From: an uncultured archaeon
GTDB lineage: Archaea > Iainarchaeota > Iainarchaeia > Iainarchaeales > JAAZKV01
Direction: 5' to 3'
Length of the DNA: 64,000 nt
Assembly: GCA_964534045.1 (NCBI GenBank)
Contig: CAZHNO010000001.1
Location: 1,786 to 65,785, forward strand
In this document: positions 1 to 64,000 of the stretch, one piece after another
Numbering within the stretch: the first letter of the stretch is position 1
Layout: every line of letters starts with the position of its first letter
Position numbers and translations under genes: made by a program
The notes under the pieces: model-generated
Database searches by the model: none
What the model was told of the DNA's origin: nothing
Seen by the model: the letters and a program-made list of their open reading frames with translations, nothing else

Positions 1-345
1 GAAAATATTAATGATGATAATGAAAACACCACTAAATTTATTACTATTTCTTTAGAGCATTCAAATCCATCCAATAAGAAAAAAACAGCCATTGTGTTTG
101 GAGTGAAAGATAAACCAGGGGCATTATTAGAAGTTTTACAATCATTCAAAAAGTTTGATATAAATTTAACAAAAATTATTTCTCGTCCATCTCACATAAA
201 ACAATGGGGTTATTTATTTTTTACAGAAATTGACGGAAACACAGAAGAAAAGAATGTTGCAGAAGCTTTAAGAGAAGTTAAAGAAAAAGCCGCATCATTA
301 AAAGTACTTGGAAGTTATAGTGCACTCGATAAAAATGAAAAGTAA
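1..345 (+). CDS. pheA: Prephenate dehydratase, C-terminal ACT regulatory domain (5'-truncated by window start)
   Basis: Frame 1 is open from base 1 to the TAA at 343-345. The translation ...VFGVKDKPGALLEVLQSFKKFDINLTKIISRP... has the ACT-domain signature of prephenate dehydratases (GxL...NLTKIESRP-like). A prephenate dehydrogenase follows. Confidence 0.6.
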   Translation, partial: ENINDDNENTTKFITISLEHSNPSNKKKTAIVFGVKDKPGALLEVLQSFKKFDINLTKIISRPSHIKQWGYLFFTEIDGNTEEKNVAEALREVKEKAASLKVLGSYSALDKNEK

Positions 346-387
346 CCAATTAAATGTTTATTTAAATTGTTTTAACAATTTCTTTTT

Positions 388-1689
388 ATGAATGTTTTAA
401 TTGTTGGGGGTTGTGGAAGTTTAGGTAATTTTTATGCTAAGCTTTTGAAAAAAAATAACTTTGAAATTTATATTACTGATATTTTAGATGAGAGTTTGAT
501 AAGGGAAAAGTGTAAATTAGAAGGGTTTAACTTTTTTGAGGGGAATTATTCTCAAATAAATATAATAATAATTTCAGTACCAAATAACATTGCAATTTCT
601 GTTTTAAAAGAAATTTCAAAAAAAGCAAAAAAAGAAACATTAATTTTTGATTTTTGCTCAGTAAAAAGTTTTATTGTTCCAGAATTAGAAAAATTAAAAG
701 GAAAAGATTTTGAATTAGCATCAATTCACCCAATGCATGGACCAAGAGTTAGTTCAATTGCAGGTTATCCAATAATTATTATTCCAATTGAAACGGGAAA
801 AAAATTTGAAGAAATAATTAATTTTTTTGAAACCGAAAACACAAACATTATCGAAACAAATGCTGAAATACATGACAAAACACTTTCAATTGTTCAAGGA
901 TTAACTCATTTTAGTCAATTTGTTTCAGCAAAAACAATTCATGATTTGAAAATTAATTTAAAAGAATCAAAAGAATTTTCTTCACCAAATTTTGATTTAT
1001 TTATGAGTTTAATGTCAAGAGTAATATTACAAAATCCTGAAATTTACGCGCAAATACAAACAGAAAACCCTTACAATGAAAAAATGCGAAAAGCTTTTTC
1101 TGCAAATTCTGTTGAATTGGAAAAGATTTCCAAAGCAGGCACAAAAGAATTACAAAAAGAAATAATTAGTTCGGCAAGTATCTTCAATTCACTAAATGAT
1201 GTTTTGTTTGAAAGTGATAAAGCAATTTCTGCTTTAAAATTTATTAGCAAAACTCTTGAAGACAATATTGGAAATAAATTTCTAATAGAAAATGTATCAA
1301 ATAATACTTTCCATTATGGAATAATTGAAAAAATTGAAAAAAACAAAGTTTGGTTAAAAGAAGGAAAAAGAGAATTGTGTTTAAATTTGTCAAAAATAAG
1401 ACTTACAACAAAAAAAGAAATGTTTGAATATAGGAGAAATAATATTTTGGAAAAGTATCTTGATTTTAGTTTTCTTGTTGATAACAAGTGTAAAAAAGAA
1501 GCTATTGTAAAAGCTTTTTCAAAAATAAAACACTCTAAAATAGAGATTGTTGATGAATTTAAAAGTAATAAATTTAATGATAAAAAAAGTCTTACACTTA
1601 GAATTCATTTTTTTAGCGATGATGATATTGAAATAATCAAAAAAGAGGTTTTTGAACTAATTAATGGATTGGGTTTTGAAAATAGGTAG
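388..1689 (+). CDS. tyrA: Prephenate dehydrogenase (TyrA family) with C-terminal extension
   Basis: N-terminal Rossmann motif VGGCGSLG, conserved HPMHGP motif (HPMFGP in TyrA) and a long K-rich C-terminal extension. The gene sits next to the pheA fragment. Confidence 0.6.
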   Translation: MNVLIVGGCGSLGNFYAKLLKKNNFEIYITDILDESLIREKCKLEGFNFFEGNYSQINIIIISVPNNIAISVLKEISKKAKKETLIFDFCSVKSFIVPELEKLKGKDFELASIHPMHGPRVSSIAGYPIIIIPIETGKKFEEIINFFETENTNIIETNAEIHDKTLSIVQGLTHFSQFVSAKTIHDLKINLKESKEFSSPNFDLFMSLMSRVILQNPEIYAQIQTENPYNEKMRKAFSANSVELEKISKAGTKELQKEIISSASIFNSLNDVLFESDKAISALKFISKTLEDNIGNKFLIENVSNNTFHYGIIEKIEKNKVWLKEGKRELCLNLSKIRLTTKKEMFEYRRNNILEKYLDFSFLVDNKCKKEAIVKAFSKIKHSKIEIVDEFKSNKFNDKKSLTLRIHFFSDDDIEIIKKEVFELINGLGFENR

Positions 1690-1779
1690 TGTTTTGACTT
1701 ATTTTTTAACCTCATAAAATCCTTTATAAAGCTTTGCCAATCAATATTAATTATTCAAAATCAATTTGGTGAGCATTAA

Positions 1780-2079
1780 ATGGCAAAGTTGAATACAGGT
1801 GTAAGAAAACCAGGGAAAAGGGGAAAAACCCGTTCTAAATTAAAGAAAAAGAATGGTAAGATTACTGTTAATAAAATTATGCAAGAATTTACAGATGGTG
1901 ATAGAGTTCAAGTAGTAATAGAACCAGATTATCATGCTGGATTTCCTGATAAAAGTTTTCACGGTTTAACTGGGAAAATTTGTGGAAGAAAAGGCGAGAG
2001 TTACGAAATAGAATTAAAAAAAGGTAATAAGTTATTCACAGTAGTAACTACTCCAGTACACATAAAGAAATTAAAATAA
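1780..2079 (+). CDS. rpl21e: Ribosomal protein L21e
   Basis: 99 aa beginning MAKLNTGVRKPGKRGKTRSK, with the typical L21e N-terminus and length. First gene of the archaeal L21e-RpoF-DUF655-KsgA cluster. Confidence 0.85.
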   Translation: MAKLNTGVRKPGKRGKTRSKLKKKNGKITVNKIMQEFTDGDRVQVVIEPDYHAGFPDKSFHGLTGKICGRKGESYEIELKKGNKLFTVVTTPVHIKKLK

Positions 2080-2087
2080 GCAAAAAT

Positions 2088-2453
2088 ATGGTGAAAGTGA
2101 TTTTTATGGATCAGAAAAAAGTTGTAGAAATGAAACCAGTTTCTCTTTTCGAGGTAAAAGAAATTCTAAAAGCTAGAAAAGCTGAGAAAGAATTGAATTA
2201 TGAACAAGATTTAACAATGAAATATGTTGAAAGATTTTCACAATTAACTGAAAAACAAACTACTGATTTGTTAAAAGCTTTAAAAGAAATTAATTTTTTA
2301 AAAGATAAAGATGAATTAATTTATCAAATAGCAGCTGCTTTACCAACAAAAGAAGAACAAGTAAAACTATTTTTAACAAAAGACATAACTGCTACTGATG
2401 AAGAAATTAAACAAGTCATTGAATTGACGAAGAAATTTGAGGATAAAATATAG
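2088..2453 (+). CDS. rpoF: DNA-directed RNA polymerase subunit Rpo4/RpoF (Rpb4 homolog)
   Basis: 121 aa; SLFEVKEILKARKAEKELNYEQDL...YVERFSQL matches the archaeal RpoF pattern (ELxYEQ...Y.ERF). Lies in the conserved position after L21e. Confidence 0.6.
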   Translation: MVKVIFMDQKKVVEMKPVSLFEVKEILKARKAEKELNYEQDLTMKYVERFSQLTEKQTTDLLKALKEINFLKDKDELIYQIAAALPTKEEQVKLFLTKDITATDEEIKQVIELTKKFEDKI

Positions 2454-2540
2454 TGTTTTTTAAACACTTTTTATCCAAAAAAACCATTTTTTAAGGAGAG
2501 TGTTTTGTAATATTATTATAATTACACACAACAAAATTAG

Positions 2541-3173
2541 TTGATTATTATGGAAGAAAGAAAAGAAATTGAAAAAAAGGAATTTACTCCAAAAACAGAA
2601 GAAAAGGCAATTGTATTAGACTACATGCCCAGCGGAAAATCTTCTGCTTTAAAGTCAGAGCCAATAGCACAAGTTATTGGCAAGGAATTTTTTACTTTGT
2701 TAGAGGTAACTCCAAAAGTTGGAAAAGGATTTTCTATTGGAGAAGAAATTTATGTTGGAAAAGATGAACGAGAAAAAGTTGAACTAATAAAAGGAAGAAT
2801 TACATACAAAGATTTGACTTCAAATTCAATGGCTGAACTTAATGATACAATTGAAGATATTGTTGAATCAGATAAAGAAAAATTTTTGAAGTTTTTTAAT
2901 ACAGCAAGGCCAATTTCTTTAAAGAGACATCAATTTGAACTATTGCCAGGCATGGGAAAGAAACATGTGCTAGCTGCTCTTGATGAAAGAGAAAAAAAAT
3001 CATTTGAAAGTTTTGAAGATATTGATAAAAGAGTAAAAGGAATGCCTGATCCAAAAAAAGCGATTGTGCGAAGAATTTTGGAAGAATTAGAGGGGCCTGA
3101 GGATAAACATTATTTATTTGTTAGACCACCATCACCTCCAAAAAAATTCTTTCCACCAAGAAGAAGGTATTAG
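2541..3173 (+). CDS. DUF655-family protein (conserved archaeal, between RpoF and KsgA)
   Basis: 210 aa at the position of the conserved archaeal gene neighbourhood. Carries a C-terminal Pro-rich basic tail (PPSPPKKFFPPRRRY). Confidence 0.5.
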   Translation: MIIMEERKEIEKKEFTPKTEEKAIVLDYMPSGKSSALKSEPIAQVIGKEFFTLLEVTPKVGKGFSIGEEIYVGKDEREKVELIKGRITYKDLTSNSMAELNDTIEDIVESDKEKFLKFFNTARPISLKRHQFELLPGMGKKHVLAALDEREKKSFESFEDIDKRVKGMPDPKKAIVRRILEELEGPEDKHYLFVRPPSPPKKFFPPRRRY

Positions 3174-3182
3174 TGGGAAAAA

Positions 3183-4010
3183 ATGGATCTATTTGCTGAG
3201 CTACAAAATTTAATGATAAAATATCATTTTAGACCAGAAAAAAAATTATCACAATTTTATTGTATAAATGAAGCTCTATTAATTTATTTAACAAAAGTTG
3301 CTCAAATAAATGATAGAGATACTGTTTTAGAAATTGGGCCAGGAACTGGTTTTTTAACACGAAGATTACTTGAAAAAGCAAGAAAAGTTTTTGTAATTGA
3401 AAAAGATAACAGCATGGTTGAATTATTAAAACAAGAATTTGAAGATGATGTTAATTCTGGAAGATTAAGAATTATTGAAGATGATGCTTCTCTTGTAGAT
3501 TATAATAATTTAGATATAGACAAAATTGTTTGCCTTCCCCCATATCATATTTCAAGCACACTTGTAACTAAAATAGCTATGTCAAAAATAAAACAAGCTG
3601 TTCTTGTTTTAGATTCTGGTTTTATAGAAAAATTAACTGCTTTTGAAGGCTTTAAAGAATATAATGCATTAACAGCATTGCTTTCTCTAAATGCAAAAAT
3701 AGAAGTTACTCAAGCAGTTGATAAAGATAGTTTTTTCCCAAAACCAAATTGTCAAAGTGCAGTTGTAAATATTGAATTTACTAAAATAGAAAATTCTGAA
3801 AAGTTTTTTACATTTTTAAAAGAGTTATTTAGACACAAAAATAAAGATTTATCTCGTGCAATGAAACAAGCAATGCCTTTTTTAGTTGAAAAATTAGAAT
3901 GGAAAAGCGATTCTAAAAAAATGGAAGCTTTAAAATATTCTGATAAAAAAGTTTATGCAATGAATCCTCAAGAATTACTTGAAACTTATAAATTTTGGAA
4001 AAAACCTTAA
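3183..4010 (+). CDS. rsmA: 16S rRNA (adenine1518/1519-N6)-dimethyltransferase KsgA/Dim1
   Basis: SAM-binding motif LEIGPGTGFLT and the LPPYHISS (NLPYNIS-like) motif; 275 aa. Confidence 0.85.
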   Translation: MDLFAELQNLMIKYHFRPEKKLSQFYCINEALLIYLTKVAQINDRDTVLEIGPGTGFLTRRLLEKARKVFVIEKDNSMVELLKQEFEDDVNSGRLRIIEDDASLVDYNNLDIDKIVCLPPYHISSTLVTKIAMSKIKQAVLVLDSGFIEKLTAFEGFKEYNALTALLSLNAKIEVTQAVDKDSFFPKPNCQSAVVNIEFTKIENSEKFFTFLKELFRHKNKDLSRAMKQAMPFLVEKLEWKSDSKKMEALKYSDKKVYAMNPQELLETYKFWKKP

Positions 4011-4029
4011 AATGAATTTATTATAAGCA

Positions 4030-4629
4030 CTAAGCATAATTTGAATGTAAACTTAGGTGAGCCGGCAAATCAACAACCAATTTGCATAAAATAAAAACTA
4101 TAACTACTCCTAATCCAAAATTTCCAAAAAATGCGCCCAAAAATACTCCAAAAATAATTGCAAAATGAAAGACTAACATTCTACTAACTAAAAAATAGTC
4201 TGCTTGCAACTTAAACTGCTTATTATCTTTTTTAAAGTTAACAATTAATGAAATTAAATGACTTAAAAACAACAAGAAAATAGAAAATATAAACGCAATA
4301 AAAATTTCATTGGAAGGAAATAAATTTAATGAAGTTGGAATATTTAACCCTATTATAAATGGATAATAAAGAATAAACCAAAAAAAGGAAAATATATAAA
4401 GAAAGCTAGATTTTTTTAGAGAAATCTTTTTTTCTTTTAAAAAAAGTTTCGCAATAATTATTTTAGAAAGAGAAATAAATATAACTATAAAAACTTCAAT
4501 TAAATAAATTAAAAGAATATGTACCAATTGTAAACTAGAATTTGTTGCAACAACTAGGACTAGTAGGTTAAAGACAATTAATGAAATTGCAGATGGTGAC
4601 GAACAAACCTTTCCAACAAATTTTTTCAT
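4030..4629 (-). CDS. Polytopic membrane protein, unknown function
   Basis: 199 aa with 5-6 hydrophobic helices and no recognisable motif. Confidence 0.4.
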   Translation of the reverse strand: MKKFVGKVCSSPSAISLIVFNLLVLVVATNSSLQLVHILLIYLIEVFIVIFISLSKIIIAKLFLKEKKISLKKSSFLYIFSFFWFILYYPFIIGLNIPTSLNLFPSNEIFIAFIFSIFLLFLSHLISLIVNFKKDNKQFKLQADYFLVSRMLVFHFAIIFGVFLGAFFGNFGLGVVIVFILCKLVVDLPAHLSLHSNYA

Positions 4630-4689
4630 AATAACTTAATACTTGTCTTAAATAAAAACTATTCTATCAATTTGTTAAATTAAAATCAA

Positions 4690-6213
4690 TCAACTATTTT
4701 TTCCAACTTTCTTTATTTCAACAAAACTATTTTTGTTTGCTTCTTCAATTGCAGAATCCAGCTTTCTTGCATTCTCAGCATAAATAGTCATTATTTTTTC
4801 CCCAGCATTAATTTTCTCTCCAATAGTTTTAGCAAGCATTATGCCAGCTAGTTTGTTTGCTGGTGCACCGGCATACCTCGCAATCTTTGTTAATTCAGCA
4901 ATATCCATTTCAGTAATAATTCCACTTTCTTTTGCCTTGATTTCTTTATTTAGTGGAGAAAGAATTAGTTTAGTGCTCTTATCAATCTTTCCACCCTGAG
5001 CATAAATAATTTCCTGCATTTTTGCCAGAGCTTTTCCAGATTTTAAAATTTCTTCAGCAAAATGATAACCTTGCCCCTGTCTCCTTAATCCAGCTAACTC
5101 AAAAATACTTCCTGCAAGTTCACAACTTTTTTTTGCTAAATTATCAAATCTTTTTCCTTCTAATATTTCTAAAACATATTTTGATTCCAATGCAGGACCA
5201 AAAGCTAAACCTGATGGTGAAGAACCATCAGTTATAATTGCTTCAACTTCCATCCCAATTTGTTTTCCAACAAAAACAAACTTTTTTGCCATTTCTAAAG
5301 CTTTCTTTTTATTTTTTATTTTTGCATTTGGACCAACTGGCAAATCAATTACCACATATTTGCTTCCAACACTTGCTTTTTTTGAAAGTACTGAAGCAAT
5401 TAACATTCCTTCAGGATCAAGCGAAAGCGGATGTCTTACTTGAATTATTTTATCATCAGCTGGAGCCAAATCAACAGCTCCACCCCAAGCAATCACTCCA
5501 CCAGTTTTTTTTGTTATATCTTTTATTTTATCAAAACTTAAATTAACTGGTGCTAAAACTTCCATTGCATCAGCAGTTCCAGCAACACTTGTAATACTTC
5601 TAGAACTTGTTTTTGGAATATATAATCCTGCAGAAGCAACTATTGGAATAACAAGCATTGTTGCTCTTCCATTAATTCCACCAACACTATGTTTGTCAAC
5701 CACTGGCTCAACATCAAAACTAATTCTTTGTCCATTATTTATTAGTGATTTTGTAAGAAAAGCAGTTTCTTTCATATTTAATTCTTTCATATAAACTGCA
5801 GAAACAAAAGCACTTGCTTCAATATCATTCAATCTACAATCAGTAATATCTTTTACTATTTCATCAAACTCTTTTTGATTTAATCTTTCCCCATTCATTT
5901 TATTTTTGATAAATTCAACACTTTTCAATGGGGGAGTGGCCTTAACTTCAACTAATTCATTACCATTAATCTTCAATAAATTAGCCACTTCTTCAAATAA
6001 ACCAATTCCTTTTTCTTTAACAGACATTGAACTAATATCAACTATTCCAACAGCTCTTCTTCCATTACTTTTATTTTTTATTTCTAATCTATCACCAGCA
6101 ATAACTCCTAATTCTTTTGCATCTCTTTCATTCAAAACGCAAATCATTCTACCGGCAGTAATATGAAATATTTTAGATTTCATCATCTGTGAATAAGTCT
6201 TTTCCTTTTCCAT
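4690..6213 (-). CDS. deoA: AMP phosphorylase / thymidine phosphorylase family (archaeal type)
   Basis: 507 aa. The N-terminal about 85-aa extension and the glycosyl-transferase family 3 core (ASAGLYIPKTSSRSITSVAGTAD, HSVGG-like motifs) are typical of archaeal AMP phosphorylase. Confidence 0.75.
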   Translation of the reverse strand: MEKEKTYSQMMKSKIFHITAGRMICVLNERDAKELGVIAGDRLEIKNKSNGRRAVGIVDISSMSVKEKGIGLFEEVANLLKINGNELVEVKATPPLKSVEFIKNKMNGERLNQKEFDEIVKDITDCRLNDIEASAFVSAVYMKELNMKETAFLTKSLINNGQRISFDVEPVVDKHSVGGINGRATMLVIPIVASAGLYIPKTSSRSITSVAGTADAMEVLAPVNLSFDKIKDITKKTGGVIAWGGAVDLAPADDKIIQVRHPLSLDPEGMLIASVLSKKASVGSKYVVIDLPVGPNAKIKNKKKALEMAKKFVFVGKQIGMEVEAIITDGSSPSGLAFGPALESKYVLEILEGKRFDNLAKKSCELAGSIFELAGLRRQGQGYHFAEEILKSGKALAKMQEIIYAQGGKIDKSTKLILSPLNKEIKAKESGIITEMDIAELTKIARYAGAPANKLAGIMLAKTIGEKINAGEKIMTIYAENARKLDSAIEEANKNSFVEIKKVGKNS

Positions 6214-6295
6214 TCAAAAATTACGTTTACTTGATTTATAATTGTTTGCAGGTGAAAGAAATAACAATAAAAACCATTGTGAATTTGTATTTACT

Positions 6296-7369
6296 ATGGA
6301 TATTAGTAAAAAAGTAGCTCTTGTAAAGGAAGTGGGTGAGGAGATACTCACCGAAGAAGAATTAAGAACACTTTTGGAAACAAAAAAAAATCCTGTTGCA
6401 TATGATGGTTTTGAACCTAGTGGACAAATGCATATTGCTCAAGGAATTTTAAGATCAGTAAATATTAACAAAATGATTGATGCTGGTTTCACATTTAAGA
6501 TGTGGGTTGCGGATTGGTTTGCATGGGCAAATAATAAATTAGATGGAAATTTAGAAAACATACAAACAGCGGGAAAATATTTAATTGAAGTTTGGAAAAC
6601 TACCGGAATGAATTTAGATAAAGTTGAATTTATTTGGGCTAATGAAGCAATGTCAGATGTTAATTATTGGAAAATAGTAATGAATGTTGCAACAACAAAT
6701 TCTCTAGCAAGAATAACAAGATGTTCACAAATAATGGGGCGAGATCAAAATGCTGCACTAAAAGCTTCACAAATTTTTTATCCATGCATGCAATGTGCAG
6801 ATATATTTTATTTAGGTGCGGATGCAACACAACTTGGAATGGATCAAAGAAAAGTTAATGTTTTAGCAAGAGAAGTTGGAGAAAAGCTTGGTTACTATAA
6901 GCCAATTGTAATTTCACACCACATGCTTGCTGGCTTAAAAGAAATTAATACAGATGCTACAGGAGCAGAGGCTGCAATTGCAAAAAAGATGTCAAAGAGC
7001 AATCCTGATTCAGCTATTTTTATGACTGATTCAACACAAGACATTCAGAGAAAAATATCAAAAGCATTTTGCCCAGAAAAGGTTGTTGAAGGAAACCCAA
7101 TTTTAGAATATAATAAGTTTATTGTTTTTGAAAAATTTGACAAAGTTAAAATTGAAAGGCCAATAAAGTTTGGTGGAGACGTTGAATACAAAACATATAA
7201 TGAAATGGAAAAAGATTTTGTTGAAGGAAAACTACACCCAATGGATTTGAAACAAACAACTGCAAAATGCCTTGATGAATTAGTTGAACCAACCAGAAAA
7301 CACTTTGAAAAAAATTCAAAAGCAAAAGATTTACTAAAACAAGTTCAAAGCTTTAAAATTACTAGATAA
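6296..7369 (+). CDS. tyrS: Tyrosyl-tRNA synthetase
   Basis: GFEPSGQMHIAQG (HIGH-type motif) and KKMSKS motif. The ATG at 6296 is preferred over the ORF-track start at 6242. Confidence 0.85.
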   Translation: MDISKKVALVKEVGEEILTEEELRTLLETKKNPVAYDGFEPSGQMHIAQGILRSVNINKMIDAGFTFKMWVADWFAWANNKLDGNLENIQTAGKYLIEVWKTTGMNLDKVEFIWANEAMSDVNYWKIVMNVATTNSLARITRCSQIMGRDQNAALKASQIFYPCMQCADIFYLGADATQLGMDQRKVNVLAREVGEKLGYYKPIVISHHMLAGLKEINTDATGAEAAIAKKMSKSNPDSAIFMTDSTQDIQRKISKAFCPEKVVEGNPILEYNKFIVFEKFDKVKIERPIKFGGDVEYKTYNEMEKDFVEGKLHPMDLKQTTAKCLDELVEPTRKHFEKNSKAKDLLKQVQSFKITR

Positions 7370-7453
7370 ATACTATTATTTAAAATCAAAAAGCAATATT
7401 TCTTGATTTATTGAATTGAAAAAATATAAAAAGCCCTAAATCCTTCTAATTTC

Positions 7454-8404
7454 ATGAAATCCTATATTTACATGGTGTTGGCAGCAATTTGTCTTTCAGC
7501 AATTGGTGTTTTAGTTAAGTTAATTGGTAATGAAGTTCCGACAATGTCTCTTAACTTTTTAAGAATATTTATAGCATTTTTATTTTTACTCATAATAACT
7601 CTTATTCCACAAGTAAACCCAAAATACAAAAGCATTCCAAAAAGAAAAATAAAAAAATATTTTTTAATTGGAGTAGTATATGCAATAGCCCTATCACTAC
7701 ACACTACCTCAAACTTATTCACTACAGTTCAAAATGCTGTTTTGTTGCATTATTTATATCCATTTTTTGTTTTACCCTTTGCTTACCTTTTATTAAAAGA
7801 AAATATTACAAAAACAAAAATTATTACTTTGATAATTGCAATAATTGGTTTGATAATAATTAATCCAATTAGTTTTAACTCCAGCAGGTTTGGTAATTTG
7901 CTCGCTTTATTAAGTGCAATATTTTATGCCATTTTAATAACTGAAATGCGAGCTGAAGATAAAGAGCATCACTCAGCAAGCATTGTTTGGTTTGTTTTCT
8001 TCGCATCAATTGTTCTTTTGCCGTTTGCAATAATTGATGGTTTTGGAAACTGGCTAGTTGTTTGGCCATTGATACTAATTCTTGGAATTTTTTCTACCGG
8101 ATTAGCTTATTTGTTTTACACAATTGCACTTGAAGATATTGAAGCGGAAAGTGCTTCAATAATAACAATGATTATTACTCCACTAATATCAATTATTCTT
8201 GCTGTTTTAATAATCAATGAATTAATTGATTTACAAACAATTATTGGAGGAATTATTTTAATAATTGCTGGAATTTATTTAGAAACTCACTCAAAGAAAA
8301 TTAAAAAAGAAGAAAAATTTAAAGAAAAAGTAGAAGCTGTAACCTATGATGTAAAACACAAAAACAAAGATAAGTTAGGCAATGATAAAGATAAAAAGAA
8401 TTAA
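7454..8404 (+). CDS. EamA/DMT-superfamily transporter
   Basis: 316 aa, about 10 TM helices arranged as two repeated 5-TM halves, with a K/D-rich C-terminal tail. Confidence 0.55.
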   Translation: MKSYIYMVLAAICLSAIGVLVKLIGNEVPTMSLNFLRIFIAFLFLLIITLIPQVNPKYKSIPKRKIKKYFLIGVVYAIALSLHTTSNLFTTVQNAVLLHYLYPFFVLPFAYLLLKENITKTKIITLIIAIIGLIIINPISFNSSRFGNLLALLSAIFYAILITEMRAEDKEHHSASIVWFVFFASIVLLPFAIIDGFGNWLVVWPLILILGIFSTGLAYLFYTIALEDIEAESASIITMIITPLISIILAVLIINELIDLQTIIGGIILIIAGIYLETHSKKIKKEEKFKEKVEAVTYDVKHKNKDKLGNDKDKKN

Positions 8405-8418
8405 TTTTCATTATTAAT

Positions 8419-9348
8419 TTATAATTTTAAAAAGTCAATTTCTTTTTTATCGAGTTCTAATTCAGTATATAATTTGCTTGCTAATACTTGTGGAGGAAAA
8501 ACTCCTTTTTCACAAATTATTCCTTCAATTAAAGAAGAATTAGTTCTATCAAAAGCAGGATTTACAACATTAACTTTTGGTATTTTTGATTGCAAAACTT
8601 CACTTTCAGCTCTCTGTTCAATTGGCTCATCTTTTCCAAAGAAACTAGCTGGCTCAAATTTATTAGTTGAAGTAACAACATAGTGTTTAGTTTCATACCT
8701 TCTACAAAGGGTAGAAATTTGATTTGTTCCTATTTTGTTTATAACATCACCATCAGCAAGAAAAGCATCAGCGCCTGTAAAAAAATAATCACATTCTTTT
8801 AAAAATATTGAAGCGGCGTTGTCAACAATTAAAGTAACTTTTATTCCAGCTGAAGCCAACTCTTTAGCAGTAATTCTTCCTTGAAACAAAGGGCGAGTTT
8901 CACAACAATAAACATGTTTTATTTTTCTTTTGGCTTTTATTAATACATCAACCACTGCATGTGAATGGCAAAGAGTCATTATTACTGCATTTTTTTTTAT
9001 TACTTCTGCCCCAAACTTAGTTCTTTTTTCATTATTTCTTTTTCTTTCAATTTCATAATTTTTACTTGTTTCATAAATTGTTTCTTTCATTTCTGCAACG
9101 TTTAAATCTTTTTTTGCAATACTTTTTTTAAAAATTCTTATTGTGTTTCTAAGTGCTGGTTCAGTAGGCCTAGCATTAAATAATTTTTTTGAATTTAGAA
9201 GGAATTCTTTTCTAAAATCCATTACATTATTTGTTTTGCTATGTAGCGAAGCTTCTACAAGTGCAATAATTGCTTTCTCTTTTACTTTTGAAGCGCCCTG
9301 AATCTTTAATGATTTTATATCTTTTATAGTTCTATCTATAATATCCAT
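8419..9348 (-). CDS. Ribose-1,5-bisphosphate isomerase (eIF-2B alpha/beta/delta-like, e2b2 family)
   Basis: 309 aa eIF-2B-like fold (GAD..L.DG...NKIGT motif: TGADAFLADGDVINKIGT). It co-occurs with AMP phosphorylase 2 kb away. Confidence 0.7.
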   Translation of the reverse strand: MDIIDRTIKDIKSLKIQGASKVKEKAIIALVEASLHSKTNNVMDFRKEFLLNSKKLFNARPTEPALRNTIRIFKKSIAKKDLNVAEMKETIYETSKNYEIERKRNNEKRTKFGAEVIKKNAVIMTLCHSHAVVDVLIKAKRKIKHVYCCETRPLFQGRITAKELASAGIKVTLIVDNAASIFLKECDYFFTGADAFLADGDVINKIGTNQISTLCRRYETKHYVVTSTNKFEPASFFGKDEPIEQRAESEVLQSKIPKVNVVNPAFDRTNSSLIEGIICEKGVFPPQVLASKLYTELELDKKEIDFLKL

Positions 9349-9459
9349 CAGATTGAATTAGTGATTTTTAGTATTTAATTCTTTTGGGCATGTTTAAGCT
9401 GGATTTTGAGCAATTTACAAACAAAAACCTTTTATTAAGTATAATTCTTCTTCTATTAA

Positions 9460-10326
9460 ATGAAAAAATCATTATCCACTGGATTAGTCATTGTAACAAT
9501 GTTCGTGCTAATTTTATTAGCACCTTTTATTCAAAACTTATTCCCAATTTCAATGAATGAACAATTTAGAATAATTTTATCCTTTGTAATTATTGGTGTT
9601 ATTTTTGTAATTGTACTTTTTATTTTAGTTTTTTTGAATAAAAAAGGAATAAATTCTCCAAAAAAAGAAGAAATAAAACCAATTAAAGCTGAAAGAATTG
9701 AAAAAAATGATTTAATTGAAAAAAAGGATGTTAAAGAAAATAAAAAAGTTGAAGAAGAGAAAAAAAAAGAAAAAGATAAATCTTTAAAACAGAAAAGAGA
9801 AGAGCTTGTTCAAAAATTAAATGAAGCTGAAAAAAAGTTTTTAAAAAATCAAATTGATAAGGATACTTTCCATTCAATATCTAAACAAGCAAATGCTGAA
9901 TTAATTAGTGTTGAAGCAGAGTTAGATTCTCAAAAAAAGATTAATCTTGGAAAAGATGAAATTAAACAATTAGATAATGTTTCGAAGGATAAGAAAAAAG
10001 TTTTACAAGATTTATTGGAGCAAAAACAAAAAAAAGTTTATGAAGCAAGAATAGCTGAGAAAAGTTTTTATAAAAGAAAAATAGATGAACCAACTTTTAA
10101 AAAAATAAGTTCTGATGTAAAATCTGAAATTATTTCTATAGATGGAAAAATAAAGGCAATTCAAAAAAGTGAAGAAATTGAAAAAATGAAAAAAGAACTT
10201 CTTGAAGGAACGAGAGAAGTAACAAAACAAAAACAAAAATCTGAAAAAAGAAAAGATGAGACTGAAATCTTTGAAGAAGATTTGTTTGCACAAATAGATG
10301 AAATGAGTGGTGGACTAAAAAGATAA
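9460..10326 (+). CDS. Membrane-anchored K/E-rich coiled-coil protein
   Basis: Two N-terminal TM helices followed by about 200 aa of a highly charged K/E repeat region. Confidence 0.4.
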   Translation: MKKSLSTGLVIVTMFVLILLAPFIQNLFPISMNEQFRIILSFVIIGVIFVIVLFILVFLNKKGINSPKKEEIKPIKAERIEKNDLIEKKDVKENKKVEEEKKKEKDKSLKQKREELVQKLNEAEKKFLKNQIDKDTFHSISKQANAELISVEAELDSQKKINLGKDEIKQLDNVSKDKKKVLQDLLEQKQKKVYEARIAEKSFYKRKIDEPTFKKISSDVKSEIISIDGKIKAIQKSEEIEKMKKELLEGTREVTKQKQKSEKRKDETEIFEEDLFAQIDEMSGGLKR

Positions 10327-10388
10327 ATTAGTCAAAAAAATATTTGTAAAAAATTAATAATCTTATTTTTGTTCAAAAATTTTGTTTT

Positions 10389-10856
10389 TTATATTTTTTG
10401 AAAAAATCGCTCAAAAAAAACTTCAACTTCTTTTAGTTTTCTAGAATCAAACTCAAAAATGCTTGAAAAAACTTTTGAATCAATAACCTTCATTTCATTC
10501 ATTGATAATAATGAAGACATTTTTTTGATAGCTTTTCCAGGCAAGCCTATGCCTGTTGCAAATAACACAACCCCTTTATTTTTATTTTTTAGATTTCTAA
10601 TAAATACATTAATTGCAGGCACTGAAGTAAACGAAACAATAGGAGTCCCTATTACAATTAAATCAAAATCTTTTACAATGGGTTGTTTTATTAATTCTAA
10701 TTTTTTTTCTTGTTTAAATTGTTTTTTTAGATTTTTTTCTTCAACTTCTACTTGAAAGCTTTCAACATCTATTTTTTTAGCTTTAAATAATTCTTCTATT
10801 TTTTTAGCTACCTTTGGGGCTTCACCAAAATTATAGTAAACAACACAAACATTCAT
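10389..10856 (-). CDS. Flavodoxin-like fold protein (tentative)
   Basis: 155 aa with an alternating beta/alpha pattern (MNVCVVYYNFGEAPK...DLIVIGTPIV...VVLFATG). Weak call. Confidence 0.3.
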   Translation of the reverse strand: MNVCVVYYNFGEAPKVAKKIEELFKAKKIDVESFQVEVEEKNLKKQFKQEKKLELIKQPIVKDFDLIVIGTPIVSFTSVPAINVFIRNLKNKNKGVVLFATGIGLPGKAIKKMSSLLSMNEMKVIDSKVFSSIFEFDSRKLKEVEVFFERFFQKI

Positions 10857-10970
10857 AATTTTATGAGAGCGAAAATCATTAAAAGGAGAATTTCAAAAGC
10901 GAAATGAAGGGTATAATTATAAAGCTAATTTAGTATTAAAAGCAAGAAATTTAGAAAAAATTTATGTGTT

Positions 10971-11567
10971 TTAATTGTTTATTGAAACTAACTGTAGCTC
11001 AAAAATCAATGTTTTTCCACCTAAAAAGTGATTTACTGATGCCAAAACGTTATTGTCATTAACTTCATAAATCTTTAATCTATATTGTCCAATGATGACT
11101 TCTTGTCCAACTTCAAAATTCATATCAGGCAATTGTTCTTTCAATATTACTTGCTTGTTTTCTTCATTTAGATTCCCATAAGCCTCTTCAGGTGGCAAAG
11201 TAATTGTTTTTGTATCCCCTACTTTCATCCCAATTACTGCATTATCAAATCCTTTTATCATTTGCCCAGTTCCAGCATCAAAAGTAAGTGGTTCTTTTCC
11301 AATACTAGAATCAAAAATTGCTCCGCCTTCAACTTTTCCAACATAATGAACTGAAATATTGTCTCCTACTTTTACTTTGCGAAATTGATCTAAATTATTA
11401 TAAGTGTTATTTGTGTTTGATTCATTTATTTGATTTGTATCATTTAAATTTGTATTATTTGAATTTGTCATATTATCACTTCCTATGCAACCAAAAAGCA
11501 AAAATAATGCCAAACTAAAAATAACAATTAATTTTACCTTCATAATGAAAATGAATTGGAAAAGCAT
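10971..11567 (-). CDS. FKBP-type peptidyl-prolyl cis-trans isomerase, lipoprotein-like
   Basis: Core VHYVGKVEGGAIFDSS...FDAGTGQMIKGFDNAVIGMKVGD. Has an N-terminal signal with LFGC lipobox-like motif and an Asn-rich linker. Likely start is the internal Met (MKVKLIV...). Confidence 0.75.
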   Translation of the reverse strand: MLFQFIFIMKVKLIVIFSLALFLLFGCIGSDNMTNSNNTNLNDTNQINESNTNNTYNNLDQFRKVKVGDNISVHYVGKVEGGAIFDSSIGKEPLTFDAGTGQMIKGFDNAVIGMKVGDTKTITLPPEEAYGNLNEENKQVILKEQLPDMNFEVGQEVIIGQYRLKIYEVNDNNVLASVNHFLGGKTLIFELQLVSINN

Positions 11568-11647
11568 TATAAATAATTCCTTTTTCTTAGTAAAGCATTA
11601 CTTTGCCATAATAATTACTTGAAAACATCTAATTGCAATTATTATAA

Positions 11648-12145
11648 TTATTTGAAGGCTTCCATTGCCAAATATTGTTCTTCTTTTTCTTTGCTTTCAA
11701 TTCTTTTTATTTTTTTAAATCCAGCTTTTTCTAAAAATTGGTTTAATATTTCTTCATCATAACCAAAATAATGATGATCTTCACCATAATTTTCAAAACC
11801 ATAAATTTTGTTTAATGCCCATTCTTTTTTTTGTCCTTTTTCTTCCAAAAATAATTTGAAAAAATAAGAAATATTTGGAACAATAATTTCTAATCTGCCT
11901 TGATTTTTCAAAACTCTATAAATTTCTTTCAAAGCTTTTCTTGCATCTTTCCTCATCAAATGTTCTAAAAAAAATCTTGAAAAAACTTCTTCAAATTCAT
12001 TATCTTTGAATGGAAGTTTTCTAGCATCACCAACAACATCAGCATTCACGTCTTTTCTAATGTCAAAATGCAAATAACCTTCAGTTGGTTTTTTTCCTGA
12101 ACCAATTTCTAGCTTTTTTAGATTGGTTTTTATTTTACTATTCAT
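11648..12145 (-). CDS. Class I SAM-dependent methyltransferase (Methyltransf_11-like)
   Basis: LEIGSGKKP...HFDIRKD...VVGDARKLPFKDNEFEEVFSRFFLEHL. Confidence 0.65.
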   Translation of the reverse strand: MNSKIKTNLKKLEIGSGKKPTEGYLHFDIRKDVNADVVGDARKLPFKDNEFEEVFSRFFLEHLMRKDARKALKEIYRVLKNQGRLEIIVPNISYFFKLFLEEKGQKKEWALNKIYGFENYGEDHHYFGYDEEILNQFLEKAGFKKIKRIESKEKEEQYLAMEAFK

Positions 12146-12196
12146 GATTTAAGAATGCTGGATTAGTTATAAATAGCTTTAGTTCCTTCATCTATT

Positions 12197-12556
12197 ATGG
12201 CTAAATTACAGTGCAAGCAAATGAATTCAAGAGAATTAATCCAATGCACTTTTGGCTTGAGCAAAACAGAATTAAAGATATTTTTGTTTCTTTTAAAAAG
12301 TAATAGAAGTGTTCCAAGTAATGATATAGCAAAAGAGATTGACTTGGATAGAACAACTGTTCAAAAATCAATGAAGGGTTTGCTTGACAGGGATATTATT
12401 ATTAGAAGACAAATTAATTTGGATAATGGTGGATATTTATTTTTGTATAATGTAAAAGAAAAAGAGGAATTGAAAGAACAAATGAAAAAAATTATTCATA
12501 CTTGGGCGTCTAATGTTGAATTGCAATTAGATGAAGTTTTTAAATTAAATGATTAA
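12197..12556 (+). CDS. Winged-helix transcriptional regulator (MarR/TrmB-like)
   Basis: 119 aa; LSKTELKIFLFLLKSNRSVPSNDIAKEIDLDRTTVQKSMKGLLDRDII. Confidence 0.45.
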   Translation: MAKLQCKQMNSRELIQCTFGLSKTELKIFLFLLKSNRSVPSNDIAKEIDLDRTTVQKSMKGLLDRDIIIRRQINLDNGGYLFLYNVKEKEELKEQMKKIIHTWASNVELQLDEVFKLND

Positions 12557-12932
12557 TTTAGTAATTGATATGGAAAGTTATGCAATTGTTGGAGCAAGTA
12601 ATAATAAAGAAAAATATGGTTACAAAGTAATGCTTTCTTTACAAGAATTAGGGTTTGAGGTTATTCCAATTAATCCTCATGAAAAAAAAATTTTAGGAGA
12701 AAAGGCTTACTCATCTATAAAAGATTTGAATGAAATTGTTGATGTTGTTGTATTAATTGTTCCTCCAAAAGTGAGTGAAAAAATTGTTGAAGAGGTAAAT
12801 GAAAAAGGAATTGAAAAAGTTTGGTTCCAACCTGGGAGTGAAAGTGAAAAAGCAATTAGATATTGTAAAGAAAATGGAATTGAAGTTATTAGTGGAAAAT
12901 GTATAATGGTTACAAAAGGCAACATTAAATAA
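12549..12932 (+). CDS. CoA-binding domain protein
   Basis: YAIVGASNNKEKYGYKV...GFEVIPINP...AYSSIKDL...VDVVVLIVPP pattern of the CoA_binding_2 family. Confidence 0.6.
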   Translation: MINLVIDMESYAIVGASNNKEKYGYKVMLSLQELGFEVIPINPHEKKILGEKAYSSIKDLNEIVDVVVLIVPPKVSEKIVEEVNEKGIEKVWFQPGSESEKAIRYCKENGIEVISGKCIMVTKGNIK

Positions 12933-13001
12933 AAAACACTGCTTTTGTTCAACAATAGTTAGCTTTTTAATGTCGAATAATGTTATTTTTAGAGTGGTTG
13001 G

Positions 13002-14336
13002 ATGCCGACAGTAGAATTTGTTTTCCTTGGACTTGGATTGATAATAGTTGCTGGTTATCTCGGCTTGGCTTTCTTTAAGAAAACAAAAGTCTCTGAAATA
13101 ATTATTTTACTATTAATCGGATTATTAATTGGGCCAATTTCTGACTTTCTTGGTTTTGGAATAATTGGGTCTAATGAAATGGTTTTGTTTGATTCTTTCC
13201 TTCCTTTTTTTGCTAGCTTAGCATTAATAATGATTCTTTTTGAAGGTGGCTTACAATTAAACTTTTTCAAAACAATAAAAGCATTGCCTGGTTCATTAGC
13301 ATTTACAATTTCAGTTTTTTTAACAAACATGCTTTTTACAATTTTAATTTTATGGTTAATGGGTGCAGCAAATTTAATGCCATTCAACATATTGATTGCA
13401 GTTTTTATTGCGGCGGTTTTGGGTGGAACAAGTTCGGCAGTAATAATTCCTCTTGTAAAAAATACTTCTGCTAGGGAAGAAACAAAAACTTTATTGAGTT
13501 TAGAATCAGCATTAACCGATGCATTGTGTGTAATTACTGCGGTTGCAGTAGCACAAATATTTTTAGTTGGAAGCGTTTCACTTGATGTTGTTTTTTCTGG
13601 AATACTAGCAAACTTTAGCATTGCTGCAGTAATTGGTTTCGCTTTTGGTTTAGTTTGGTTAAACATTTTAGGTTACTTGCAAGGAAAATCTTACGAATAC
13701 CTGATGACAATTGCTGCTTTACTAGTTGTTTATTCATCAGTACAAATGCTTGGTGGCAATGGAGCAATTGCTGCACTAATGTTTGGAATTGTTTTAGGAA
13801 ATGCTGAAGATATTACTGAAATGTTGAAATTAACTAAGCGAAAAATTGACACAAACATAATTTCTTTCCAAGGCGAGATATCTTTCCTAGTAAAAATATT
13901 TTTCTTTGTTTATCTTGGAATATTATTCAAAATTAAATTCCTAACGCCCCCAGTATTAATAATTTCAGGAGCGGTAATAATAACAATTTTCTTATCAAGA
14001 TATTTGATTTCAAGAGTATTAACAAAATTAAAGCCAATTTATACTCTTGATCAGCAATTAATTTCTTTTTTAAGTGCTAGGGGATTAGCTGCCGCAGTTC
14101 TTGCTTCAGTGCCAATAAGCATGGGTTTAGACAAAGTAGCCCCTGAGATATTTAGTATAGCATTTATTAGTCAACTATCAGCAATAATTTTCCTAGTAAT
14201 ATTTGGAACTAATATATTGACAACAATAGGAGTTTTCATTTTTGAAAGTGGAAAGCCTAAACCAAATACTCCTAAAGAAAAAGAAGAAATGTTAACAGAA
14301 TTAAAAGCAATTGCTAAACCAAAGGTGGTTAAATGA
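13002..14336 (+). CDS. Na+/H+ antiporter, CPA1 family
   Basis: 444 aa, about 11-12 TM helices; LFEGGLQLNF and GGTSSAVIIP motifs typical of NhaP-type exchangers. Confidence 0.6.
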   Translation: MPTVEFVFLGLGLIIVAGYLGLAFFKKTKVSEIIILLLIGLLIGPISDFLGFGIIGSNEMVLFDSFLPFFASLALIMILFEGGLQLNFFKTIKALPGSLAFTISVFLTNMLFTILILWLMGAANLMPFNILIAVFIAAVLGGTSSAVIIPLVKNTSAREETKTLLSLESALTDALCVITAVAVAQIFLVGSVSLDVVFSGILANFSIAAVIGFAFGLVWLNILGYLQGKSYEYLMTIAALLVVYSSVQMLGGNGAIAALMFGIVLGNAEDITEMLKLTKRKIDTNIISFQGEISFLVKIFFFVYLGILFKIKFLTPPVLIISGAVIITIFLSRYLISRVLTKLKPIYTLDQQLISFLSARGLAAAVLASVPISMGLDKVAPEIFSIAFISQLSAIIFLVIFGTNILTTIGVFIFESGKPKPNTPKEKEEMLTELKAIAKPKVVK

Positions 14337-15205
14337 ACACTCCAAATTTAAGTGGAGAGAAAAAGATAGCTGAAATTCTTAAAAAAAATAATATCAAATA
14401 TGAAACTAAAAAAAAGCTAATTCTTCATAAAGATTCAAAAAAATATAGAATTCCTGATTTTTATTTACCTGATTATAAATTAGCAATAGAATATTTTGGT
14501 AGTTGGCATAATGAAAAAAGCAAGAAAATGGAGAAGAAAGAAAGGGCAAGGTTTATGGAAAAAGTTGGGGCTTATGAAGAAAGTGGAATTGATTGTGTTT
14601 ATTTATATCCACAAGATTTAGAAAAAGCTGAAGAAAAAATTTTGAAAAAAATAGAACTTATTGAAACCCACAATAAAGCTGGCGAAATTGCTAGGCATAT
14701 TGTTACAAAAAAAGTTGTTGAAACTGAAAAAATTGAAACAAGAGAACCAATAATAATTAGAAAAGAAAAACCAATTTTTGGGGAAGAAACAAAAAAAATT
14801 AATTATCATTCAAGCAATAGTGAATATGAAGTTCTTAATTCTGAATTATTAAAAAAATTGATTGTTGGTTTGGGAATTACAGCAGTATTATTATTTTTAG
14901 CACAAACAATAATTGGAGTAATTCTTTTTGTAATGGGAAATCCTTTAACCAGTGAATTACATTTTCCAAACGATATTATGTTCACGCTATTTGCAATAAT
15001 CATTCCTTTATCAATAATTCTTTCAGGAATATATGCTTACAAAAAAAATCTTTCAAAAGGATTTATTTATGTTGCAATAATACTATTTATCTTCTACATA
15101 ATAACTCTTTTCTTTTTCGGAGATCCGTTAAATAGAGCAATAGTATTGTTAGTTGGAATGTTAGCAATAATTCCGGCTGAATATTATATGGTTACAAGTA
15201 ATTAA
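14333..15205 (+). CDS. Membrane protein with N-terminal Vsr/DUF559-like PD-(D/E)xK-fold domain (paralog of 58037..58930)
   Basis: YRIPDFYLPDYKLAIEYFGSWHNEK matches the DUF559/Vsr-like core (D...IE.DG.xH). The C-terminal 120 aa has 4 TM helices. Confidence 0.4.
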   Translation: MNTPNLSGEKKIAEILKKNNIKYETKKKLILHKDSKKYRIPDFYLPDYKLAIEYFGSWHNEKSKKMEKKERARFMEKVGAYEESGIDCVYLYPQDLEKAEEKILKKIELIETHNKAGEIARHIVTKKVVETEKIETREPIIIRKEKPIFGEETKKINYHSSNSEYEVLNSELLKKLIVGLGITAVLLFLAQTIIGVILFVMGNPLTSELHFPNDIMFTLFAIIIPLSIILSGIYAYKKNLSKGFIYVAIILFIFYIITLFFFGDPLNRAIVLLVGMLAIIPAEYYMVTSN

Positions 15206-15278
15206 AAAAATTTTATTTTTTCTTAAATACAAAACTATAAAAAAACATGGATTATTTAATTAATTAGAGTGAACACCA

Positions 15279-16181
15279 ATGGAAAAAAAATTTGATTTGA
15301 TAGTAATTGGAACAGGACCTGCGGGCGTTAGTGCAGCAGTTTATGCCGCAAGATACAAACTAAAAACACTTTTAGTTGGAGAATTAATGGGGGGCACTAT
15401 TACAGAAGCCCATAAAATTTGTAATTTTATTACTTACTCAGAAATTTCAGGTGCTGAATTTGCAGAAAAACTAAGAGAACAAATAAAATCACTAGAAATT
15501 ACTTACCTCCCTAGCAAGGTTCGTAAAATTGAAAAAGGAAAAGAATTCAAAGTTATAATTGATGATGAAATTTATTATTCAAAAAAAGTTATTATTGCAA
15601 CAGGTAATGAAAAAAGAAAATTAGGAATAAAAAATGAAATAAATTTTGTTGGAAAAGGAATTAGCTATTGTGCTACTTGTGATGCAGCTTTTTTCAGAGA
15701 AAAAATAGTTGGAGTAATTGGAGGAAGTAATTCAGCACTAACAACAGCATTATTATTAACAGAATTTGCTGAAAAGGTTTACTTAATTTATAGGGGGGAA
15801 AAATTTACAAAAGCTGATCCTGCTTGGATAGAACAAGTAGAAAAAAACAAAAAAATAGCTACTTTATTTAACACAAATGTGATTGAACTAATTGGAGAAA
15901 ATTTTTTAGAAAAAGCAAAACTAAATAATGGAAAAATAATTAACTTGTCTGGATTGTTTATTGAGATTGGTTCTGTTCCACAAACAGAATTAACAAAAGA
16001 ATTAGGTATTGAGTTAGAAAATGGTTTTGTAAAAGTTGACAAAGAACAAAAAACTAATGTCAACGGGCTTTTTGCTGCGGGAGATGTAACTAATAATCCA
16101 TTAAAACAAATAGTTACTGCAGCTGGTGAAGGAGCAATTGCTGCAAACCAAGCATTCAGAGAAATACAAAACGAAGAATGA
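15279..16181 (+). CDS. trxB: Thioredoxin-disulfide reductase
   Basis: GTGPAG FAD motif, CATC redox-active disulfide, GGGNSA NADPH motif, C-terminal GDV FAD motif; 300 aa. Confidence 0.85.
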   Translation: MEKKFDLIVIGTGPAGVSAAVYAARYKLKTLLVGELMGGTITEAHKICNFITYSEISGAEFAEKLREQIKSLEITYLPSKVRKIEKGKEFKVIIDDEIYYSKKVIIATGNEKRKLGIKNEINFVGKGISYCATCDAAFFREKIVGVIGGSNSALTTALLLTEFAEKVYLIYRGEKFTKADPAWIEQVEKNKKIATLFNTNVIELIGENFLEKAKLNNGKIINLSGLFIEIGSVPQTELTKELGIELENGFVKVDKEQKTNVNGLFAAGDVTNNPLKQIVTAAGEGAIAANQAFREIQNEE

Positions 16182-16247
16182 ATAAAATTTGTTCAAAAGT
16201 TCACTAATCGCATTAATAAATGCTTGTATGGGAAAATTATGTAATAG

Positions 16248-18164
16248 TTGATAGTAATGGGCTTTAGTAAGTTAAATATACATGAAAAAGTAATGAAAGG
16301 ATTAACAGAAATGGGTTTTGAAATCCCTACTTCTATCCAACAACGATGTATTCCTGAAATAAAAAAAGGACATGATATTGTTGGCCAATCATTAACCGGT
16401 TCGGGGAAGACCGCTGCATTTGGAATACCCTTGTTAGAACAGGTTACACCCGGTGAAGGAATACAAGCTTTAATTTTAACACCAACAAGAGAATTGTGTT
16501 TACAAGTAAGAGATAATTTAGAAAAAATGGGTAAATATGTTCCATTAAATATTAAGAGTATTTTTGGTGGAGTTGGTTATTACCAGCAAAGAGAAGACAT
16601 TTTGATTGCTGAAATAATTGTTGCAACACCAGGAAGATTACTAGATCATTTGAATCAAGGAAATATTAGTTTAGAAAAAGTAAAATTTGTTGTTTTAGAT
16701 GAAGCTGATAGAATGGTTGACATGGGTTTTTCAAAAGATGTAGAAAAAATTCTTAGAAAAACTGCTTCAAAAAGACAAACAACAATGTTCAGTGCAACAA
16801 TGCCTCCTGAAGCAAAGCACATAATCAAAACTTTTTTACACGAACCAATTTACATAACAGAACAATTGCAAGTTGATAATGAATTACTAAAACAAAAAGT
16901 GTATTACATAAGACAAGAAGATAAATTTTCTTTACTTGTTCATTTACTAAAACAAAATACTGGAAATGCAATTATTTTTTGTGGAAAAAAAAGAACTGTT
17001 GATAAGCTATCAAGAAATATTAGAAAACAAGGTTTTGCTGTAATGCCAATACATGGTGATATTGTTCAAAGCAAAAGACAAATGGCAATAAAAATGTTCA
17101 AAGATAAAAAAATTGATTTCTTAATAGCAACAGATGTTGCTGCAAGAGGAATTGACATTGACCACGTTTCACACATTTATAATTATGACACTCCAAAAAC
17201 ACCAGATGAATACACTCATAGAATTGGGAGAACTGCTCGTGCTGGAAAAAAAGGAGAAGCAATTAATTTAGTTAGTGAAAATGATAATGCACAATTTAAA
17301 GATATTTTAAAAGTTAGAAAAGAAATGACAGAAGAAGCGTTGCCCGAATTTGAAAAACTTGTATTTGAAAAAGGCTCTCACTCAAGAGACTTTGACAGAG
17401 ATTCTGGACGAAGCTTTGGAAGAAGTTCTGGGAGAGATTTTGGAAGACACCCAAAAGATAATTATAGAGGTGGAAAAGGCTCTGGAAGAAGTTCAAGAGA
17501 ATTTTTTAGAAACAGAGATGAGAATTCTCCAAGAAATAAATTTGGCCCAAAAACTGAAAGTTCTGAATCAAGTCCTTCTGAATCAGTTAGCCGAGATAGT
17601 TATGGAAATAGAAGTTCAGGAAGTAGTTATGGTAGAAGTTCTGGCGGTTATAGAGGAAATTATGGAAGAAGCTCTAGTGGCTATGGACAAAGGTCAAGTA
17701 ATTATAGAGGAAATTCTGAAGGTGGACGAAGTTCTCACGGTGGATACGGCAGAAGTTCTTCAGGCGAAAGTTCTGGGTATGGAAGAAGTTCTGGTAGAAG
17801 TAGTTACGGACGAAGTTCTAATGGTGGAAGAAGCCCTGGTGGCTATAGAGGAAATTCTGGCGGAGGATATGGAAGAAGCTCTGGTGGAAGTTCAGGTTAT
17901 GGAAGAAGTTCTGAAGGAAGTAGTTCTGGTAGAAGCCCAAGTGGTGGCTATGGAAGAAGTTCAAGTGGTTATGGAAGAGATTCTGGAGAAAGTTCAGGAA
18001 GAAGTTTTGGTGACAGAAGTGGAGCACCAAGAAGTAGTTTTCCAAACAAATTTTCTCACGCTAAACCAAAATCCTTTTCTCACAAACGTTCAGGCGAAGC
18101 AAGCAAACCTCGTAACTTCGGCAAAAGAAGAAATTATGTTAATAAAAAATCTAATAGAAATTAG
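16248..18164 (+). CDS. DEAD-box ATP-dependent RNA helicase with about 270-aa C-terminal G/S/R/Y-rich low-complexity tail
   Basis: Q-motif, TGSGKT, DEAD, SAT and HRIGRTARAG motifs. The tail is built from GYGRSS/GRSSG-type degenerate repeats. Confidence 0.85.
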   Translation: MIVMGFSKLNIHEKVMKGLTEMGFEIPTSIQQRCIPEIKKGHDIVGQSLTGSGKTAAFGIPLLEQVTPGEGIQALILTPTRELCLQVRDNLEKMGKYVPLNIKSIFGGVGYYQQREDILIAEIIVATPGRLLDHLNQGNISLEKVKFVVLDEADRMVDMGFSKDVEKILRKTASKRQTTMFSATMPPEAKHIIKTFLHEPIYITEQLQVDNELLKQKVYYIRQEDKFSLLVHLLKQNTGNAIIFCGKKRTVDKLSRNIRKQGFAVMPIHGDIVQSKRQMAIKMFKDKKIDFLIATDVAARGIDIDHVSHIYNYDTPKTPDEYTHRIGRTARAGKKGEAINLVSENDNAQFKDILKVRKEMTEEALPEFEKLVFEKGSHSRDFDRDSGRSFGRSSGRDFGRHPKDNYRGGKGSGRSSREFFRNRDENSPRNKFGPKTESSESSPSESVSRDSYGNRSSGSSYGRSSGGYRGNYGRSSSGYGQRSSNYRGNSEGGRSSHGGYGRSSSGESSGYGRSSGRSSYGRSSNGGRSPGGYRGNSGGGYGRSSGGSSGYGRSSEGSSSGRSPSGGYGRSSSGYGRDSGESSGRSFGDRSGAPRSSFPNKFSHAKPKSFSHKRSGEASKPRNFGKRRNYVNKKSNRN

Positions 18165-18234
18165 ATTTTAAAAAAATAGAAAACTTACCTAAATTGTTGA
18201 AGAGTTAATTTTTTTATAAAAAGTTTTTAAGTAT

Positions 18235-19041
18235 TTATTTGATTATTTCATCCAATAACTTCTTTTCAATCGCCAGGTGCTTGTCAAATCTTTTTGAATC
18301 AATTTTAATTTTTTTATTATTGCTTTTTAAAAAAGTTACTTTCCTCTTAGAGTTTTTTTTATTTAAAGTATCTATAATTTGACTAATTTTTGGAGTATAT
18401 TCTATTGCATTATAAATTCCTTCGCCATTTTTTATTGCTTTAAGTATTATTTTTGCAGCATCTTTTACATCGGTAATCATCAAAGTTGAATCTTTCGCAA
18501 ATCTTAAAGTTTTGTGTTTTTTATATTCAGTAATTATTTTTTTAACTCTATTCTCACTAGATTTTTCACCAATAAGAGTTGGAAACCTAAGAATTACAAA
18601 TTCAAATCCAAACTTTTTACTATATTTTATTATTTTCGTTTCAGCAATAAGTTTTGACTTTGCATAATCAGATAAATTTTTTCCACGTGTTTTCTCGTTT
18701 AACTTAATGGGGATTTTTTCTCCATAAACCGAACAACTTGATGTAAAAATAAATTTTTTTATTTTGTTTTTAACACAAAATTGTAAAAGATTTTCTGTAC
18801 CTTCAGCATTAACCAAATAGTAATCCTTCAGATTTTTTGTATGATTAAGCCCTGCTAAATGAATCACAATATCAAAATTTTCTTCAATAATAATGTTTTT
18901 TGTCAAATCAACTTGTTTGATTCCTTTTGCTTTGTGTCTACTCAATGCGATAAATGGAATTTTTTCTTTCTTTAATAAATTTATAACTTCTTTTCCCAAG
19001 AAGCCTGACGCCCCAGTGACTAAAACTTTTTCTTTGCTCAT
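18235..19041 (-). CDS. NAD-dependent epimerase/dehydratase family protein (short SDR)
   Basis: VLVTGASGFLG N-terminal Rossmann motif; 268 aa. Confidence 0.6.
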   Translation of the reverse strand: MSKEKVLVTGASGFLGKEVINLLKKEKIPFIALSRHKAKGIKQVDLTKNIIIEENFDIVIHLAGLNHTKNLKDYYLVNAEGTENLLQFCVKNKIKKFIFTSSCSVYGEKIPIKLNEKTRGKNLSDYAKSKLIAETKIIKYSKKFGFEFVILRFPTLIGEKSSENRVKKIITEYKKHKTLRFAKDSTLMITDVKDAAKIILKAIKNGEGIYNAIEYTPKISQIIDTLNKKNSKRKVTFLKSNNKKIKIDSKRFDKHLAIEKKLLDEIIK

Positions 19042-19076
19042 AAAGAATTAAAAACATCATTAACGCTTATATAAAT

Positions 19077-20234
19077 ATGGAAAAACTAGCTTTTTTTGGT
19101 GGCAAACCCATTTTAAAAGAAAAACCATTAATTAGCCCAAACATTTCAAAAAGTGCTCCAAAACTAATTATTAAGGCAATCAAGGATGGGGGGTTATCAA
19201 ATTTTGAGGGCAGTGGATTTGTATATAAGTTTGAAACAGAATTTGCTAAATTTAATGACACTAAATATGCTGTTGCAACAAATTCAGGAACATCTGCGCT
19301 ACACACCGCTTTGGCAACTTTTTCATTAAGTCCAAAAGATGAAGTTATCATTCCAGCATATACTTTTGTTTCAGGGGGGTCAATTGTAATTCAAGAAAAC
19401 GCAAAACTTGTTTTTGCTGATATAGAAAAAGACACTTATTGCATTGATCCAAAAAGTATTGAAGAATGTATTACTAAAAATACAAAAGCTATTATGCCAG
19501 TTCATATTTATGGACATCCTGCAAAAATGAAACAAATTAATAAAATTGCAAAGAAATTTGATTTAAAAGTAATTGAAGATTGTGCTCAAGCACATGGTGC
19601 GAAGATTGGAAACAAAATGGTTGGTTCTTTTGGAGATGCAGGATGTTATAGTTTTGCAAAAACAAAAAATATGACAACTGGTGAAGGTGGAATAGTTGTA
19701 ACTAATAAAAAAGAAATATCTGAAGAAGCAAAAATAATTAGACAAAATGGAAAAATTACTTGGAAAATACACAAAAGATTAGGTTATAATTATCGAATGA
19801 CAGAAATGCAGGCTGCTTTAGGAATCAGTCAGCTTCATGAATTAAAAAAATTTAATAAACTTCGTGAAAAGAATGCACTAGTTTATTTTAAAAAACTTAA
19901 AAATCTTGGATTAGAATTACCAAAAATTAGTCAAAATATAACCCATGCATATTACAAGTTACCTATTCTCATGCCTAAAGAATTAACAGAAAAACGAGGA
20001 ATATTTGTTAAAGCATGTATTCAAGAAAATATGCCTATTGAAACAGGATATTCTATTTCTTTAAACAAAATTAATTTTTTATCAAGTCATTCAAGAAAGA
20101 CAGAATGTCCAGTTGCAGAAGATTTTGTAAAAAGAATAATTAATTTGCCTGTTGCACCTTGTTTATCTACGCAAAAAATAGAGTTAATTTGTGAAGGCTT
20201 AAGAAAAGTATTTAATGAAATTGATTCTCTATAA
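19077..20234 (+). CDS. DegT/DnrJ/EryC1/StrS-family PLP-dependent sugar aminotransferase
   Basis: 385 aa; family layout with conserved region DCAQAHGA...GD...SF...K (the PLP-lysine region). Confidence 0.75.
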   Translation: MEKLAFFGGKPILKEKPLISPNISKSAPKLIIKAIKDGGLSNFEGSGFVYKFETEFAKFNDTKYAVATNSGTSALHTALATFSLSPKDEVIIPAYTFVSGGSIVIQENAKLVFADIEKDTYCIDPKSIEECITKNTKAIMPVHIYGHPAKMKQINKIAKKFDLKVIEDCAQAHGAKIGNKMVGSFGDAGCYSFAKTKNMTTGEGGIVVTNKKEISEEAKIIRQNGKITWKIHKRLGYNYRMTEMQAALGISQLHELKKFNKLREKNALVYFKKLKNLGLELPKISQNITHAYYKLPILMPKELTEKRGIFVKACIQENMPIETGYSISLNKINFLSSHSRKTECPVAEDFVKRIINLPVAPCLSTQKIELICEGLRKVFNEIDSL

Positions 20235-20238
20235 TTAT

Positions 20239-20574
20239 ATGAAAAGCCTGGTCAAAGGAATAATTGCTTCTAAAGGTATTGCTGAAGGCACTTGTGTTGT
20301 TGTTAATTCATTAGATGACTTTGCAAAGGTTAGTGAAGGCCAAATTCTCGTCGTGAAAAATACTGACCCTTCATTTGTGATTCTTTTTTCAAAAGTTTCT
20401 GGAATTATAACAGAAATTGGTGGAATGTGTTCACACGCAGCAATAGTATCAAGAGAAATGGGTTTGCCATGTATTGTTGGCACTGGCAATGCAAGAGAAA
20501 TTCTCAAAGACGGAATGAAAATTGTTTTGAATGCAAATGAAGGAATGGTTTATGAATCAAACAAAGATGAATGA
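20239..20574 (+). CDS. Stand-alone PEP-utilising-enzyme mobile (swivelling phosphohistidine) domain protein
   Basis: GGMCSHAAIVSREMGLPCIVGTG, the signature of the PEP-utilisers phosphohistidine domain. Only about 110 aa, with no ATP-grasp or PEP-binding domains attached. Confidence 0.6.
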   Translation: MKSLVKGIIASKGIAEGTCVVVNSLDDFAKVSEGQILVVKNTDPSFVILFSKVSGIITEIGGMCSHAAIVSREMGLPCIVGTGNAREILKDGMKIVLNANEGMVYESNKDE

Positions 20575-21646
20575 TTTTTTTAATTCACTAAATTATGCAA
20601 TTGAAAAAACAGATAGTGGCACTTTTTGGCCAGGGGGCGGTGGACAAATAGGTTCACCATTTGTTGCAATTGATGCTCTTGCCTTACACAATCAATTGCT
20701 TGAATTAAAAAAAAATAAAAGTGCTTCTGAATTAACAAACTTTTTTTATAATCCTTCTGTGATTCGCTATGTTGTTGTTGGAAATTTTATAATTGGACTA
20801 AAAGTTTTAATCCGTGATAAAAAGATTTCTCTTGAGTCTGCAAAAGAATCTCTTGAATTTTTTTTAGATATACTTGATTCAAAAATGGATTCAGACCCTT
20901 TTTGTGTTACTGGAAAAAATAATTGGTTTAGCCAAAAAAAAGTTAATATATTAGTTCAAAATTTAACTTTTAATAGTGCAGATGAAAAAGAACAGACACT
21001 CATTTCAAGAATGGTTATAGCTCTAAATTCTCTTGTTTGGTCTTTTTATTATGATATTTATGTTGAAGCAGGTTTTGAATTCCATGGACCTTATAATATT
21101 GAATTTAATGGAAAAAAATATTCTCTTTTAATAAGAGATTATCATGACTTAAAACCAATTGACCTTTGGGAGAATGCTAAAAAAATTAGTAATCAGTCAG
21201 TTAAATTGTATTTACTTTACTCTAGAGTTGACATAAAGCTAGATTATTTTATGCATGAATTATCAGATGAACCATTGCGAAAGAACCTCGCATTTTATGC
21301 AATTGAATTAACTGATTCTGAAGGCAAAAAAAGTTTTGTTCAAGTTAATGATTGTATAGAAATTATTGAAGAAGTAGAAAAAACTACATTTGAACAAGTT
21401 AATTTTGTAAACAAGCTTGATACTATAGAAAAAATAAAAAAAGGAGCAATGATTTGTTTTTATCAACTCAAAAGTTTTCGTGAAAAAATTGGTATTGATT
21501 GGAAACCATCAAAAGAAGTTTTTGAAGCAATTGATACAAAAGGTTTAGAAAAATGGGAAAAATTTAAAGCAAGAGCAAATGCCATTAGCACTGGAACTGC
21601 AAATATTGATTGGAGTGCAAAATACGATTTAAACAAGCCCTTGTAA
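20567..21646 (+). CDS. Hypothetical protein (translationally coupled to PEP-utiliser domain gene)
   Basis: The ATG overlaps the upstream stop (atgaATGA). About 360 aa with no recognisable motif. Confidence 0.35.
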   Translation: MNDFFNSLNYAIEKTDSGTFWPGGGGQIGSPFVAIDALALHNQLLELKKNKSASELTNFFYNPSVIRYVVVGNFIIGLKVLIRDKKISLESAKESLEFFLDILDSKMDSDPFCVTGKNNWFSQKKVNILVQNLTFNSADEKEQTLISRMVIALNSLVWSFYYDIYVEAGFEFHGPYNIEFNGKKYSLLIRDYHDLKPIDLWENAKKISNQSVKLYLLYSRVDIKLDYFMHELSDEPLRKNLAFYAIELTDSEGKKSFVQVNDCIEIIEEVEKTTFEQVNFVNKLDTIEKIKKGAMICFYQLKSFREKIGIDWKPSKEVFEAIDTKGLEKWEKFKARANAISTGTANIDWSAKYDLNKPL

Positions 21647-22654
21647 TTATAAAACAACACTACTTGTTTCACACTTTCTCGCCATTTCAATAATTTTTTT
21701 AGTATCCATATCAATTGTATTTTTATATGATTTTGAGAGTTTGTTTCCATTTCTATCTTTTACAACTGGAGTTATTAGAGTTAGTGGTTCTTCAAAATCT
21801 GGTTCAAACTCTTTAAGTAGCAAAGAATTAACATTCACACTTCCCCCATTATAATGATCTCCCCCTCGAATACACAAATCTATTTTAAGCAATAAAAGTC
21901 TTGGAATCAACAAAGGCTTGTGATAAATCCAATAATCAAATTCTGTTATATTTTTTTCAAATGTTTTTCCACATTTTTTACACTCAAATAGTGTTGTTGA
22001 TTTATTGATTTTTGTTTTACCATTTGATTCTTTGCAAGCTGGACAAATTGCACCAGCATAGTGTGCCAGTTCAGGAATTATTTTTTCACCAGTTGCTTTT
22101 TTTATAATTTCAGCAATCTTTTGAGGTTGCTGAATAGCTATTTTTAAATATTTTTGAAAAACTTTTTCACCAAGCAATGATGAATTTCTCACAAACTCAA
22201 TTTTTATTTTAGGAAACTCTTTTTCAAACGCATTTTTCATTTCTTTTCTTATCAACTCTTCATAGTGATCAATTATCTTTTCATGACATTTACCACTATC
22301 TAGCAGATTTCCAATATTTGTTTTTTCACAAATTATATTTGACCCATAGGTTGGTTCTTCAGTATCAAGATAGTCCGCAATCTTTTTGTAATAATAATTT
22401 TTACCATCAAATTCAAGATAGGATAATTCATTTGGCTCAAAATCATTTAGTGATATAAAAATAGTAAACTCTGGTTCTGTCCCATTCTTTTTTAGTTGTT
22501 CTGCAAGTAAATAGGGATAAGCAATTAATGCCATTTTATTCCCTGCGTGAAAACCAAATGGCCTTATTCCAATATGAATTTTTTCTTTGCCAGTTAGTTT
22601 CTTTGAAATTTCTTTTAAGCCATCCAAATACAAGTATGTTTTTTGTTTCATCAA
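21647..22654 (-). CDS. Class-I lysyl-tRNA-synthetase-like catalytic domain protein (truncated, no anticodon-binding domain)
   Basis: GIRPFGFHAGN matches the LysRS-I HIGH-region (G.TPSG..H.GN). KLSKSYKN matches the KMSKS-type motif. Also present: DLCIRGGDH (D.EP.GKDH-like) and a zinc-ribbon insertion CPACK...CKKCG. Only 335 aa against about 520 aa for LysRS-I. Confidence 0.6.
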   Translation of the reverse strand: MMKQKTYLYLDGLKEISKKLTGKEKIHIGIRPFGFHAGNKMALIAYPYLLAEQLKKNGTEPEFTIFISLNDFEPNELSYLEFDGKNYYYKKIADYLDTEEPTYGSNIICEKTNIGNLLDSGKCHEKIIDHYEELIRKEMKNAFEKEFPKIKIEFVRNSSLLGEKVFQKYLKIAIQQPQKIAEIIKKATGEKIIPELAHYAGAICPACKESNGKTKINKSTTLFECKKCGKTFEKNITEFDYWIYHKPLLIPRLLLLKIDLCIRGGDHYNGGSVNVNSLLLKEFEPDFEEPLTLITPVVKDRNGNKLSKSYKNTIDMDTKKIIEMARKCETSSVVL

Positions 22655-23679
22655 TAATCAACTCTTGATAAAAATTTATTTGCTTGACAATTTATTGGAT
22701 CACAGGAATCACAAATTCCAGGTTTTCCAGCATTTTTCATTTTTTCTTTTCTATTTTTGCTTTCCCAAATGTGCTTCACCGAGTGTGTAAAAATATTCCC
22801 AAGTAAAAATTTATCCCCTTTATAGGGCGTGTTAGCGCATGGATAAACTGCACCTGTTGCATCAAGAAATAAAGTATATTTGGACACAGTACAATCTATA
22901 TTCTTATAAAAATTTTTTGTATAATTGCCTGCTAAAGTATTTTCCATGTCAGCTGGTTCACCAAAAACAAATGGATTTTCATGTCTCAATTTTGTGTTGG
23001 TTTTTGAAGCCATTTTCTTGATCATTGGAACAATCCTATCATTATAATCCTTAACCTGTGTTTCATTAAGAAATAAATTTTTATTTCCCCTAATTGGAAT
23101 TAAATTTAATTCATCAAACAATTTACCACCATATTCATCCATCAACTCATGAATGTGCTCATAATTCAAATTATTTACAACATAGTTTACGATAACCTTC
23201 TGATTTGGGGACTTTTTTTTAAGAAATTCTAAATTACCAATTATCTTTTCAAAACTTTTTATCCCCCTTATTCTATTATGAGTTTCTGCCCTAGAAGAAT
23301 CAATTGACACATGTATTTGCTTTGGTGAATACATCAGCACCCTATTTATTATTTCTCTTGACAAGGTAAATCCATTTGTTATAAACGAAAAATCCATCCC
23401 CAAATCTTTTGTCAACATCATTGTCTCAAAAAAATATGGATAGATTGTTGGTTCTCCACCAGTCAACCTTATTTCTTTTGTACCCAACTCTTTTGCATCA
23501 ATAACTGCATTTTTTATTTTTTCAAAAGTTAGACCAGAATCAGTTTTTTTCCAAAAATCACACATAATGCATCTTGAATTGCACCTATAGGATGGCCTAA
23601 TTATGAAAAGTAATGGTTTTGTTACGCCAGCTTTATCTAGTGATAACACTTCATTTTGCAGTAAATCATCCACTACCAA
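22651..23679 (-). CDS. Radical SAM enzyme with C-terminal SPASM-like Cys cluster
   Basis: CNSRCIMC (CxxxCxxC) near the N-terminus and GGEPT glycine-rich motif. The C-terminus carries CANTPYKGD...GICDSCDPINC, typical of SPASM/twitch auxiliary clusters. Confidence 0.75.
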   Translation of the reverse strand: MVVDDLLQNEVLSLDKAGVTKPLLFIIRPSYRCNSRCIMCDFWKKTDSGLTFEKIKNAVIDAKELGTKEIRLTGGEPTIYPYFFETMMLTKDLGMDFSFITNGFTLSREIINRVLMYSPKQIHVSIDSSRAETHNRIRGIKSFEKIIGNLEFLKKKSPNQKVIVNYVVNNLNYEHIHELMDEYGGKLFDELNLIPIRGNKNLFLNETQVKDYNDRIVPMIKKMASKTNTKLRHENPFVFGEPADMENTLAGNYTKNFYKNIDCTVSKYTLFLDATGAVYPCANTPYKGDKFLLGNIFTHSVKHIWESKNRKEKMKNAGKPGICDSCDPINCQANKFLSRVDY

Positions 23680-24628
23680 ACACCTCTTGAATTAATTTAT
23701 AATATTTCCCAGCATACTTATTTTCTTTAAACTTTTTTGGCAGAATCGAAAAGTAAAAACTTTTTGATTCTTTACATGCCTTTGAAAAGGCAAGGTTTAG
23801 AATATTTTTTGGTGTAATGAAAACCTTTTCTTTGGCAACAGAAGAGTACATTCGTTTTTTTCCAAATAAGTTTGGAGTTGGCAAATAGGCCAAGTGGAAC
23901 AGCCTTTTGTTTTTTGATATACGCCTTGCAGTTTGTACTGCCTTTACTTGCTGAATATTTTCTACCACTAGAATGGTTGGATTTTTTATCTGGGTTAGCT
24001 CTTCCAAAAAATCAGGGAGATAGGTTACCAAAAATCGCTTATGAAGATTTACTTTTGTTTTATCCAATTTTAAAAAGGCTTCTTTCGCCCGATGGTCATT
24101 ATTTCCAATATAATATAATGTATCAAGTTCTTGTTGAGTAACTTTTTTTTCTATATTTTTTACATATTTTTCAATAAGCATATTTACTCTCTTTTCTGAT
24201 GTGTCAATAATCTGTATTTCTTCATAGTCAAGCGATTTGCTGATATCAGAAATAATTTTTTCAAATACTTTTTTTGTTTCAGACCAACTTTTTCCACTTC
24301 TCAATTCTTCTTCTTTTATACTTAGATAAATAAATGCTGGAACCTTAATTTCTTTTGCAAGCAAAATAAGATTTGTTAAATCATTAATACTTTCTATTGT
24401 AATAGAATCAAAATTATCCGTTATACATGGCCCACCAATTACTATTGTATTTTTGCTAAATTTTTTTGGAATTCCTTTTGTCACTCCTATGAATTGCCTT
24501 TGTTTCAATGTTTCCAAATCTAGCTCAGTTTTTTTTATTGAATCAAGCCCATATCGCTCATTAATTTTAGCACTTCCTTCCCAATACCACTCTCTCAAGA
24601 AGAAATCTAAACTATTAATTCTGTACAT
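23666..24628 (-). CDS. Hypothetical protein (operon member)
   Basis: 320 aa, overlaps both neighbours, no motif recognised. Confidence 0.35.
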   Translation of the reverse strand: MYRINSLDFFLREWYWEGSAKINERYGLDSIKKTELDLETLKQRQFIGVTKGIPKKFSKNTIVIGGPCITDNFDSITIESINDLTNLILLAKEIKVPAFIYLSIKEEELRSGKSWSETKKVFEKIISDISKSLDYEEIQIIDTSEKRVNMLIEKYVKNIEKKVTQQELDTLYYIGNNDHRAKEAFLKLDKTKVNLHKRFLVTYLPDFLEELTQIKNPTILVVENIQQVKAVQTARRISKNKRLFHLAYLPTPNLFGKKRMYSSVAKEKVFITPKNILNLAFSKACKESKSFYFSILPKKFKENKYAGKYYKLIQEVFGSG

Positions 24629-25056
24629 ATTTCCCCTTCCAAAATTTTTGGTATTTCTGTTTCATCCCTAAACCTAATTATTTTTGAATCAGTAACTGAT
24701 GAAAGCCCATTAACCAGTGGAGAATATTCAGTTTCTTCATGAAGCAATAAAATTATTCTTTTGTTTAAAGCAGATGCCCACCCTAATTCTACTTGCACGC
24801 CTCCAGAAGGCGGATTTCCAACAATGGCTAAAAATAAATCACAATCTTGTATTTCTTTGAAATCTTCTTTTGTGCACACCAATGGGTGCATCAATTCTTT
24901 TCCAAATTTTTCTCTTTTATGCGCATTTCTTACAACATGTCCTTTTTGTTCAAGTTGTTCAATTAGGTTAATAATAAAATTAACTTTGTGAGTATGAACT
25001 ATACTTGTATTTTTATTAATGTCCTGAGTAAATGGCGCACCCAAAAATATTTGCAT
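24607..25056 (-). CDS. Nucleoside 2-deoxyribosyltransferase-like protein
   Basis: 149 aa; DLFLAIVGNPPSGGVQVELGWASA resembles the NDT-family catalytic-Glu segment (D.GT.FE.G-type). Confidence 0.45.
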   Translation of the reverse strand: MQIFLGAPFTQDINKNTSIVHTHKVNFIINLIEQLEQKGHVVRNAHKREKFGKELMHPLVCTKEDFKEIQDCDLFLAIVGNPPSGGVQVELGWASALNKRIILLLHEETEYSPLVNGLSSVTDSKIIRFRDETEIPKILEGEICTELIV

Positions 25057-25057
25057 T

Positions 25058-26203
25058 TTAAACTCCTCCTAAAAGTTTATTTATTTCTTTTACTATTGCT
25101 GGCAGTCCATTTCCACCAAGTTTGTTAAAATATTTTTTTTGTTTTCTAGTAATTTTTTCTAGTTCTGCAGAATCTTTTTGAACAGAATCTAAAATATAAT
25201 TAGCGAGTTTATCCCAGCTTTTTCTATCACCATCAAATCTATTAACACATGCAAGTACTTTTTTTATTCCAGAAAGCTCATCTTCATTTTCATCAATTTG
25301 CACATCATAATAATCACTCCAGTTTAGTGAATTCTGGGCAAGACCTTGGTTATTAAATCCCCTAAGATTCCAAAATTGACTATAGTTTTGTGGTGGCAAA
25401 AAAAACACTGGAGTTCCAACGTTAAATGCTTCAAAACTTGTTGTCAACCCAGGTGAAGAAATTAACATTTTTGCTGATGCCAATTCTGCTATAAATTCAT
25501 CATGCCCTAAAAAGTCATAAGTTATTTTAGTGGATTTGTTTTTCCTCTGAAGCTCATCCATTACTTTTCCATTTCCAAGACAAAGAATTTTATCAAAATC
25601 TAATTTGCCTTCAATCTCGTCTAAGATTTTTGCTATGGCAAAAGGATAATTTGAGTTTTCTCCGATTTTTACTGATGCTGATTCCATTCCACCAAAATTT
25701 ATTATTAATTTATTTGATTTCTTTACTTTTGGATAATCTTTTACTATTGGGCCAACCAATCGTGGGTTCTTTATTTTATCAAAATAATTAGCCAACTGTT
25801 TTTCCACACCTTCAAAATTTTGTATAAAATAAATTTCAGAATTAAGTATTTCATCAGGAATTGTTTCCCACATCCAAAATAGACTATCTATTTGAATTTG
25901 TGGTTTTCCAATCCCATGCACAAACTTTGCAGATACTGGGTTCATTACATTTACAAAAATATCTGAGGTTTTTATGCGCATTTCCTGTTCTTTCAGAGAA
26001 TCTATGCTTTCCGTATTACATTGTATAAGTGAATCAATACGACTTTTGTTTGCAAGTTGTTGGCTAGTGCCCGAAACCATCATTGAGACACGATTGTCTT
26101 TACCAAGTTGCTCAGAAACAGTAAGCATTTTTGATACGGGCCCAAAACAAAAAGGAACTGCATCACATAGGATTGTGTGCATTTCACATGAAGACATAAA
26201 CAT
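25058..26203 (-). CDS. GT-B-fold glycosyltransferase-like protein (tentative)
   Basis: 381 aa. The C-terminal half has a G-rich nucleotide-sugar-binding-like segment (SSPGLTTSFEAFNVGTPVFFLP) as in MGT/GT28-type enzymes. Confidence 0.4.
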   Translation of the reverse strand: MFMSSCEMHTILCDAVPFCFGPVSKMLTVSEQLGKDNRVSMMVSGTSQQLANKSRIDSLIQCNTESIDSLKEQEMRIKTSDIFVNVMNPVSAKFVHGIGKPQIQIDSLFWMWETIPDEILNSEIYFIQNFEGVEKQLANYFDKIKNPRLVGPIVKDYPKVKKSNKLIINFGGMESASVKIGENSNYPFAIAKILDEIEGKLDFDKILCLGNGKVMDELQRKNKSTKITYDFLGHDEFIAELASAKMLISSPGLTTSFEAFNVGTPVFFLPPQNYSQFWNLRGFNNQGLAQNSLNWSDYYDVQIDENEDELSGIKKVLACVNRFDGDRKSWDKLANYILDSVQKDSAELEKITRKQKKYFNKLGGNGLPAIVKEINKLLGGV

Positions 26204-26278
26204 TTATAAGCCCTATAATATATATTGTTTGTTATTATGCTTTGAACAAAGGCATATGATTATTTAATATGTGATTAA

Positions 26279-27547
26279 ATGGATATTAATAAGTATTTTG
26301 TGCCCCTGAGTAGCCATCGCCTTTGGTGGGAAAAAACCTTCCTATCAAAAATTCAGCCAAATCGAAGAATTAATGTTTATTATTCCCCAAATGCATCCGG
26401 ATTACACTACTTTTTTATTTCACAATTATGGTTTTTATCAAAACTCTCAGCTCTTGGCGATGTACACTACTACATAATTTTAAATGATCAGGTTTTTAAT
26501 AGCCCAAAAAATATACTTACAAAGGACGAAGCAAAAAAAGAAAGATTAAATGAAACTACTGCTGCTTTGAGTTTTTTTGGAGTAAACCCAGAAAAAATTC
26601 ATTGTTACTTTTATTCAGATTGTGTAAATAAATTGTTTTCTAAAAATCCCAGAACCCCATTTATTTTCTCAAAAAGCCTTAGACTTATTTCACCAAAAAT
26701 ACTTAATCTTCCAAAAATTAATATTGAATATGAATATTTAGGAGATGAACATAGTTACCCGTTATCTTACTACTTACCAAAAGTAATGGACTTACTTATT
26801 ACACAAGATTTTCATAACTTTTTTCCAGAAGATATTGATGGAAAAATTGACGTTTTCGTTTCAAGTTGGTTTGGAATGTCCTTAATATCAAAGCTTCATC
26901 CATTATTTGTAGAAAAGGGAATTGTTACCGATTTAAAACCAATTGTTGTTTCAACTAAAAAAGTGCCTTTTTTTGGACACAATAAAAGTTACTATCCAAG
27001 ACATATCGCACCAAGCATCAACATGAGTGTTGAAGATATTTATGAAGCCATAATTATTTACAATGTTAAGGAAGCACATATGGAAAGCTTACTTAAAGAC
27101 ATTTTAATACCAAACCTTGACAACGAGTTTTTCTTACCAAGCTCACCGGGAGAAGTAATAAAATCATCAAAAATAACTGACTTTAAAAAATTAAAATTTG
27201 AAAAAAAAGCATTATCCTTAGCTTACTCTTTCAATGAATTTTTTAAAAAAATAAATTCCTCCATTAAAGAATCTCCTAAAAAAAATTATTTGCTTATTGA
27301 AAACAATTCTGATTTGGAAGATATTAGCATATTATTCAAGTCTCCACTAGCTCTTCTTGTTCTAAACGAATGTGATGGAAAAACTATTTCAGAAATTTCT
27401 AAAAAGCTTGATAAACATCAACCAAATATAAGTAAAATAATTTCTAGTTTGAAACGTGCTGGGCTTGTTGAAAGTAATAATAAGGGCCATTTATTTGTAC
27501 AAGTTAACACAATAAAAGTAAATTTATCAAATATACTAAAAAAGTAG
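26279..27547 (+). CDS. Degenerate TyrRS/TrpRS-like Rossmann domain fused to C-terminal winged-helix DNA-binding domain
   Basis: N-terminal VYYSPNASGLHYFF...KLSALGDVHYYIILNDQ aligns with this contig's TyrRS (AYDGFEPSGQMHIAQG...KMIDAGFTFKMWVADW). The HIGH motif glycine is lost. The C-terminal LVLNECDGKTISEISKKLDKHQPNISKIISSLKRAGLV is ArsR/MarR-like. Confidence 0.4.
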   Translation: MDINKYFVPLSSHRLWWEKTFLSKIQPNRRINVYYSPNASGLHYFFISQLWFLSKLSALGDVHYYIILNDQVFNSPKNILTKDEAKKERLNETTAALSFFGVNPEKIHCYFYSDCVNKLFSKNPRTPFIFSKSLRLISPKILNLPKINIEYEYLGDEHSYPLSYYLPKVMDLLITQDFHNFFPEDIDGKIDVFVSSWFGMSLISKLHPLFVEKGIVTDLKPIVVSTKKVPFFGHNKSYYPRHIAPSINMSVEDIYEAIIIYNVKEAHMESLLKDILIPNLDNEFFLPSSPGEVIKSSKITDFKKLKFEKKALSLAYSFNEFFKKINSSIKESPKKNYLLIENNSDLEDISILFKSPLALLVLNECDGKTISEISKKLDKHQPNISKIISSLKRAGLVESNNKGHLFVQVNTIKVNLSNILKK

Positions 27548-27551
27548 TTTT

Positions 27552-28043
27552 CTACAATTTTTTTATTTCTAAATACTTTGCAATCTTTGATCTTAAAAAA
27601 GGGGTTAATGATTTGGCTACTGCAAGCTGTTCATCCCTTGGAAGTCTTTCAAATGCCTTTATCATATTTGCTTGCGCTGTTTGTGGATTAAAAATTCTTT
27701 TTTTTAATTCAGAAGTATTAACTGCTGGGCGAATAACATCTTTCTTTTGAGGAATAAATTGAGCCCCTTGCTTTTTTCTTTCTGCTTTTTCTAGTTTTGC
27801 ATGCTCTCTTCTTTGAGCATCCAGCTCATGAAGTTCAACCATAGTTAATTTGCCTGACATTAACCCTTGAATCATTGAAGATATTTTTGTTACTTCATGA
27901 CTAGCATTTGCTTCCTGTGCAACCCTTAATCTTTTAGAAAGATGTTGATAAACAGGATGTTCCCAATATTTTTTTGGATCAAACCTTGGAATTCCATTAG
28001 GCACTTCTTTCATTTTTGGCTTTTGCTCTCTTTTTTTAGGCAT
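27552..28043 (-). CDS. Basic hypothetical protein
   Basis: 163 aa, Lys/Arg-rich (MPKKREQKPK...). Visibly more G+C-rich codon usage than its neighbours. Confidence 0.35.
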   Translation of the reverse strand: MPKKREQKPKMKEVPNGIPRFDPKKYWEHPVYQHLSKRLRVAQEANASHEVTKISSMIQGLMSGKLTMVELHELDAQRREHAKLEKAERKKQGAQFIPQKKDVIRPAVNTSELKKRIFNPQTAQANMIKAFERLPRDEQLAVAKSLTPFLRSKIAKYLEIKKL

Positions 28044-28247
28044 GAAATAATATTCCCATTATAACAATAAAAGGTTTTCTATTACTTTTAACCATCCATA
28101 CTTTGTTTAACACCGGCACGCCCCTCTAAAAAAGTTTAAATTCTACTTTTCAATATATTTTGTTGACTAGAAAAAGACACAAAATTTTGATTATAAAAAG
28201 GTTTAAAAGGTTGAAAGAGGAATAAGTTATTATTGAATCCCCGGGGT

Positions 28248-28277
28248 TGTTTCGACAAACCCGGGCTTACTTTATTT
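28248..28277. other. GC-rich hairpin with UUCG-type tetraloop in AT-rich intergenic region
   Basis: CCGGGGTTGT-TTCG-ACAAACCCGG: 9 of 10 stem pairs with one G/A mismatch. Lies between divergent gene starts. Confidence 0.3.
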
Positions 28278-28382
28278 TCAATAAAATCAAAAAAAGTTCC
28301 ACCTAATTAATTATCAAAGGCATCAAACCCAAGATAACTTTTTAAATACCGGGTGGTTAATATTCATTAAAGGTTGATTTAA

Positions 28383-28547
28383 ATGGCTAAAGTAATAAGA
28401 GCAACTCCTACTTTGAGAGGGGAAGAAGCAAATCTTTTCATTAAAGATATTCTAAAAAATGACAATGCAAGATTATCAAGACACCAAAAAAAGCTGTTTA
28501 GTTTTATTGAAAAAGCCCCTTTTTCTCTAGACGATTTCTCTCTTTAA
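28383..28547 (+). CDS. Small ORF (54 aa) downstream of a TTTTTAAATA box
   Basis: The ATG lies about 30 nt after TTTTTAAATA. Not in the ORF track because it is shorter than 60 aa. Its 3' end overlaps the convergent GNAT gene. Confidence 0.2.
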   Translation: MAKVIRATPTLRGEEANLFIKDILKNDNARLSRHQKKLFSFIEKAPFSLDDFSL

Positions 28548-29115
28548 ACTCATTAATATACGGCTGGACATCCAAATACATTGAAATGTAAGATGCATTA
28601 GCTTTTCTTTCTTTTAAAACTTTAAACCCTAATTTTTTATAAAAATGAATTGGCTTTTCAGATTCTTTCAAATTGCTTTCATTCTTTGCTTCTACCGTCA
28701 ATATTCTACAACCGGCTTTTCTGTTAATAAAAAACACTTGTTTTATTGCATTGCCAATAATCATTGTGCCCAATCTTTTCCTGACAACTCTTTCATCCAC
28801 AGCCATTCTTGCAATTTTTAGTGCAGGAATTGCCTTGTAAGGTATTCCATCTTCTTTGAATTTCTGCTTATCACTACCCCCTAAATGAATGGAATCAGTG
28901 CAAAGAGTAACATAACCAAGAATTTGCTTTTCATTTTTTGAAAACCATAAACTTGTTTTTCCCACTGATTTATTTTGTTGTGTTAAAGCATCCTCTTTTA
29001 GAAAATCATTCAAATCTTTTATCCCACATTTAAAATCTTCAATAAACTTTGAAGTAACTTCAGTAAGAGGCAAAATTTCAATATCTTCAACAGGATAAAT
29101 TTCTTTCATTAACAT
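28504..29115 (-). CDS. GNAT-family N-acetyltransferase
   Basis: IARMAVDERVVRKRLGTMIIGNAI acetyl-CoA-binding (R/Q-x-x-G-x-G/A) region; 203 aa. Confidence 0.55.
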   Translation of the reverse strand: MLMKEIYPVEDIEILPLTEVTSKFIEDFKCGIKDLNDFLKEDALTQQNKSVGKTSLWFSKNEKQILGYVTLCTDSIHLGGSDKQKFKEDGIPYKAIPALKIARMAVDERVVRKRLGTMIIGNAIKQVFFINRKAGCRILTVEAKNESNLKESEKPIHFYKKLGFKVLKERKANASYISMYLDVQPYINEFKERNRLEKKGLFQ

Positions 29116-29208
29116 AACTAAATTATTAAAATCGAGTTTTTAAAACTTAATAGAGCATCATGCCACTCAAAATTATTTAATTTCAGTTGGTGACAATTTG
29201 TAACCAAC

Positions 29209-30357
29209 TCAATCGTTTTCCCATTTCCCCAATTTAACCTGAAAACCTTTTTCTTTTTCCACAAATTTCTCTATTTTTTTATTACCTTTTTTTACTTCAG
29301 AGCCTAACTTCAAATAATTCAAATTAGAGTATTCTTCATACAATTTGTGTTTTTTTAAGTATTTTTCTAGTTTTTCCTTGTCCCATTTCAGTTTTTCTAT
29401 TTCTTTTATTGAAGCCTTCATTTTAGAGCCAAAAACAACGTTTATTTTGTGTTGTTTTGAATACTCAAACAAATCCTTTTGTAATTCTTCTTTTCTTTGT
29501 TTTAATTCATCTTCTTTTTCTTTTATTTCAACTAATTCATTAACTATTTTTACTCCTTCATCTTTCTTGAATTCTTTTATTGTTTTTTCTTCTAAATCTG
29601 CCTCGTGTTTGAAAGAAGGGCATAAGTGCTTGTAAACACAATAATCACATAATTTTGTTATGTTTGGAGGAAAGTCTTTACAATTAGTAATTTCATTGAT
29701 TTTTCCTATTGTTTCTTTTCTTATTTGTTTTAATTGTTCATAGGTTCTCGTGCTTTTTACTTCTTTATTAAATTTTAGCATATGCCACAACAATATTACT
29801 TTTTTTGCATCAGGATACTTTTGTTTAACCCAGAGAGAATACATTGCTAATTGCCTATCCTCATCCGCTTCTTTTTGCTCTTTCATTCTTGAATTTGTTT
29901 TATAATCACAAACAAAATAAGTGTCTCCTTTACAAGCCAACCTATCTATCCTAATTGAATAATTATTTGTTCCTAATTTTAAAAAATCACTTGTTTCTAA
30001 ACCAAGAATAGTATACTGCTCAAAAGGCTTGTAAGTATCATAATAATCTTCTAAAAATTTTTTTCCCTGAGTTTTGTAATTATTTGCTGTGTATTCTTTT
30101 TTAGTTATCTTTACTTCCTTTTCCTTTTCAAAATTTTTTTTCCACACTTCCTCATAATACTCTAACAATTCCTCTTTACTCAAATCCTTCCCATGCAACT
30201 TATCCCTATACAACTTCTCCAAAACCTCATGAACACAAGAACCCATAAACGCCTCAATAGTAGTCTCAACATCCACCCTAACCCTATCAACATACCTAAA
30301 CTTATAAGCCAACTTACAATTCTCAAACAACGAAATCTTTGAATGCGAGAAGTTCAT
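29209..30357 (-). CDS. Cas4-like PD-(D/E)xK nuclease with Fe-S cysteine cluster and coiled-coil C-terminal extension
   Basis: N-terminal Cys (FENCKLAYKFRY), IRIDRL..., VCDYKTN (D-x-K), and the C-x2-C-x5-C triad CDYCVYKHLC. Followed by about 120 aa of K/E-rich coiled coil. Confidence 0.6.
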   Translation of the reverse strand: MNFSHSKISLFENCKLAYKFRYVDRVRVDVETTIEAFMGSCVHEVLEKLYRDKLHGKDLSKEELLEYYEEVWKKNFEKEKEVKITKKEYTANNYKTQGKKFLEDYYDTYKPFEQYTILGLETSDFLKLGTNNYSIRIDRLACKGDTYFVCDYKTNSRMKEQKEADEDRQLAMYSLWVKQKYPDAKKVILLWHMLKFNKEVKSTRTYEQLKQIRKETIGKINEITNCKDFPPNITKLCDYCVYKHLCPSFKHEADLEEKTIKEFKKDEGVKIVNELVEIKEKEDELKQRKEELQKDLFEYSKQHKINVVFGSKMKASIKEIEKLKWDKEKLEKYLKKHKLYEEYSNLNYLKLGSEVKKGNKKIEKFVEKEKGFQVKLGKWEND

Positions 30358-30924
30358 TTATTTTTCACCCAAAGGAATTGCTTTTCTTATTTTACAATAA
30401 TGGTTTTCAGCTCTTATTTTAATTCCAATTTCTTTTGAAAAGAATTCAAATTCTCTTATTTTAGCATCTTTTTTTACTTTTTGTTCAATATCCTTTGGCA
30501 AGTATAATATTTTTGAAGAATGTGGATTATATAAGTCTAAAATAAATTTCCCTTGTTTTTCTGAATATTTTCCAATTTCTTTAACAATTTCATTGTGTAA
30601 TTTTTGTAATTCCTCATTTTTTTCTATTCTAATAACTAAATGAGATAAGTCTCCCGCTGAAAAAAGAGTTAATTCTTTTGATTTAATTTTAATTGGCTTG
30701 TATTTTTTTGCAATTTTTCTTAACATAGCTTCAATTTCATCTTTATGCTCAAAACAATTCCCCATTGAAAGCAAGGTTATGTGTGGAACATCATAATAAA
30801 TTCCATCATTAGGATGTTTGTTTTGACACTTTTTTGAATATTTTTTATGAAGCTCTTTTATCTCAGAATTAAGCTCTGAATACAATGGTTCTGGGATTGT
30901 CAAAACAATAGCAGTAGTCTCCAT
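30358..30924 (-). CDS. 2H phosphoesterase (LigT / 2'-5' RNA ligase-like)
   Basis: Two H-x-[TS]-x motifs (VPHITLL and NPHSSKIL) at LigT-like spacing; 188 aa. Start abuts the stop of the upstream nuclease gene. Confidence 0.45.
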   Translation of the reverse strand: METTAIVLTIPEPLYSELNSEIKELHKKYSKKCQNKHPNDGIYYDVPHITLLSMGNCFEHKDEIEAMLRKIAKKYKPIKIKSKELTLFSAGDLSHLVIRIEKNEELQKLHNEIVKEIGKYSEKQGKFILDLYNPHSSKILYLPKDIEQKVKKDAKIREFEFFSKEIGIKIRAENHYCKIRKAIPLGEK

Positions 30925-31002
30925 ATACTAATCATTCAATAAAAAGAATTTAATTGTTTTGGGGGTAGCGGGCTGGTGGAGGAATAGGAAAATTTTAATT
31001 TA

Positions 31003-31614
31003 TTACCTAAAAAGCGCTTTTAATTTAAAAAATCCGTTAGGCTCATAACGAAAGCCCCACAAATTTTCACGAAAACAACCATTTACTTTAGAGGCCTCAA
31101 TTGCTTTTTTAAAATCATCATAATTTCCAATCCACCGATAGTAGTCAATCCTAAAATTCTCATCCTGAGAAACTGGAAGCAACACAAGCTTATCTTGAGT
31201 TAACTCAAAAAGGTAAGAATCGAAAAACTCTGCTTCAGTTAAACTCGAACCATATTTTATTGTATCCACACTATCAATCAGACCAGTAATAAGCTTATTT
31301 TTATCAAGTTTAAATTTTAAAACTGCTGACCACTCAGAGGAAACATAACTCATAACCTCTTCATGTGAAGATTGGGGAAATTCTTCTGACAAAGAATCTA
31401 TTTCTTCTTTGGATGCGGGCCCCATATATTCATAAACAACATTTGTATCTTTATCATAAAATCTTGCTGAAAAGATACAGTCATCATCTCCATAAATCCA
31501 GATTTCTCCGAATAGAGCTTCGTTCGAATCCAATTTGTTATTTTGTTGAATTATTTCCGTACACCCAAAGACAAGGATGAAAAAAATTAACAAAACAAAA
31601 ATCTGTTTCTGCAA
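31003..31614 (-). CDS. Hypothetical secreted/lipoprotein
   Basis: N-terminal hydrophobic segment with VFGC lipobox-like motif; 203 aa. Confidence 0.35.
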   Translation of the reverse strand: MQKQIFVLLIFFILVFGCTEIIQQNNKLDSNEALFGEIWIYGDDDCIFSARFYDKDTNVVYEYMGPASKEEIDSLSEEFPQSSHEEVMSYVSSEWSAVLKFKLDKNKLITGLIDSVDTIKYGSSLTEAEFFDSYLFELTQDKLVLLPVSQDENFRIDYYRWIGNYDDFKKAIEASKVNGCFRENLWGFRYEPNGFFKLKALFR

Positions 31615-32130
31615 TTAAATCAACTCCAAATAACTTTTTAGTCCAGAAAAAAAATTATTGGACCCAGGTGAACCTATCGGAGATGTATTTACAACATTGA
31701 ACTTATTTATAATTAGCTTTTTGCTCAAAACTTTAAATCCGGGTGTTCCCACAATAATTATCTTAAAAGAGGAGCTTACTTTTGAAATACCATTTAGTTT
31801 AGAAAATAACTTGTTAGAGTCTAGTTTTATTCTACTTTCTTTTATTCGTTGAGGAAGCCCATTAATTTCATTATAGGTAGAATCAATAATAAAATAACCT
31901 TTTTTAGCAAACGCTTCTAATGACTCTTTTTTTGAGTTAAATTTTTTCCCAACCGTTTTTTCAATTAGCCAATTAAACCACCGCGGCCCAATAGTTTTAT
32001 CATCATAAAAATATATTCCATTACTCGGCGGGGATTCAAAAATAAAAACAACTTTTGTTTTTCTCTCAAACTTTTCTGGCGCATATCTTTCTCGCATTTT
32101 AATGTAATCTTCTTTTTTCATGTTTTTCAC
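31615..32130 (-). CDS. Hypothetical protein
   Basis: 171 aa, no confident motif. Abuts the previous gene. Confidence 0.3.
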   Translation of the reverse strand: MKNMKKEDYIKMRERYAPEKFERKTKVVFIFESPPSNGIYFYDDKTIGPRWFNWLIEKTVGKKFNSKKESLEAFAKKGYFIIDSTYNEINGLPQRIKESRIKLDSNKLFSKLNGISKVSSSFKIIIVGTPGFKVLSKKLIINKFNVVNTSPIGSPGSNNFFSGLKSYLELI

Positions 32131-32267
32131 ACAATTTAATCTTAAAACTATTTTTATATTTAATCTTATAAAAATAATTTTAGACCTAGAATTTAAAGGT
32201 TGGCGAGGATAGGTGCCGGCATGAAAGCTAAGAAAGATGTAAAAAGGTTTTTTTTAATTAATATTGT

Positions 32268-32603
32268 ATGATTAAAAAACAAAACAATGCTGATTTACAA
32301 AATATGGCGCTTACACAACAAATGGAAATCCAAAAACAACAAGCAAAAAATTTTAATCTTCTTTTAGAAAAGGGAATACCCGCAATTGAAAAATATTTAA
32401 ATGCCAAATTGGTACATTATGATAAACCACGATTTAAATATGCCATTGGAGGAGTTTGTTTAATTCTTTTGATAATCGTTATTGGGTCAATGTTTTTAGT
32501 TTTCAATGGTTTATTGGGCGCGGACGCATTTACTTTTTTAATGGGGATTATTGTTGGATATCTTCTTACTTTCTTTAAAGAAATGCTCTTTTCTAATGAT
32601 TAA
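32268..32603 (+). CDS. Small membrane protein
   Basis: 111 aa with two C-terminal TM helices. Confidence 0.35.
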   Translation: MIKKQNNADLQNMALTQQMEIQKQQAKNFNLLLEKGIPAIEKYLNAKLVHYDKPRFKYAIGGVCLILLIIVIGSMFLVFNGLLGADAFTFLMGIIVGYLLTFFKEMLFSND

Positions 32604-32630
32604 CTTTCAATGAAAAAACACTGATAAAAT

Positions 32631-33587
32631 ATGGCTCATTATATATTATTACATAAAAAAATATTCTTGTTTCTGTTAATCCTGTTTGTTCTACTTTTTT
32701 GTTTAACCCCTTATATAAGTTTATCCCAAATAGCAAAAAATGAAACATTTGGGGTGAATAGTAACAAAGAAAAGGCAATTATAATCGCAAATCTATTTAA
32801 GAAAAAATATGATTTTCCAACTAAAGAAAGTGATGGATTTCTTTATACAATTTATTCAATTTTCAACCAAAATTTTATAGTCTCTTTTTGGACTAATCAT
32901 GTTGATTGTGTCGGAGCGTCAGATGTATTTGTGTATATGATGCAATCAGTAGGCATAACTACAAGGCGAGTCGGCACAAATGGTGAAACCCATTTTTGGG
33001 CTGAATTTTATGATGGAAATGAATGGTTGAATATTGACCCATTTAATGATTCAAGTGGCCACAGCATAGGTGACTTAAACTTTTATTCTTCTTGGGATCA
33101 ACCATTTGGAAAAAGATTTTCTTTCGTTTATTATGAAGATGAAAATGGAACACATGACATTACAAAAAAATATCGTGAAACAGGAACAATAAAAATATTT
33201 AATTTTGAAAACGGCAAGTCTTCAAAAAGTTTTGTAATAGTAAAATCTCACCACTTAATGGAAGTATCAGACAAATATAAAGAGCCATTTGTTTCATTTT
33301 CAAGTTACACGGACAAAAATGGTTTTTTTGAACATGACTTTGGATATGGAAATAATTACACAATTGAGCTACTAACTGGTTTTCCTGAATTTGCACCAGT
33401 ACTCATATTCAGCAAAGAAAAGAAAATTTATCTCGACAAAAATAAAACTATCGAAGTTCGTTTTGATGAACCAATGCATTTCAAAGGACTAAATGATTTT
33501 ATAGTTGCCCCGTTTTTAGGGGCAATTATTCTTACAGCAGTAATTATTGGAATGAAAATTGGTAAAAAAATTAACAAGTTTTGTTAA
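32631..33587 (+). CDS. Transglutaminase-like cysteine protease-fold protein, membrane anchored
   Basis: DCVGASDVFVYMMQSVGI...THFWAEFYDGNEWLNIDP carries the Cys-His-Asp core of the transglutaminase-like superfamily. N-terminal signal/TM and C-terminal TM. Confidence 0.7.
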   Translation: MAHYILLHKKIFLFLLILFVLLFCLTPYISLSQIAKNETFGVNSNKEKAIIIANLFKKKYDFPTKESDGFLYTIYSIFNQNFIVSFWTNHVDCVGASDVFVYMMQSVGITTRRVGTNGETHFWAEFYDGNEWLNIDPFNDSSGHSIGDLNFYSSWDQPFGKRFSFVYYEDENGTHDITKKYRETGTIKIFNFENGKSSKSFVIVKSHHLMEVSDKYKEPFVSFSSYTDKNGFFEHDFGYGNNYTIELLTGFPEFAPVLIFSKEKKIYLDKNKTIEVRFDEPMHFKGLNDFIVAPFLGAIILTAVIIGMKIGKKINKFC

Positions 33588-33604
33588 TAACGAACCAAAA
33601 TAAT

Positions 33605-33856
33605 TCATTCACAAGCCACCCCATCATCATCCCTATCTAAGTCGTGAATGTCTTTTTCGCATTGTTCAAATATTTTTTGTGCTTCTTTTTGTGTTTTGAA
33701 GTCTGAGCAATTGTAAATATTGTATGAACAATCAATTGATTTTAGTTCAATTGAATCTTTTTGTTCTACATAATTATTTTCTTTTTGAGTGCAACCAAAA
33801 AGAAGGAAGAGTAAAAGAAAGATAAATATTATTCCAAAAATAACAAACTTACTCAT
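33605..33856 (-). CDS. Excalibur calcium-binding domain lipoprotein
   Basis: C-terminal [12 protein letters not shown] is the Excalibur D-x-D-x-D-G-x-x-C-E motif. N-terminal signal with LFGC lipobox. Confidence 0.6.
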
Positions 33857-33956
33857 TAGTGATATACTATTAAGAAATATTTAAATACTTAATGATAATA
33901 TACTATTAGTAGATGAAGCATAGTATTTTAAAAAAAGAAGAATTACATATATCACA

Positions 33957-34091
33957 ATGGCAGAAATTATACTCAAAGGATACCAATGCGAAAGATGCGG
34001 ACACAAATGGGTTCCAAGAGAACAAAAAGAAAAACCAAGAGTATGCCCAAAATGTAAAAGTCCATATTGGGATAAGCCAAAGAAGAAATAA
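33957..34091 (+). CDS. Small zinc-ribbon protein (44 aa)
   Basis: MAEIILKGYQCERCGHKWVPREQKEKPRVCPKCKSPYWDKPKKK has two CxxC pairs. Not in the ORF track (under 60 aa). Immediately upstream of the C5-methyltransferase. Confidence 0.35.
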   Translation: MAEIILKGYQCERCGHKWVPREQKEKPRVCPKCKSPYWDKPKKK

Positions 34092-34218
34092 TTTTAGAAG
34101 CAATTATATATTTAGAATGAAAACACCCTTCAAAAACTTACAAGTAATACAAAAATGTTTAGTGGCACAAAACTAATATTAAGTTTATAAACAAAATAGA
34201 GATTAAATTTTATGTGGG

Positions 34219-35181
34219 ATGAGGATGAATAATAAAATAAAAGTTTTTGATAGCTTTACAGGTTATGGCGGTGCAAGTTGGGGTTTAAAGAAGGCAGGCA
34301 TTCCTTTTGAAGTTATTGGATATTCTGAAATTTGTCCAATGGCAATAGAATTATATGAATTAAATCATTCTCAAACCAAAAATTATGGAGACATCACAAA
34401 AATAAAACCTAACGATCTTCCAGATTTTGATTTATTCACTGGGGGTTTTCCATGCCAATCTTTTTCAACTGCTGGAAAAGGAATGGGTGAATTAGACACA
34501 AGAGGAACTTTGTTTTGCGATATTATAAGAATTTGCGAAGTTAAACAACCAAATTTTATTCTTTTAGAAAATGTTAAAGGATTATTGTCAAAAAGACACA
34601 AGGAAACTTTCAAAAAAATTATTAGCGAACTTCAAAGAATTGGATACAATGTAAGATATGAATTATTAAATTCAAAAGATTTTGGCATTCCTCAAAATAG
34701 AGAGCGTGTTTGGATTTTTGCAACTAAAAAACAAATACCTTTTGGTTGGCAATTAAGTCCACCTAAAGAAAAGTTAAAAAAGAATTTTAAAGACTTTTTA
34801 GATAAGAATGTAGATAAAAAATATTATAAAAATGAAAACCAAGTAATTAGATTAGAAGAAGTAACTGGAGTTAAATTAGAAGTTAATGAACCAACTTGCT
34901 TTGATGTATATAATAAAAAATTGAAAAAAGATGGGTTGTGCCTCACAATTACTGAACCACACCATAATACACTTAGAGTTGTTGAACCTAATGAAGATAA
35001 AAATAAAAGAGTTAGAAAAATGACTGAACAAGAACAATTTAAATTTATGGGTTTTGAAGAAAATGAATTAAATTTTGGTGAAATGTCATATACTAGATTG
35101 TCAAAATGTGCAGGCAATGGTTGGGATGTAAATTTAGTTAGTAAATTAATGAAAAGAATATTTGAAACAAAATGGGACTAA
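34219..35181 (+). CDS. dcm: DNA (cytosine-5)-methyltransferase
   Basis: Motif I FDSFTGYGG, motif IV GGFPCQSFS, motif VI ENVKGLL, motif VIII QNRERVWI, motif X CAGNGW; 320 aa. Confidence 0.85.
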   Translation: MRMNNKIKVFDSFTGYGGASWGLKKAGIPFEVIGYSEICPMAIELYELNHSQTKNYGDITKIKPNDLPDFDLFTGGFPCQSFSTAGKGMGELDTRGTLFCDIIRICEVKQPNFILLENVKGLLSKRHKETFKKIISELQRIGYNVRYELLNSKDFGIPQNRERVWIFATKKQIPFGWQLSPPKEKLKKNFKDFLDKNVDKKYYKNENQVIRLEEVTGVKLEVNEPTCFDVYNKKLKKDGLCLTITEPHHNTLRVVEPNEDKNKRVRKMTEQEQFKFMGFEENELNFGEMSYTRLSKCAGNGWDVNLVSKLMKRIFETKWD

Positions 35182-35726
35182 TTATATTTTTTATTCTTTA
35201 ACCTGTTTTTGTGATATTCATTATGTTTTTTTGCAAATTCTGATGGATAAGGAAAATGACTTTCTTGAAAATTCCAATCTGGATATTTTCCCTCTTTTGC
35301 AAAATATTCTTCTTTACAAAAGTCTTCCATTTCTTTAAAACTTGCTATTTCAACTTTCTTTGAACTTGATAAACCATTAATTGTAGCAAGAACTTTTGGA
35401 GAAGTTATTACATATAATTCAACTTTTGAACCACTAAGCAAAGCTTCTTCAATTAACAAATGGAGAACAAATCTTGGTACTCCCGGACTCCCAGTCATTG
35501 ATGTTACATAAAGGTTTATTGTTGATTTAATTCCCCCCTTTCCTGCGGACCCGCCAATTTTTTTTATAACTCCATCAAGAACAAATAAATACACGCGGGG
35601 AGTTTCATCTTTTAAATCATTTTTAGTTATCCCTGATAAATAATTAATATTAATTTTATTTGCATGCCCATCCCTTAGGGTGAATTCACCAAACTTTTTA
35701 GCATTAGTTGCTTCTGAAATATTCAT
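35178..35726 (-). CDS. Putative Type II restriction endonuclease partner of the C5-MTase (inferred from context only)
   Basis: 182 aa. Convergent with dcm, with a 4-nt overlap of the stop codons. No recognisable nuclease motif, so the call rests on arrangement. Confidence 0.3.
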   Translation of the reverse strand: MNISEATNAKKFGEFTLRDGHANKININYLSGITKNDLKDETPRVYLFVLDGVIKKIGGSAGKGGIKSTINLYVTSMTGSPGVPRFVLHLLIEEALLSGSKVELYVITSPKVLATINGLSSSKKVEIASFKEMEDFCKEEYFAKEGKYPDWNFQESHFPYPSEFAKKHNEYHKNRLKNKKYN

Positions 35727-35807
35727 AATAAATCAATATCTTTATTCTTTTTAATACTATCAAATAGTGTGGCAAGTCATTTATTGTTTTTACACAGAAT
35801 TTTTTTT

Positions 35808-35936
35808 CTAATGTTTTTTAACATTCATGGACCAAGTGCATTCTTTTGTTTTCCAACAACATACTTTATATTCATCTCCACCCAAATCTTCAACATGAAA
35901 ATTAGAAGACTTACAAACTGGACATCTAAAAACCAT
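35808..35936 (-). CDS. Small zinc-ribbon-like ORF (42 aa)
   Basis: MVFRCPVCKSSNFHVEDLGGDEYKVCCWKTKEC (CPVC ... CC ... C). Under 60 aa, so not in the ORF track. Confidence 0.2.
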   Translation of the reverse strand: MVFRCPVCKSSNFHVEDLGGDEYKVCCWKTKECTWSMNVKKH

Positions 35937-36090
35937 TAAACCACCTCAAAATAAATAAAAATGAAAGTGTGTAAAAAGCAATCTTTTAATCAATATTATT
36001 TTAGTTATACTAATGCACATTTCAACCTAAACTTTAAATACTTATTAAGTTAGTCAAATAAAAGCAAAAAATAGCTTTTAAAACGGTTTT

Positions 36091-37308
36091 ATGAAAGAAC
36101 ATTATATGGAAAAAGCAGTAGATATTTCAAAAATAAAAAATAAGCTTATAATTATTCATTATTCTTGTTCCAACATAAACCATTCGTTTCCTGAAATATC
36201 TGCAATTTCCGTTTTTGACACAAATTTGTGTGAAACTCACACGTTTCCAAGATTTACAAAAGACAAAAATGATGAGATTAGATTATTAACTGAATTTTTT
36301 AATTATATCTCCCCAAAAATAGCGGAGAAGTACGGATTTGTCGGGTGGTATTGGGGGGATAAATATGGCCTGGATCAAATAATAAAAAGATATAAACAAA
36401 TAACCAAAAAAAGACTTGAATTCAAAAGTTCAGACCTGGTTGTTTATGATTTAGTAAAAATACTCTCCCACAACATAACCACGTTTCTAAGTGGCGGGCT
36501 AAAAAATCTTGCTAACTTTAATAATTTAAATACCTCAAATTTTATTGACGGCGACCAAGAGATTGAACTTCTTAAAAAACAAGAATTTGAACAATTAGCA
36601 GATTCCACATCCACCAAAGTCAATGTAATTTATGATTTATTAATAAGGTACTTAAACAAAACACTAAAAACTCCCACAATCGAAGAAATCTATTTTGATT
36701 TTAAGGATGTTGGAGCACACCCAATATTCAAAAATAATATAACCCAAATCAAGGAGTTAATTAATACCAAAAATGTTAATATACAAAATGAAGTTTTGGA
36801 AGAGTTCCTTAGAAAATTACTTTATGGAAATGTAATAACCTCTCTCGAGACTTACCTTTCCGACGAATTTACTAGAATCGTAATAAATGACAAAGGGTTA
36901 ATTTCAAATTATGTAAAAGAAAGCAAAAAGTTTAATGGGGATAAAACTAAATTCAGCGAGATATATTCAAATATGCTCCTGGAAAGCAAAAACGGAAACG
37001 ACATTTCAATAGAAAGGTATGTTCGTAGCAAATGTATTGCAGATATAAGAGACTTAACATTTCATAATTTAAATTTAATAAAGCCCCTGTATAAAAACGT
37101 TCTTGGAATTGATTTTCCTAAAAACTTAGATTCTATTTATAGGGCCATTGAAATAAGACACGATTTAATACATAGAAACGGAAAAGATAAAAATGACAAA
37201 ACCCTTAGAATTACATATACCCAACTTACCAAGATTATACGAGATTCCATTAGTTTTGCTAATCATATTCATAAACAAACAAAACAATTAAACATTTCCA
37301 ACAAATAA
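36091..37308 (+). CDS. Hypothetical protein with C-terminal Rx4H (HEPN-like / Abi-like) motif
   Basis: 405 aa. EIRHDLIHRNG fits the HEPN R-x4-6-H motif near the C-terminus. Downstream of the R-M pair. Confidence 0.35.
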   Translation: MKEHYMEKAVDISKIKNKLIIIHYSCSNINHSFPEISAISVFDTNLCETHTFPRFTKDKNDEIRLLTEFFNYISPKIAEKYGFVGWYWGDKYGLDQIIKRYKQITKKRLEFKSSDLVVYDLVKILSHNITTFLSGGLKNLANFNNLNTSNFIDGDQEIELLKKQEFEQLADSTSTKVNVIYDLLIRYLNKTLKTPTIEEIYFDFKDVGAHPIFKNNITQIKELINTKNVNIQNEVLEEFLRKLLYGNVITSLETYLSDEFTRIVINDKGLISNYVKESKKFNGDKTKFSEIYSNMLLESKNGNDISIERYVRSKCIADIRDLTFHNLNLIKPLYKNVLGIDFPKNLDSIYRAIEIRHDLIHRNGKDKNDKTLRITYTQLTKIIRDSISFANHIHKQTKQLNISNK

Positions 37309-37408
37309 ACTTTGTAAATAAACTCAACTAGTCTCAAATCAACTCACCCATCAATCCAAACCCCCCGAAACTATTTATTGAAATAATGCAAATATTTAAA
37401 CAACCATA

Positions 37409-37990
37409 TTGGTAAATTATATTATGGATTTAGGCACTTTTGCAATTATTATTCAAGCAATTGCTTCAGTAGTTTTAGTTTTAATCACAATATTTTATGC
37501 TTATTCCAGTCATAAAAATATCAAAGAAATGCAACTTACTAGAGAAATTGAAAATTTACCACGACTTATTCCAAAAATTGTTACTTGGTCTGACTTAGAA
37601 CATGGCTTTGAAACAAATGAGTTCCCAGTAATAATAAATACTGGAAAAGGAACTGCATTTAATGTAAAAATCAATATAGTTATTGAAAGTGATAATACTA
37701 ATTTAACTTGGACAACTAGTGCTTTAGAGCCTGGAAAAAGATTTGGAGATGGATATGATTATTTTGGCAATCCTGATTATACAAACACTAGTTTTTCAAA
37801 GAAAAAAACTTGTTTTAATATAGAATATGATACTTTATTAGGAAACTCCGTAAAAAATTCCATAATTTTAGAAAACCCAATTCCATTTAATGAATATGGA
37901 GAATCAAAAATTGTAAACCCAACAGATTTAGAAAAAATTTCTAGTTCAATTACAAAAATAAGTGAATTATTAGAAAAAAAATTTAAATGA
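37409..37990 (+). CDS. Membrane-anchored hypothetical protein
   Basis: A single N-terminal TM followed by a soluble domain; 193 aa. Confidence 0.35.
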   Translation: MVNYIMDLGTFAIIIQAIASVVLVLITIFYAYSSHKNIKEMQLTREIENLPRLIPKIVTWSDLEHGFETNEFPVIINTGKGTAFNVKINIVIESDNTNLTWTTSALEPGKRFGDGYDYFGNPDYTNTSFSKKKTCFNIEYDTLLGNSVKNSIILENPIPFNEYGESKIVNPTDLEKISSSITKISELLEKKFK

Positions 37991-38277
37991 AAAAAATAAT
38001 CTTTCTCACCTAAATCTTTAAACACTTCACAGCCACCCCCAGAGTAATTGTTGACTACTAAAAATAATTCCAAAACTAATTTTGATATTCAGGATTTATT
38101 TTTAAAATATAATAAAATTCCAATAATTATTCCAATTATTGAAAGCATAATTCCTGCAAAAAAGTCTTGTAGTGGGCTAATACGCACGAAAAAAAGAAAT
38201 ATTAAAAGAATTAATCAAAATTCAATAATGCCCATTTTGCCAAAGCATTTTTAAACTTAGAAAATTATTTTATTGTC

Positions 38278-38712
38278 ATGGAAAGAGTTAATAAAAAAAG
38301 TTTAGTTTATTCCACCATTTCAACGATCATTATTTCAATTTTATTAACCACCCTATCCCTAGTTTTTAATGAAAACTTTTTATTTATACCAGCCCAAATA
38401 TTCCTTTTGTTTGTTGGTTTTTACTTTTTATATTTCATAGTATTTGACTCTTTTGGCAAGGAAAATTCATTTATTTGCCAACTTACAAAAGAAGAAAAAC
38501 AATTTTTAAATAAAAAGAAAAATCCAAGACTTTTTTTATTTAATCAAAGCTTTATATTTTTAATTGGATTATTTTTAATACTTGCAGCAATTACTTCAGT
38601 TATTTTTAACTTTTTATTAATCCCACTAGTAGTTTTGGCTGGAATTTTATACATAGTTTGGTATTTTGTTTTAATTTATAATGATTTTGACTTGCCCTTT
38701 GGAGCTAATTAA
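38278..38712 (+). CDS. Polytopic small membrane protein
   Basis: 144 aa with 4 TM helices. Lies downstream of promoter/leader module copy 1. Confidence 0.35.
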   Translation: MERVNKKSLVYSTISTIIISILLTTLSLVFNENFLFIPAQIFLLFVGFYFLYFIVFDSFGKENSFICQLTKEEKQFLNKKKNPRLFLFNQSFIFLIGLFLILAAITSVIFNFLLIPLVVLAGILYIVWYFVLIYNDFDLPFGAN

Positions 38713-38826
38713 ACAAAAAAAGAAAACATTTAATTCAACCAACCCAAACTTTAAATACTTCACAGCCACTCCTAGTGTAATTGTTGACTACTGAAAAGAA
38801 AACTGATTCTAAAAAAATTAATATGC

Positions 38827-39123
38827 CTAAACCTTGACATTTAACAACATTTTTCTCAAAAAGACAACCATTATAACAATAATTCCAACAATAAAACCAA
38901 GATTAACAGCAGTTGCAATTTCATTTACTTGTCCTGTTACATCAATGCACATCCAAGCATCGTGGTATTCTCCACCAACTTTACAAGTCAAACTTTGACC
39001 AAAAATTGCTGACATTACTGCTGAATTAAAAACTAAAATAAAAATAAGAACTACAACAATAACAATCATTGCTAAAAGAACTTTTGGATTCTTTTGCAAA
39101 AACACTAAAAATGGAGCCTGCAT
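38827..39123 (-). CDS. 98-aa two-TM membrane protein with Cys-containing external loop (paralog A)
   Basis: Differs at one residue from 42030..42326. TM - TCKVGGEYHDAWMCIDVTGQ loop - TM. Confidence 0.5.
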   Translation of the reverse strand: MQAPFLVFLQKNPKVLLAMIVIVVVLIFILVFNSAVMSAIFGQSLTCKVGGEYHDAWMCIDVTGQVNEIATAVNLGFIVGIIVIMVVFLRKMLLNVKV

Positions 39124-39140
39124 AACTAAATTTAATTTTA

Positions 39141-39151
39141 AAGTATTTAAA
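39141..39151 (-). promoter_or_regulatory. TATA-like element (TTTAAATACTT on minus strand) about 20 nt upstream of paralog A start
   Basis: Reverse complement of AAGTATTTAAA. Forms a back-to-back divergent promoter pair with the 39176 element. Also present in the copy at 42344-42354. Confidence 0.4.
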
Positions 39152-39175
39152 CCTTTTTAAAACTCTCTGGCACCC

Positions 39176-39190
39176 AAACTTTAAATACTT
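39176..39190 (+). promoter_or_regulatory. BRE/TATA-like element AAACTTTAAATACTT (module copy P3)
   Basis: Matches the archaeal TATA consensus TTTAWATA with an A-rich BRE. The same 15-mer recurs at 38750-38764 (module P2) and 42379-42393, and in degenerate form in modules P1 and P4 (coordinates in the findings). P5 lacks the TATA block. Confidence 0.4.
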
Positions 39191-39359
39191 CCCAGCCACT
39201 ATATACCTAAGAGTAAAAGTTGACGGAAAAGATTGATACACAAGGCGATGAAAACAAATTATCCAATACTCATTCTGCGCAAAAATGTTGTTTTGGTTTT
39301 AACCTAACAAATTAAAAAGAATAAAAACCTTAACTAATCAGAGTTTTATTGGTGGTTTA

Positions 39360-39935
39360 GTGAAAATTAAGTTATGGTTGATTATTTTATTGTTTGCACT
39401 TATATTGTTTGCTTTTGGGTGCACATATTCAGGTGGGGGGAGCACCGACGTTAATAATATAGACGCCAGTAGAATTAACTTTTGTTCTGTAGATAGCGAT
39501 TGTACTTATATTTGGTACACTGGTGGGTGTAATAATCACAAAATTGTCGATATAATTAATGCAGAAAATGAAAAGAAAGGAATTATGATAGCTGCTGTAG
39601 AGCCAATAGATGGCAATGTATCCTGCACTTGCGAACAAGTAAGCGCAGAACTAAAACTTTGTCAAACACATGTTAAAGAGATTGATTCCTGCACAACAGA
39701 TGAAGATTGTATACTTGTTCAAAATGGATGCTGTGGATGCTCAGCTGGTGGCAGCAACACATCGATAAATAAAAAATACATGTTTTTCTGGAATAGAGAA
39801 ATTCTTGGTAGTAAATGCACTTCAGTAATGTGCCCAGCGGTAATGAGTAATGACTATACTTGCCATGGGCAAGTAACACCACATTGCACAGTTGAAAACA
39901 AATGTGTGTTGTCCCCACCACTACTTTATGAATAA
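39360..39935 (+). CDS. Cys-rich secreted lipoprotein
   Basis: GTG start. Signal peptide with FAFGC lipobox and about 24 Cys in 170 aa (CSVDSDC, CCGCSAGG, CPAVMS...C). Confidence 0.45.
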   Translation: MKIKLWLIILLFALILFAFGCTYSGGGSTDVNNIDASRINFCSVDSDCTYIWYTGGCNNHKIVDIINAENEKKGIMIAAVEPIDGNVSCTCEQVSAELKLCQTHVKEIDSCTTDEDCILVQNGCCGCSAGGSNTSINKKYMFFWNREILGSKCTSVMCPAVMSNDYTCHGQVTPHCTVENKCVLSPPLLYE

Positions 39936-40009
39936 TTACTTTGAGCCCTTCAGAAAATTTTTAAATAAACCATCCCCCACAAAACTCTTTTATATCCGCC
40001 CGCTTATTT

Positions 40010-40309
40010 ATGTCTACGGGAGATGATTGGATGAGTAGGAAACAAAAAGCAAGAAATGTTTACCAGCGTTCTTGTAAAGATTGGGAAGCGACTAAGTTTG
40101 CAATTATTGTAGCTTTTGTTTTTGCATTTATTATAACCTTTCCTTTGTATTTTTTTGACATCATTGGAGGACTCACTGCTCTTTTGATAGGAGCACTTAG
40201 CCTTTTGTTTTTTACTGCATTAATATCAATATTATTAATCACTCTTGAGGAAAGTCTTGAAAAAGATTTATTTCCTAAAAAGAAGTTAAAAAAATTTTCC
40301 AAAAAGTAG
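40010..40309 (+). CDS. Small membrane protein
   Basis: 99 aa with two TM helices. Confidence 0.3.
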   Translation: MSTGDDWMSRKQKARNVYQRSCKDWEATKFAIIVAFVFAFIITFPLYFFDIIGGLTALLIGALSLLFFTALISILLITLEESLEKDLFPKKKLKKFSKK

Positions 40310-40324
40310 CTTTTAGCTTATAGA

Positions 40325-40630
40325 CTAATTTCCACGTCTCGCTGTTGTAATAAAAATTTTTCTCATTGCAAAAATTAACACAGAAATAATGCCCCCAATT
40401 AAAACCCAATTAACAATTGTTGCTTCGCCATTCATTTGTCCTGAATTATCAACACACTTCCAACTAGAATTTTCTACTTCTCCATTTCCGCAAGTTAAAT
40501 CCTGCCCAAAAACCATTGATAATAAGGCTGAATTACAAATCATAAACGCTAATAGTAAGACAACCACTGCAACAAATACCAAAACTATTTTCCAATCTCT
40601 ACGAAGAAACTCTAAAAATGACAATCCCAT
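40325..40630 (-). CDS. 101-aa two-TM Cys-loop membrane protein (diverged paralog B)
   Basis: Same architecture as paralog A and about 45% identical (CNSALLSMVFGQDLTCGNGE...WKCVDNSGQMNGEATIVN). Confidence 0.5.
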   Translation of the reverse strand: MGLSFLEFLRRDWKIVLVFVAVVVLLLAFMICNSALLSMVFGQDLTCGNGEVENSSWKCVDNSGQMNGEATIVNWVLIGGIISVLIFAMRKIFITTARRGN

Positions 40631-40731
40631 TAATTAAATTTAATTTTTTAGTATTTAAACCTTTTTAAAACTCTCTTGCCCCCAAACTTTATATACAACC
40701 CCTCACTTGTCTGGAGATTGTTGAATACAAT

Positions 40732-41928
40732 TTAATTATCTAGTAGTCCGCCCCACTCAACAACAGTGAATCCTTTTCTTTCAAATGGTGTGATTTGTGG
40801 TTCTTCAATTTGAATTGGTTTATCAAGTGGTTTAAAATAAAATATTAATCGTAAAATTGAATCTGGTTTTGGGTTTATGTTCAAACTTAAATTCTTTTCC
40901 AAAAAGTCGTTTGAAAATAATTTAATTTCATAATATTTAGAATCATTTAAGTGTTCAAGCCAGTATTCTTTAAAATCATTAATTTCTTTTGTATTCATTC
41001 CCATTTCTTTTAATTTTATATCAAACCATTCTGGCAAATTGTCTTTCTTAACTATCCATCCCTTGTTTGATAAATTATAATTGTTAGTAAACAATTTCAT
41101 TTCATAAAATAAGTAATCATACTTGTTGTCAATAAGACCATTCTTTTCAACAAAAACATTCCACCCATTGTTATATGCTGGAATTGTTTGTGTGAACACT
41201 CCATTTAAACCTAAGTTAACTTGCACTTGAGTATCAGTTTCAGGATATAGATAAATTGCTGGTTTAGCAATAACTGGCATAGTAACAAATCCTAAAAATA
41301 AAAAAGCTAATACAAGTAAAACAACCAGAATTAATGCGGTTTTAGATTTTCCTTTTTTGGATAATTTGATAAACCCAAATAGAAGCAATCCAATAAAGAC
41401 AATTAGTCCAATCACCATTAAATCAGCAATTTGTGTAAATCCAACGGAAGGTCCCACATAAGGCATATTTCCTCTTTCAAATATAATTACACAACATGGT
41501 TCAAATCCACACCAGTCAGTTGGCTCATATTCCATAACTATACTTTTATTATCAATTACTTGCGATAGTTCCTCTCCTGTTTGTTCACACATTATTTGTG
41601 CCTTTACAGCAATACTTGTACTTATATTATTTTTAATAAAAAAACTGTCTTCATTTATACCAGTTTTTAACATTTCATTATTGTAAAAATCACCAGCATA
41701 AAAAATAATTGACCTTGAATCAAAACCAATGTTTTCAAAATAAGAACTTTGTATTACATCTCCTGGTTCAAGAATAAAAATTGGGGTTTTAGTATAACCC
41801 CCACCCCGAACAGCAGATAATGAATTGGAAAGAGTACTTCTAACAACATCTCCTGTCGGGGATAATACGCCAAAAACACCAGAAAATAAAAGTACAAATA
41901 TTATACTGATAATAAATAATTTTTTCAT
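40732..41928 (-). CDS. Secreted protein with central TM anchor, unknown function
   Basis: 398 aa: signal peptide, an about 140-aa domain, two TM helices, then an about 200-aa C-terminal domain. Confidence 0.4.
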   Translation of the reverse strand: MKKLFIISIIFVLLFSGVFGVLSPTGDVVRSTLSNSLSAVRGGGYTKTPIFILEPGDVIQSSYFENIGFDSRSIIFYAGDFYNNEMLKTGINEDSFFIKNNISTSIAVKAQIMCEQTGEELSQVIDNKSIVMEYEPTDWCGFEPCCVIIFERGNMPYVGPSVGFTQIADLMVIGLIVFIGLLLFGFIKLSKKGKSKTALILVVLLVLAFLFLGFVTMPVIAKPAIYLYPETDTQVQVNLGLNGVFTQTIPAYNNGWNVFVEKNGLIDNKYDYLFYEMKLFTNNYNLSNKGWIVKKDNLPEWFDIKLKEMGMNTKEINDFKEYWLEHLNDSKYYEIKLFSNDFLEKNLSLNINPKPDSILRLIFYFKPLDKPIQIEEPQITPFERKGFTVVEWGGLLDN

Positions 41929-42029
41929 AAAGCTATCAAATTAGAGGTTTTTTCTTTAAAAATATATCTAAGGGACATGATTGACTACAAATAATGATTC
42001 CGAAGCTGATTCTAAAAAAATTAATATGC

Positions 42030-42326
42030 CTAAACCTTGGCATTTAGCAACATTTTTCTCAAAAAGACAACCATTATAACAATAATTCCAACAATAAAAC
42101 CAAGATTAACAGCAGTTGCAATTTCATTTACTTGTCCTGTTACATCAATGCACATCCAAGCATCGTGGTATTCTCCACCAACTTTACAAGTCAAACTTTG
42201 ACCAAAAATTGCTGACATTACTGCTGAATTAAAAACTAAAATAAAAATAAGAACTACAACAATAACAATCATTGCTAAAAGAACTTTTGGATTCTTTTGC
42301 AAAAACACTAAAAATGGAGCCTGCAT
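42030..42326 (-). CDS. 98-aa two-TM Cys-loop membrane protein (paralog C)
   Basis: Near-identical copy of 38827..39123, inside the 424-bp direct repeat. Confidence 0.5.
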   Translation of the reverse strand: MQAPFLVFLQKNPKVLLAMIVIVVVLIFILVFNSAVMSAIFGQSLTCKVGGEYHDAWMCIDVTGQVNEIATAVNLGFIVGIIVIMVVFLRKMLLNAKV

Positions 42327-42378
42327 AACTAAATTTAATTTTAAAGTATTTAAACCTTTTTAAAACTCTCTGGCACCC

Positions 42379-42393
42379 AAACTTTAAATACTT
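42379..42393 (+). promoter_or_regulatory. BRE/TATA-like element AAACTTTAAATACTT about 27 nt upstream of the oxidoreductase TTG start
   Basis: Spacing is consistent with a leaderless or short-leader archaeal transcript. Confidence 0.45.
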
Positions 42394-42419
42394 CACAGAT
42401 ACTATATACCTAAGGGAGT

Positions 42420-43808
42420 TTGTTGACGAAAACTACTGAAAATAAAACTAATTCTGAAAAAGATAATAACTCTAAATACGATGTCTTGATTATTGGCGCA
42501 GGCCCAGCAGGCATATTCGCAGCTTATGAACTAGCAAAATCTTCTAAGAAAAGAGTTTTAGTAATAGAGAAAGGAAACCTAATAGAAAATAGACAAAAGT
42601 GTGAAGTGATGACGGGTTTTGGTGGAGCGGGAACTTTTTCTGATGGAAAGTTGCATTTTACTCCTGTTCTTTCTCATGAAAAGATGTTTCATCTATACGG
42701 CAAGGAAGAGTATCAGAATTTGATTGATTATGTGGAAAAAATTTTGTTGGATTTTGGTGTTCCTCCGGAGTATTATCCCAAGGATAATGATAAGGTTAAT
42801 GATTTAGTGGAAGAGGCAAAAAAACATAATATTAAGTTGTATGTGAGAAAAACAATTCATGTTGGCAGTGATAGGTTACCAAAAATAATGAAAAATTTTC
42901 AAAACTATTTATTAGAAAATAATATTGAAATTTTGCCTAAAACAGAGGTAAAGGATTTGGTAATAAATAATAACAAAATTGAAGGAGTGTTGTTAGCAAA
43001 TAACGAAATTATTAGAGCAGAGAAAGTAATTTGTGCTCCAGGAAGATATAATGCTAAGTGGATGCAAACTATTGCAGAGAAACATGGTTTGGGAGAAGTT
43101 TTTGAAAAAGTAGAGGTTGGAGTAAGAGTAGAGTTTCCTTCTGAAGTATTGAAAAAACACGCTGAAGAAATGTATGAAACAATTTTTTCTATGTATACGC
43201 CTACATATGATGATGTGATTAGAACTTTTTGTCCTTGTCCAAATGGGCATGTGGCAATAGAAAAATATGATGATTTTGTTTGTGTTAATGGACACTCAAA
43301 TCACTTCCATGATTCTAATAATAGTAATTTTGCTTTTGTTACAGAAATTACTTTAACAGAGCCTTTGGAAAGCACTAGAGCTTATGCTACTTTTTTAGCA
43401 CAAGGAGTAACTTTGTTAGGTTCAGGAAAACCTATTGTTCAAAGGTTAAAGGATTTGAAAAAAGGAAGGAGAAGCACGAAGGAAAGGATTGAAAGAGCAC
43501 ATATTTTGCCGAGCTTAAAAGAAGCTGTGCCGGGAGATATAGGGATGAGCATGCCTTATAGGGTTGTAAAAAATATTATTGAAGGAATTGAAATGTTGGA
43601 TAAGATTTTACCTGGTTTAAACGCAGATTCAACATTTTTGTATGCTCCAGAGGTTAAATTTCGTTCAAATAAAATCAAAACAAATAAACACTTAGAAACT
43701 GATATAAAAAATCTTTATGTTGCTGGAGATGGTGCAGGAGTTGCAGGGAATATTGTTGGGGCTGCAATTACTGGGGTAATTGCTGCGAGAGGGATTATTG
43801 ACAATTGA
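42420..43808 (+). CDS. FAD-dependent oxidoreductase (COG2509-like uncharacterised dehydrogenase)
   Basis: TTG start. The DVLIIGAGPAGIFAA dinucleotide-binding motif follows a 20-aa N-terminal leader. C-terminal GDGAG...GNIVGAAITG FAD motif; 462 aa. Confidence 0.65.
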   Translation: MLTKTTENKTNSEKDNNSKYDVLIIGAGPAGIFAAYELAKSSKKRVLVIEKGNLIENRQKCEVMTGFGGAGTFSDGKLHFTPVLSHEKMFHLYGKEEYQNLIDYVEKILLDFGVPPEYYPKDNDKVNDLVEEAKKHNIKLYVRKTIHVGSDRLPKIMKNFQNYLLENNIEILPKTEVKDLVINNNKIEGVLLANNEIIRAEKVICAPGRYNAKWMQTIAEKHGLGEVFEKVEVGVRVEFPSEVLKKHAEEMYETIFSMYTPTYDDVIRTFCPCPNGHVAIEKYDDFVCVNGHSNHFHDSNNSNFAFVTEITLTEPLESTRAYATFLAQGVTLLGSGKPIVQRLKDLKKGRRSTKERIERAHILPSLKEAVPGDIGMSMPYRVVKNIIEGIEMLDKILPGLNADSTFLYAPEVKFRSNKIKTNKHLETDIKNLYVAGDGAGVAGNIVGAAITGVIAARGIIDN

Positions 43809-43822
43809 CGAACTCTTGCTTA
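43803..43822. repeat. 20-bp direct repeat AATTGACGAACTCTTGCTTA (left copy)
   Basis: Exact copy at 44749..44768. The left copy overlaps the oxidoreductase stop codon. Confidence 0.8.
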
Positions 43823-43854
43823 GTTTTTTAAATCTCACAAAATGAAATTTTCTT

Positions 43855-44460
43855 ATGTTTTTTCATAAGAAAGATAGTTTTTTAAAAACAATAATGCTTA
43901 TCTTGTCTAATAACCACCCTACCATTGCAACAGCAACGGTAGGATTATCTAATAAAATTTTTATTTTCATTGATGGAAGTAATTTTTATCATTCTTTAGT
44001 CAGTAGTTTTGGGACTGCAAAGATTGATTTAGAACTATTTTGCAAAACAATTTCTCAAAGTGGAGAATTAATACGAATAAATTATTACACTTCCCCCGTG
44101 TCAAGATTTGACAATTCTGAAGCTTATAAGTCACAACAAAAGTTTTTTGAAAAAATTAAAGAGATTAAGCTTTTGAATCTTTTTCTTGGAAGATTAGAAA
44201 AACATGGAAATGCAAGAATTGAAAAGGGAGTGGATGTAAAAATAGCAACAGATTTAATTTCTGGTGCATACAATAACAAATTTGATGTTGCAATTATTGT
44301 TTCAAATGATTCTGATTTTGTGCCAGCAATAGAAGAGGTGCAAAACATTGGGAAACAAGTTTGGAACATTAATATTCAAAAGAGAAAATCTTACCATTTA
44401 AACAAGATTTGTGATAAAACAATTACAATAAATAGTATTGAAAAGTTTTTGATAAAATAG
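43855..44460 (+). CDS. NYN/LabA-like (PIN-like) domain protein
   Basis: IFIFIDGSNFYHSL ... VDVKIATDLISGAYNNKFDVAIIVSNDSDFVPAIEE match the NYN-domain acidic motifs. Confidence 0.6.
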   Translation: MFFHKKDSFLKTIMLILSNNHPTIATATVGLSNKIFIFIDGSNFYHSLVSSFGTAKIDLELFCKTISQSGELIRINYYTSPVSRFDNSEAYKSQQKFFEKIKEIKLLNLFLGRLEKHGNARIEKGVDVKIATDLISGAYNNKFDVAIIVSNDSDFVPAIEEVQNIGKQVWNINIQKRKSYHLNKICDKTITINSIEKFLIK

Positions 44461-44461
44461 T

Positions 44462-44710
44462 TTACTTTAACAAATCATTGATTTCTCTTAAGTCAATTGG
44501 TTTTTTTGACAATTCTCTCCTTACATTTCTTATTTGAGAAACAGAATTTTTTTTATCTACAATCAAACCTAAATATTCATCAAATAATAAACCACGCAAG
44601 GATTGCCTTATTGCATCTGAACGATTTAGGTAAGAACCATTATTAACTAAAGTATCAATTTGTTTTACAAGTTTTTTTGGAAGTCTCGCTTGAACAATAG
44701 TGGTTTCCAT
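44462..44710 (-). CDS. Ribbon-helix-helix (CopG/Arc-like) DNA-binding protein
   Basis: N-terminal TIVQARLPKKLVKQIDTLV...YLNRSDAIRQSLRGLL is a beta-strand-helix-helix pattern. Confidence 0.5.
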   Translation of the reverse strand: METTIVQARLPKKLVKQIDTLVNNGSYLNRSDAIRQSLRGLLFDEYLGLIVDKKNSVSQIRNVRRELSKKPIDLREINDLLK

Positions 44711-44748
44711 ATGTATTACTATTGTATGACAAAGTATTTAAGCATTAA

Positions 44749-44768
44749 CCTTATCATAAATTGACGAA
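44749..44768. repeat. 20-bp direct repeat AATTGACGAACTCTTGCTTA (right copy)
   Basis: Exact copy of 43803..43822. Confidence 0.8.
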
Positions 44769-44854
44769 CTCTTGCTTAAATTTAAAAACTCAAAGAAATT
44801 AATTTCTAAATGAAATTAGAAAGACTTATATTCTATAGTGTTCTATATCTTACT

Positions 44855-45070
44855 ATGGCTACAACGATACAAGTTAGTGCAGAACTAAAAAATCAATTGG
44901 AAAAGAGGAAAATGCGTTCTGAATCTTATGAAGATGTTATTTGGGATTTGTTAGAGGACACTATGGAATTAAGTGAAGAAACTAAAAGAAAAATTAAAAT
45001 TGCTGAAAAACAAATTGCTAGAGGCGAAGTTTATACCCTTGAAGAAGTCAAAAAAGAGTTGGGGTTATAA
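44855..45070 (+). CDS. RelB/DinJ-like antitoxin
   Basis: 71 aa (MATTIQVSAELKNQLEKRK...) immediately upstream of, and abutting, the RelE-like toxin. Internal ATG preferred over the ORF-track start at 44810. Confidence 0.5.
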   Translation: MATTIQVSAELKNQLEKRKMRSESYEDVIWDLLEDTMELSEETKRKIKIAEKQIARGEVYTLEEVKKELGL

Positions 45071-45325
45071 ATGTATGAAGTAACTTTATCTAAAGATGCT
45101 AAAAAATCCCTAAACAAACTTAACAAAATAGATAGTGAACGAATTATTTCGGTTTTAGAGCGGATTAGAATACGCCCACATGTTTTTGTAAAAAAACTTG
45201 TTGGAGTGAAGTATTTCTCAGCAAGAGCTGGAAAATATAGAATTATTTTAGACATTCAAGAAAATAAACTAATTATTTTTGTTATTGAAATTGGACATAG
45301 AAAAAATATTTACAAAACTTTGTAA
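45071..45325 (+). CDS. relE: RelE/ParE-family type II toxin
   Basis: KYRIILDIQENKLIIFVIEIGHRKNIY is a classic RelE/ParE C-terminal signature; 84 aa. Confidence 0.8.
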   Translation: MYEVTLSKDAKKSLNKLNKIDSERIISVLERIRIRPHVFVKKLVGVKYFSARAGKYRIILDIQENKLIIFVIEIGHRKNIYKTL

Positions 45326-45340
45326 AAATAAAATAAGCCC

Positions 45341-45862
45341 TTAATTAAAAGCACAATACAAATGCCAAAAAATGATTGCAAATACTGAAAACTTTTGAAG
45401 AACAGGGATTTGTAATAAAATATAAGCTAATATTATTAGCAAAGCAATTACTGAGATAATTATTTTCTTATTAGTAATTTTTTTATCCACAATTTTCTTG
45501 TTTTTTGATTTTAACAAATCAATTATTATTAAAATAAAAGAAAATACAAAAAATATCCCAGCAGAAATATAATGCTCAAAAGAAAAGGTTAATGGAAAGA
45601 AACCAACTAAAAACAAGCCAATTGATGAAATTAATGAAATAAAAAGAATTTTCTTATCTTTGAAAGAAAAGAAAAAATAAATTGCTAAGAAAATTGCTGT
45701 GAGCATTAATCCATAATTAAAAAAAATTGCTCCATTCCCAACTCCTAAATCACTAAAATTTTGTTCAAAAAATTTGTAACCTTCATAAGAATAAATAGAA
45801 ATTGTTGTTGTTAAAATAAATAAAATGAATGCTAAAATTCCAAATATTTTTTTTAATTCCAT
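45341..45862 (-). CDS. Polytopic membrane protein
   Basis: 173 aa with 5 TM helices. Confidence 0.4.
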   Translation of the reverse strand: MELKKIFGILAFILFILTTTISIYSYEGYKFFEQNFSDLGVGNGAIFFNYGLMLTAIFLAIYFFFSFKDKKILFISLISSIGLFLVGFFPLTFSFEHYISAGIFFVFSFILIIIDLLKSKNKKIVDKKITNKKIIISVIALLIILAYILLQIPVLQKFSVFAIIFWHLYCAFN

Positions 45863-45951
45863 ACACTTAATAAGTTTTTAGAGAATAAAAAAGAATTTGT
45901 TTTAATAAAAAAGCAATTTTTTAGTTTTTGAGTAATAAAAAAGAATTTGTT

Positions 45952-46326
45952 TTAGTAAAAAGCTAATTTTAGTGTGAAGTTTTGTGTTGCTCTTCCTTTT
46001 ACTAATGTTCCCATAACAGGGTTTTTTTCATTAGTACATATTTTTAGTGTTCCGTGCAAATCATTACAAGCTAAAATAAATTGTCCTGAAACTGAACGAA
46101 TTTCTTTTTCAACAAAATCAGCTTTTCTATAAGAGTTTCCTGAAAAATAATTAATTGTAATATCCCTAATTTTTCCATTACATTCTTCTACTAAAACTTT
46201 GTTCAATTTGTTTTCTATCATTGCTGATTTTAAGCAATCATAAATAGAATCATTTTCATCAAAAATAAGTGTTAATTGTTTTTTTCTAATCGGTTCTTTA
46301 ATTATAACAGCATCAAGGGAAGGCAT
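45952..46326 (-). CDS. Hypothetical protein
   Basis: 124 aa. Weak resemblance to the PPC/DUF296 fold (…VSGQFILACNDLHGTLKI…MGTLVKG). Not confident. Confidence 0.25.
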   Translation of the reverse strand: MPSLDAVIIKEPIRKKQLTLIFDENDSIYDCLKSAMIENKLNKVLVEECNGKIRDITINYFSGNSYRKADFVEKEIRSVSGQFILACNDLHGTLKICTNEKNPVMGTLVKGRATQNFTLKLAFY

Positions 46327-46424
46327 ACCTTATGGTAAAGATGATTAGCTTAAAAAGCATGATGTAAAATTTATAAAAAAAATAAAAAAATAACTTTTAA
46401 TTAAGAATTAACCCAAATTTTACT

Positions 46425-46853
46425 ATGAGATTATGGTCATTACACCCAAAATACCTTGATCATAAGGGCTTGGTTGCTGTTTGGAGAGAAGCTTTGCTGG
46501 CAAAGAAGGTTTTACAAGGAAAAACAAAAGGATATACAAAACATCCACAATTAGAAAGGTTTAGAGCTTATAGTGAGCCATTAAAGGCAATTGACACTTA
46601 TTTATATTATATTTATTTAGAAGCTTGTGAAAGAGATTATAATTTTGATAAAAAGAAGTGCAAAAATCACAATTTAAAAAAAGTGATTAGGGTTAATAGC
46701 GAACAGATAGAATATGAATTTAATCACTTAAATAAAAAGCTTCAGATTAGAGATATAAAAAAATTTAAGGAATTAAAAGAAATGAAAAAGATTGAAGTGA
46801 ATCCAATTTTCAAAATTACTAAAGGAAAAGTTGAAAGTTGGGAGAAAAAGTAG
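46425..46853 (+). CDS. Pyrimidine-dimer DNA glycosylase-like protein (T4 endonuclease V / Pyr_excise family, tentative)
   Basis: N-terminus MRLWSLHPKYLDHKGLVAVWREALLAKKVL resembles the conserved N-terminal block of prokaryotic endoV-family homologs. 142 aa. Confidence 0.4.
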   Translation: MRLWSLHPKYLDHKGLVAVWREALLAKKVLQGKTKGYTKHPQLERFRAYSEPLKAIDTYLYYIYLEACERDYNFDKKKCKNHNLKKVIRVNSEQIEYEFNHLNKKLQIRDIKKFKELKEMKKIEVNPIFKITKGKVESWEKK

Positions 46854-46883
46854 CTTTATTAATTTTAAAATAGTTGTTATTTT

Positions 46884-49800
46884 ATGAAAAAGATAGTAAA
46901 AATTTGGTTAATCGTTATTTTGATAGTTTTAGCTATCGTATTAATAAACTCAAATTTTTCTTTCACAGGGCTTTTTTTGCAAAAACAGGAATCAATTAGT
47001 TTTTCAGGAATTTGTAATAGCAATAACATTTGTGAAATTGGAGAGGATGATGAAAATTGTCCACAAGATTGTTTACCCAGGGCACCCAAAAATGAAAACT
47101 GCTTGTGCATTTACAGAAACGGAGATATTAATTCAGAAAAAATCTGTGAATATTATGCTGAAAAAAGGCCAGGAGTACATACTCTTGGTTTAAACTTAAG
47201 TTCAGGGATAGAAAGTGCACAAAAAAGCGTATTCATTTCTGAAGTTATTGATCCTCTTTGGGAATGGGTGGAAGCAAATGATGAATTAAAAATAACTCAT
47301 TTGGCAGTTGCAAGAGGCATTCCTACTGAAGTAATAATTGGAAATAGAACATATGGTGCTGCTTCAATGTTAGCCCTTTCAAAAGAATTTTATGATATTA
47401 GTCCTGGAATATCAGGAAATACACTAACTTTTATTCACTTTGATCCTGAAAAATATAAAACTGATGATGGAAAATATACATTCAGATTTGCTGTATCTTA
47501 TTTAACTGCTTATCAATTGGAAGATGTTTTAAAAATGATTGATAAAGCACAAGCCCCTATCCAAAATTTTGATGAATTAAAATGGTTTTTTGATGCGGAT
47601 GAAGATGAATTTCCAACAACTAAAATAAACTTAAAACAAGTTAAAGCAGAGTTAATAAAACAAGGAGTTCTTCCAGAAAATATTATTCTTGATTTTAACA
47701 ATGCTTTGCATACAAATCCTGAAGGCCCGATAATTGGATTTAATAGTGCAGGAAGACACCACACCGGTTATAGTCATTTATGGATGACACAAGAAAAATA
47801 TTTTAATCTTGAAGTTGCTAATCGCGCAATAATGAGTAGCGTTGAAAGTTATAATGCACACACTTTTTTTGGAAAACCTGATGAAAATATTGACGAAAGA
47901 ACAATTGGCCAAGGAAGAATTGCTGATGCTGTAAGCAAGATAGCTTTTGGGGGAGAAAATTATTCAAATAGTTTTGCAGGAGCAGGGGGAAATGTTACAG
48001 AACCATATCTGGGGTATCACATGAATGCAGAAAGATTTTTACCAGCATATGCTACTGGTTTAACACTTGGTGAAACTTTTTTAACAACACACCCATTAAG
48101 ATGGACTGCAATAATGATTGGAGACCCTTTAATGAGATTGATTGAAGATGATAAAGTTGGTTTACCAAATGGTACTGCTTGTGAAAATAATTCTCAATGT
48201 TATTCTAGAATTTGTGGAAATTCTCAAATTGGAGAAAAATTTTGTCATGCAAATCAAAATAATTGTGTTTATACTCAACAAAGTTTTGTTTATGATCTTA
48301 TGAATGGAAACAAAATTTGTAAGGAAATTACGAGCCAAACTGATATTTTATTTACTTGTGAAAATGGTACTTGGAAATTAGAAAAAGCCCCGGAGGAATA
48401 TTTGTGTAAATCAGTAAACTCTTTTTGGGATTTTGACGCAGACTTTTTTAAAAAAAATGGATTAGTTTGTTTGTCTGATGAAGAGTGTTATTCAAATGAT
48501 TGTAAAAAAGATTTAAGTGGAATAAAAAGATGTCAAAATAAAGACATTTGTCCAGTAAATAAAACTCAATATGTTAATAATAATTCATTTGCTTGTGTCT
48601 CAGAAAACCAAAAAATAAAATGTGTTAATGGTGAATGGGTAAACGGAATAATCAATTGCGATAATGAATGTATTGATGGAATGTGTTTGGGCGAATTTTT
48701 TACCCCTCCAAATATATTTACTATTGAAAAAAACAGGGATTATTATATGGCATTACCCATTAATCCTTCTTCAAAAAAAGTAAGTGATATTTTTGGAACA
48801 AATTTAGATTCTGGTAATCAAATTTATTTTTTTAGAAATAGTTGGACTTCAACAAGTTTTATTAAATTTGGAACAATTGAACAGTGGAATCCTGATTTGG
48901 AAATTAAAAATGGCGAGGGTTTTTTATTGAATCTAAATAGTGATATTAACATAATTATTGAAGGAGATGAAATAACTGAATCATTTCCTATTGAAATTAA
49001 AGGAAGTTCTAATTTGATAGGAATTCCAACACTGGGTAAAAAAAGAATGGCTTCTGAAGTTTTAGAAGAAATTAATTTACTAGATGATAGCTGTTATACA
49101 ATAAAATCTGGAGGAGGAAATGGAAAAAGTTATTCTATTACTAATGAAGGTGTTGAAGGAGAAGATTTTGAAATTTTTAATTATATTGCTTATTGGATTA
49201 TTTGTGATGAAAATACTAATATTACTTGGGTGCCTTTTGAAAATGAATGTACTCCTGGAGAATTTTGTGGATTAAATAGTTGTGAAGCAAATTATTGTGT
49301 TGATAATTTACTAAAAAAATTTCCACAAAATTGTGAAAAATTTTGTAATAATAACAGAGAATGTGTAGGTTGTTCTTGCACAGTAATTGAACAAAATTGT
49401 GGTTCAAATGCACTATGTTCTAATGGGGTTTGTTTAAGTTGTGGAGATAATTTTGCTAATTGTGATGGGATTACTGGCAATGGTTGTGAAATAAATGTTA
49501 AAGAAGATAACGGAAATTGTGGTTCTTGTGGAAATATTTGTGGTGATGGTAAAGAGTGTATTAATGGCGTTTGTGAAGATATAAATTTATGTAAAAATAT
49601 AAATTGTGGAACGAATGCATTTTGTAAATCTGAAACAGGTTCTTGTGAATGTTTTAACAATTATTTAAATTGTGATAATAACTTTAGTAATGGATGTGAG
49701 CTTAGTACAAGTACAGGTTGTCCAGAATGTGAAAATAATGAAAGTAGACTTTGTGTAAATGAAAAATTGTGTTTAGGTTCGCAAGCTTGTGAAAATAAAA

Positions 49801-50813
49801 AATGGAATCAATGTTTAATTGAAACTGAATGTGAATTTGGAGAAGTAAGAACTTGCACTCCAAAAATTAATGGTGAAGATTGTAATTTAGTATTAGGAAA
49901 TCAAACATGTAACAAATGTGGGCAATGGGAAGCTTGCACAGTAAGTAGTAACATAAACTGTTGCAGTGGAAAAAAAGAAAATTGTTTTATAAATGGTTGT
50001 GAAGGAAAAAAACATTGTGTGGGTTTTATTTGGCAAGATTGTAAAAAAAATGATTTGCTTTGTGGATTAAACAACACTAGCACATTTGACTTAGATAATT
50101 TAAGCACTTCTAACACTAGCGAAGGTAGTTCAAATTTTTGTAAAAATAGTGATTGTGGTGAGGATGAATACTGTGTAGAAAATAAGTGTGTTAAGTTAGA
50201 GTGCATAGATGGATTTATAATAAAAAATCATGAATGTGTCTGTAATGGAATATTATGTAATGGATTTTGTTACGATACTATTGGAATTTGTTGTAATAAT
50301 AATTGGAATGAAGAGCTTGATTCTTGTGAAACTGAAAGAAATATTGTTTTAAATATAGTCATGAATTCAAAAAATAATGAAGCAATCAAACTTTATGATG
50401 AAGCTGAAGAATCAATAAAAAAAGGAGAAATTAAAAAAGCAAAAGCTCAGCTAAAAATTGCTGAGTTGAAAGCAAAAGAAAATATTAAAAATAAAGAGCT
50501 TGTTTATGAAAGCTTAGAAAAAATTAACCTTGCAATGCAAAATGAAAAATATTCTGAAGCAGAAAACCTCGCAATAGATGCATTAAATAATCTGAAAAAA
50601 GAAAATGAATTTGAACAATTTATGGATGGAGATTTTGCACAAACCATCTTACTAATCTTAAGTATTATTTTTTTATTAATTATTATTGTTGAAGTTAGTC
50701 CAAGAGTTTACAAAAAAGTGAAAAATAAAAGTGGTGGAAAGAAAAAAAATAAAAAAATAGTCAAAAGTGAAAAAGAAAAAATCTTAGAAGAACTAAAAAA
50801 ACAATTTAAATAA
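46884..50813 (+). CDS. Giant (1309 aa) cysteine-rich cell-surface protein with C-terminal TM anchor
   Basis: N-terminal signal/TM and an about 400-aa globular region. Then about 700 aa of EGF-like Cys-rich modules (…NCDGITGNGCEINV…, …NCDNNFSNGCELST…). A coiled-coil stalk, TM helix and K-rich cytoplasmic tail follow. Confidence 0.6.
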   Translation: MKKIVKIWLIVILIVLAIVLINSNFSFTGLFLQKQESISFSGICNSNNICEIGEDDENCPQDCLPRAPKNENCLCIYRNGDINSEKICEYYAEKRPGVHTLGLNLSSGIESAQKSVFISEVIDPLWEWVEANDELKITHLAVARGIPTEVIIGNRTYGAASMLALSKEFYDISPGISGNTLTFIHFDPEKYKTDDGKYTFRFAVSYLTAYQLEDVLKMIDKAQAPIQNFDELKWFFDADEDEFPTTKINLKQVKAELIKQGVLPENIILDFNNALHTNPEGPIIGFNSAGRHHTGYSHLWMTQEKYFNLEVANRAIMSSVESYNAHTFFGKPDENIDERTIGQGRIADAVSKIAFGGENYSNSFAGAGGNVTEPYLGYHMNAERFLPAYATGLTLGETFLTTHPLRWTAIMIGDPLMRLIEDDKVGLPNGTACENNSQCYSRICGNSQIGEKFCHANQNNCVYTQQSFVYDLMNGNKICKEITSQTDILFTCENGTWKLEKAPEEYLCKSVNSFWDFDADFFKKNGLVCLSDEECYSNDCKKDLSGIKRCQNKDICPVNKTQYVNNNSFACVSENQKIKCVNGEWVNGIINCDNECIDGMCLGEFFTPPNIFTIEKNRDYYMALPINPSSKKVSDIFGTNLDSGNQIYFFRNSWTSTSFIKFGTIEQWNPDLEIKNGEGFLLNLNSDINIIIEGDEITESFPIEIKGSSNLIGIPTLGKKRMASEVLEEINLLDDSCYTIKSGGGNGKSYSITNEGVEGEDFEIFNYIAYWIICDENTNITWVPFENECTPGEFCGLNSCEANYCVDNLLKKFPQNCEKFCNNNRECVGCSCTVIEQNCGSNALCSNGVCLSCGDNFANCDGITGNGCEINVKEDNGNCGSCGNICGDGKECINGVCEDINLCKNINCGTNAFCKSETGSCECFNNYLNCDNNFSNGCELSTSTGCPECENNESRLCVNEKLCLGSQACENKKWNQCLIETECEFGEVRTCTPKINGEDCNLVLGNQTCNKCGQWEACTVSSNINCCSGKKENCFINGCEGKKHCVGFIWQDCKKNDLLCGLNNTSTFDLDNLSTSNTSEGSSNFCKNSDCGEDEYCVENKCVKLECIDGFIIKNHECVCNGILCNGFCYDTIGICCNNNWNEELDSCETERNIVLNIVMNSKNNEAIKLYDEAEESIKKGEIKKAKAQLKIAELKAKENIKNKELVYESLEKINLAMQNEKYSEAENLAIDALNNLKKENEFEQFMDGDFAQTILLILSIIFLLIIIVEVSPRVYKKVKNKSGGKKKNKKIVKSEKEKILEELKKQFK

Positions 50814-50954
50814 AAAAATTAAAAAAAATAAGAATAGCTAAATTAGCAACAAACCAACTTATACATAATGTTTTATTTTTTATCTTTCACCTTTGCTCAA
50901 CTTGTTTTGAGAAGATGCTTTTTAAAAAGAAACCAACAGAGTTTAATTTAGAGT

Positions 50955-51731
50955 TTGGGTGAAAGAGAAATGGTTGAAAAAATTGATGAAATTACTGAAA
51001 TTAATAAAATTTACAAAACTCTAATGCACTTTCCAGGAAGCACTTTTTCTGATTTGTGGGATAAAGAAATCCCAAGCAATAAATTTAATTATTATTTAAA
51101 AAAAATGGAAACAGAAAGTTTAATTGAAAAAAAAGATGGAAAATATTTTCTAACTTTACAAGGAAAAGAAAATGCTGTAGAAATTAGTGGAGACACAGGA
51201 AAGAAAGAAGAGAGGCCAGTTGTTGCTTTATTGCTTGTGATTAGAAGAGATAAGAAAAATACAAACAGAAAAAATAATGAAAACGAAAAAAATTATGAGT
51301 ATATTTTGTATAGGAGAATGAAGGAACCTTATTACAACCATTGTGGTTTTCCAGGTGCAAAAATGCAAAAAGGGGAAGAAATTTTAGAATCAGCAAAAAG
51401 AGAACTGAAAGAAGAAACTAATTTTGATTGTGATGGAAAGATTATTGGTGTACAAAATTGTAAAGTGAAAAACGATGGAAAATTATTTCACCATTTTTTA
51501 CAATTTGTTATTTTGTTTGAAAACCCAAAAGGCGAGCTAATAAAAGAAAGTAGAGAAGGAACTTATGAATGGGCTTCAAAAAAAGAAATTTTGGGGCAGA
51601 AAAAGTTGTTCCCTGATATTAAAGGTGTTTTAGAGAGTATTGAAAAGAATGAGTTTTATATGAAAGAATTGGATTTTTTACAAGAAAATCAACAATTCAC
51701 AGGTATTTTAGAAAAAGGAATTTGCTTCTAA
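50955..51731 (+). CDS. NUDIX hydrolase with N-terminal winged-helix domain
   Basis: Nudix box GAKMQKGEEILESAKRELKEETN (G-x5-E-x7-REL.EE). N-terminal LMHFPGSTFSDLW...FNYYLKKMETESLIEKKDGKYFLT resembles a winged helix. Confidence 0.65.
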   Translation: MGEREMVEKIDEITEINKIYKTLMHFPGSTFSDLWDKEIPSNKFNYYLKKMETESLIEKKDGKYFLTLQGKENAVEISGDTGKKEERPVVALLLVIRRDKKNTNRKNNENEKNYEYILYRRMKEPYYNHCGFPGAKMQKGEEILESAKRELKEETNFDCDGKIIGVQNCKVKNDGKLFHHFLQFVILFENPKGELIKESREGTYEWASKKEILGQKKLFPDIKGVLESIEKNEFYMKELDFLQENQQFTGILEKGICF

Positions 51732-51797
51732 AAACACTTGAAAAAAAACTTCTCCAATTATCTTTTAAATAAAATAGCTCTTTTATTTACAGATATT

Positions 51798-52574
51798 ATG
51801 CCTATAAAAAAGAGATTAGACAAAAATATACCAATAGCAAAAAGTAAGGCTAGTTCTAGGAAAAGTGTTTCAAAAGGAGGAGCAATTGTTTCCTTAGAAG
51901 ATGTTTATAAAATTTATAATTTAGGCGAAGTTGAAGTAAGAGCTTTAGATGGAATTAATTTGCAAATTTGTAGGGGAGATTATGTTTCTATAATGGGCCC
52001 AAGTGGAAGTGGAAAAACAACCCTATTAGATATTTTAAGCACAATGCTTCGCCCTAGCAAAGGAAAAATTTTGATTGATGGAAAAGACACTACAAAAATG
52101 AGTGACGCTGAATTAGCTAATTTTAGAGGAAACAAAATTGGTTTTATTTTTCAAACTTTTAATTTATTACCAAAATTAAGTGCTTTAGAAAATGTAATGG
52201 TTCCAATGTGGATTAATAACACCCCAAGAGGAGAGAGAGTTGAGAGAGCAAAAAAAGTTTTGGAAAGTGTTGGTTTAGGAGACAGGCTACAAAATCGCCC
52301 AGGGCAAATGTCTGGTGGACAGAGGCAGAGGGTTGCTATTGCAAGAGCGTTAGCACTTGACCCTGATATTGTTGTTGCTGATGAACCAACAGGAAATCTT
52401 GATTCAAAATCAGGAAAAGTTGTAATGGATATTTTACAAGATTTGTATGAAACAAAAGGAAAAACTGTAATTCTTGTTACTCATGATGAGAGTATTGGAA
52501 AGAGAGCAAAAAAACATATTTCTTTGAAAGATGGAAAAATTGTTTCTAGTGGAACGCAAGTTTGTCAATTATAA
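51798..52574 (+). CDS. ABC transporter ATP-binding protein (MacB/LolD/FtsE-like)
   Basis: Walker A GPSGSGKTT, signature LSGGQRQRVAIARAL, Walker B IVVADEPTGNLD, H-loop. The alternative upstream start at 51738 would add 20 aa. Confidence 0.85.
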   Translation: MPIKKRLDKNIPIAKSKASSRKSVSKGGAIVSLEDVYKIYNLGEVEVRALDGINLQICRGDYVSIMGPSGSGKTTLLDILSTMLRPSKGKILIDGKDTTKMSDAELANFRGNKIGFIFQTFNLLPKLSALENVMVPMWINNTPRGERVERAKKVLESVGLGDRLQNRPGQMSGGQRQRVAIARALALDPDIVVADEPTGNLDSKSGKVVMDILQDLYETKGKTVILVTHDESIGKRAKKHISLKDGKIVSSGTQVCQL

Positions 52575-52675
52575 TTTTTGTTTATTAAAAAAACAAAATT
52601 TGAATATTAATAATAAAAAATTAAATTTAAAAAATTTAAATATTAAATAGTTTATTTTTGGGAAAAGGTGTTGAA

Positions 52676-53863
52676 ATGCCATATGATTTGATTAGAGAAT
52701 CTTCAAGTAATTTGAAGAGAGAGGGCGTAAGAACTTATTTAACATTATTAGGAATTGTTATTGGCATTGCCGCAATTGTTTCTTTAACCTCAATTGGCTC
52801 TGGTTTAGGAGTTGCAGTTGATCAACAATTAGAACAATTAGGTGGAACAATAATTTTTGTTATTCCTGGTGGATTACAAAATATTAGATTGGAATTAGAT
52901 GAGCATGATGTTTCTGTCTTAGAAGGAATTAGTGGTGTTGAAAGTGCTGTTCCAATTTATTCTACTTCTGCAGTAATGGAATTTGATGGAGAAAAAGTTA
53001 ATGTTTCTGTTTCAGCAACAGATGCAAAAAAAGCAGAGATTTTTGATAACACGGGTTATTTTGATGTTGGAGAAGGAAGAGATTTTGCTAGAAACGAATC
53101 AACATCTGTTCTTATTGGAAATACTTTGGCAAAAACTTATTTTGAAAAACCAATTAATCTTAGAAAACAAGTGTTGATTAATGGAAAGACTTTCAAAGTA
53201 ATTGGAATTTTGAAACCACAAGCACAATCTTTTGGTGGAGGGCCTGATACAGGCGGTTCTGTTTTTATGTCCCTTGATGCTTTCAAAAGAATTTCTGATA
53301 AATTAAATCCATCAATAATTTTTGTTAACGCAAGTGACAAGTTAGGAATTGAAGATGTTGTTGAGGATATAAAAAAATATTTTGACAAAGAATATGGAAA
53401 AAATAGTGTAACTGTTTTATCTTCTGAAGAAATTTCTGAAAGAGTAAGTTCTTTGTTAAGCATTGTAACAATTTTTATTGCGGGCTTGGCTGGAATTAGT
53501 TTAGTTGTTGGAGGAATAGGAATAATGAATGCAATGATAACAAGTGTTCTGCAAAGAACAAAAGAAATTGGATTATACAAAGCAGTTGGTGCCAGTTCAA
53601 GAAAAATTTTAATATTATTTATTTTAGAAGCGGGTTTTATTGGTTTATTGGGTGGTATAATTGGAGTAATTGTTGGTTTATTATTGGCAGAGGGAATTGC
53701 CTTTGTTGGTTTGCAAGCAGGTTATGCTTTAGTGGCTGTAAAAACTCCTGAAATTATTTTAGGGGGATTGGCTTTTGCAGTTATTGTTGGAATATTATCG
53801 GGCATTTATCCTGCTTTGCGAGCAGCAAAACTTGATCCGGTTGTTGCGTTGAGGTATGAATAA
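52676..53863 (+). CDS. ABC transporter permease, FtsX/MacB family (copy 1)
   Basis: N-terminal TM, about 230-aa periplasmic-type domain, then a C-terminal 3-TM FtsX module (…KEIGLYKAVGAS…). Confidence 0.75.
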   Translation: MPYDLIRESSSNLKREGVRTYLTLLGIVIGIAAIVSLTSIGSGLGVAVDQQLEQLGGTIIFVIPGGLQNIRLELDEHDVSVLEGISGVESAVPIYSTSAVMEFDGEKVNVSVSATDAKKAEIFDNTGYFDVGEGRDFARNESTSVLIGNTLAKTYFEKPINLRKQVLINGKTFKVIGILKPQAQSFGGGPDTGGSVFMSLDAFKRISDKLNPSIIFVNASDKLGIEDVVEDIKKYFDKEYGKNSVTVLSSEEISERVSSLLSIVTIFIAGLAGISLVVGGIGIMNAMITSVLQRTKEIGLYKAVGASSRKILILFILEAGFIGLLGGIIGVIVGLLLAEGIAFVGLQAGYALVAVKTPEIILGGLAFAVIVGILSGIYPALRAAKLDPVVALRYE

Positions 53864-53895
53864 TTTTTTGAAAAAAAATTAATTGAGTGATTTTT

Positions 53896-55089
53896 ATGTT
53901 GGAAGTTATTGAACAATCATTAAAGAATTTGCGAAGAGAAGGAGTTAGAACTTTCCTTACTTTAATTGGAATTGTTATTGGTATTGCTGCAATAGTTGCT
54001 TTGCTTTCAATTGGTTCTGGTTTAACAATTGCTTTTGAAGAACAATTTGAAGGCATTGGTTCTAACATGGTTTTTGCTTCACCAGGTGATGCTTTGAGCA
54101 TGCAACAATCTACAGATTTAAAAATTTCTCAAAAAGATGTTGAAAATGTGAAAAATATTAGAAATGTAAAAACTGTTATTGCTGAGTATGCTGGCGCGGG
54201 AGCAATTCATTTTGATAATGAAACAAGAAGTGCAATATTTTTTAGTGTTGATGAGGAAGGTTATGATTTTTTTAAGAATGAAGATTTTGTTGAATTAATT
54301 GAGGGCAGGTGGATTGAACCAAATGAATCAACAGGAATAATGATTAATGAAACTCTAGCAAAGGATGCTTTTGATAAAGAAATTAATTTAAGAAAACAAC
54401 TTGATATTAGTGGAAAGAACTTCAAGGTTGTTGGAATTTTTAAATTTGGTAGCGGAGCATCAACCTTTATGGGTGGTTCAGGAATAGTTTTCTCTACCAT
54501 AAATGGTTATGATAGAGTTTTCCCGGAAAAAGAAATTGCTGAAATAATGATAAAAACTGAAACAACTGAAAGTGCACCACAAGTAGCAGAAGATGTGAAA
54601 GAATATTTTGAGGATAAGTATGGAAAAAGAAGTATTACTGTGCTAACTTCTGACCAAGCAATAGAACAACTAAATAGTGTATTATCTTTACTAACAATTG
54701 TTATTGCAGGGATTGCTGGAATTAGTTTGGTTGTTGGAGGAATAGGGATAATGAATGCAATGATAACAAGTGTAATAGAGAGAACAAAAGAAATTGGATT
54801 ATACAAAGCACTAGGCGCAAGTAATAAAAAAATCCTTTCAATATTTATCTTAGAAGCAGGATTTATTGGTTTATTGGGTGGAATAATTGGTTGTGCATTA
54901 GGTTTTTCTTTAGCTGGAATTATTGGCATTGTTGGAAGTAGTGCAGGTTTGCCTTTGAGAGCAGTAATAACTCCTGAATTAGTGATTGGGGGTTTAGCTT
55001 TTTCAATGATTGTTGGAATACTTTCAGGTTTATACCCTGCAATAAAAGCTTCTCAATTAGATCCAGTTGAAGCAATTAGATTTGATTAA
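53896..55089 (+). CDS. ABC transporter permease, FtsX/MacB family (copy 2, paralog)
   Basis: Same architecture as copy 1 and about 45% identical (…KEIGLYKALGAS…). Confidence 0.75.
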   Translation: MLEVIEQSLKNLRREGVRTFLTLIGIVIGIAAIVALLSIGSGLTIAFEEQFEGIGSNMVFASPGDALSMQQSTDLKISQKDVENVKNIRNVKTVIAEYAGAGAIHFDNETRSAIFFSVDEEGYDFFKNEDFVELIEGRWIEPNESTGIMINETLAKDAFDKEINLRKQLDISGKNFKVVGIFKFGSGASTFMGGSGIVFSTINGYDRVFPEKEIAEIMIKTETTESAPQVAEDVKEYFEDKYGKRSITVLTSDQAIEQLNSVLSLLTIVIAGIAGISLVVGGIGIMNAMITSVIERTKEIGLYKALGASNKKILSIFILEAGFIGLLGGIIGCALGFSLAGIIGIVGSSAGLPLRAVITPELVIGGLAFSMIVGILSGLYPAIKASQLDPVEAIRFD

Positions 55090-55109
55090 AAAAATATTTT
55101 AAAAAATAG

Positions 55110-57170
55110 TTAGATTTTATTTTCTAACTTAGCATTTTTAATAATCAATGTTCCAGTAAATTCATTTTCCATTTTCTTTTCAAATTTAACGCTTAATCTT
55201 TTTTCAAACAAAGGCATATCCAAAACAAGTGTTTCATATTCTCCACCTTCACCAGCAACATTAATTTTAAACTTTTTTTCCAACGCAATTAACTTTTCAA
55301 CATCAGCAATTTTTAAAATTTTCCCCAGCCATTCTTCACCCAAACCATAACAAGCTATTTTTGTAATCATAATTGAAAATTTTTCTTTGATTAATTGTTT
55401 CATATATTGTGCTTGATTCATTTGCCATAGCGGAGCAAACGCTCTAATGCCAAGGGATTCACAAATTTTTTCAATTCTTTCTCTTTGATAATTTGAAAAT
55501 AATGCTCCTGAACAAATTCCTTCAATATTATATTTTTTCTTAGCTTCTTTTATTGCTTTTTTTAAATCACTTAATTCTTTTTCTTTTTTTCCAATTGTTT
55601 TCACTAATACCAAATGCTTTCCTAATGATTGTGCTTGTAACTTTGCTAAAGCAATTGTTGGAGTATGAAACATATAGGAATCTTTATTCTTTGAATCAAT
55701 TGTAATTAAGCATTTTATATCATATCCTTGTTTTTGCATTAAACTCATTGCAAATAAAGAATCTTTTCCTGTTGAAATAAGTGCAGCGATTGAAATATTT
55801 TTCCTATCTTCTTTTTTTTGTAAAGAATTCAAATAATCAGCTTTTGATCTAAACTTGTTTTTCCTAGCTAACTTTTCTAAAGCTTTATCAAAATTACTTC
55901 CATATTGAGCTGCTTTCTTTGGGCGATAAGCAATTTCTTTATTCAAGCCAAGTGATTCTGCAAATTCTCGCAATAATAATTTATTTTGCTTTTTGTCAGA
56001 AGATATTTTATATTTTGGTTCTAAAGCAAGAGATGCTTGAACAAGCTCTTTGTCAAGATAAGGTAGCCTTAATTCTGTCTTGTTATTCATGCAAATAATA
56101 TCTTCAAAATATAAATCATTTTCATACATTTTTATCAAATAAGAATAGCAATCTTTATTCACATCAGTGCTTTCTTTAAAACGAGCATAACCAGCAAATA
56201 GTTCATCCGCACCCAAACCAGAAAAACAAACTTTTTCTTTAATTGATTTTGTTGCAAAATAAATCGTGCTTGCAACACCAACTCTAACAGGGTCTGTTGA
56301 CTCTATTAAAGAAATTATTTTTGGTAATTCTTTTTCATATTCTTTTAGAGAAACTAAATTGATTTTTAATACTGAATTTAAATCATAGGATGCTTTTTTA
56401 GCAAATTCTAGGTCAACTGGCTCAGCAAAATCTTTTATTCCTGCAAAATAAGAAGTGAATTTTATCTTATTATTCTTCAAAATCAAACCAATTAATGTTG
56501 AATCAACTCCTCCAGAAAGAAGTAATGCTACTTTTTGTTCTGGAACTCTTTTAGTAACTGCACTTAATAGTAATTTTTGTATTTCTTCCTTTGGCCCCTT
56601 CAACTTTGTCTTTTTAATAATTCTTTTCTTAATAATCAAGCTTTTTGTTTTAATATTATAAATCAAAATCTCTCTTGGATTAAGATTTTTTGAATCAAAT
56701 TTAAGTGCTTTCTTTTCTGAAGCAAAAATAATTTTCTCTTTATCAATAAAATATACTAATGGTTTTACTCCAAACAAATCTCTTGCAAGAATAATTTTTT
56801 CTTCTTTTTTTGAGTAATAAGAAAATGCAAAAACACCATCTAATTCTTCAACTATTTCGGCAATATTTGAAATTCCTTTTTTATCAATTAATTTTTGTAT
56901 TAATTCAGCATCATTTTTTACATTCAATTTATTTTTCTCGCTTAGTTCTTTCCAATTATAAATTTCACAATTCGCTATACATAAACTTTCTTTTGTAACA
57001 AGGGGTTGTTTAACAAAATCAATTATTGAATGTAAATTATGCCCAAAAACAACTTCTTTATATTTAATAATTTTAGAAGCGTCTTTACCCCTATTTTGCA
57101 TTATTTTTAATCCTTTAGAACAAATTTCTCTTCCTAAAGGAGTATTTGCTGAACCTATTATTCCACACAT
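55110..57170 (-). CDS. Fusion protein: glutamine-hydrolysing asparagine synthase (AsnB)-like + MJ0570/Dph6-type ATP-binding (diphthine--ammonia ligase-like) domain
   Basis: N-terminal MCGIIG (Cys2 Ntn nucleophile), LDGVFAFSYY, RDLFGVKPLVY, SGGVDS PP-loop and SGLGADELFAGY. The C-terminal 230 aa carry STGKDS, DSYMFHTPTIALAKLQAQSLG, GKKEKELSDLKKAIKEAKKKY and GEGGEYETLVLDMPLFEKR. That region aligns nearly motif-for-motif with M. jannaschii MJ0570. Confidence 0.75.
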   Translation of the reverse strand: MCGIIGSANTPLGREICSKGLKIMQNRGKDASKIIKYKEVVFGHNLHSIIDFVKQPLVTKESLCIANCEIYNWKELSEKNKLNVKNDAELIQKLIDKKGISNIAEIVEELDGVFAFSYYSKKEEKIILARDLFGVKPLVYFIDKEKIIFASEKKALKFDSKNLNPREILIYNIKTKSLIIKKRIIKKTKLKGPKEEIQKLLLSAVTKRVPEQKVALLLSGGVDSTLIGLILKNNKIKFTSYFAGIKDFAEPVDLEFAKKASYDLNSVLKINLVSLKEYEKELPKIISLIESTDPVRVGVASTIYFATKSIKEKVCFSGLGADELFAGYARFKESTDVNKDCYSYLIKMYENDLYFEDIICMNNKTELRLPYLDKELVQASLALEPKYKISSDKKQNKLLLREFAESLGLNKEIAYRPKKAAQYGSNFDKALEKLARKNKFRSKADYLNSLQKKEDRKNISIAALISTGKDSLFAMSLMQKQGYDIKCLITIDSKNKDSYMFHTPTIALAKLQAQSLGKHLVLVKTIGKKEKELSDLKKAIKEAKKKYNIEGICSGALFSNYQRERIEKICESLGIRAFAPLWQMNQAQYMKQLIKEKFSIMITKIACYGLGEEWLGKILKIADVEKLIALEKKFKINVAGEGGEYETLVLDMPLFEKRLSVKFEKKMENEFTGTLIIKNAKLENKI

Positions 57171-57219
57171 AATAAAGTTAATTAAGAAGCTTAATATAAT
57201 TGTTTTGAATAAAGTATCT

Positions 57220-57987
57220 ATGAATAATATTGCTTTGATAATTGCTCACAATGAAGCAGCCACCATAAAAAATGTAGTTGCTGGTTTATTGCAGGTTAAA
57301 AAAGAAGGAGTAATTCAAAGAGTAGTTCTTGTAAATGATGGAAGCACTGATAGCACAGCTAAAATTGCAAAATCACTTGGTGCTGAAATTATTAATCTCC
57401 CAAGAAATGTTGGTAAAGGACAAGCATTTATTGAGGGAGTAAATTTTTGTGCTAAACAAAGAGCTGATAATGTTCTTATGTTCGATGGAGATTTATTAGA
57501 AGTAAAAACAAAACAAGTAAAAAAACTATTAAAGCCATTAAAGAATCCTAAAACAAAAATGGTTATTGGTTCTGTTAAAGGGGATGGCACAGCAATGAGT
57601 GGAGAAAGAGCAATAAAAATGAGTGCATTGAAACCATTATATCAGGCACAAAATAAAAATTGGATAAGCCATATGCAAGGCTTCGGTTTAGAACCAACAT
57701 TAAATCATTATCTTGGATATAAAACAATTTTTTTACCAAAAATATTTGATAAAATTGGCGGAAGCATATACAATGGTTGGCATCCTTTTAGACAAAGCGT
57801 AAAATATGCAAGAACTAATTTCAGAGCTCTCCCCCCAAATAAAAGAGGATTTTATGTTACAGAAGAGCTTTTGAATAAAAGATTAGAATTAATCGGACGA
57901 GAAAATTCAGCAAGATTAATAAAAAAGGCTAGAAAACTTAATAAAAAAGGAAAAACAAAAAATCAAATAAAAAAAGCTCTCCACTAA
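57220..57987 (+). CDS. GT2-family glycosyltransferase (dolichyl-phosphate glycosyltransferase-like)
   Basis: IALIIAHNEAATI...VVLVNDGSTDST...D.D(GDL). A basic C-terminal tail follows. Confidence 0.7.
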   Translation: MNNIALIIAHNEAATIKNVVAGLLQVKKEGVIQRVVLVNDGSTDSTAKIAKSLGAEIINLPRNVGKGQAFIEGVNFCAKQRADNVLMFDGDLLEVKTKQVKKLLKPLKNPKTKMVIGSVKGDGTAMSGERAIKMSALKPLYQAQNKNWISHMQGFGLEPTLNHYLGYKTIFLPKIFDKIGGSIYNGWHPFRQSVKYARTNFRALPPNKRGFYVTEELLNKRLELIGRENSARLIKKARKLNKKGKTKNQIKKALH

Positions 57988-58036
57988 AAAAGTACTAAAC
58001 AATCAGATTTATATTCATTAAATACTTATTTTTAAT

Positions 58037-58930
58037 ATGGCTAAAGAAAGCACTAATAAGCAAGGCAAAAAAACAGTTAATTCTAAAAAAATTAAAAATA
58101 ATAATAAAAAGAATGAAAACTTGAAGAAAACAATTATTGTTAATCCAAATATTAATAGAAAAAAAGTTACAAGAAAAGCTGGGCCTAATTTGAAGGGAGA
58201 AAAACAAATTGAAACTTTTTTAAAAAACATGAATTTTGAGTACACTAAACACAAAAAAATATTTGATTTGAAAGGAGATTCTAAAGAATATAGAAAACCT
58301 GATTTTTATTTACCCAAATATAATTTATCAATAGAATATTTTGGGAGTTGGAGTGAAAAAAAAGATTTTTTTAGTAAAAAAGAAGTTGAAAGGTTTTTGA
58401 AAAAAGTTTTTGTTTATCATTCAAATAAATTAAATTGTGTATTTATTTATCCAAAATATCTAGATATTGCTCCAACACTAATTCTAAAAGCAGTTAATAA
58501 GAACAATACAGAAAATGCTTACCAAGACATAATGTTTCCTTGGATGAATTATGATAGAATTGAAGAACCTTTACCTGAAGATTTTATTAACAAACCATTA
58601 AGATGGAAAATTGAATGGTTGGACCAAGCAAAAATAGAACCTCCATTAGCAAGTGATTTTGAAGAAGAAAGAAAACCACTTGATTGGTATTTACCTTGGC
58701 TTTATGAAGAAAAAATAGATGAGCCATTAGCAAGTGATTTTATTAAAAAGGAAAAAAGAAAAGTTGTCGTTTCTGCTGAGCCAATTGAAAATTCAGTTGA
58801 ACCAAAAATAAAAGAAACAAATCCTTTTTTTATGGATAATGTAGTTAGTTTGATTGGTTTGGCATTAATCATTGCAATAATTGTTTTAATAGTAATATTT
58901 ATTTTAATGATAATTAATTTTGGTTTCTAG
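58037..58930 (+). CDS. Membrane protein with N-terminal Vsr/DUF559-like domain (paralog of 14333..15205)
   Basis: YRKPDFYLPKYNLSIEYFGSWSEKK shares its core with 14333..15205. Has three W/acidic repeats (EPLPEDF / EPPLASDF / EPLASDF) and a single C-terminal TM. Confidence 0.4.
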   Translation: MAKESTNKQGKKTVNSKKIKNNNKKNENLKKTIIVNPNINRKKVTRKAGPNLKGEKQIETFLKNMNFEYTKHKKIFDLKGDSKEYRKPDFYLPKYNLSIEYFGSWSEKKDFFSKKEVERFLKKVFVYHSNKLNCVFIYPKYLDIAPTLILKAVNKNNTENAYQDIMFPWMNYDRIEEPLPEDFINKPLRWKIEWLDQAKIEPPLASDFEEERKPLDWYLPWLYEEKIDEPLASDFIKKEKRKVVVSAEPIENSVEPKIKETNPFFMDNVVSLIGLALIIAIIVLIVIFILMIINFGF

Positions 58931-58958
58931 AACAAATTAATACTTAATCAAATTTTAA

Positions 58959-59336
58959 TTAATCAGATTTCCACAAACCATGAATATTACAATATGCTCT
59001 TGCTGAAACTTTTTTCCCAGTAACACAAAACTCTGCTATTGGTTTTTCATTTGGAGAAAAATCTTTTCTATAAACTTTTCCATCAACTTCTAATTCAACC
59101 CATTCAATATAATGTGCTTCTTCCATTGGATGCAAAACAGAACCAATACTTACTTTATAACCTGTTTCAATTTTTTCAATTATTGGTTTGTGTTTTTCTG
59201 TGCCTTCTTCTCCACTTTTTTCTTTCATTAAATCCATGTTTTTTCCACAACAAACCAACGTTCCAATACCATTATGCATTACTTCAACAATATTCCCACA
59301 AATCATACATTTGTAAATTTGTTTATTTTCAGTCAT
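58959..59336 (-). CDS. dfx: Desulfoferrodoxin (2Fe superoxide reductase)
   Basis: [12 protein letters not shown]...LVCCG desulforedoxin-type N-terminal Fe site. [20 protein letters not shown] and CNIHGLW form the SOR centre II. 125 aa from the internal Met. Confidence 0.85.
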
Positions 59337-59476
59337 TTTAACACCCAAATGAATAAGTTTTAAGTTATTAAAAAGCTAATGATTTTGCTTAAAAACTTAT
59401 AAAAATTTGCACAAACACTCAAATCAAAAAAATTCAATTAATAAGCTTTATAAATAATACCAAATTCAATATTTCT

Positions 59477-59559
59477 GCGGAGTTGGCAGAGTGGTCAAAT
59501 GCGCCTGCCTTGAGAGCAGGTTCCTTCCAGGAGCGGGGGTTCAAATCCCTCACTCCGCG
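59477..59559 (+). tRNA. tRNA-Ser (anticodon UGA)
   Basis: 7-bp acceptor stem GCGGAGT/ACTCCGC. Anticodon stem CCTGC/GCAGG with loop CTTGAGA gives anticodon TGA. Long variable arm, T-loop TTCAAAT, discriminator G, no encoded CCA. Confidence 0.8.
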
Positions 59560-59562
59560 TTT

Positions 59563-60033
59563 TTATTTCCCTTTTAGCGCAATAAACCATTTTCTTTCTT
59601 TGTCAAATAATGGTTTTGCTGCCCACATTTTTAGAAATTTATTTATTGGAAGTGAATGGTTTTGCCCATAATAAGGATCCATCAAAATTACTTTTCCATT
59701 TTTTATTCCATTAAAAACAGTATAATGATTTTCTTTCATTTCTGGCGGATGGTAAGATAATAAAATAAAATATCCTTTTGCTCTAAGTGAAGATATTCTT
59801 TGTAAAGTTGAATTTTGTTCAACAACATGTTCAAACTTGTGTTTTCTTGCAAATTTTACTAAATCAATGTTGTTAGTTCCACGAATGGGGTTTGCACCTA
59901 GTTCTTAGATTAACAATTCTCGACTGGCTTTTTTTCCCATTGAGTGCATTATCATTTTCAATGCATTTGGTCCACAAGTCCAAGCTCGTCTTTGACCAAA
60001 AAATTTTTTTACTTTAGGAACTTTTGGAGGCAT
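59563..60033 (-). pseudogene. C39-like (bacteriocin-processing, papain-fold) peptidase domain gene interrupted by an in-frame TAA
   Basis: Reverse-strand translation MPPKVPKVKKFFGQRRAWTCGPNALKMIMHSMGKKASRELLI*ELGANPIRG...HYTVFNG...ILMDPYYG contains the C39 Q/Cys motif (Q..AWTCG.A..M....G) and the downstream His (HYTV) and Asp (MDP). The in-frame stop is at 59906-59908. Confidence 0.45.
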
Positions 60034-60058
60034 AATAAATTATCATTATGAAGTTTTT

Positions 60059-60364
60059 TTATATTGCTGCCATTCCAATGAAAACAAGCACTTCATAAAC
60101 AAGGAATGCTGGCCAAACAAGTGCTTTCAAAAAACCAAGCATTGCCATCCAAATATCTGGAGCTGTGCTAATGTAATAAACAGCTGCACCAATAAAACCG
60201 AGGAAATAAAATGCTCCTCCACAACCACAACTAACATTATTTTTTATATTCCAAGAACTACATTTGTCTTCTTTACACTCTTCATCTATTTTTGCTCCAA
60301 TAGTTTTACCTATTTCACTCCACTTTGTTTTATCATTTTTTTTATTTGAAGAACTTTTTTTCAT
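60059..60364 (-). CDS. Small protein: N-terminal Cys4 knuckle / GG-containing leader plus two hydrophobic helices
   Basis: MKKSSSNKKNDKTKWSEIGKTIGAKIDEECKEDKCSSWNIKNNVSCGCGG followed by 52 hydrophobic residues. Lies directly upstream, on the same strand, of the C39-like pseudogene. Confidence 0.4.
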   Translation of the reverse strand: MKKSSSNKKNDKTKWSEIGKTIGAKIDEECKEDKCSSWNIKNNVSCGCGGAFYFLGFIGAAVYYISTAPDIWMAMLGFLKALVWPAFLVYEVLVFIGMAAI

Positions 60365-60390
60365 CTATAACACTCCATAATCAAAAAAAC

Positions 60391-60801
60391 TTATTGAAAA
60401 GCCAAGAATATATTAAAAAAGAATAATTGTATTGTTTCAACAAAACCATGAGCTGTAACTTGAATGTTTCCTTTTTTTAATTGAGCAATTGCTTCTTTTG
60501 CAGGGTCATTTGAAGAAACCAATGCATTTTTTGCTCCCACACTTACATAAATACTATAATTTGGTTTTTCCATTACTCCTTCAATAACACTTGTTACTGC
60601 TTGGTTTTCAACTTTCACACCATATATTTGATTTGTTTCTCCATCCGTTACATTAACAATCGCATTTCCAAGAATACCAAATTCATTAAGCATTAATTTT
60701 ACATCAGAATCTGTAACTTGATTGCTATAATCAACTGCACTTACAAAAGAGAATAAACATAATAAAAGCAAAAAAATAATCAAAATGTTCTTAATTTGCA
60801 T
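60391..60801 (-). CDS. Secreted hypothetical protein
   Basis: 136 aa with an N-terminal signal peptide (…FSFVSAVDYS). Confidence 0.4.
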   Translation of the reverse strand: MQIKNILIIFLLLLCLFSFVSAVDYSNQVTDSDVKLMLNEFGILGNAIVNVTDGETNQIYGVKVENQAVTSVIEGVMEKPNYSIYVSVGAKNALVSSNDPAKEAIAQLKKGNIQVTAHGFVETIQLFFFNIFLAFQ

Positions 60802-60893
60802 ATTAATTTCTACAAAGTAAGTTATTAAAAAACCATTTGGAATTTATTTATTGAAACGCAATGTTTAAATACCATAATCAACATAATAGAATT

Positions 60894-61367
60894 ATGTTAA
60901 AACAGAAAGGACAAGGCACAATTGAATATTTGGTTATTATTGCAGTCATTGTTGTAATGGCTTTGGTTGTAGTAGCATTAATATCAAGTGTAGGTTCAGA
61001 TAGTGGTGAAATTCAATTAAAAAATTCTAGGGCATATTGGTCTGCTCAAAGCCCACTTGCAATTATTGACAGCAAGGTTGAAACTGATGGCACTATAACT
61101 CTCATAATAAAAAACACATCTGCAAGTAGTTTATCATTGAGTGCTGATTCGATTACTTTTGGTGGAGAAAATCTTACAATTACACCTGTTGATTTTGCCC
61201 CTTTTGCTGAAAAAGAAGTGACAATGGATTCTAGTTTTACAGGTTCGGAAGGAGATGTATTCTCACAGTCATTAATAATAGAATATGTTGTTTCTGAGTT
61301 ATCATTAACAAAAACAATTTCTGGAACCACTAATTTTGCAACACGATATCATTATCCAACAGGATAA
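60894..61367 (+). CDS. Archaeal type IV pilin-like protein (class III signal peptide, DUF361-like)
   Basis: MLKQKGQGTIEYLVIIAVIVVMALVVVALIS: short basic N-terminus, the KGQG cleavage region, a conserved Glu (TIEYL), then a hydrophobic helix. Typical of PibD/FlaK substrates. Confidence 0.55.
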   Translation: MLKQKGQGTIEYLVIIAVIVVMALVVVALISSVGSDSGEIQLKNSRAYWSAQSPLAIIDSKVETDGTITLIIKNTSASSLSLSADSITFGGENLTITPVDFAPFAEKEVTMDSSFTGSEGDVFSQSLIIEYVVSELSLTKTISGTTNFATRYHYPTG

Positions 61368-61481
61368 ATAATTTGCTTGCTTGCACAAAAGGACATAATG
61401 AAACAATTCATTGGAAATTTTAACAGGGGTTTGTAATTATAAAACTAAATTATAATTCCATTTGTATTAAACTCAGTTTAA

Positions 61482-62378
61482 CTACCCATCAATACCCGAA
61501 ATGATTAATCTTCTTATTTGTGTTCTGCATTCTTTTGATTCAATTGCAATTATTCCACTTTGTCCACCAAAAAAGTCTTTTTTATAATCAAAAAAGCCTT
61601 CTTTAAAATCATAAAAAGTTTCTATATATTCATCATTAACAAAAATAGAAATCTCATCTTTTAATTTAATTACTTTTATATTATTCCATTCTTGGTTGTT
61701 TAGATCAGTTTGAACAAACAACAAATTAAATTGCATTTCCCCATTTATTACTCGATTTAATTCAACTATGCCATCAGGGGTTATAATTAAATAAAAATGA
61801 TTGAATTGGTCCATATAATTAAAAATTATTTTTGAAGTTTGCCAGTTTTGCAATTCCAAACTATTTTCACAAGACAAAATTGCTTCTGGATAAAAATTTG
61901 ACAAACAATTTTCCTTTGTATAATTAGTCAATTTTTCACTAACTGAACATAAGTCTTCTTTCTCAACTAAAATCTTATTAATACATGCTTCAAAACGCAC
62001 ATTCTTATCAGCATAACTAGTTTTCAACTCTATTTCAAACGCATATTCAAGCGGGGCAATAAAACTATAAACTACTGGTTTGTTTGTATCTAAAATCCCA
62101 TTTCTTTGAACATAATAAAAATTTGCATCACTCATATTAGAATATTTTGAAAAGTCTTTTTCAAAAATAACTTTATCATCATTTAGCTTATAACCATCTT
62201 GAAAAAAGCTTTTTGAGGAAACAAAATCTTTGTCAATAAGTGTATATGATGTGAAAGAAAAAAGTAGGCAAATATATAATAATATCAAAAAAACAATTAA
62301 TCCGAGAAAAACTTTTCCTTCAAAAGAGTCTGCTTTAAAAAAATTGATAAATTTATTTAGCTTTTTGAGAGAAAACAT
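61482..62378 (-). CDS. N-terminally anchored hypothetical protein
   Basis: 298 aa with a single N-terminal TM. Confidence 0.4.
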   Translation of the reverse strand: MFSLKKLNKFINFFKADSFEGKVFLGLIVFLILLYICLLFSFTSYTLIDKDFVSSKSFFQDGYKLNDDKVIFEKDFSKYSNMSDANFYYVQRNGILDTNKPVVYSFIAPLEYAFEIELKTSYADKNVRFEACINKILVEKEDLCSVSEKLTNYTKENCLSNFYPEAILSCENSLELQNWQTSKIIFNYMDQFNHFYLIITPDGIVELNRVINGEMQFNLLFVQTDLNNQEWNNIKVIKLKDEISIFVNDEYIETFYDFKEGFFDYKKDFFGGQSGIIAIESKECRTQIRRLIISGIDG

Positions 62379-62432
62379 AATTTAAATTTAATAAAGAAAG
62401 GCTTTTAATAGAACTACATAATTATTATTTTA

Positions 62433-64000
62433 ATGAAACTAAACACCTTACCAAACGCAAAAGATATTGAACATTTTATCCAAAAATATTGGAAATATGT
62501 ACTGATAATCCTAATATTAGTTTCACTTTTTTTACCATTAATTGAAAATATTAAATACCCCCTTTTAACTAGTTATGACACCTGGCATTTTTTATCTTTT
62601 GGAACCCAAATAATTGAAAACAATGGAATTCCCATTTGGCAAAATTTAGATCATTTCCCTAGTGGGCGACCTTTTCTTTATCCTCCAATAGTCCCACTTT
62701 TGTTGGCCGTTTTTTCAATAATCAGCTCAATTGATTTATATTTAATAATAAAAATTAGCACAATAATAATGTACCCATTATACATTTTAGGCGCAATCTT
62801 TTTAGCAACAAAAATTACTGATTCTGACAAGAAAAGAGAAATTACTCTTTTATCAGCAGTAATATTACTAGGTTTTGTTCAAGCATATGTAAATTCAATA
62901 AATTCGCTTTCTCAAATTTTAGAAATACTTTTTATTTATTTATTAATTTATTTTATTTACAAGAAGAAATTCTATACAACCCCAATTATTTTAGGGACTA
63001 TGTTTTTTACACATTTTTTTACTCCATTTTTATCTTTTTTGGGAATTATTGGTTGCGGGATTTTTTCAGAAAATAAATCCGTTAGAAAAAAGCTTTTACT
63101 AGGAGCAATTATTGGTTTAGCAATTGGATGTATTTGGTTAATTAGATATTACTTATTTTCCGGATTTGTTCATATGAACAATCATATGCCAGAACACTTT
63201 ATTCTAAACGAGTTTTTTGTTTGGCGTTTTGTTATTGAAGGCCCAACTTTTTTAATCGTTTTAATAACATTCCTGGTTTTATATTTTACTTCAAATAAAA
63301 AAATAAAGAGCGAAATTATTGACAATAAATTAAATCAATTATTAATAATATTTTCAATTGCTTTTATTCCTGCGTTTATTTATCCTGAAAGAGCAGTAAC
63401 TTATGTTGCACCTTTTATCTCAATACTTTGTGCCCAATTAATTTTGAAAGCAAAGATTTCGCAACTAAAAATTGTAAGCTTGTTTTTGACTATCCCCTTA
63501 TTCATTGTGATAATATACTATATACTTGGGCCAAAAGTTTTTACCTACGAATATTCACTGCTATCTTACATAACAATATTTTTGTTTATTTCTGTTTTGT
63601 TAATAATGTTTTCAACTAGAATCAAATTAACCAAAAGTGTTTTTTTAGTAGTGTTTGTTTTGTTGTTATTTACTTATACTGACACAAACACAGTTGTCCC
63701 ATTTTTTTCATGGTACTCACCATCAATAATTAACGAAAAAGCCAACCCATATGGAATGGATGCTGCTGATTGGATTGTAGAACATTGCCCTGATGCAATA
63801 GTTGCAACCAATAACTATAAATTAGATGGTTATTTGGTTTATAAAAAAATCAAAACTACTGGTTATGTTGTTATAGAATTTAGCAAGCGGGGAGCTGTAA
63901 CGGAAACTGCAGGGGCAACACATTTTATTAGTGTTGGTTTTTTTGATACAAAAACCATTGCTTATAATGATTTTTTTGGAAGTGAAAAGTATAAAATAAT
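62433..64000 (+). CDS. Large polytopic membrane protein (3'-truncated by window end), possibly GT-C-fold glycosyltransferase-like
   Basis: Frame 3 is open from the ATG at 62433 to the window end (over 520 codons). At least 11 hydrophobic helices. Not in the ORF track because it has no stop inside the window. Confidence 0.4.
   Translation, partial: MKLNTLPNAKDIEHFIQKYWKYVLIILILVSLFLPLIENIKYPLLTSYDTWHFLSFGTQIIENNGIPIWQNLDHFPSGRPFLYPPIVPLLLAVFSIISSIDLYLIIKISTIIMYPLYILGAIFLATKITDSDKKREITLLSAVILLGFVQAYVNSINSLSQILEILFIYLLIYFIYKKKFYTTPIILGTMFFTHFFTPFLSFLGIIGCGIFSENKSVRKKLLLGAIIGLAIGCIWLIRYYLFSGFVHMNNHMPEHFILNEFFVWRFVIEGPTFLIVLITFLVLYFTSNKKIKSEIIDNKLNQLLIIFSIAFIPAFIYPERAVTYVAPFISILCAQLILKAKISQLKIVSLFLTIPLFIVIIYYILGPKVFTYEYSLLSYITIFLFISVLLIMFSTRIKLTKSVFLVVFVLLLFTYTDTNTVVPFFSWYSPSIINEKANPYGMDAADWIVEHCPDAIVATNNYKLDGYLVYKKIKTTGYVVIEFSKRGAVTETAGATHFISVGFFDTKTIAYNDFFGSEKYKI

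Follow-up and report, generated by a model that had tools for sequence, protein, structure and literature searches.

In a 64,000-nt stretch of DNA from an uncultured archaeon (the window), a gene for a C5-cytosine DNA methyltransferase runs tail to tail into a short open reading frame (ORF), with a cysteine-rich mini-ORF on either side of the pair and a gene for a protein with a HEPN-like motif beyond. Do these five ORFs make up one compact defense locus, as a sequence-only reading had proposed, and is the 182-aa product of the short ORF a restriction endonuclease? All five were recovered with the same boundaries and strands (Table 1), and so was the 4-nt overlap, in which CTAA combines the TAA of the methyltransferase gene with the opposite-strand TAG of the 182-aa ORF. 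Homologs were found for the 182-aa ORF (551), the 405-aa ORF (23) and the methyltransferase (thousands), which excludes that these are chance ORFs. The NCBI-called methyltransferase product is slightly shorter (318 aa) and starts at the second Met (34225). Bases 34219–35726 of this probable DPANN archaeon encode a predicted self-contained Type II restriction-modification (R-M) system of the ordinary two-gene type. Taken as a whole, the account given below, namely an R-M pair with a GIY-YIG nuclease, GATC as its most likely target and the 405-aa HEPN protein as a separate module, appears likely to us.

Table 1. Positions of genes, domains and candidate functional residues, numbered from the first base of the window.
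Feature	Position	Strand	Basis
Zn-ribbon mini-ORF, 44 aa, CxxC...CxxC	33957-34091	+	ORF list
C5-cytosine DNA methyltransferase, 320 aa	34219-35181	+	PF00145, TIGR00675
Stop-codon overlap CTAA, 4 nt, of the convergent methyltransferase and nuclease genes	35178-35181	.	sequence
Predicted GIY-YIG-type Type II restriction endonuclease, 182 aa	35178-35726	-	AF2 model, Foldseek, hhalign
Nuclease core of the 182-aa protein, ~residues 40-157	35256-35609		
Candidate catalytic residue N152	35271-35273	-	
Candidate catalytic residue E134	35325-35327	-	
Candidate catalytic residue H89	35460-35462	-	
Candidate catalytic residue R85	35472-35474	-	
Candidate catalytic residue K56	35559-35561	-	
Candidate catalytic residue Y46	35589-35591	-	
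Cys-rich mini-ORF, 42 aa	35808-35936	-	NCBI-called gene
Two-domain protein, DnaQ/RNase H-like + HEPN, 405 aa	36091-37308	+	AF2 model, homolog profiles
DnaQ/RNase H-like N-terminal domain, ~residues 15-195	36133-36675		
RiboL-PSP-type HEPN C-terminal domain, ~residues 210-400	36718-37290		
HEPN residue R356	37156-37158	+	
HEPN residue H361	37171-37173	+	

A predicted GIY-YIG restriction endonuclease

The 182-aa protein had been described as a putative nuclease without recognizable motif and possibly of a novel fold. Neither the protein nor 61 of its relatives matched a profile in Pfam, NCBIfam or PADLOC, and a sequence search against solved structures did not recognize it. Its AF2 model (pLDDT 91.7), in contrast, found its best Foldseek matches in R.Hpy188I (E 1e-7), T4 endonuclease II (EndoII; 6e-7) and the GIY-YIG domain of UvrC, all with probabilities of 0.8–1.0. 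The Foldseek TM-scores were ~0.47 to Hpy188I and 0.69–0.74 on the T4 EndoII target. A profile of the nuclease family aligned with T4 EndoII in hhalign (probability 94.9%, E 4.7e-8), placing Y46 over the GIY tyrosine and K56 over the YIG tyrosine, and phrog_1111 (“endonuclease”) was the only sequence model with a match (1.2e-14). Y46, E134 and N152 do not vary among 61 diverse family members, in which K56 shows at least 90% conservation, while R85 and H89 are unchanged among close members. The proposed correspondence of R85, H89, E134 and N152 to catalytic residues is drawn from order and spacing. The canonical tyrosine of the YIG motif is replaced here by a lysine (K56, motif KIG), but this does not bar membership, because the bona fide GIY-YIG enzyme Hpy188I carries the same substitution (K73). 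The active site of Hpy188I consists of Y63/K73/R84/Y88/E149 (PMC3045582), and the 182-aa protein shares with it the Tyr-x9-Lys and the Arg-x3-aromatic/His spacing. The confident model, the three structure matches, the profile homology to T4 EndoII, the invariant residues and the Hpy188I-like spacing together identify the protein, as modeled, as a GIY-YIG nuclease with the Tyr...Lys variant of the motif found in R.Hpy188I. The assignment as a nuclease is thus borne out, as GIY-YIG and not Vsr, and the suggestion of a novel fold is refuted.

Three groups of characterized enzymes invite comparison. R.Hpy188I of Helicobacter pylori (TCN/GA; PDB 3OQG, 3OR3), the best Foldseek match, is likewise a small (~170–180 aa) Type IIP GIY-YIG enzyme and has, besides the shared lysine and Tyr-x9-Lys spacing, an arginine helix with a polar residue four positions on. 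However, it has no detectable sequence similarity to the 182-aa protein, and its target differs from the one probably cut here, GATC, where the partner is a C5 methyltransferase. T4 EndoII (DenA; PDB 2WSH) is closest by profile and structure, and cyanophage members of the family link the EndoII and 182-aa groups. In contrast to the 182-aa protein it retains the canonical YIG tyrosine, and it is a solitary enzyme that degrades host DNA at a degenerate site, with no cognate site-specific methyltransferase. Finally, R.Eco29kI and R.Cfr42I (CCGC/GG) are also GIY-YIG restriction enzymes and, like the 182-aa nuclease, are paired with a C5-cytosine methyltransferase. R104-x3-H108 of Eco29kI presumably parallels R85-x3-H89. 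These two enzymes differ in keeping both motif tyrosines and in their 6-bp, GC-only target, and they were not among the structure matches of the 182-aa model at E <= 0.001.

The 182-aa endonuclease would cut the unmethylated site in incoming DNA, probably in homodimeric form, as do R.Hpy188I and R.Eco29kI. If it follows the mechanism of Hpy188I, Tyr46 would activate the water for the attack and Glu134 would coordinate a single metal ion, with Lys56 and Arg85 holding the scissile phosphate. Cleavage would produce a short 3' overhang.

Methyltransferase and partner exchange

The convergent gene encodes a standard C5-cytosine methyltransferase, as had been claimed, with motifs I (FxGxG, here FTGYGG), IV (PCQ), VI (ENV), VIII (QxRxR, here QNRER) and X (GNG). 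It matches PF00145 (1.2e-71, 242 bits, cut-off 22), TIGR00675 (3.7e-74) and PADLOC MTase_II (1.3e-78). The nearest solved structures, M.HaeIII and M.HhaI, represent a monospecific type that likewise has ten conserved motifs in standard order within ~320 aa. The likeness is, however, limited to the catalytic domain (residues 10–194), and the target-recognition domain is unrelated, so that their specificity is not transferable to the enzyme considered here. As the modification half of the pair, it would mark the host copies of a short palindrome.

The nuclease family extends over DPANN archaea, Patescibacteria and cyanophages. A convergent methyltransferase of any type is present at 106 of 112 related nuclease loci, and five of the six without one lie on contigs that stop too soon past the nuclease gene to show it. 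At 104 of the 112 the partner, only a few nucleotides away, is an amino-methyltransferase of the D12 class; one family member is even fused to a D12 methyltransferase, and some bacterial relatives have an Xre-type HTH gene of controller type directly upstream of the nuclease gene. This conserved convergent pairing, the upstream HTH genes and the fusion carry the assignment to R-M systems, and the Type II pair first proposed from the stop-codon overlap at a single locus recurs in more than 100.

The C5-type partner of the window is the exception, being found at two of the 112 loci and, in addition, at the Tara loci L130–L132. In L008, L026 and L130–L132, orthologs of the methyltransferase (53–70% identity) lie tail to tail with homologs of the 182-aa protein. 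The nearest relative of the 182-aa nuclease (80% identity) is paired with a D12 methyltransferase, and the C5-partnered nucleases are scattered in the nuclease tree, which shows partner swapping: the C5 partner is a rare variant that has arisen several times. L040 has this 4-nt junction between a nuclease and a D12 methyltransferase; in L124, L126 and L129 it joins C5 methyltransferases to unrelated partners. In the archaeon studied here and a few other lineages, a presumably isospecific C5 enzyme has replaced the D12 partner at this stop-codon junction. The family offers a clean natural case of methyltransferase replacement, from an amino- to a C5-methyltransferase, inside one restriction-enzyme family.

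Target site

Depletion statistics point to GATC as the probable target of the pair. None of the other 136 tetramers in the window is as depleted as GATC, which has 36 occurrences against 106 expected (ratio 0.34). GATC likewise ranks lowest across 27 genome loci (0.40 overall, 0.26 in the archaeal loci), among which L034 has none where 57 are expected, and across an independent set of 80 metagenome loci (0.48), compared with 0.78 in two control loci. It is on this agreement between the window and two independent sets of related loci that the assignment rests. Avoidance of GATC is common in prokaryotes, and further systems within these genomes could account for the depletion, which is weak at two loci of the C5 type (L026, 0.84; L124, 0.88). 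The type of methyltransferase alone does not indicate GATC, because the D12 partner is nearer to M.CbeI, an N4-cytosine enzyme for GGCC (1.5e-10), than to DpnM (3e-6).

A possible, though clearly less probable, reading is that the R-M pair recognizes a different short C-containing palindrome, for example ACNGT, GTAC, TCGA or GGCC. ACNGT is the second most depleted in the window (0.56 with a maximal-order Markov model, 0.36 with order 2), but its depletion is not repeated in the pooled related loci (0.74). The nearest structural relative, Hpy188I, cuts an interrupted palindrome, yet TCNGA is not depleted in the window (0.84). Likewise, the best solved relatives of both methyltransferase types, M.CbeI for the D12 partner and M.HaeIII for the C5 enzyme, recognize GGCC; this tetramer, however, shows no depletion in the window (0.91), and the target-recognition domain lies outside the match to M.HaeIII. 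GATC, in contrast, is the most depleted in all three independent sequence sets. If GATC is the target, the isoschizomers for this site would gain a new fold with the 182-aa nuclease, one that probably produces a 3' overhang.

Small Zn-ribbon ORFs

The two flanking mini-ORFs had been taken for unannotated Zn-ribbon proteins and possible controllers. This description fits the 44-aa ORF, which is uncalled in the NCBI-derived protein set and has the CxxC...CxxC pattern. The 42-aa ORF, on the contrary, is a called gene in this set, and after its CPVC comes an irregular CC/C group in place of a canonical second CxxC knuckle. Homologs of either ORF were not found in related loci. The 44-aa ORF lies 127 nt upstream of the methyltransferase gene, has only sub-threshold Zn-ribbon matches (Zn_ribbon_8, 9e-5; DUF7573, 1e-4) and does not precede the orthologous methyltransferase genes of L008 and L026; all related loci lack it. 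Probably it is a small gene in its own right and no conserved part of the R-M system.

The 42-aa ORF has a Shine-Dalgarno-like GAGGTG 5 nt before its ATG. It precedes the nuclease gene by 81 nt in the same orientation, where a controller gene would lie. Some R-M systems, for example PvuII and Esp1396I, are regulated by controller (C) proteins. There, too, a small ORF immediately precedes the nuclease gene in the same orientation, but it encodes an HTH protein that binds C-box repeats, whereas the 42-aa product is a Cys-rich peptide to which Pfam, NCBIfam and PADLOC assigned no HTH domain, and no C-box was noted. Bacterial relatives have a true Xre-type HTH gene at this place. Small Zn-ribbon ORFs occupy the same upstream position in L009/L046, L027, L081, L097 and L130; they are mutually unrelated, and their frequency (5 of 74 distinct loci) compares with 1.2% of background small ORFs. 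As controllers, the two Zn-ribbon ORFs of the window are weakly supported candidates.

The neighboring 405-aa protein

The AF2 model of the 405-aa protein (pLDDT 86.5) comprises two domains. For the N-terminal domain, Foldseek retrieved the exonuclease domains of T7 and family-B (RB69) polymerases, RNase T and viral DEDDh/YprB proteins, and the homolog P0127 matches RNase_H_2 (PF13482). However, the DxE motif of DEDD exonucleases is missing: its site was placed on strand 1 by predicted secondary structure, and this strand has the sequence IIIHYSCS, in which H-[YF]-S is shared by all seven full-length homologs. The domain, of exonuclease fold, may bind nucleic acids and has probably lost exonuclease activity.

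The C-terminal region (residues 197–404) is built of helices only and contains EIRHDLIHRNG (residues 354–364), the sequence from which a HEPN domain had been proposed. The top Foldseek lists for the model, which were dominated by the N-terminal domain, contained no HEPN structure, and the protein itself does not match PF18735 or any other Pfam HEPN model at E <= 1. PF18735 is matched by 8 of 21 homologs, and the full-length homologs P0124 and P0126 score 36–37 bits over nearly its whole length (cut-off 28.4). R356, H357, H361, R362, N363, G364 and K365 (RHDxxHRNGK) are invariant in the 21 homologous sequences. The HEPN assignment, which is transitive via homologs of 44–50% identity, is supported by these above-threshold matches and the invariant Rx4H (R356-x4-H361). 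The RiboL-PSP-HEPN family (PF18735) is distantly related to AbiD/AbiF (Anantharaman et al., 2013; PMC3710099) and shares the invariant Rx4H motif with the C-terminal domain. It was described as bacterial (PMC3710099), whereas the 405-aa protein is archaeal and has its HEPN domain fused to a DnaQ/RNase H-like domain instead of endoRNase L-PSP. The protein most likely acts as an RNase of the abortive-infection or toxin type.

Could it be the second-line abortive-infection effector of one five-gene system, with the R-M pair in front and the Zn-ribbon peptides as controllers? The five genes lie side by side, a 154-bp intergenic region is common to the divergent 42-aa ORF and 405-aa gene, HEPN families often adjoin R-M operons (PMC3710099), and small Zn-ribbon ORFs recur upstream of related nucleases above background. 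Nevertheless, such an integrated system is very improbable, since none of ~115 related R-M loci encodes a homolog of the 405-aa protein, no related locus has a homolog of either Zn-ribbon ORF, and the recurring Zn-ribbon ORFs are not homologous among themselves. The homologs of the 405-aa protein adjoin genes for Hef helicase, histone, radical-SAM proteins or transposases, with no R-M genes nearby, which makes the 405-aa gene a neighbor rather than a component. The proposal of a single compact defense locus is therefore abandoned: the 405-aa gene is a separate, stand-alone single-protein module beside the R-M pair.

Place of the nuclease family

It is very improbable that the 182-aa protein is a selfish homing-type nuclease, or a repair nuclease serving as Vsr-like partner of a Dcm-type methyltransferase, that travels with methyltransferase genes. 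The GIY-YIG domain is one typically seen in homing endonucleases and UvrC, homologs occur in T4-like cyanophages, and 60–80% identity across archaea and bacteria is unusually high for a restriction enzyme, but T:G mismatch repair cannot account for the near-constant pairing with amino-methyltransferases, introns, inteins and a free-standing homing context are all absent, the methyltransferase junction is fixed and convergent (with an Xre controller-type gene in several loci and one fusion), the cyanophage copy too has a D12 methyltransferase next to it, and one specific palindrome is avoided in the host loci.

As a restriction enzyme, the 182-aa protein belongs to a known but rare fold: a 2008 classification listed only two GIY-YIG subfamilies, Eco29kI and Hpy188I, ~1% of the restriction-enzyme subfamilies (PMC2441816). 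One might go further and combine the observations into a single reading, in which the 182-aa family is a third, uncharacterized and EndoII-like lineage of GIY-YIG restriction enzymes in both prokaryotic domains and cyanophages; its members would cut GATC and be blocked equally by adenine/N4-cytosine and by C5-cytosine methylation, which would permit repeated methyltransferase exchange at the fixed 4-nt stop-codon junction, and a ~40-aa Zn-ribbon peptide would stand in place of the HTH controller in some DPANN lineages. That all of these elements hold together is doubtful.

The understanding of restriction-modification is unchanged by this family. It is nevertheless large and escapes Pfam, NCBIfam and PADLOC, so that surveys of DPANN and Patescibacteria defense systems using those libraries would score its methyltransferases as orphans. 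For annotation, the 182-aa ORF may be entered as a predicted GIY-YIG restriction endonuclease and the 405-aa ORF as an exonuclease-fold/HEPN protein.

Gene Content of the Locus

All five ORFs described in the sequence-only reading were recovered in the ORF list at the same coordinates (see table), and the 4-nt overlap it had noted between the methyltransferase gene and the 182-aa ORF is real: positions 35178–35181 read CTAA, in which TAA is the stop codon of the methyltransferase and TAG, on the other strand, that of the 182-aa ORF. The window methyltransferase matches PF00145 (1.2e-71), TIGR00675 (3.7e-74), and the PADLOC model MTase_II (1.3e-78), and the motifs FxGxG, PCQ, ENV, QNRER, and GNG are readable in its translation; judged from these features, it is an ordinary C5-cytosine enzyme. 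Its closest solved structures are M.HaeIII and M.HhaI, with a match limited to residues 10–194, the catalytic domain, which leaves out the target-recognition domain (residues 195–300), and target specificity is therefore unreadable from this protein. A homolog search with the C5 enzyme returned no names bearing on specificity.

The window has a G+C content of about 28%. The locus is surrounded mainly by housekeeping genes and by genes for small proteins that are secreted or sit in the membrane, and archaeal-type genes, among others for an AMP-phosphorylase-like protein and an asparagine-synthase/diphthamide-synthase fusion, are present; the fusion supports an archaeal host. The nearest homologs of the locus genes are found in Nanoarchaeota, Pacearchaeota, and Woesearchaeota assemblies, which makes a DPANN archaeon the probable host. 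A promoter/terminator scan found sites no more numerous than in shuffled sequence, and a plasmid search with the nuclease gave no match. Upstream of the locus, at a distance of about 3 kb, a gene for a Cas4/AddB-like PD-(D/E)XK nuclease (382 aa; PF12705, 7e-32) abuts one for a LigT-like 2H phosphoesterase (188 aa), possibly a pair functioning in nucleic-acid repair or defense. Elsewhere the window encodes an NYN-domain (RNase-type) protein and a 1309-aa ORF without a Pfam match at E ≤ 1e-5.

Positions of the features discussed, in the window or in related loci (L numbers)
Feature	Position	Strand	Source
44-aa CxxC...CxxC ORF	33957-34091	+	ORF list
C5-cytosine methyltransferase, 320 aa	34219-35181	+	ORF list
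Predicted GIY-YIG nuclease ORF, 182 aa	35178-35726	-	ORF list
Cys-rich ORF, 42 aa	35808-35936	-	ORF list
405-aa ORF containing EIRHDLIHRNG	36091-37308	+	ORF list
Cas4/AddB-like nuclease and LigT-like phosphoesterase	29209-30924	-	
NYN-domain protein	43855-44460	+	
1309-aa ORF	46884-50813	+	
Asparagine-synthase/diphthamide-synthase fusion	55110-57170	-	
Second, diverged nuclease gene	L023:1480-2035; L110:825-1379		
Zn-ribbon ORFs (42-97 aa) directly upstream of nuclease gene, archaeal-type loci	L009:267-398; L097:3309-3437; L027:5665-5958; L081; L130:5066-5209		
C5 orthologs (60-84% identity) with unannotated putative nucleases	L129:1432-3140; L124:3501-5173; L126:3501-5230; L123:3501-6478		
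P0002 region	L040:1-5200		
Phage S-P4 nuclease homolog and D12 methyltransferase	L036:2501-3930		
LexA-S24-D12 methyltransferase	L001:5542-7080; also L011-L016, L018, L019, L024, L030-L032		
C5 methyltransferase with LexA/S24 fusion	L001:1-193		
Parcubacteria defense island	L001:325-4444		

A Predicted GIY-YIG Nuclease

Searches of the 182-aa protein against solved structures, by single sequence and by profile, returned noise only, and neither the protein nor 61 diverse relatives matched any Pfam, NCBIfam, or PADLOC model. The family comprises 551 homologs of about 180 aa (60–80% identity; 256 clusters when grouped at 50% identity) from DPANN archaea and Patescibacteria. A confident AlphaFold model built with 40 homologs as input (pLDDT 91.7, pTM 0.86) retrieved from the PDB, with Foldseek, R.Hpy188I (E 1e-7) and T4 endonuclease II (E 6e-7; TM 0.69–0.74 on the target). 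The UvrC GIY-YIG domain was matched as well, outranked by E-value, apart from these, only by beta-glucuronidase (probability 0.30) and followed by unrelated noise. When the 61-member profile was aligned to T4 EndoII with hhalign (probability 94.9%, E 4.7e-8), Y46 paired with the GIY tyrosine and K56 with the YIG tyrosine. Y46, G58, Y73, E134, P149, N152, and E155 are invariant across the 61 members, K56 is conserved in at least 90%, and R85 and H89 are invariant in the closer 40 homologs. The active site of Hpy188I consists of Y63, K73, R84, and Y88, with E149 as metal ligand (PMC3045582); this unusual arrangement is matched in the 182-aa protein by Tyr-x9-Lys and an Arg-x3-polar pair. On the combined strength of the structural matches, the profile alignment, the conserved residues, and the Hpy188I-like arrangement, we assign the protein to the GIY-YIG nucleases as a predicted member. 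The new restriction-enzyme fold that had been considered for it earlier is refuted by the model, its Foldseek matches, and the alignment to T4 EndoII.

Only a few GIY-YIG restriction enzymes are known; reviews describe the Eco29kI/Cfr42I and Hpy188I subfamilies. T4 EndoII and Hpy188I are the closest known proteins to the 182-aa family which, by analogy, would work like the known GIY-YIG restriction enzymes, yet no curated model covers it. Two related loci carry a second, diverged nuclease gene just upstream of the main copy (34–41% identity), frameshifted in L023.

Restriction-Modification Pairing and Partner Exchange

Methyltransferase partners were surveyed in 112 related loci, 29 from a species-representative genome collection, 80 from metagenomes, and three found by exact look-up. 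A D12-class amino-methyltransferase gene converges on the nuclease gene at a spacing of few nucleotides in 104 of them; among the other eight, the partner is of C5 type in two, the contig ends too early in five, and a partner is absent in one. Three further loci from Tara Oceans also have a C5-type partner. In several Patescibacteria loci an Xre-type HTH gene lies immediately upstream of the nuclease gene, matching the classical arrangement of restriction-modification (R-M) systems with a controller protein, and in one family member nuclease and D12 methyltransferase are fused. Homologs of the nuclease also occur in T4-like cyanophages (hits H1–H11; 31–44% identity), annotated as "endonuclease" or "GIY-YIG nuclease family protein," and in Synechococcus phage S-P4 a co-directional D12 methyltransferase gene follows the nuclease homolog, in what looks like a phage-borne R-M pair. 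A public assembly annotates one family member as "Type II restriction endonuclease."

The conserved methyltransferase partner, the Xre gene, the fusion, and the cyanophage pair make it very probable that the window methyltransferase and the 182-aa nuclease constitute a Type II R-M system, and the recurring convergent pairing bears out the proposal made from the sequence alone. Two other roles for the nuclease fail to explain this pairing and were rejected: a homing endonuclease would leave the fixed methyltransferase partner unaccounted for, and a Vsr-like mismatch-repair nuclease in a Vsr/Dcm couple would not be expected to have, as it usually does here, an amino-methyltransferase for a partner.

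The closest relative of the window nuclease (P0002, 80% identity) is partnered by a D12 methyltransferase with the same 4-nt overlap. Conversely, the closest relative of the window methyltransferase (P0296, 84% identity) is partnered by an unrelated 249-aa ORF, and further orthologs by unrelated ORFs of 238, 256, or 676 aa. The C5 orthologs have at least four mutually unrelated putative nucleases as partners (182, 238, 249/256, and 676 aa), and most pairs with the latter three kinds share the same 4-nt convergent overlap. In a neighbor-joining tree, the four C5-partnered nucleases are dispersed among the D12-partnered ones. Given the unlike partners of the nearest relatives and this scattering, the methyltransferase has been exchanged several times, which implies a single site protected by either enzyme type, D12 or C5. 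Such repeated change of methyltransferase type around one nuclease family is of modest interest. Around P0002 the sequence resembles a mobile element: it encodes a D5_N/DUF5906 primase and a truncated C5 methyltransferase and contains IS200/605 TnpA and TnpB fragments besides numerous tiny ORFs.

Target Site

GATC occurs 36 times in the window against 106 expected (ratio 0.34), the lowest value of the 136 strand-symmetric tetramers. Across 27 D12-type genome loci, too, no 4-bp palindrome is more depleted than GATC (0.40 overall, 0.26 in archaeal loci), with 0 sites against 57 expected in a Campylobacterales locus, and it again ranks first in 80 independent metagenome loci (0.48, z ~ -18). The ratio is 0.78 in two loci carrying only a homolog of the 405-aa gene. 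Moreover, GATC contains both A and C, as the D12/C5 exchange requires. Nevertheless, GATC is little depleted in two C5-type loci, and the best solved relative of the D12 partner is M.CbeI, a GGCC N4-cytosine enzyme; other causes, too, commonly lead to GATC avoidance. We therefore lean only slightly toward GATC as the target of the R-M pair; a GIY-YIG enzyme that probably recognizes GATC would likewise be of modest interest. Despite the likeness to M.CbeI, GGCC was not adopted as target, being undepleted in the window (0.91), and TCNGA, the Hpy188I site, was rejected at observed/expected ratios of 0.84–0.89 (0.84 in the window). The literature searched on GATC-specific GIY-YIG enzymes, BstKTI, and RiboL-PSP added nothing of use to the reviews cited.

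Among short palindromes, ACNGT ranks second in avoidance in the window, where it is moderately depleted (35 observed, 62 expected, ratio 0.56). It is not avoided in the pooled related loci, and its avoidance in the window may point to a further restriction specificity of this genome.

Neighboring Genes

The 405-aa window protein matched no Pfam model. Of its 23 homologs, six are full-length (44–50% identity) and the others share the C-terminal half only, joined to different N-terminal modules, e.g., HEPN/RES-NTD1 and Mrr_N; a constant HEPN domain with variable N-terminal domains is also the pattern of Abi-type toxins. The homologs P0124 and P0126 match HEPN_RiboL-PSP (PF18735) over nearly the whole profile (36–37 bits; threshold 28.4), and R356, H357, H361, R362, N363, G364, and K365 are invariant in the family, which supports the HEPN domain suggested earlier from the R-x4-H motif. 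HEPN_RiboL-PSP has been described as bacterial and as distant kin of AbiD/AbiF (PMC3710099). In the AlphaFold model (pLDDT 86.5) the C-terminal half is all-helical, and the N-terminal half resembles the 3'-5' exonuclease domains of T7 and family-B polymerases, RNase T, and viral DEDDh/YprB proteins. The strand expected to bear DxE reads H-[YF]-S in every full-length homolog, so the N-terminal domain probably serves for binding and not as an active exonuclease.

Homologs of the 405-aa gene have either Hef helicase and histone genes or radical-SAM and transposase genes as neighbors; R-M genes are absent from their vicinity, and none of the related R-M loci encodes such a homolog. Hence, the HEPN gene adjoins the R-M pair but is independent of it, and the single compact defense locus envisaged in the sequence-only reading does not hold.

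For the two Cys-rich ORFs flanking the R-M pair a controller role is conceivable. All Zn-ribbon matches of the 44-aa ORF are sub-threshold; it has no counterpart upstream of orthologous methyltransferases and is missing from the protein collection. The 42-aa ORF is a called gene at the position of a controller gene, with a good Shine-Dalgarno-like motif; Pfam, NCBIfam, and PADLOC assign it no HTH domain, and no homolog exists in related loci. A relaxed phmmer search with the Zn-ribbon ORFs against all ORFs of the related loci gave no match. Small, mutually unrelated Zn-ribbon ORFs occupy the same position in five of 74 distinct loci, plus L130, compared with 1.2% of background small ORFs, a weak hint because small Zn-ribbon genes are plentiful in these genomes. 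The peptide in L097 is part of a 13-member cluster spread over many contigs.

Variants in Related Loci

In a 5.5-kb stretch of phage S-P4, ACNGT is scarce (1 site, 9.5 expected) but GATC is not. The D12 partner methyltransferases of Patescibacteria relatives have a LexA DNA-binding and S24 peptidase module at the N terminus. This module resembles a repressor that cleaves itself, here integrated into the methyltransferase, and may link R-M expression to DNA damage. Locus L001, from Parcubacteria, encodes an additional C5-type methyltransferase that also bears this LexA/S24 fusion, and contains a small defense island with Vsr, reverse transcriptase, and AbiEii beside the R-M pair.

Follow-up and report, generated by a model that had tools for sequence, protein, structure and literature searches.

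Archaeal "dark-matter islands" (Makarova et al.; PMC6393860), a descriptive category rather than a mechanism, are clusters of uncharacterised, lineage-specific genes for small membrane and secreted proteins with local duplications. The locus described here, in the 64,000-nucleotide stretch of DNA that we analysed (the window), shares these traits and also adjoins a defence-like restriction-modification pair, whereas its promoter and 5' scars are particular to the present island. We regard it as probable, at roughly 70%, that it is a lineage-specific expansion island of this kind, built by segmental duplication beside a conserved FAD oxidoreductase gene in a tiny, AT-rich DPANN archaeon of symbiotic type (Iainarchaeota/Diapherotrites type).

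With tandem or segmental duplication and gene conversion, as in non-allelic homologous recombination and bacterial amplification-reduction, the locus has in common directly oriented units, a novel end-to-start join (from FAD codon 19 to the stop codon of a small gene, g98), a truncated gene copy at the breakpoint, an identical core within diverged flanks, and the potential for deletion or amplification. It departs from that pattern in that contigs from three sibling samples gave no sign of heterogeneous copy number, unrelated genes now lie between the units, and the scar combines the promoter of an adjacent housekeeping gene with its first codons.

Three further systems bear a partial resemblance. 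Integron gene-cassette arrays set small, mostly orphan genes, split by a recurring short element, beside a fixed gene; integron cassettes are typically promoterless, whereas the recurring element here is a predicted promoter, the genes lie on both strands, and neither an IntI integrase nor attI or attC hairpin sites occur at the locus. In Neisseria pilE/pilS and Borrelia vlsE, antigenic variation proceeds by recombination with silent cassettes, and nearby repeats with evidence of gene conversion among predicted surface-protein genes are likewise present here; however, all copies at this locus are complete genes with predicted promoters, donor and recipient are so nearly identical that no new variant would arise, and the truncated copies come from the gene of a cytoplasmic enzyme rather than of a surface protein. 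Integration of the Campbell or site-specific type, when part of its target is duplicated, also brackets DNA with partial target-end duplicates and regenerates an intact gene on one side, but the present locus has no integrase, its relics end at differing points without a constant att core, and the bracketed DNA is of host composition, without replication or mobility genes.

Relics of the FAD gene start

The FAD-dependent oxidoreductase gene (42420-43808, plus strand) is intact, encodes 462 aa with the Pfam domains GIDA, Pyr_redox_2 and FAD-depend_C, and has orthologues of 66-86% identity in Iainarchaeota-type MAGs. The first-pass annotation had described six duplicated promoter/5'-leader modules, P1 to P6, with only P6 heading an intact copy of this gene and the others being relics. 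In leave-one-out nhmmer searches, five of the six were significant (P1, E = 4e-8; P2, 6e-16; P3, 6e-8; P6, 3e-13; P5, 6e-3, or 7.5e-5 with P2 left out too); P4 alone was not (E = 1.7), and its homology is shown, via the 71-nt block described below, for the putative promoter (TATA) half only. Comparison of the locus with itself by blastn bore out the relationship between modules (P1 against P2, 87% over 60 nt, E = 6e-13; P2 against 42375-42476, that is, P6 with FAD codons, 74.5% over 102 nt, E = 2e-11). The label "leader" did not hold, the segment being mostly TATA-to-start spacer; given how far an archaeal TATA element usually lies from the start, a transcribed leader, if there is one, would measure no more than about 7-10 nt.

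All six modules lie on the plus strand. P6 (42372-42476), which alone heads an intact gene, comprises the predicted working FAD promoter, the TTG start at 42420 and the first 19 codons. P1 (38008-38087), which looks the oldest, retains a degenerate FAD promoter and about the first 13 FAD codons (MLTTKNNSKTNF); P2 (38742-38831) has an intact BRE/TATA 15-mer and a region equivalent to FAD codons 1-19, and ends exactly at the g98A stop codon; P3 (39172-39232) carries the promoter and about four FAD codons (TTGACGGAAAAG). P5 (41965-42034) joins a spacer (CTAAGGGA...) to a relic equivalent to codons 1-19, and the predicted promoter of a 398-aa gene overlaps its BRE/TATA or has taken its place. The junction between FAD codon 19 and the g98 stop codon is identical in P2 and P5 (38831 and 42034). 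At P4 the spacer and start remnant is weak (TTGTTGAATAC, not significant). Judged by these sequences, the modules are mosaic.

Comparison with relatives supports the view that the modules derive, as relics, from the FAD promoter and first 4-19 codons (for P4, from the promoter part only). The FAD genes of two related genomes, L013 and L009, have an orthologous promoter and N-terminus (ENKTNF / NSKTNF), P6 is orthologous to the FAD promoter and 5' end of L013, and positions 38051-38087 of P1 are 86% identical to the L013 version, which argues that the FAD gene gave rise to the relics and not the reverse. None of 24 related FAD loci carried these small genes or relics of the FAD promoter and 5' end; the only extra matches there were a low-complexity region (L005), an N-flanked simple repeat (L009) and a paralogue's signal-peptide repeat (L015). 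Synteny around the FAD gene breaks down even in L013, the nearest genome available (86% at the amino acid level), which weighs against a firm account of the ancestral state.

The g98 cassettes and the genes between them

A near-identical direct repeat of 424 bp had been reported (38803-39226 against 42006-42428), and it is real: blastn aligned 38800-39229 with 42003-42432 over 430 nt at 97% identity without gaps. Repeat copy A (38800-39232) holds a relic-derived T7 tract, the complete coding sequence of a 98-aa two-TM protein, a putative back-to-back promoter pair and the FAD gene start, and is 97% identical to copy B (42003-42435), whose left context is confirmed by contig L003. Of 433 nt, 15 differ between the copies, every one of them towards an end; the core of copy A (38845-39191, 347 nt) shows no difference from copy B, while the ends flanking it are about 70% identical between the two 98-aa copies, and a difference-free run of this length between diverged ends was matched in none of 200000 permutations. 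An identical core inside such ends points to recent gene conversion acting on older duplicates.

The minus-strand genes g98A (38827-39123) and g98B (42030-42326) encode products that differ by one amino acid (V96A in g98B), and g101 (40325-40630, minus strand, 101 aa) is a diverged paralogue with 38-42% amino acid identity (dN 0.57, dS 0.86) that keeps the motif FGQxLTC...WxCxD..GQxN. The earlier description of three paralogous small Cys-loop membrane proteins was well founded: each has two hydrophobic segments with a Cys pair in the loop, and in g98A this loop (Cys47-Cys59) is predicted to face outward. In libraries of 5.8e9 and 1.84e9 proteins g98A found only itself; the family is an orphan across billions of proteins.

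Each of the three genes adjoins a 71-nt putative bidirectional promoter block, namely block A (39123-39193), 40631-40701 and block B (42326-42396), 89-99% identical, which agrees with the claim that P3, P4 and P6 are each paired back-to-back with a minus-strand promoter. The block carries an exact inverted TATA 11-mer (AAGTATTTAAA / TTTAAATACTT) at 28 nt spacing, lying in block A at 39141-39151 and 39180-39190. With the P4 remnant, which borders directly on the 398-aa gene at its stop codon, the g101 block (89% identical to blocks A and B) extends over 40631-40730. When the g98 and g101 units are compared, identity is 89% in the block, 57% in the coding sequence and 52% at its third codon positions; selection instead of conversion could account for the block's high conservation. 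The putative TATA element of g98 stands 28 nt from its ATG, so the gene is apparently leaderless. The stricter motif [AC]AANTTTAWATA occurs six times in 64 kb, five of them at this locus, and is not this genome's generic promoter.

Between P1 and P2 lies a gene for a 144-aa multi-TM protein (38278-38712, plus strand) with its own TATA-like element and no family match. The 2.77 kb between the repeats hold four genes, not the three first counted in 2.8 kb, all for predicted membrane or secreted proteins as had been proposed. Besides g101, these are a 191-aa Cys-rich lipoprotein gene (39360-39935, plus strand; 17 Cys, lipobox-like signal FAFGC), near-orphan with a single weak partial homologue; a sequence-predicted 99-aa two-TM protein gene (40010-40309, plus strand) without a family match above the curated cut-off; and the 398-aa membrane protein gene (40732-41928, minus strand), whose C-terminal domain occurs widely among DPANN and CPR organisms. 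With more than 1373 homologues and other genomic contexts in other Diapherotrites, the last is a resident-type gene, an ordinary chromosomal one elsewhere, and not an orphan.

Origin of the locus

Under segmental duplication and conversion, the duplicated unit would be a self-contained expression cassette of minus-strand g98, back-to-back TATA promoters and the first codons of the divergent FAD gene. Right-hand breakpoints would fall inside the first 4-19 FAD codons, so that each round would leave a scar of promoter, start and N-terminal codons, and the point where FAD codon 19 meets the g98 stop codon would be the new junction that a tandem duplication should create. The genes of 144, 191, 99 and 398 aa would have come to sit between units, later exchange between copies would have produced the mosaic modules, and the latest would have homogenised the 347-nt core of the two g98 cassettes. 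This order of events is the one we infer, with no unique reconstruction, and Campbell-type insertion of a circle would also be expected to give the same A-X-A layout.

The first-pass annotation went further and proposed a recombination-prone locus with possible surface variation. On this reading, RadA-dependent recombination at the 430-bp repeats would delete or amplify a 3.2-kb unit in the population and alter the set or dose of surface proteins. The recombination history of the locus stands, as do the FAD relics: the modules are mosaic, the conversion-like pattern suggests recent recombination between copies, and these share, in direct orientation, 347 perfectly identical nt, enough for homologous recombination. 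That all intervening genes encode predicted membrane or secreted proteins also fits, and two Logan contigs, L001 and L003, end at precisely the position where copies A and B differ (39192/42395); however, any two-copy repeat makes a de Bruijn graph break off in this way. From 36417 to 42394, independent contigs of three sibling samples match the window at 100% identity and tile its arrangement only, with no deletion or amplification variant. Furthermore, since the g98 products differ by one residue, swapping the copies would yield no variant; direct-repeat deletion is irreversible; and a scan of about 45 ORFs turned up no integrase, transposase, invertase or other recombinase. Such potential for deletion or amplification comes with every direct repeat, in whatever genome, and is therefore not a mechanism. 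We consider a variation device unlikely; the locus is most probably one of ordinary duplication and gene conversion, not a demonstrated surface-switching device.

It is also unlikely that the FAD start is an integration hot spot, repeatedly entered, site-specifically or by Campbell-type insertion, by mobile cassettes or small circles bearing the FAD promoter and 5' end, each insertion restoring the FAD gene and leaving an att-like partial duplicate. Partial copies of the FAD 5' end do flank the inserted blocks, with the intact gene always restored on the right, most inserted genes are orphans, and immediately to the left of the island are a restriction-modification-like pair and further uncharacterised genes. 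Nevertheless, the relics break off at four different points in the 5' end of the FAD gene, near codons 3, 4, 13 and 19, and share no core, att-like or otherwise, the island has no terminal inverted repeats and the modules no hairpins (z between -0.9 and +0.5), and the phage, plasmid and viral collections searched held no similar DNA or protein. The absence of an integrase or transposase from the window, of relics from the 24 related FAD loci, a base composition equal to that of the rest of the window, with the host's GC content, and the ordinary chromosomal occurrence of the 398-aa gene elsewhere weigh against integration as well.

An assembly artefact, in which the assembler would have duplicated or misjoined a single g98 cassette or run two strain variants together, is very improbable: although the identical core exceeds typical short reads and k-mers, the join between copy B and the FAD gene, from 42395 on, is present only in the window's own assembly and look-ups of the FAD and NYN products gave no match, copy A is spanned from unique left to unique right flank by contig L002 of another sample (38621-39570, 100%), the left flank and core of copy B are covered by L003 (40021-42394, 100%), L038 bridges 39414-40771, the 15 differences come with distinct, older diverged flanks, and the diverged third paralogue shows that duplication here is real.

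If duplication and conversion shaped the locus, two effectively identical, independently promoted g98 genes would double the dose, beside one diverged paralogue. Relic promoters may drive neighbours, as P3 might the lipoprotein gene 130 nt downstream, which it faces; P2 and P4 may drive short antisense or peptide transcripts, and the FAD relic after the g98 stop codon, an A7/T7 tract, could act as an oligo-T terminator of g98.

The BRE/TATA 15-mer (AAACTTTAAATACTT) is exact in P2, P3 and P6 as first described (38746, 39176 and 42379), the P2 copy lying at 38746-38760 and not at 38750-38764. An additional exact copy, missing from the earlier list, starts at 36029, upstream of a 405-aa gene. It belongs to a possible seventh copy, P0 (36023-36043, plus strand), which falls short of significance when scored as a full module (nhmmer E = 2.4) and comprises the BRE/TATA part only (CAACCTAAACTTTAAATACTT), identical to P2 (38740-38760) at 20 of 21 nt and placed 58 nt upstream of that gene.

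The long direct repeat and its small-gene units

Self-blastn of the window aligned copy A (38800-39229) with copy B (42003-42432) in direct orientation, ungapped, over 430 nt at 97% identity, confirming the 424-bp near-identical direct repeat described in the first-pass annotation. Each copy contains a 98-aa minus-strand ORF, a 71-nt intergenic block and the TTG start region of the plus-strand gene for a FAD-dependent oxidoreductase (the FAD gene). The products of the two ORFs, g98A (38827-39123, minus strand) and g98B (42030-42326, minus strand), differ at one amino acid. A third unit, built around g101 (40325-40630, minus strand; 101 aa, 38-42% protein identity to g98), aligns to the repeat over 320 nt (blastn, E = 1e-22), and the family as a whole keeps two hydrophobic segments together with the motif FGQxLTC...WxCxD..GQxN. 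The 71-nt block is also present upstream of g101 at 89% identity, compared with 57% for the coding sequence and 52% at third codon positions (dN 0.57, dS 0.86). Since the block is better conserved than the coding sequence, the promoter is either strongly constrained or separately converted. Between the copies lie 2.77 kb that do hold membrane and secreted protein genes, four of them and not the three previously counted.

The 15 differences between the two copies all fall in the outer 86 nt, with diagnostic ones at 38802, 38837 and 38844 and over 39192-39231, leaving a central core of 347 nt (38845-39191) without a single difference, a run that was reached in 0 of 200000 permutations and for which the analytic estimate is about 3e-9. 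An identical tract thus sits inside older, diverged homologous flanks, as gene conversion leaves it, and the copies are homologous across the whole unit in direct orientation, as in a segmental duplication. Judged from the pattern of differences, the core would either have been recently homogenised by gene conversion or be a very recent copy set into older homologous flanks; on either origin, the copies of the g98 cassette have recombined more than once.

The arrangement was compared with independent per-sample Logan contigs from sibling samples, all identical to the window at 100%: L001 and L037 over 36417-39191, L002 over 38621-39570, L038 over 39414-40771 and L003 over 40021-42394. L002 reads through the whole of copy A into unique sequence on both sides, and the one junction beyond the reach of these contigs is that of copy B with the FAD gene. 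L001 and L003 each break off at the very position where the right-hand ends of the copies first differ (39192 and 42395, respectively), as is expected with two right flanks present. Exact proteins of the window were found in a 314-kb NCBI contig and in the Logan assemblies of SRR11845623, SRR11845624 and SRR11845625; exact look-ups gave no match for the FAD product, tried from two start codons, for the NYN product or for the lipoprotein. No deletion or circle junction was present in the assembled contigs, which carry one arrangement only, and minority variants can escape such contigs. The suggestion that the repeat works as a surface-variation mechanism is unsupported: the exchanged copies are nearly identical, deletion would be one-way, no dedicated enzyme turned up among the some 45 ORFs scanned and the contigs hold a single arrangement.

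Predicted back-to-back promoters and the remains of the FAD gene start

Archaeal core promoters carry an A/T-rich TATA octamer about 25-30 nt 5' of the transcription start, with a BRE before it. Within the promoter block an 11-mer recurs exactly in inverted form, AAGTATTTAAA / TTTAAATACTT, its arms 28 nt apart, and we predict this pair to be two back-to-back TATA-type elements. TTTAAATA sits 28-29 nt 5' of the g98 and g101 ATG and 37 nt 5' of the FAD TTG, the minus-strand element being the one near the ATG of the small genes and the plus-strand element the one near the FAD TTG; by established knowledge of such promoters, these spacings would fit leaderless or short-leader mRNAs. The strict BRE/TATA motif occurs six times in 64 kb, five of them at this locus, and this concentration argues that the copies share ancestry and do not merely fit a genome-wide consensus. 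A second palindromic pair of back-to-back TATA elements, AAGTATTTAAATATTT / AAATATTTAAATACTT, lies at 33857-33912 between divergent ORFs of about 85 aa (33605-33856, minus strand, and 33913-34176, plus strand), indicating that the TTTAAATACTT element is reused elsewhere without the rest of the module.

Six plus-strand modules, P1 to P6, had been proposed as copies of the promoter and first codons of the FAD gene, of which P6 heads the intact gene (42420-43808, plus strand). Leave-one-out nhmmer supported P1, P2, P3, P5 and P6 (E between 6e-3 and 6e-16); for P4 the TATA half stands by virtue of the 71-nt block, and the spacer and start part fails (E = 1.7). The exact copy of the BRE/TATA 15-mer in P2 is actually at 38746-38760, 4 nt to the left of its earlier placement. 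A further exact 15-mer, P0, absent from the first-pass annotation, was found at 36029, 5' of the gene for a 405-aa protein (36091-37308); as a full module it was rejected, its match to P2 covering only the 21-nt BRE/TATA (nhmmer E = 2.4). The same 405-aa protein carries an Rx4H-like motif (EIRHDLIHRNG) near its C-terminus, from which one might guess at a HEPN-type nuclease.

That the modules are relics of the FAD promoter and start was supported. The alignment of P2 with P6 reaches as far as the counterpart of FAD codon 19 (74.5% over 102 nt). In L013, the nearest genome that could be compared (86% aa identity), the FAD gene is headed by the same promoter and spacer and begins with the same N-terminus (AATCTTTAAATAC...CTATATCCTGTAGGGAAAGTTTG...AATTCCAAAACTAATTTT), and P1 is 86% identical to that L013 segment at 38051-38087. 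The FAD gene of a second relative, L009, also retains the N-terminal ENKTNF motif. Because promoter and N-terminus are present at the FAD genes of relatives, descent runs from the FAD 5' end to the relics. Homology runs to codon 19 in both P2 and P5, to about codon 13 in P1, and to about codons 4 and 3 in P3 and P4, respectively. P1 and P2 have in common a shorter spacer, CAGCCAC[C/T]CC.AG.GTAATTG, while P3, P5, P6 and L013 share the form TATA(T)CCT.AGGG; P3 combines CAGCCAC with the latter form, and P5 joins it to P1-like codons. By these combinations the modules are mosaic, and together with the identical core in its diverged ends they support the view that the locus has been recombination-prone, as a matter of history.

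Proposed origin and the alternatives

In both P2 and P5 the FAD relic reaches the equivalent of codon 19 and there directly adjoins the stop codon of g98 (38831 and 42034), the join being identical in the two. A novel end-to-start junction and truncated FAD 5' ends that can be aligned to the intact gene, the marks of a tandem duplication, are thus both present. We therefore favour, as far as the arrangement of sequences can tell, a scenario in which the unit comprising g98, the promoters and FAD codons 1-19 would have been duplicated in tandem, the join between FAD relic and g98 stop being the expected end-to-start join. The copied unit would be a complete expression cassette, made up of a T7 tract, the g98 coding sequence, a leaderless-type promoter and a divergent promoter, and its duplication would yield an immediately expressible second gene plus a spare outward-facing promoter. 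The A7/T7 tract stands directly after the g98 stop codon and derives from the FAD relic (CTAAAAAAATTAAT vs CTGAAAAAGATAAT in the intact gene). Archaeal transcription terminates, as a general rule, at T-runs, and by this rule the tract could be the oligo-T terminator of g98. As for the outward-facing promoters, P3 faces the lipoprotein gene (39360-39935, plus strand), which has a GGTGG Shine-Dalgarno-like element and no obvious TATA of its own, whereas the predicted promoters of P2 and P4 point antisense into g98A and into a 398-aa gene (40732-41928, minus strand), respectively. A 34-aa single-TM mini-ORF (38092-38193, minus strand) has its stop codon abutting the P1 relic, as g98 does at P2 and P5, and may be a decayed unit of the g98 type, the DNA similarity being non-significant (z about 1.7); at that alignment score, 38088-38277 was rejected as such a unit.

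The locus is a further example of an already known type of event and opens no new mechanism. Its value lies in a clean, datable example of small membrane-protein gene birth in a reduced DPANN genome: a complete promoter-gene cassette is duplicated, exchanges sequence with its duplicates and then drifts apart from them, and the breakpoints can be read from the scars of the enzyme gene next door. Two further gains are an orphan family of two-TM Cys-loop proteins and a predicted bidirectional archaeal promoter that is compact and well defined. Should reads show active excision or amplification, the locus would become an instance, if a modest one, of dosage varied through repeats in an uncultured symbiont.

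A bolder reading, which we regard as very improbable, takes the start of the FAD gene as a recombinase-independent cassette-capture site, each block bringing a bidirectional promoter and the first codons of its target, with a 3.2-kb unit that could still be excised and re-integrated through the 347-nt core. If it were true, the housekeeping gene would always be rebuilt and each captured orphan membrane-protein gene would get a ready promoter, which would amount to a promoter-propagating, integron-like growth of surface-protein repertoires in DPANN archaea.

Among some 45 ORFs across the window, the domain scans covering the large ORFs between 29 and 51 kb, Pfam, NCBIfam and PADLOC returned no integrase, transposase, invertase or reverse-transcriptase domain. 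A site-specific integrative element is disfavoured by the lack of an integrase among these ORFs and by relics that end at four positions without a common core; an invertible promoter or shufflon, by long repeats that are direct, not inverted, and by the lack of an invertase; an IS element or MITE, by the absence of TIRs and dispersed copies; and an integron, by the absence of an IntI-type tyrosine recombinase and attC-like hairpins. The modules folded as DNA formed no hairpins (z -0.9 to +0.5), their only inverted repeat is the TATA 11-mer pair, nhmmer found no copies outside 38.0-42.5 kb in the 64-kb window, and the base composition of the locus is that of the host (26-34% GC throughout the window), all of which argues against these four kinds of element. 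Nor was there an exact match to the promoter block in JGI metagenome contigs or viral contigs, a viral relative of the lipoprotein in viral contigs, or a BLAST match to the whole 4.5-kb locus in phage or plasmid collections.

Island genes, relatives and neighbours

The orthologues of the FAD-dependent oxidoreductase (66-86% identical) come from MAGs labelled Candidatus Iainarchaeum or 'ainarchaeum' and from unclassified archaea, and the window holds archaeal housekeeping genes (DUF655, eIF-2B family, diphthamide synthase and class I tRNA synthetases), which together assign it to the chromosome of an Iainarchaeota/Diapherotrites-type DPANN archaeon. The small island genes are absent from 24 of 24 related FAD loci, where no relic copies of the FAD 5' end were found either. 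None of the genes next to the FAD gene in L013 occurs in the window, so that synteny around the FAD gene is not kept even in this nearest relative.

The g98/g101 family is an orphan: neither a word-indexed search across 5.8e9 proteins nor a full HMMER scan across 1.84e9 representatives brought up members beyond the three genes of the window, and one candidate, P0004, proved spurious, the match lying in a long repeat protein. AlphaFold, run on three sequences, modelled g98 (pLDDT 62) as no more than a helical hairpin and a short beta-loop, too weak for a fold search; the model is consistent with two TM segments in an N-in/C-in arrangement and a disulfide loop facing outward. The 191-aa Cys-rich lipoprotein is nearly an orphan, and the 144-aa (38278-38712, plus strand), 99-aa (40010-40309, plus strand), 193-aa and 405-aa products had no family match in the Pfam, NCBIfam and PADLOC scans. 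Among DPANN and CPR organisms the 398-aa membrane protein is ordinary and widespread; elsewhere its gene has other neighbours, a full-length homologue adjoining the thermosome gene in marine Diapherotrites. Homologues of its C-terminal ~180 residues, a widespread unnamed domain that no Pfam model matches above threshold, number >1373 and come from DPANN archaea, CPR bacteria and Ignavibacteria. 'Dark-matter islands' have been described for archaea (PMC6393860), and the orphan-gene island of the window fits this picture; our literature search found only this general concept.

Some features of the related FAD loci are worth recording. At L015, the segment 2478-3300 encodes, divergently from the orthologous FAD gene, a tandem pair of small paralogous proteins of 176 and 92 aa that are Cys-rich and anchored at the N-terminus; the pair has in common a 75-nt repeat at 85% identity, a layout that is analogous, not homologous, to that of the window. 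The L013 FAD gene is split into two overlapping ORFs (3229-3260), owing to a frameshift or sequencing error near residue 386. The AATTTAAACAATAAACAATTT simple repeat 5' of the L009 FAD gene (9700-9880), with an N-run inside, is an assembly gap within a repeat, unrelated to the modules.

Directly left of the island lies a C5 cytosine DNA methylase (34219-35181, plus strand) with a convergent, overlapping 182-aa ORF (35178-35726, minus strand) that has no family match; together they probably make up a type II restriction-modification pair at the island's border. On the other side, a 47-nt direct repeat (43803-43849 and 44759-44805), identical over its first 20 nt (AATTGACGAACTCTTGCTTA), has one copy just 5' of an NYN-domain gene and the other between divergent 82-aa RHH-like and 86-aa genes, and may act as an operator or promoter common to a toxin-antitoxin-like set. 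Further on, 46884-50813 encodes a protein of 1309 aa that is signal-anchored, extremely rich in Cys and devoid of Pfam domains, which suggests that the organism invests heavily in disulfide-rich surface proteins.
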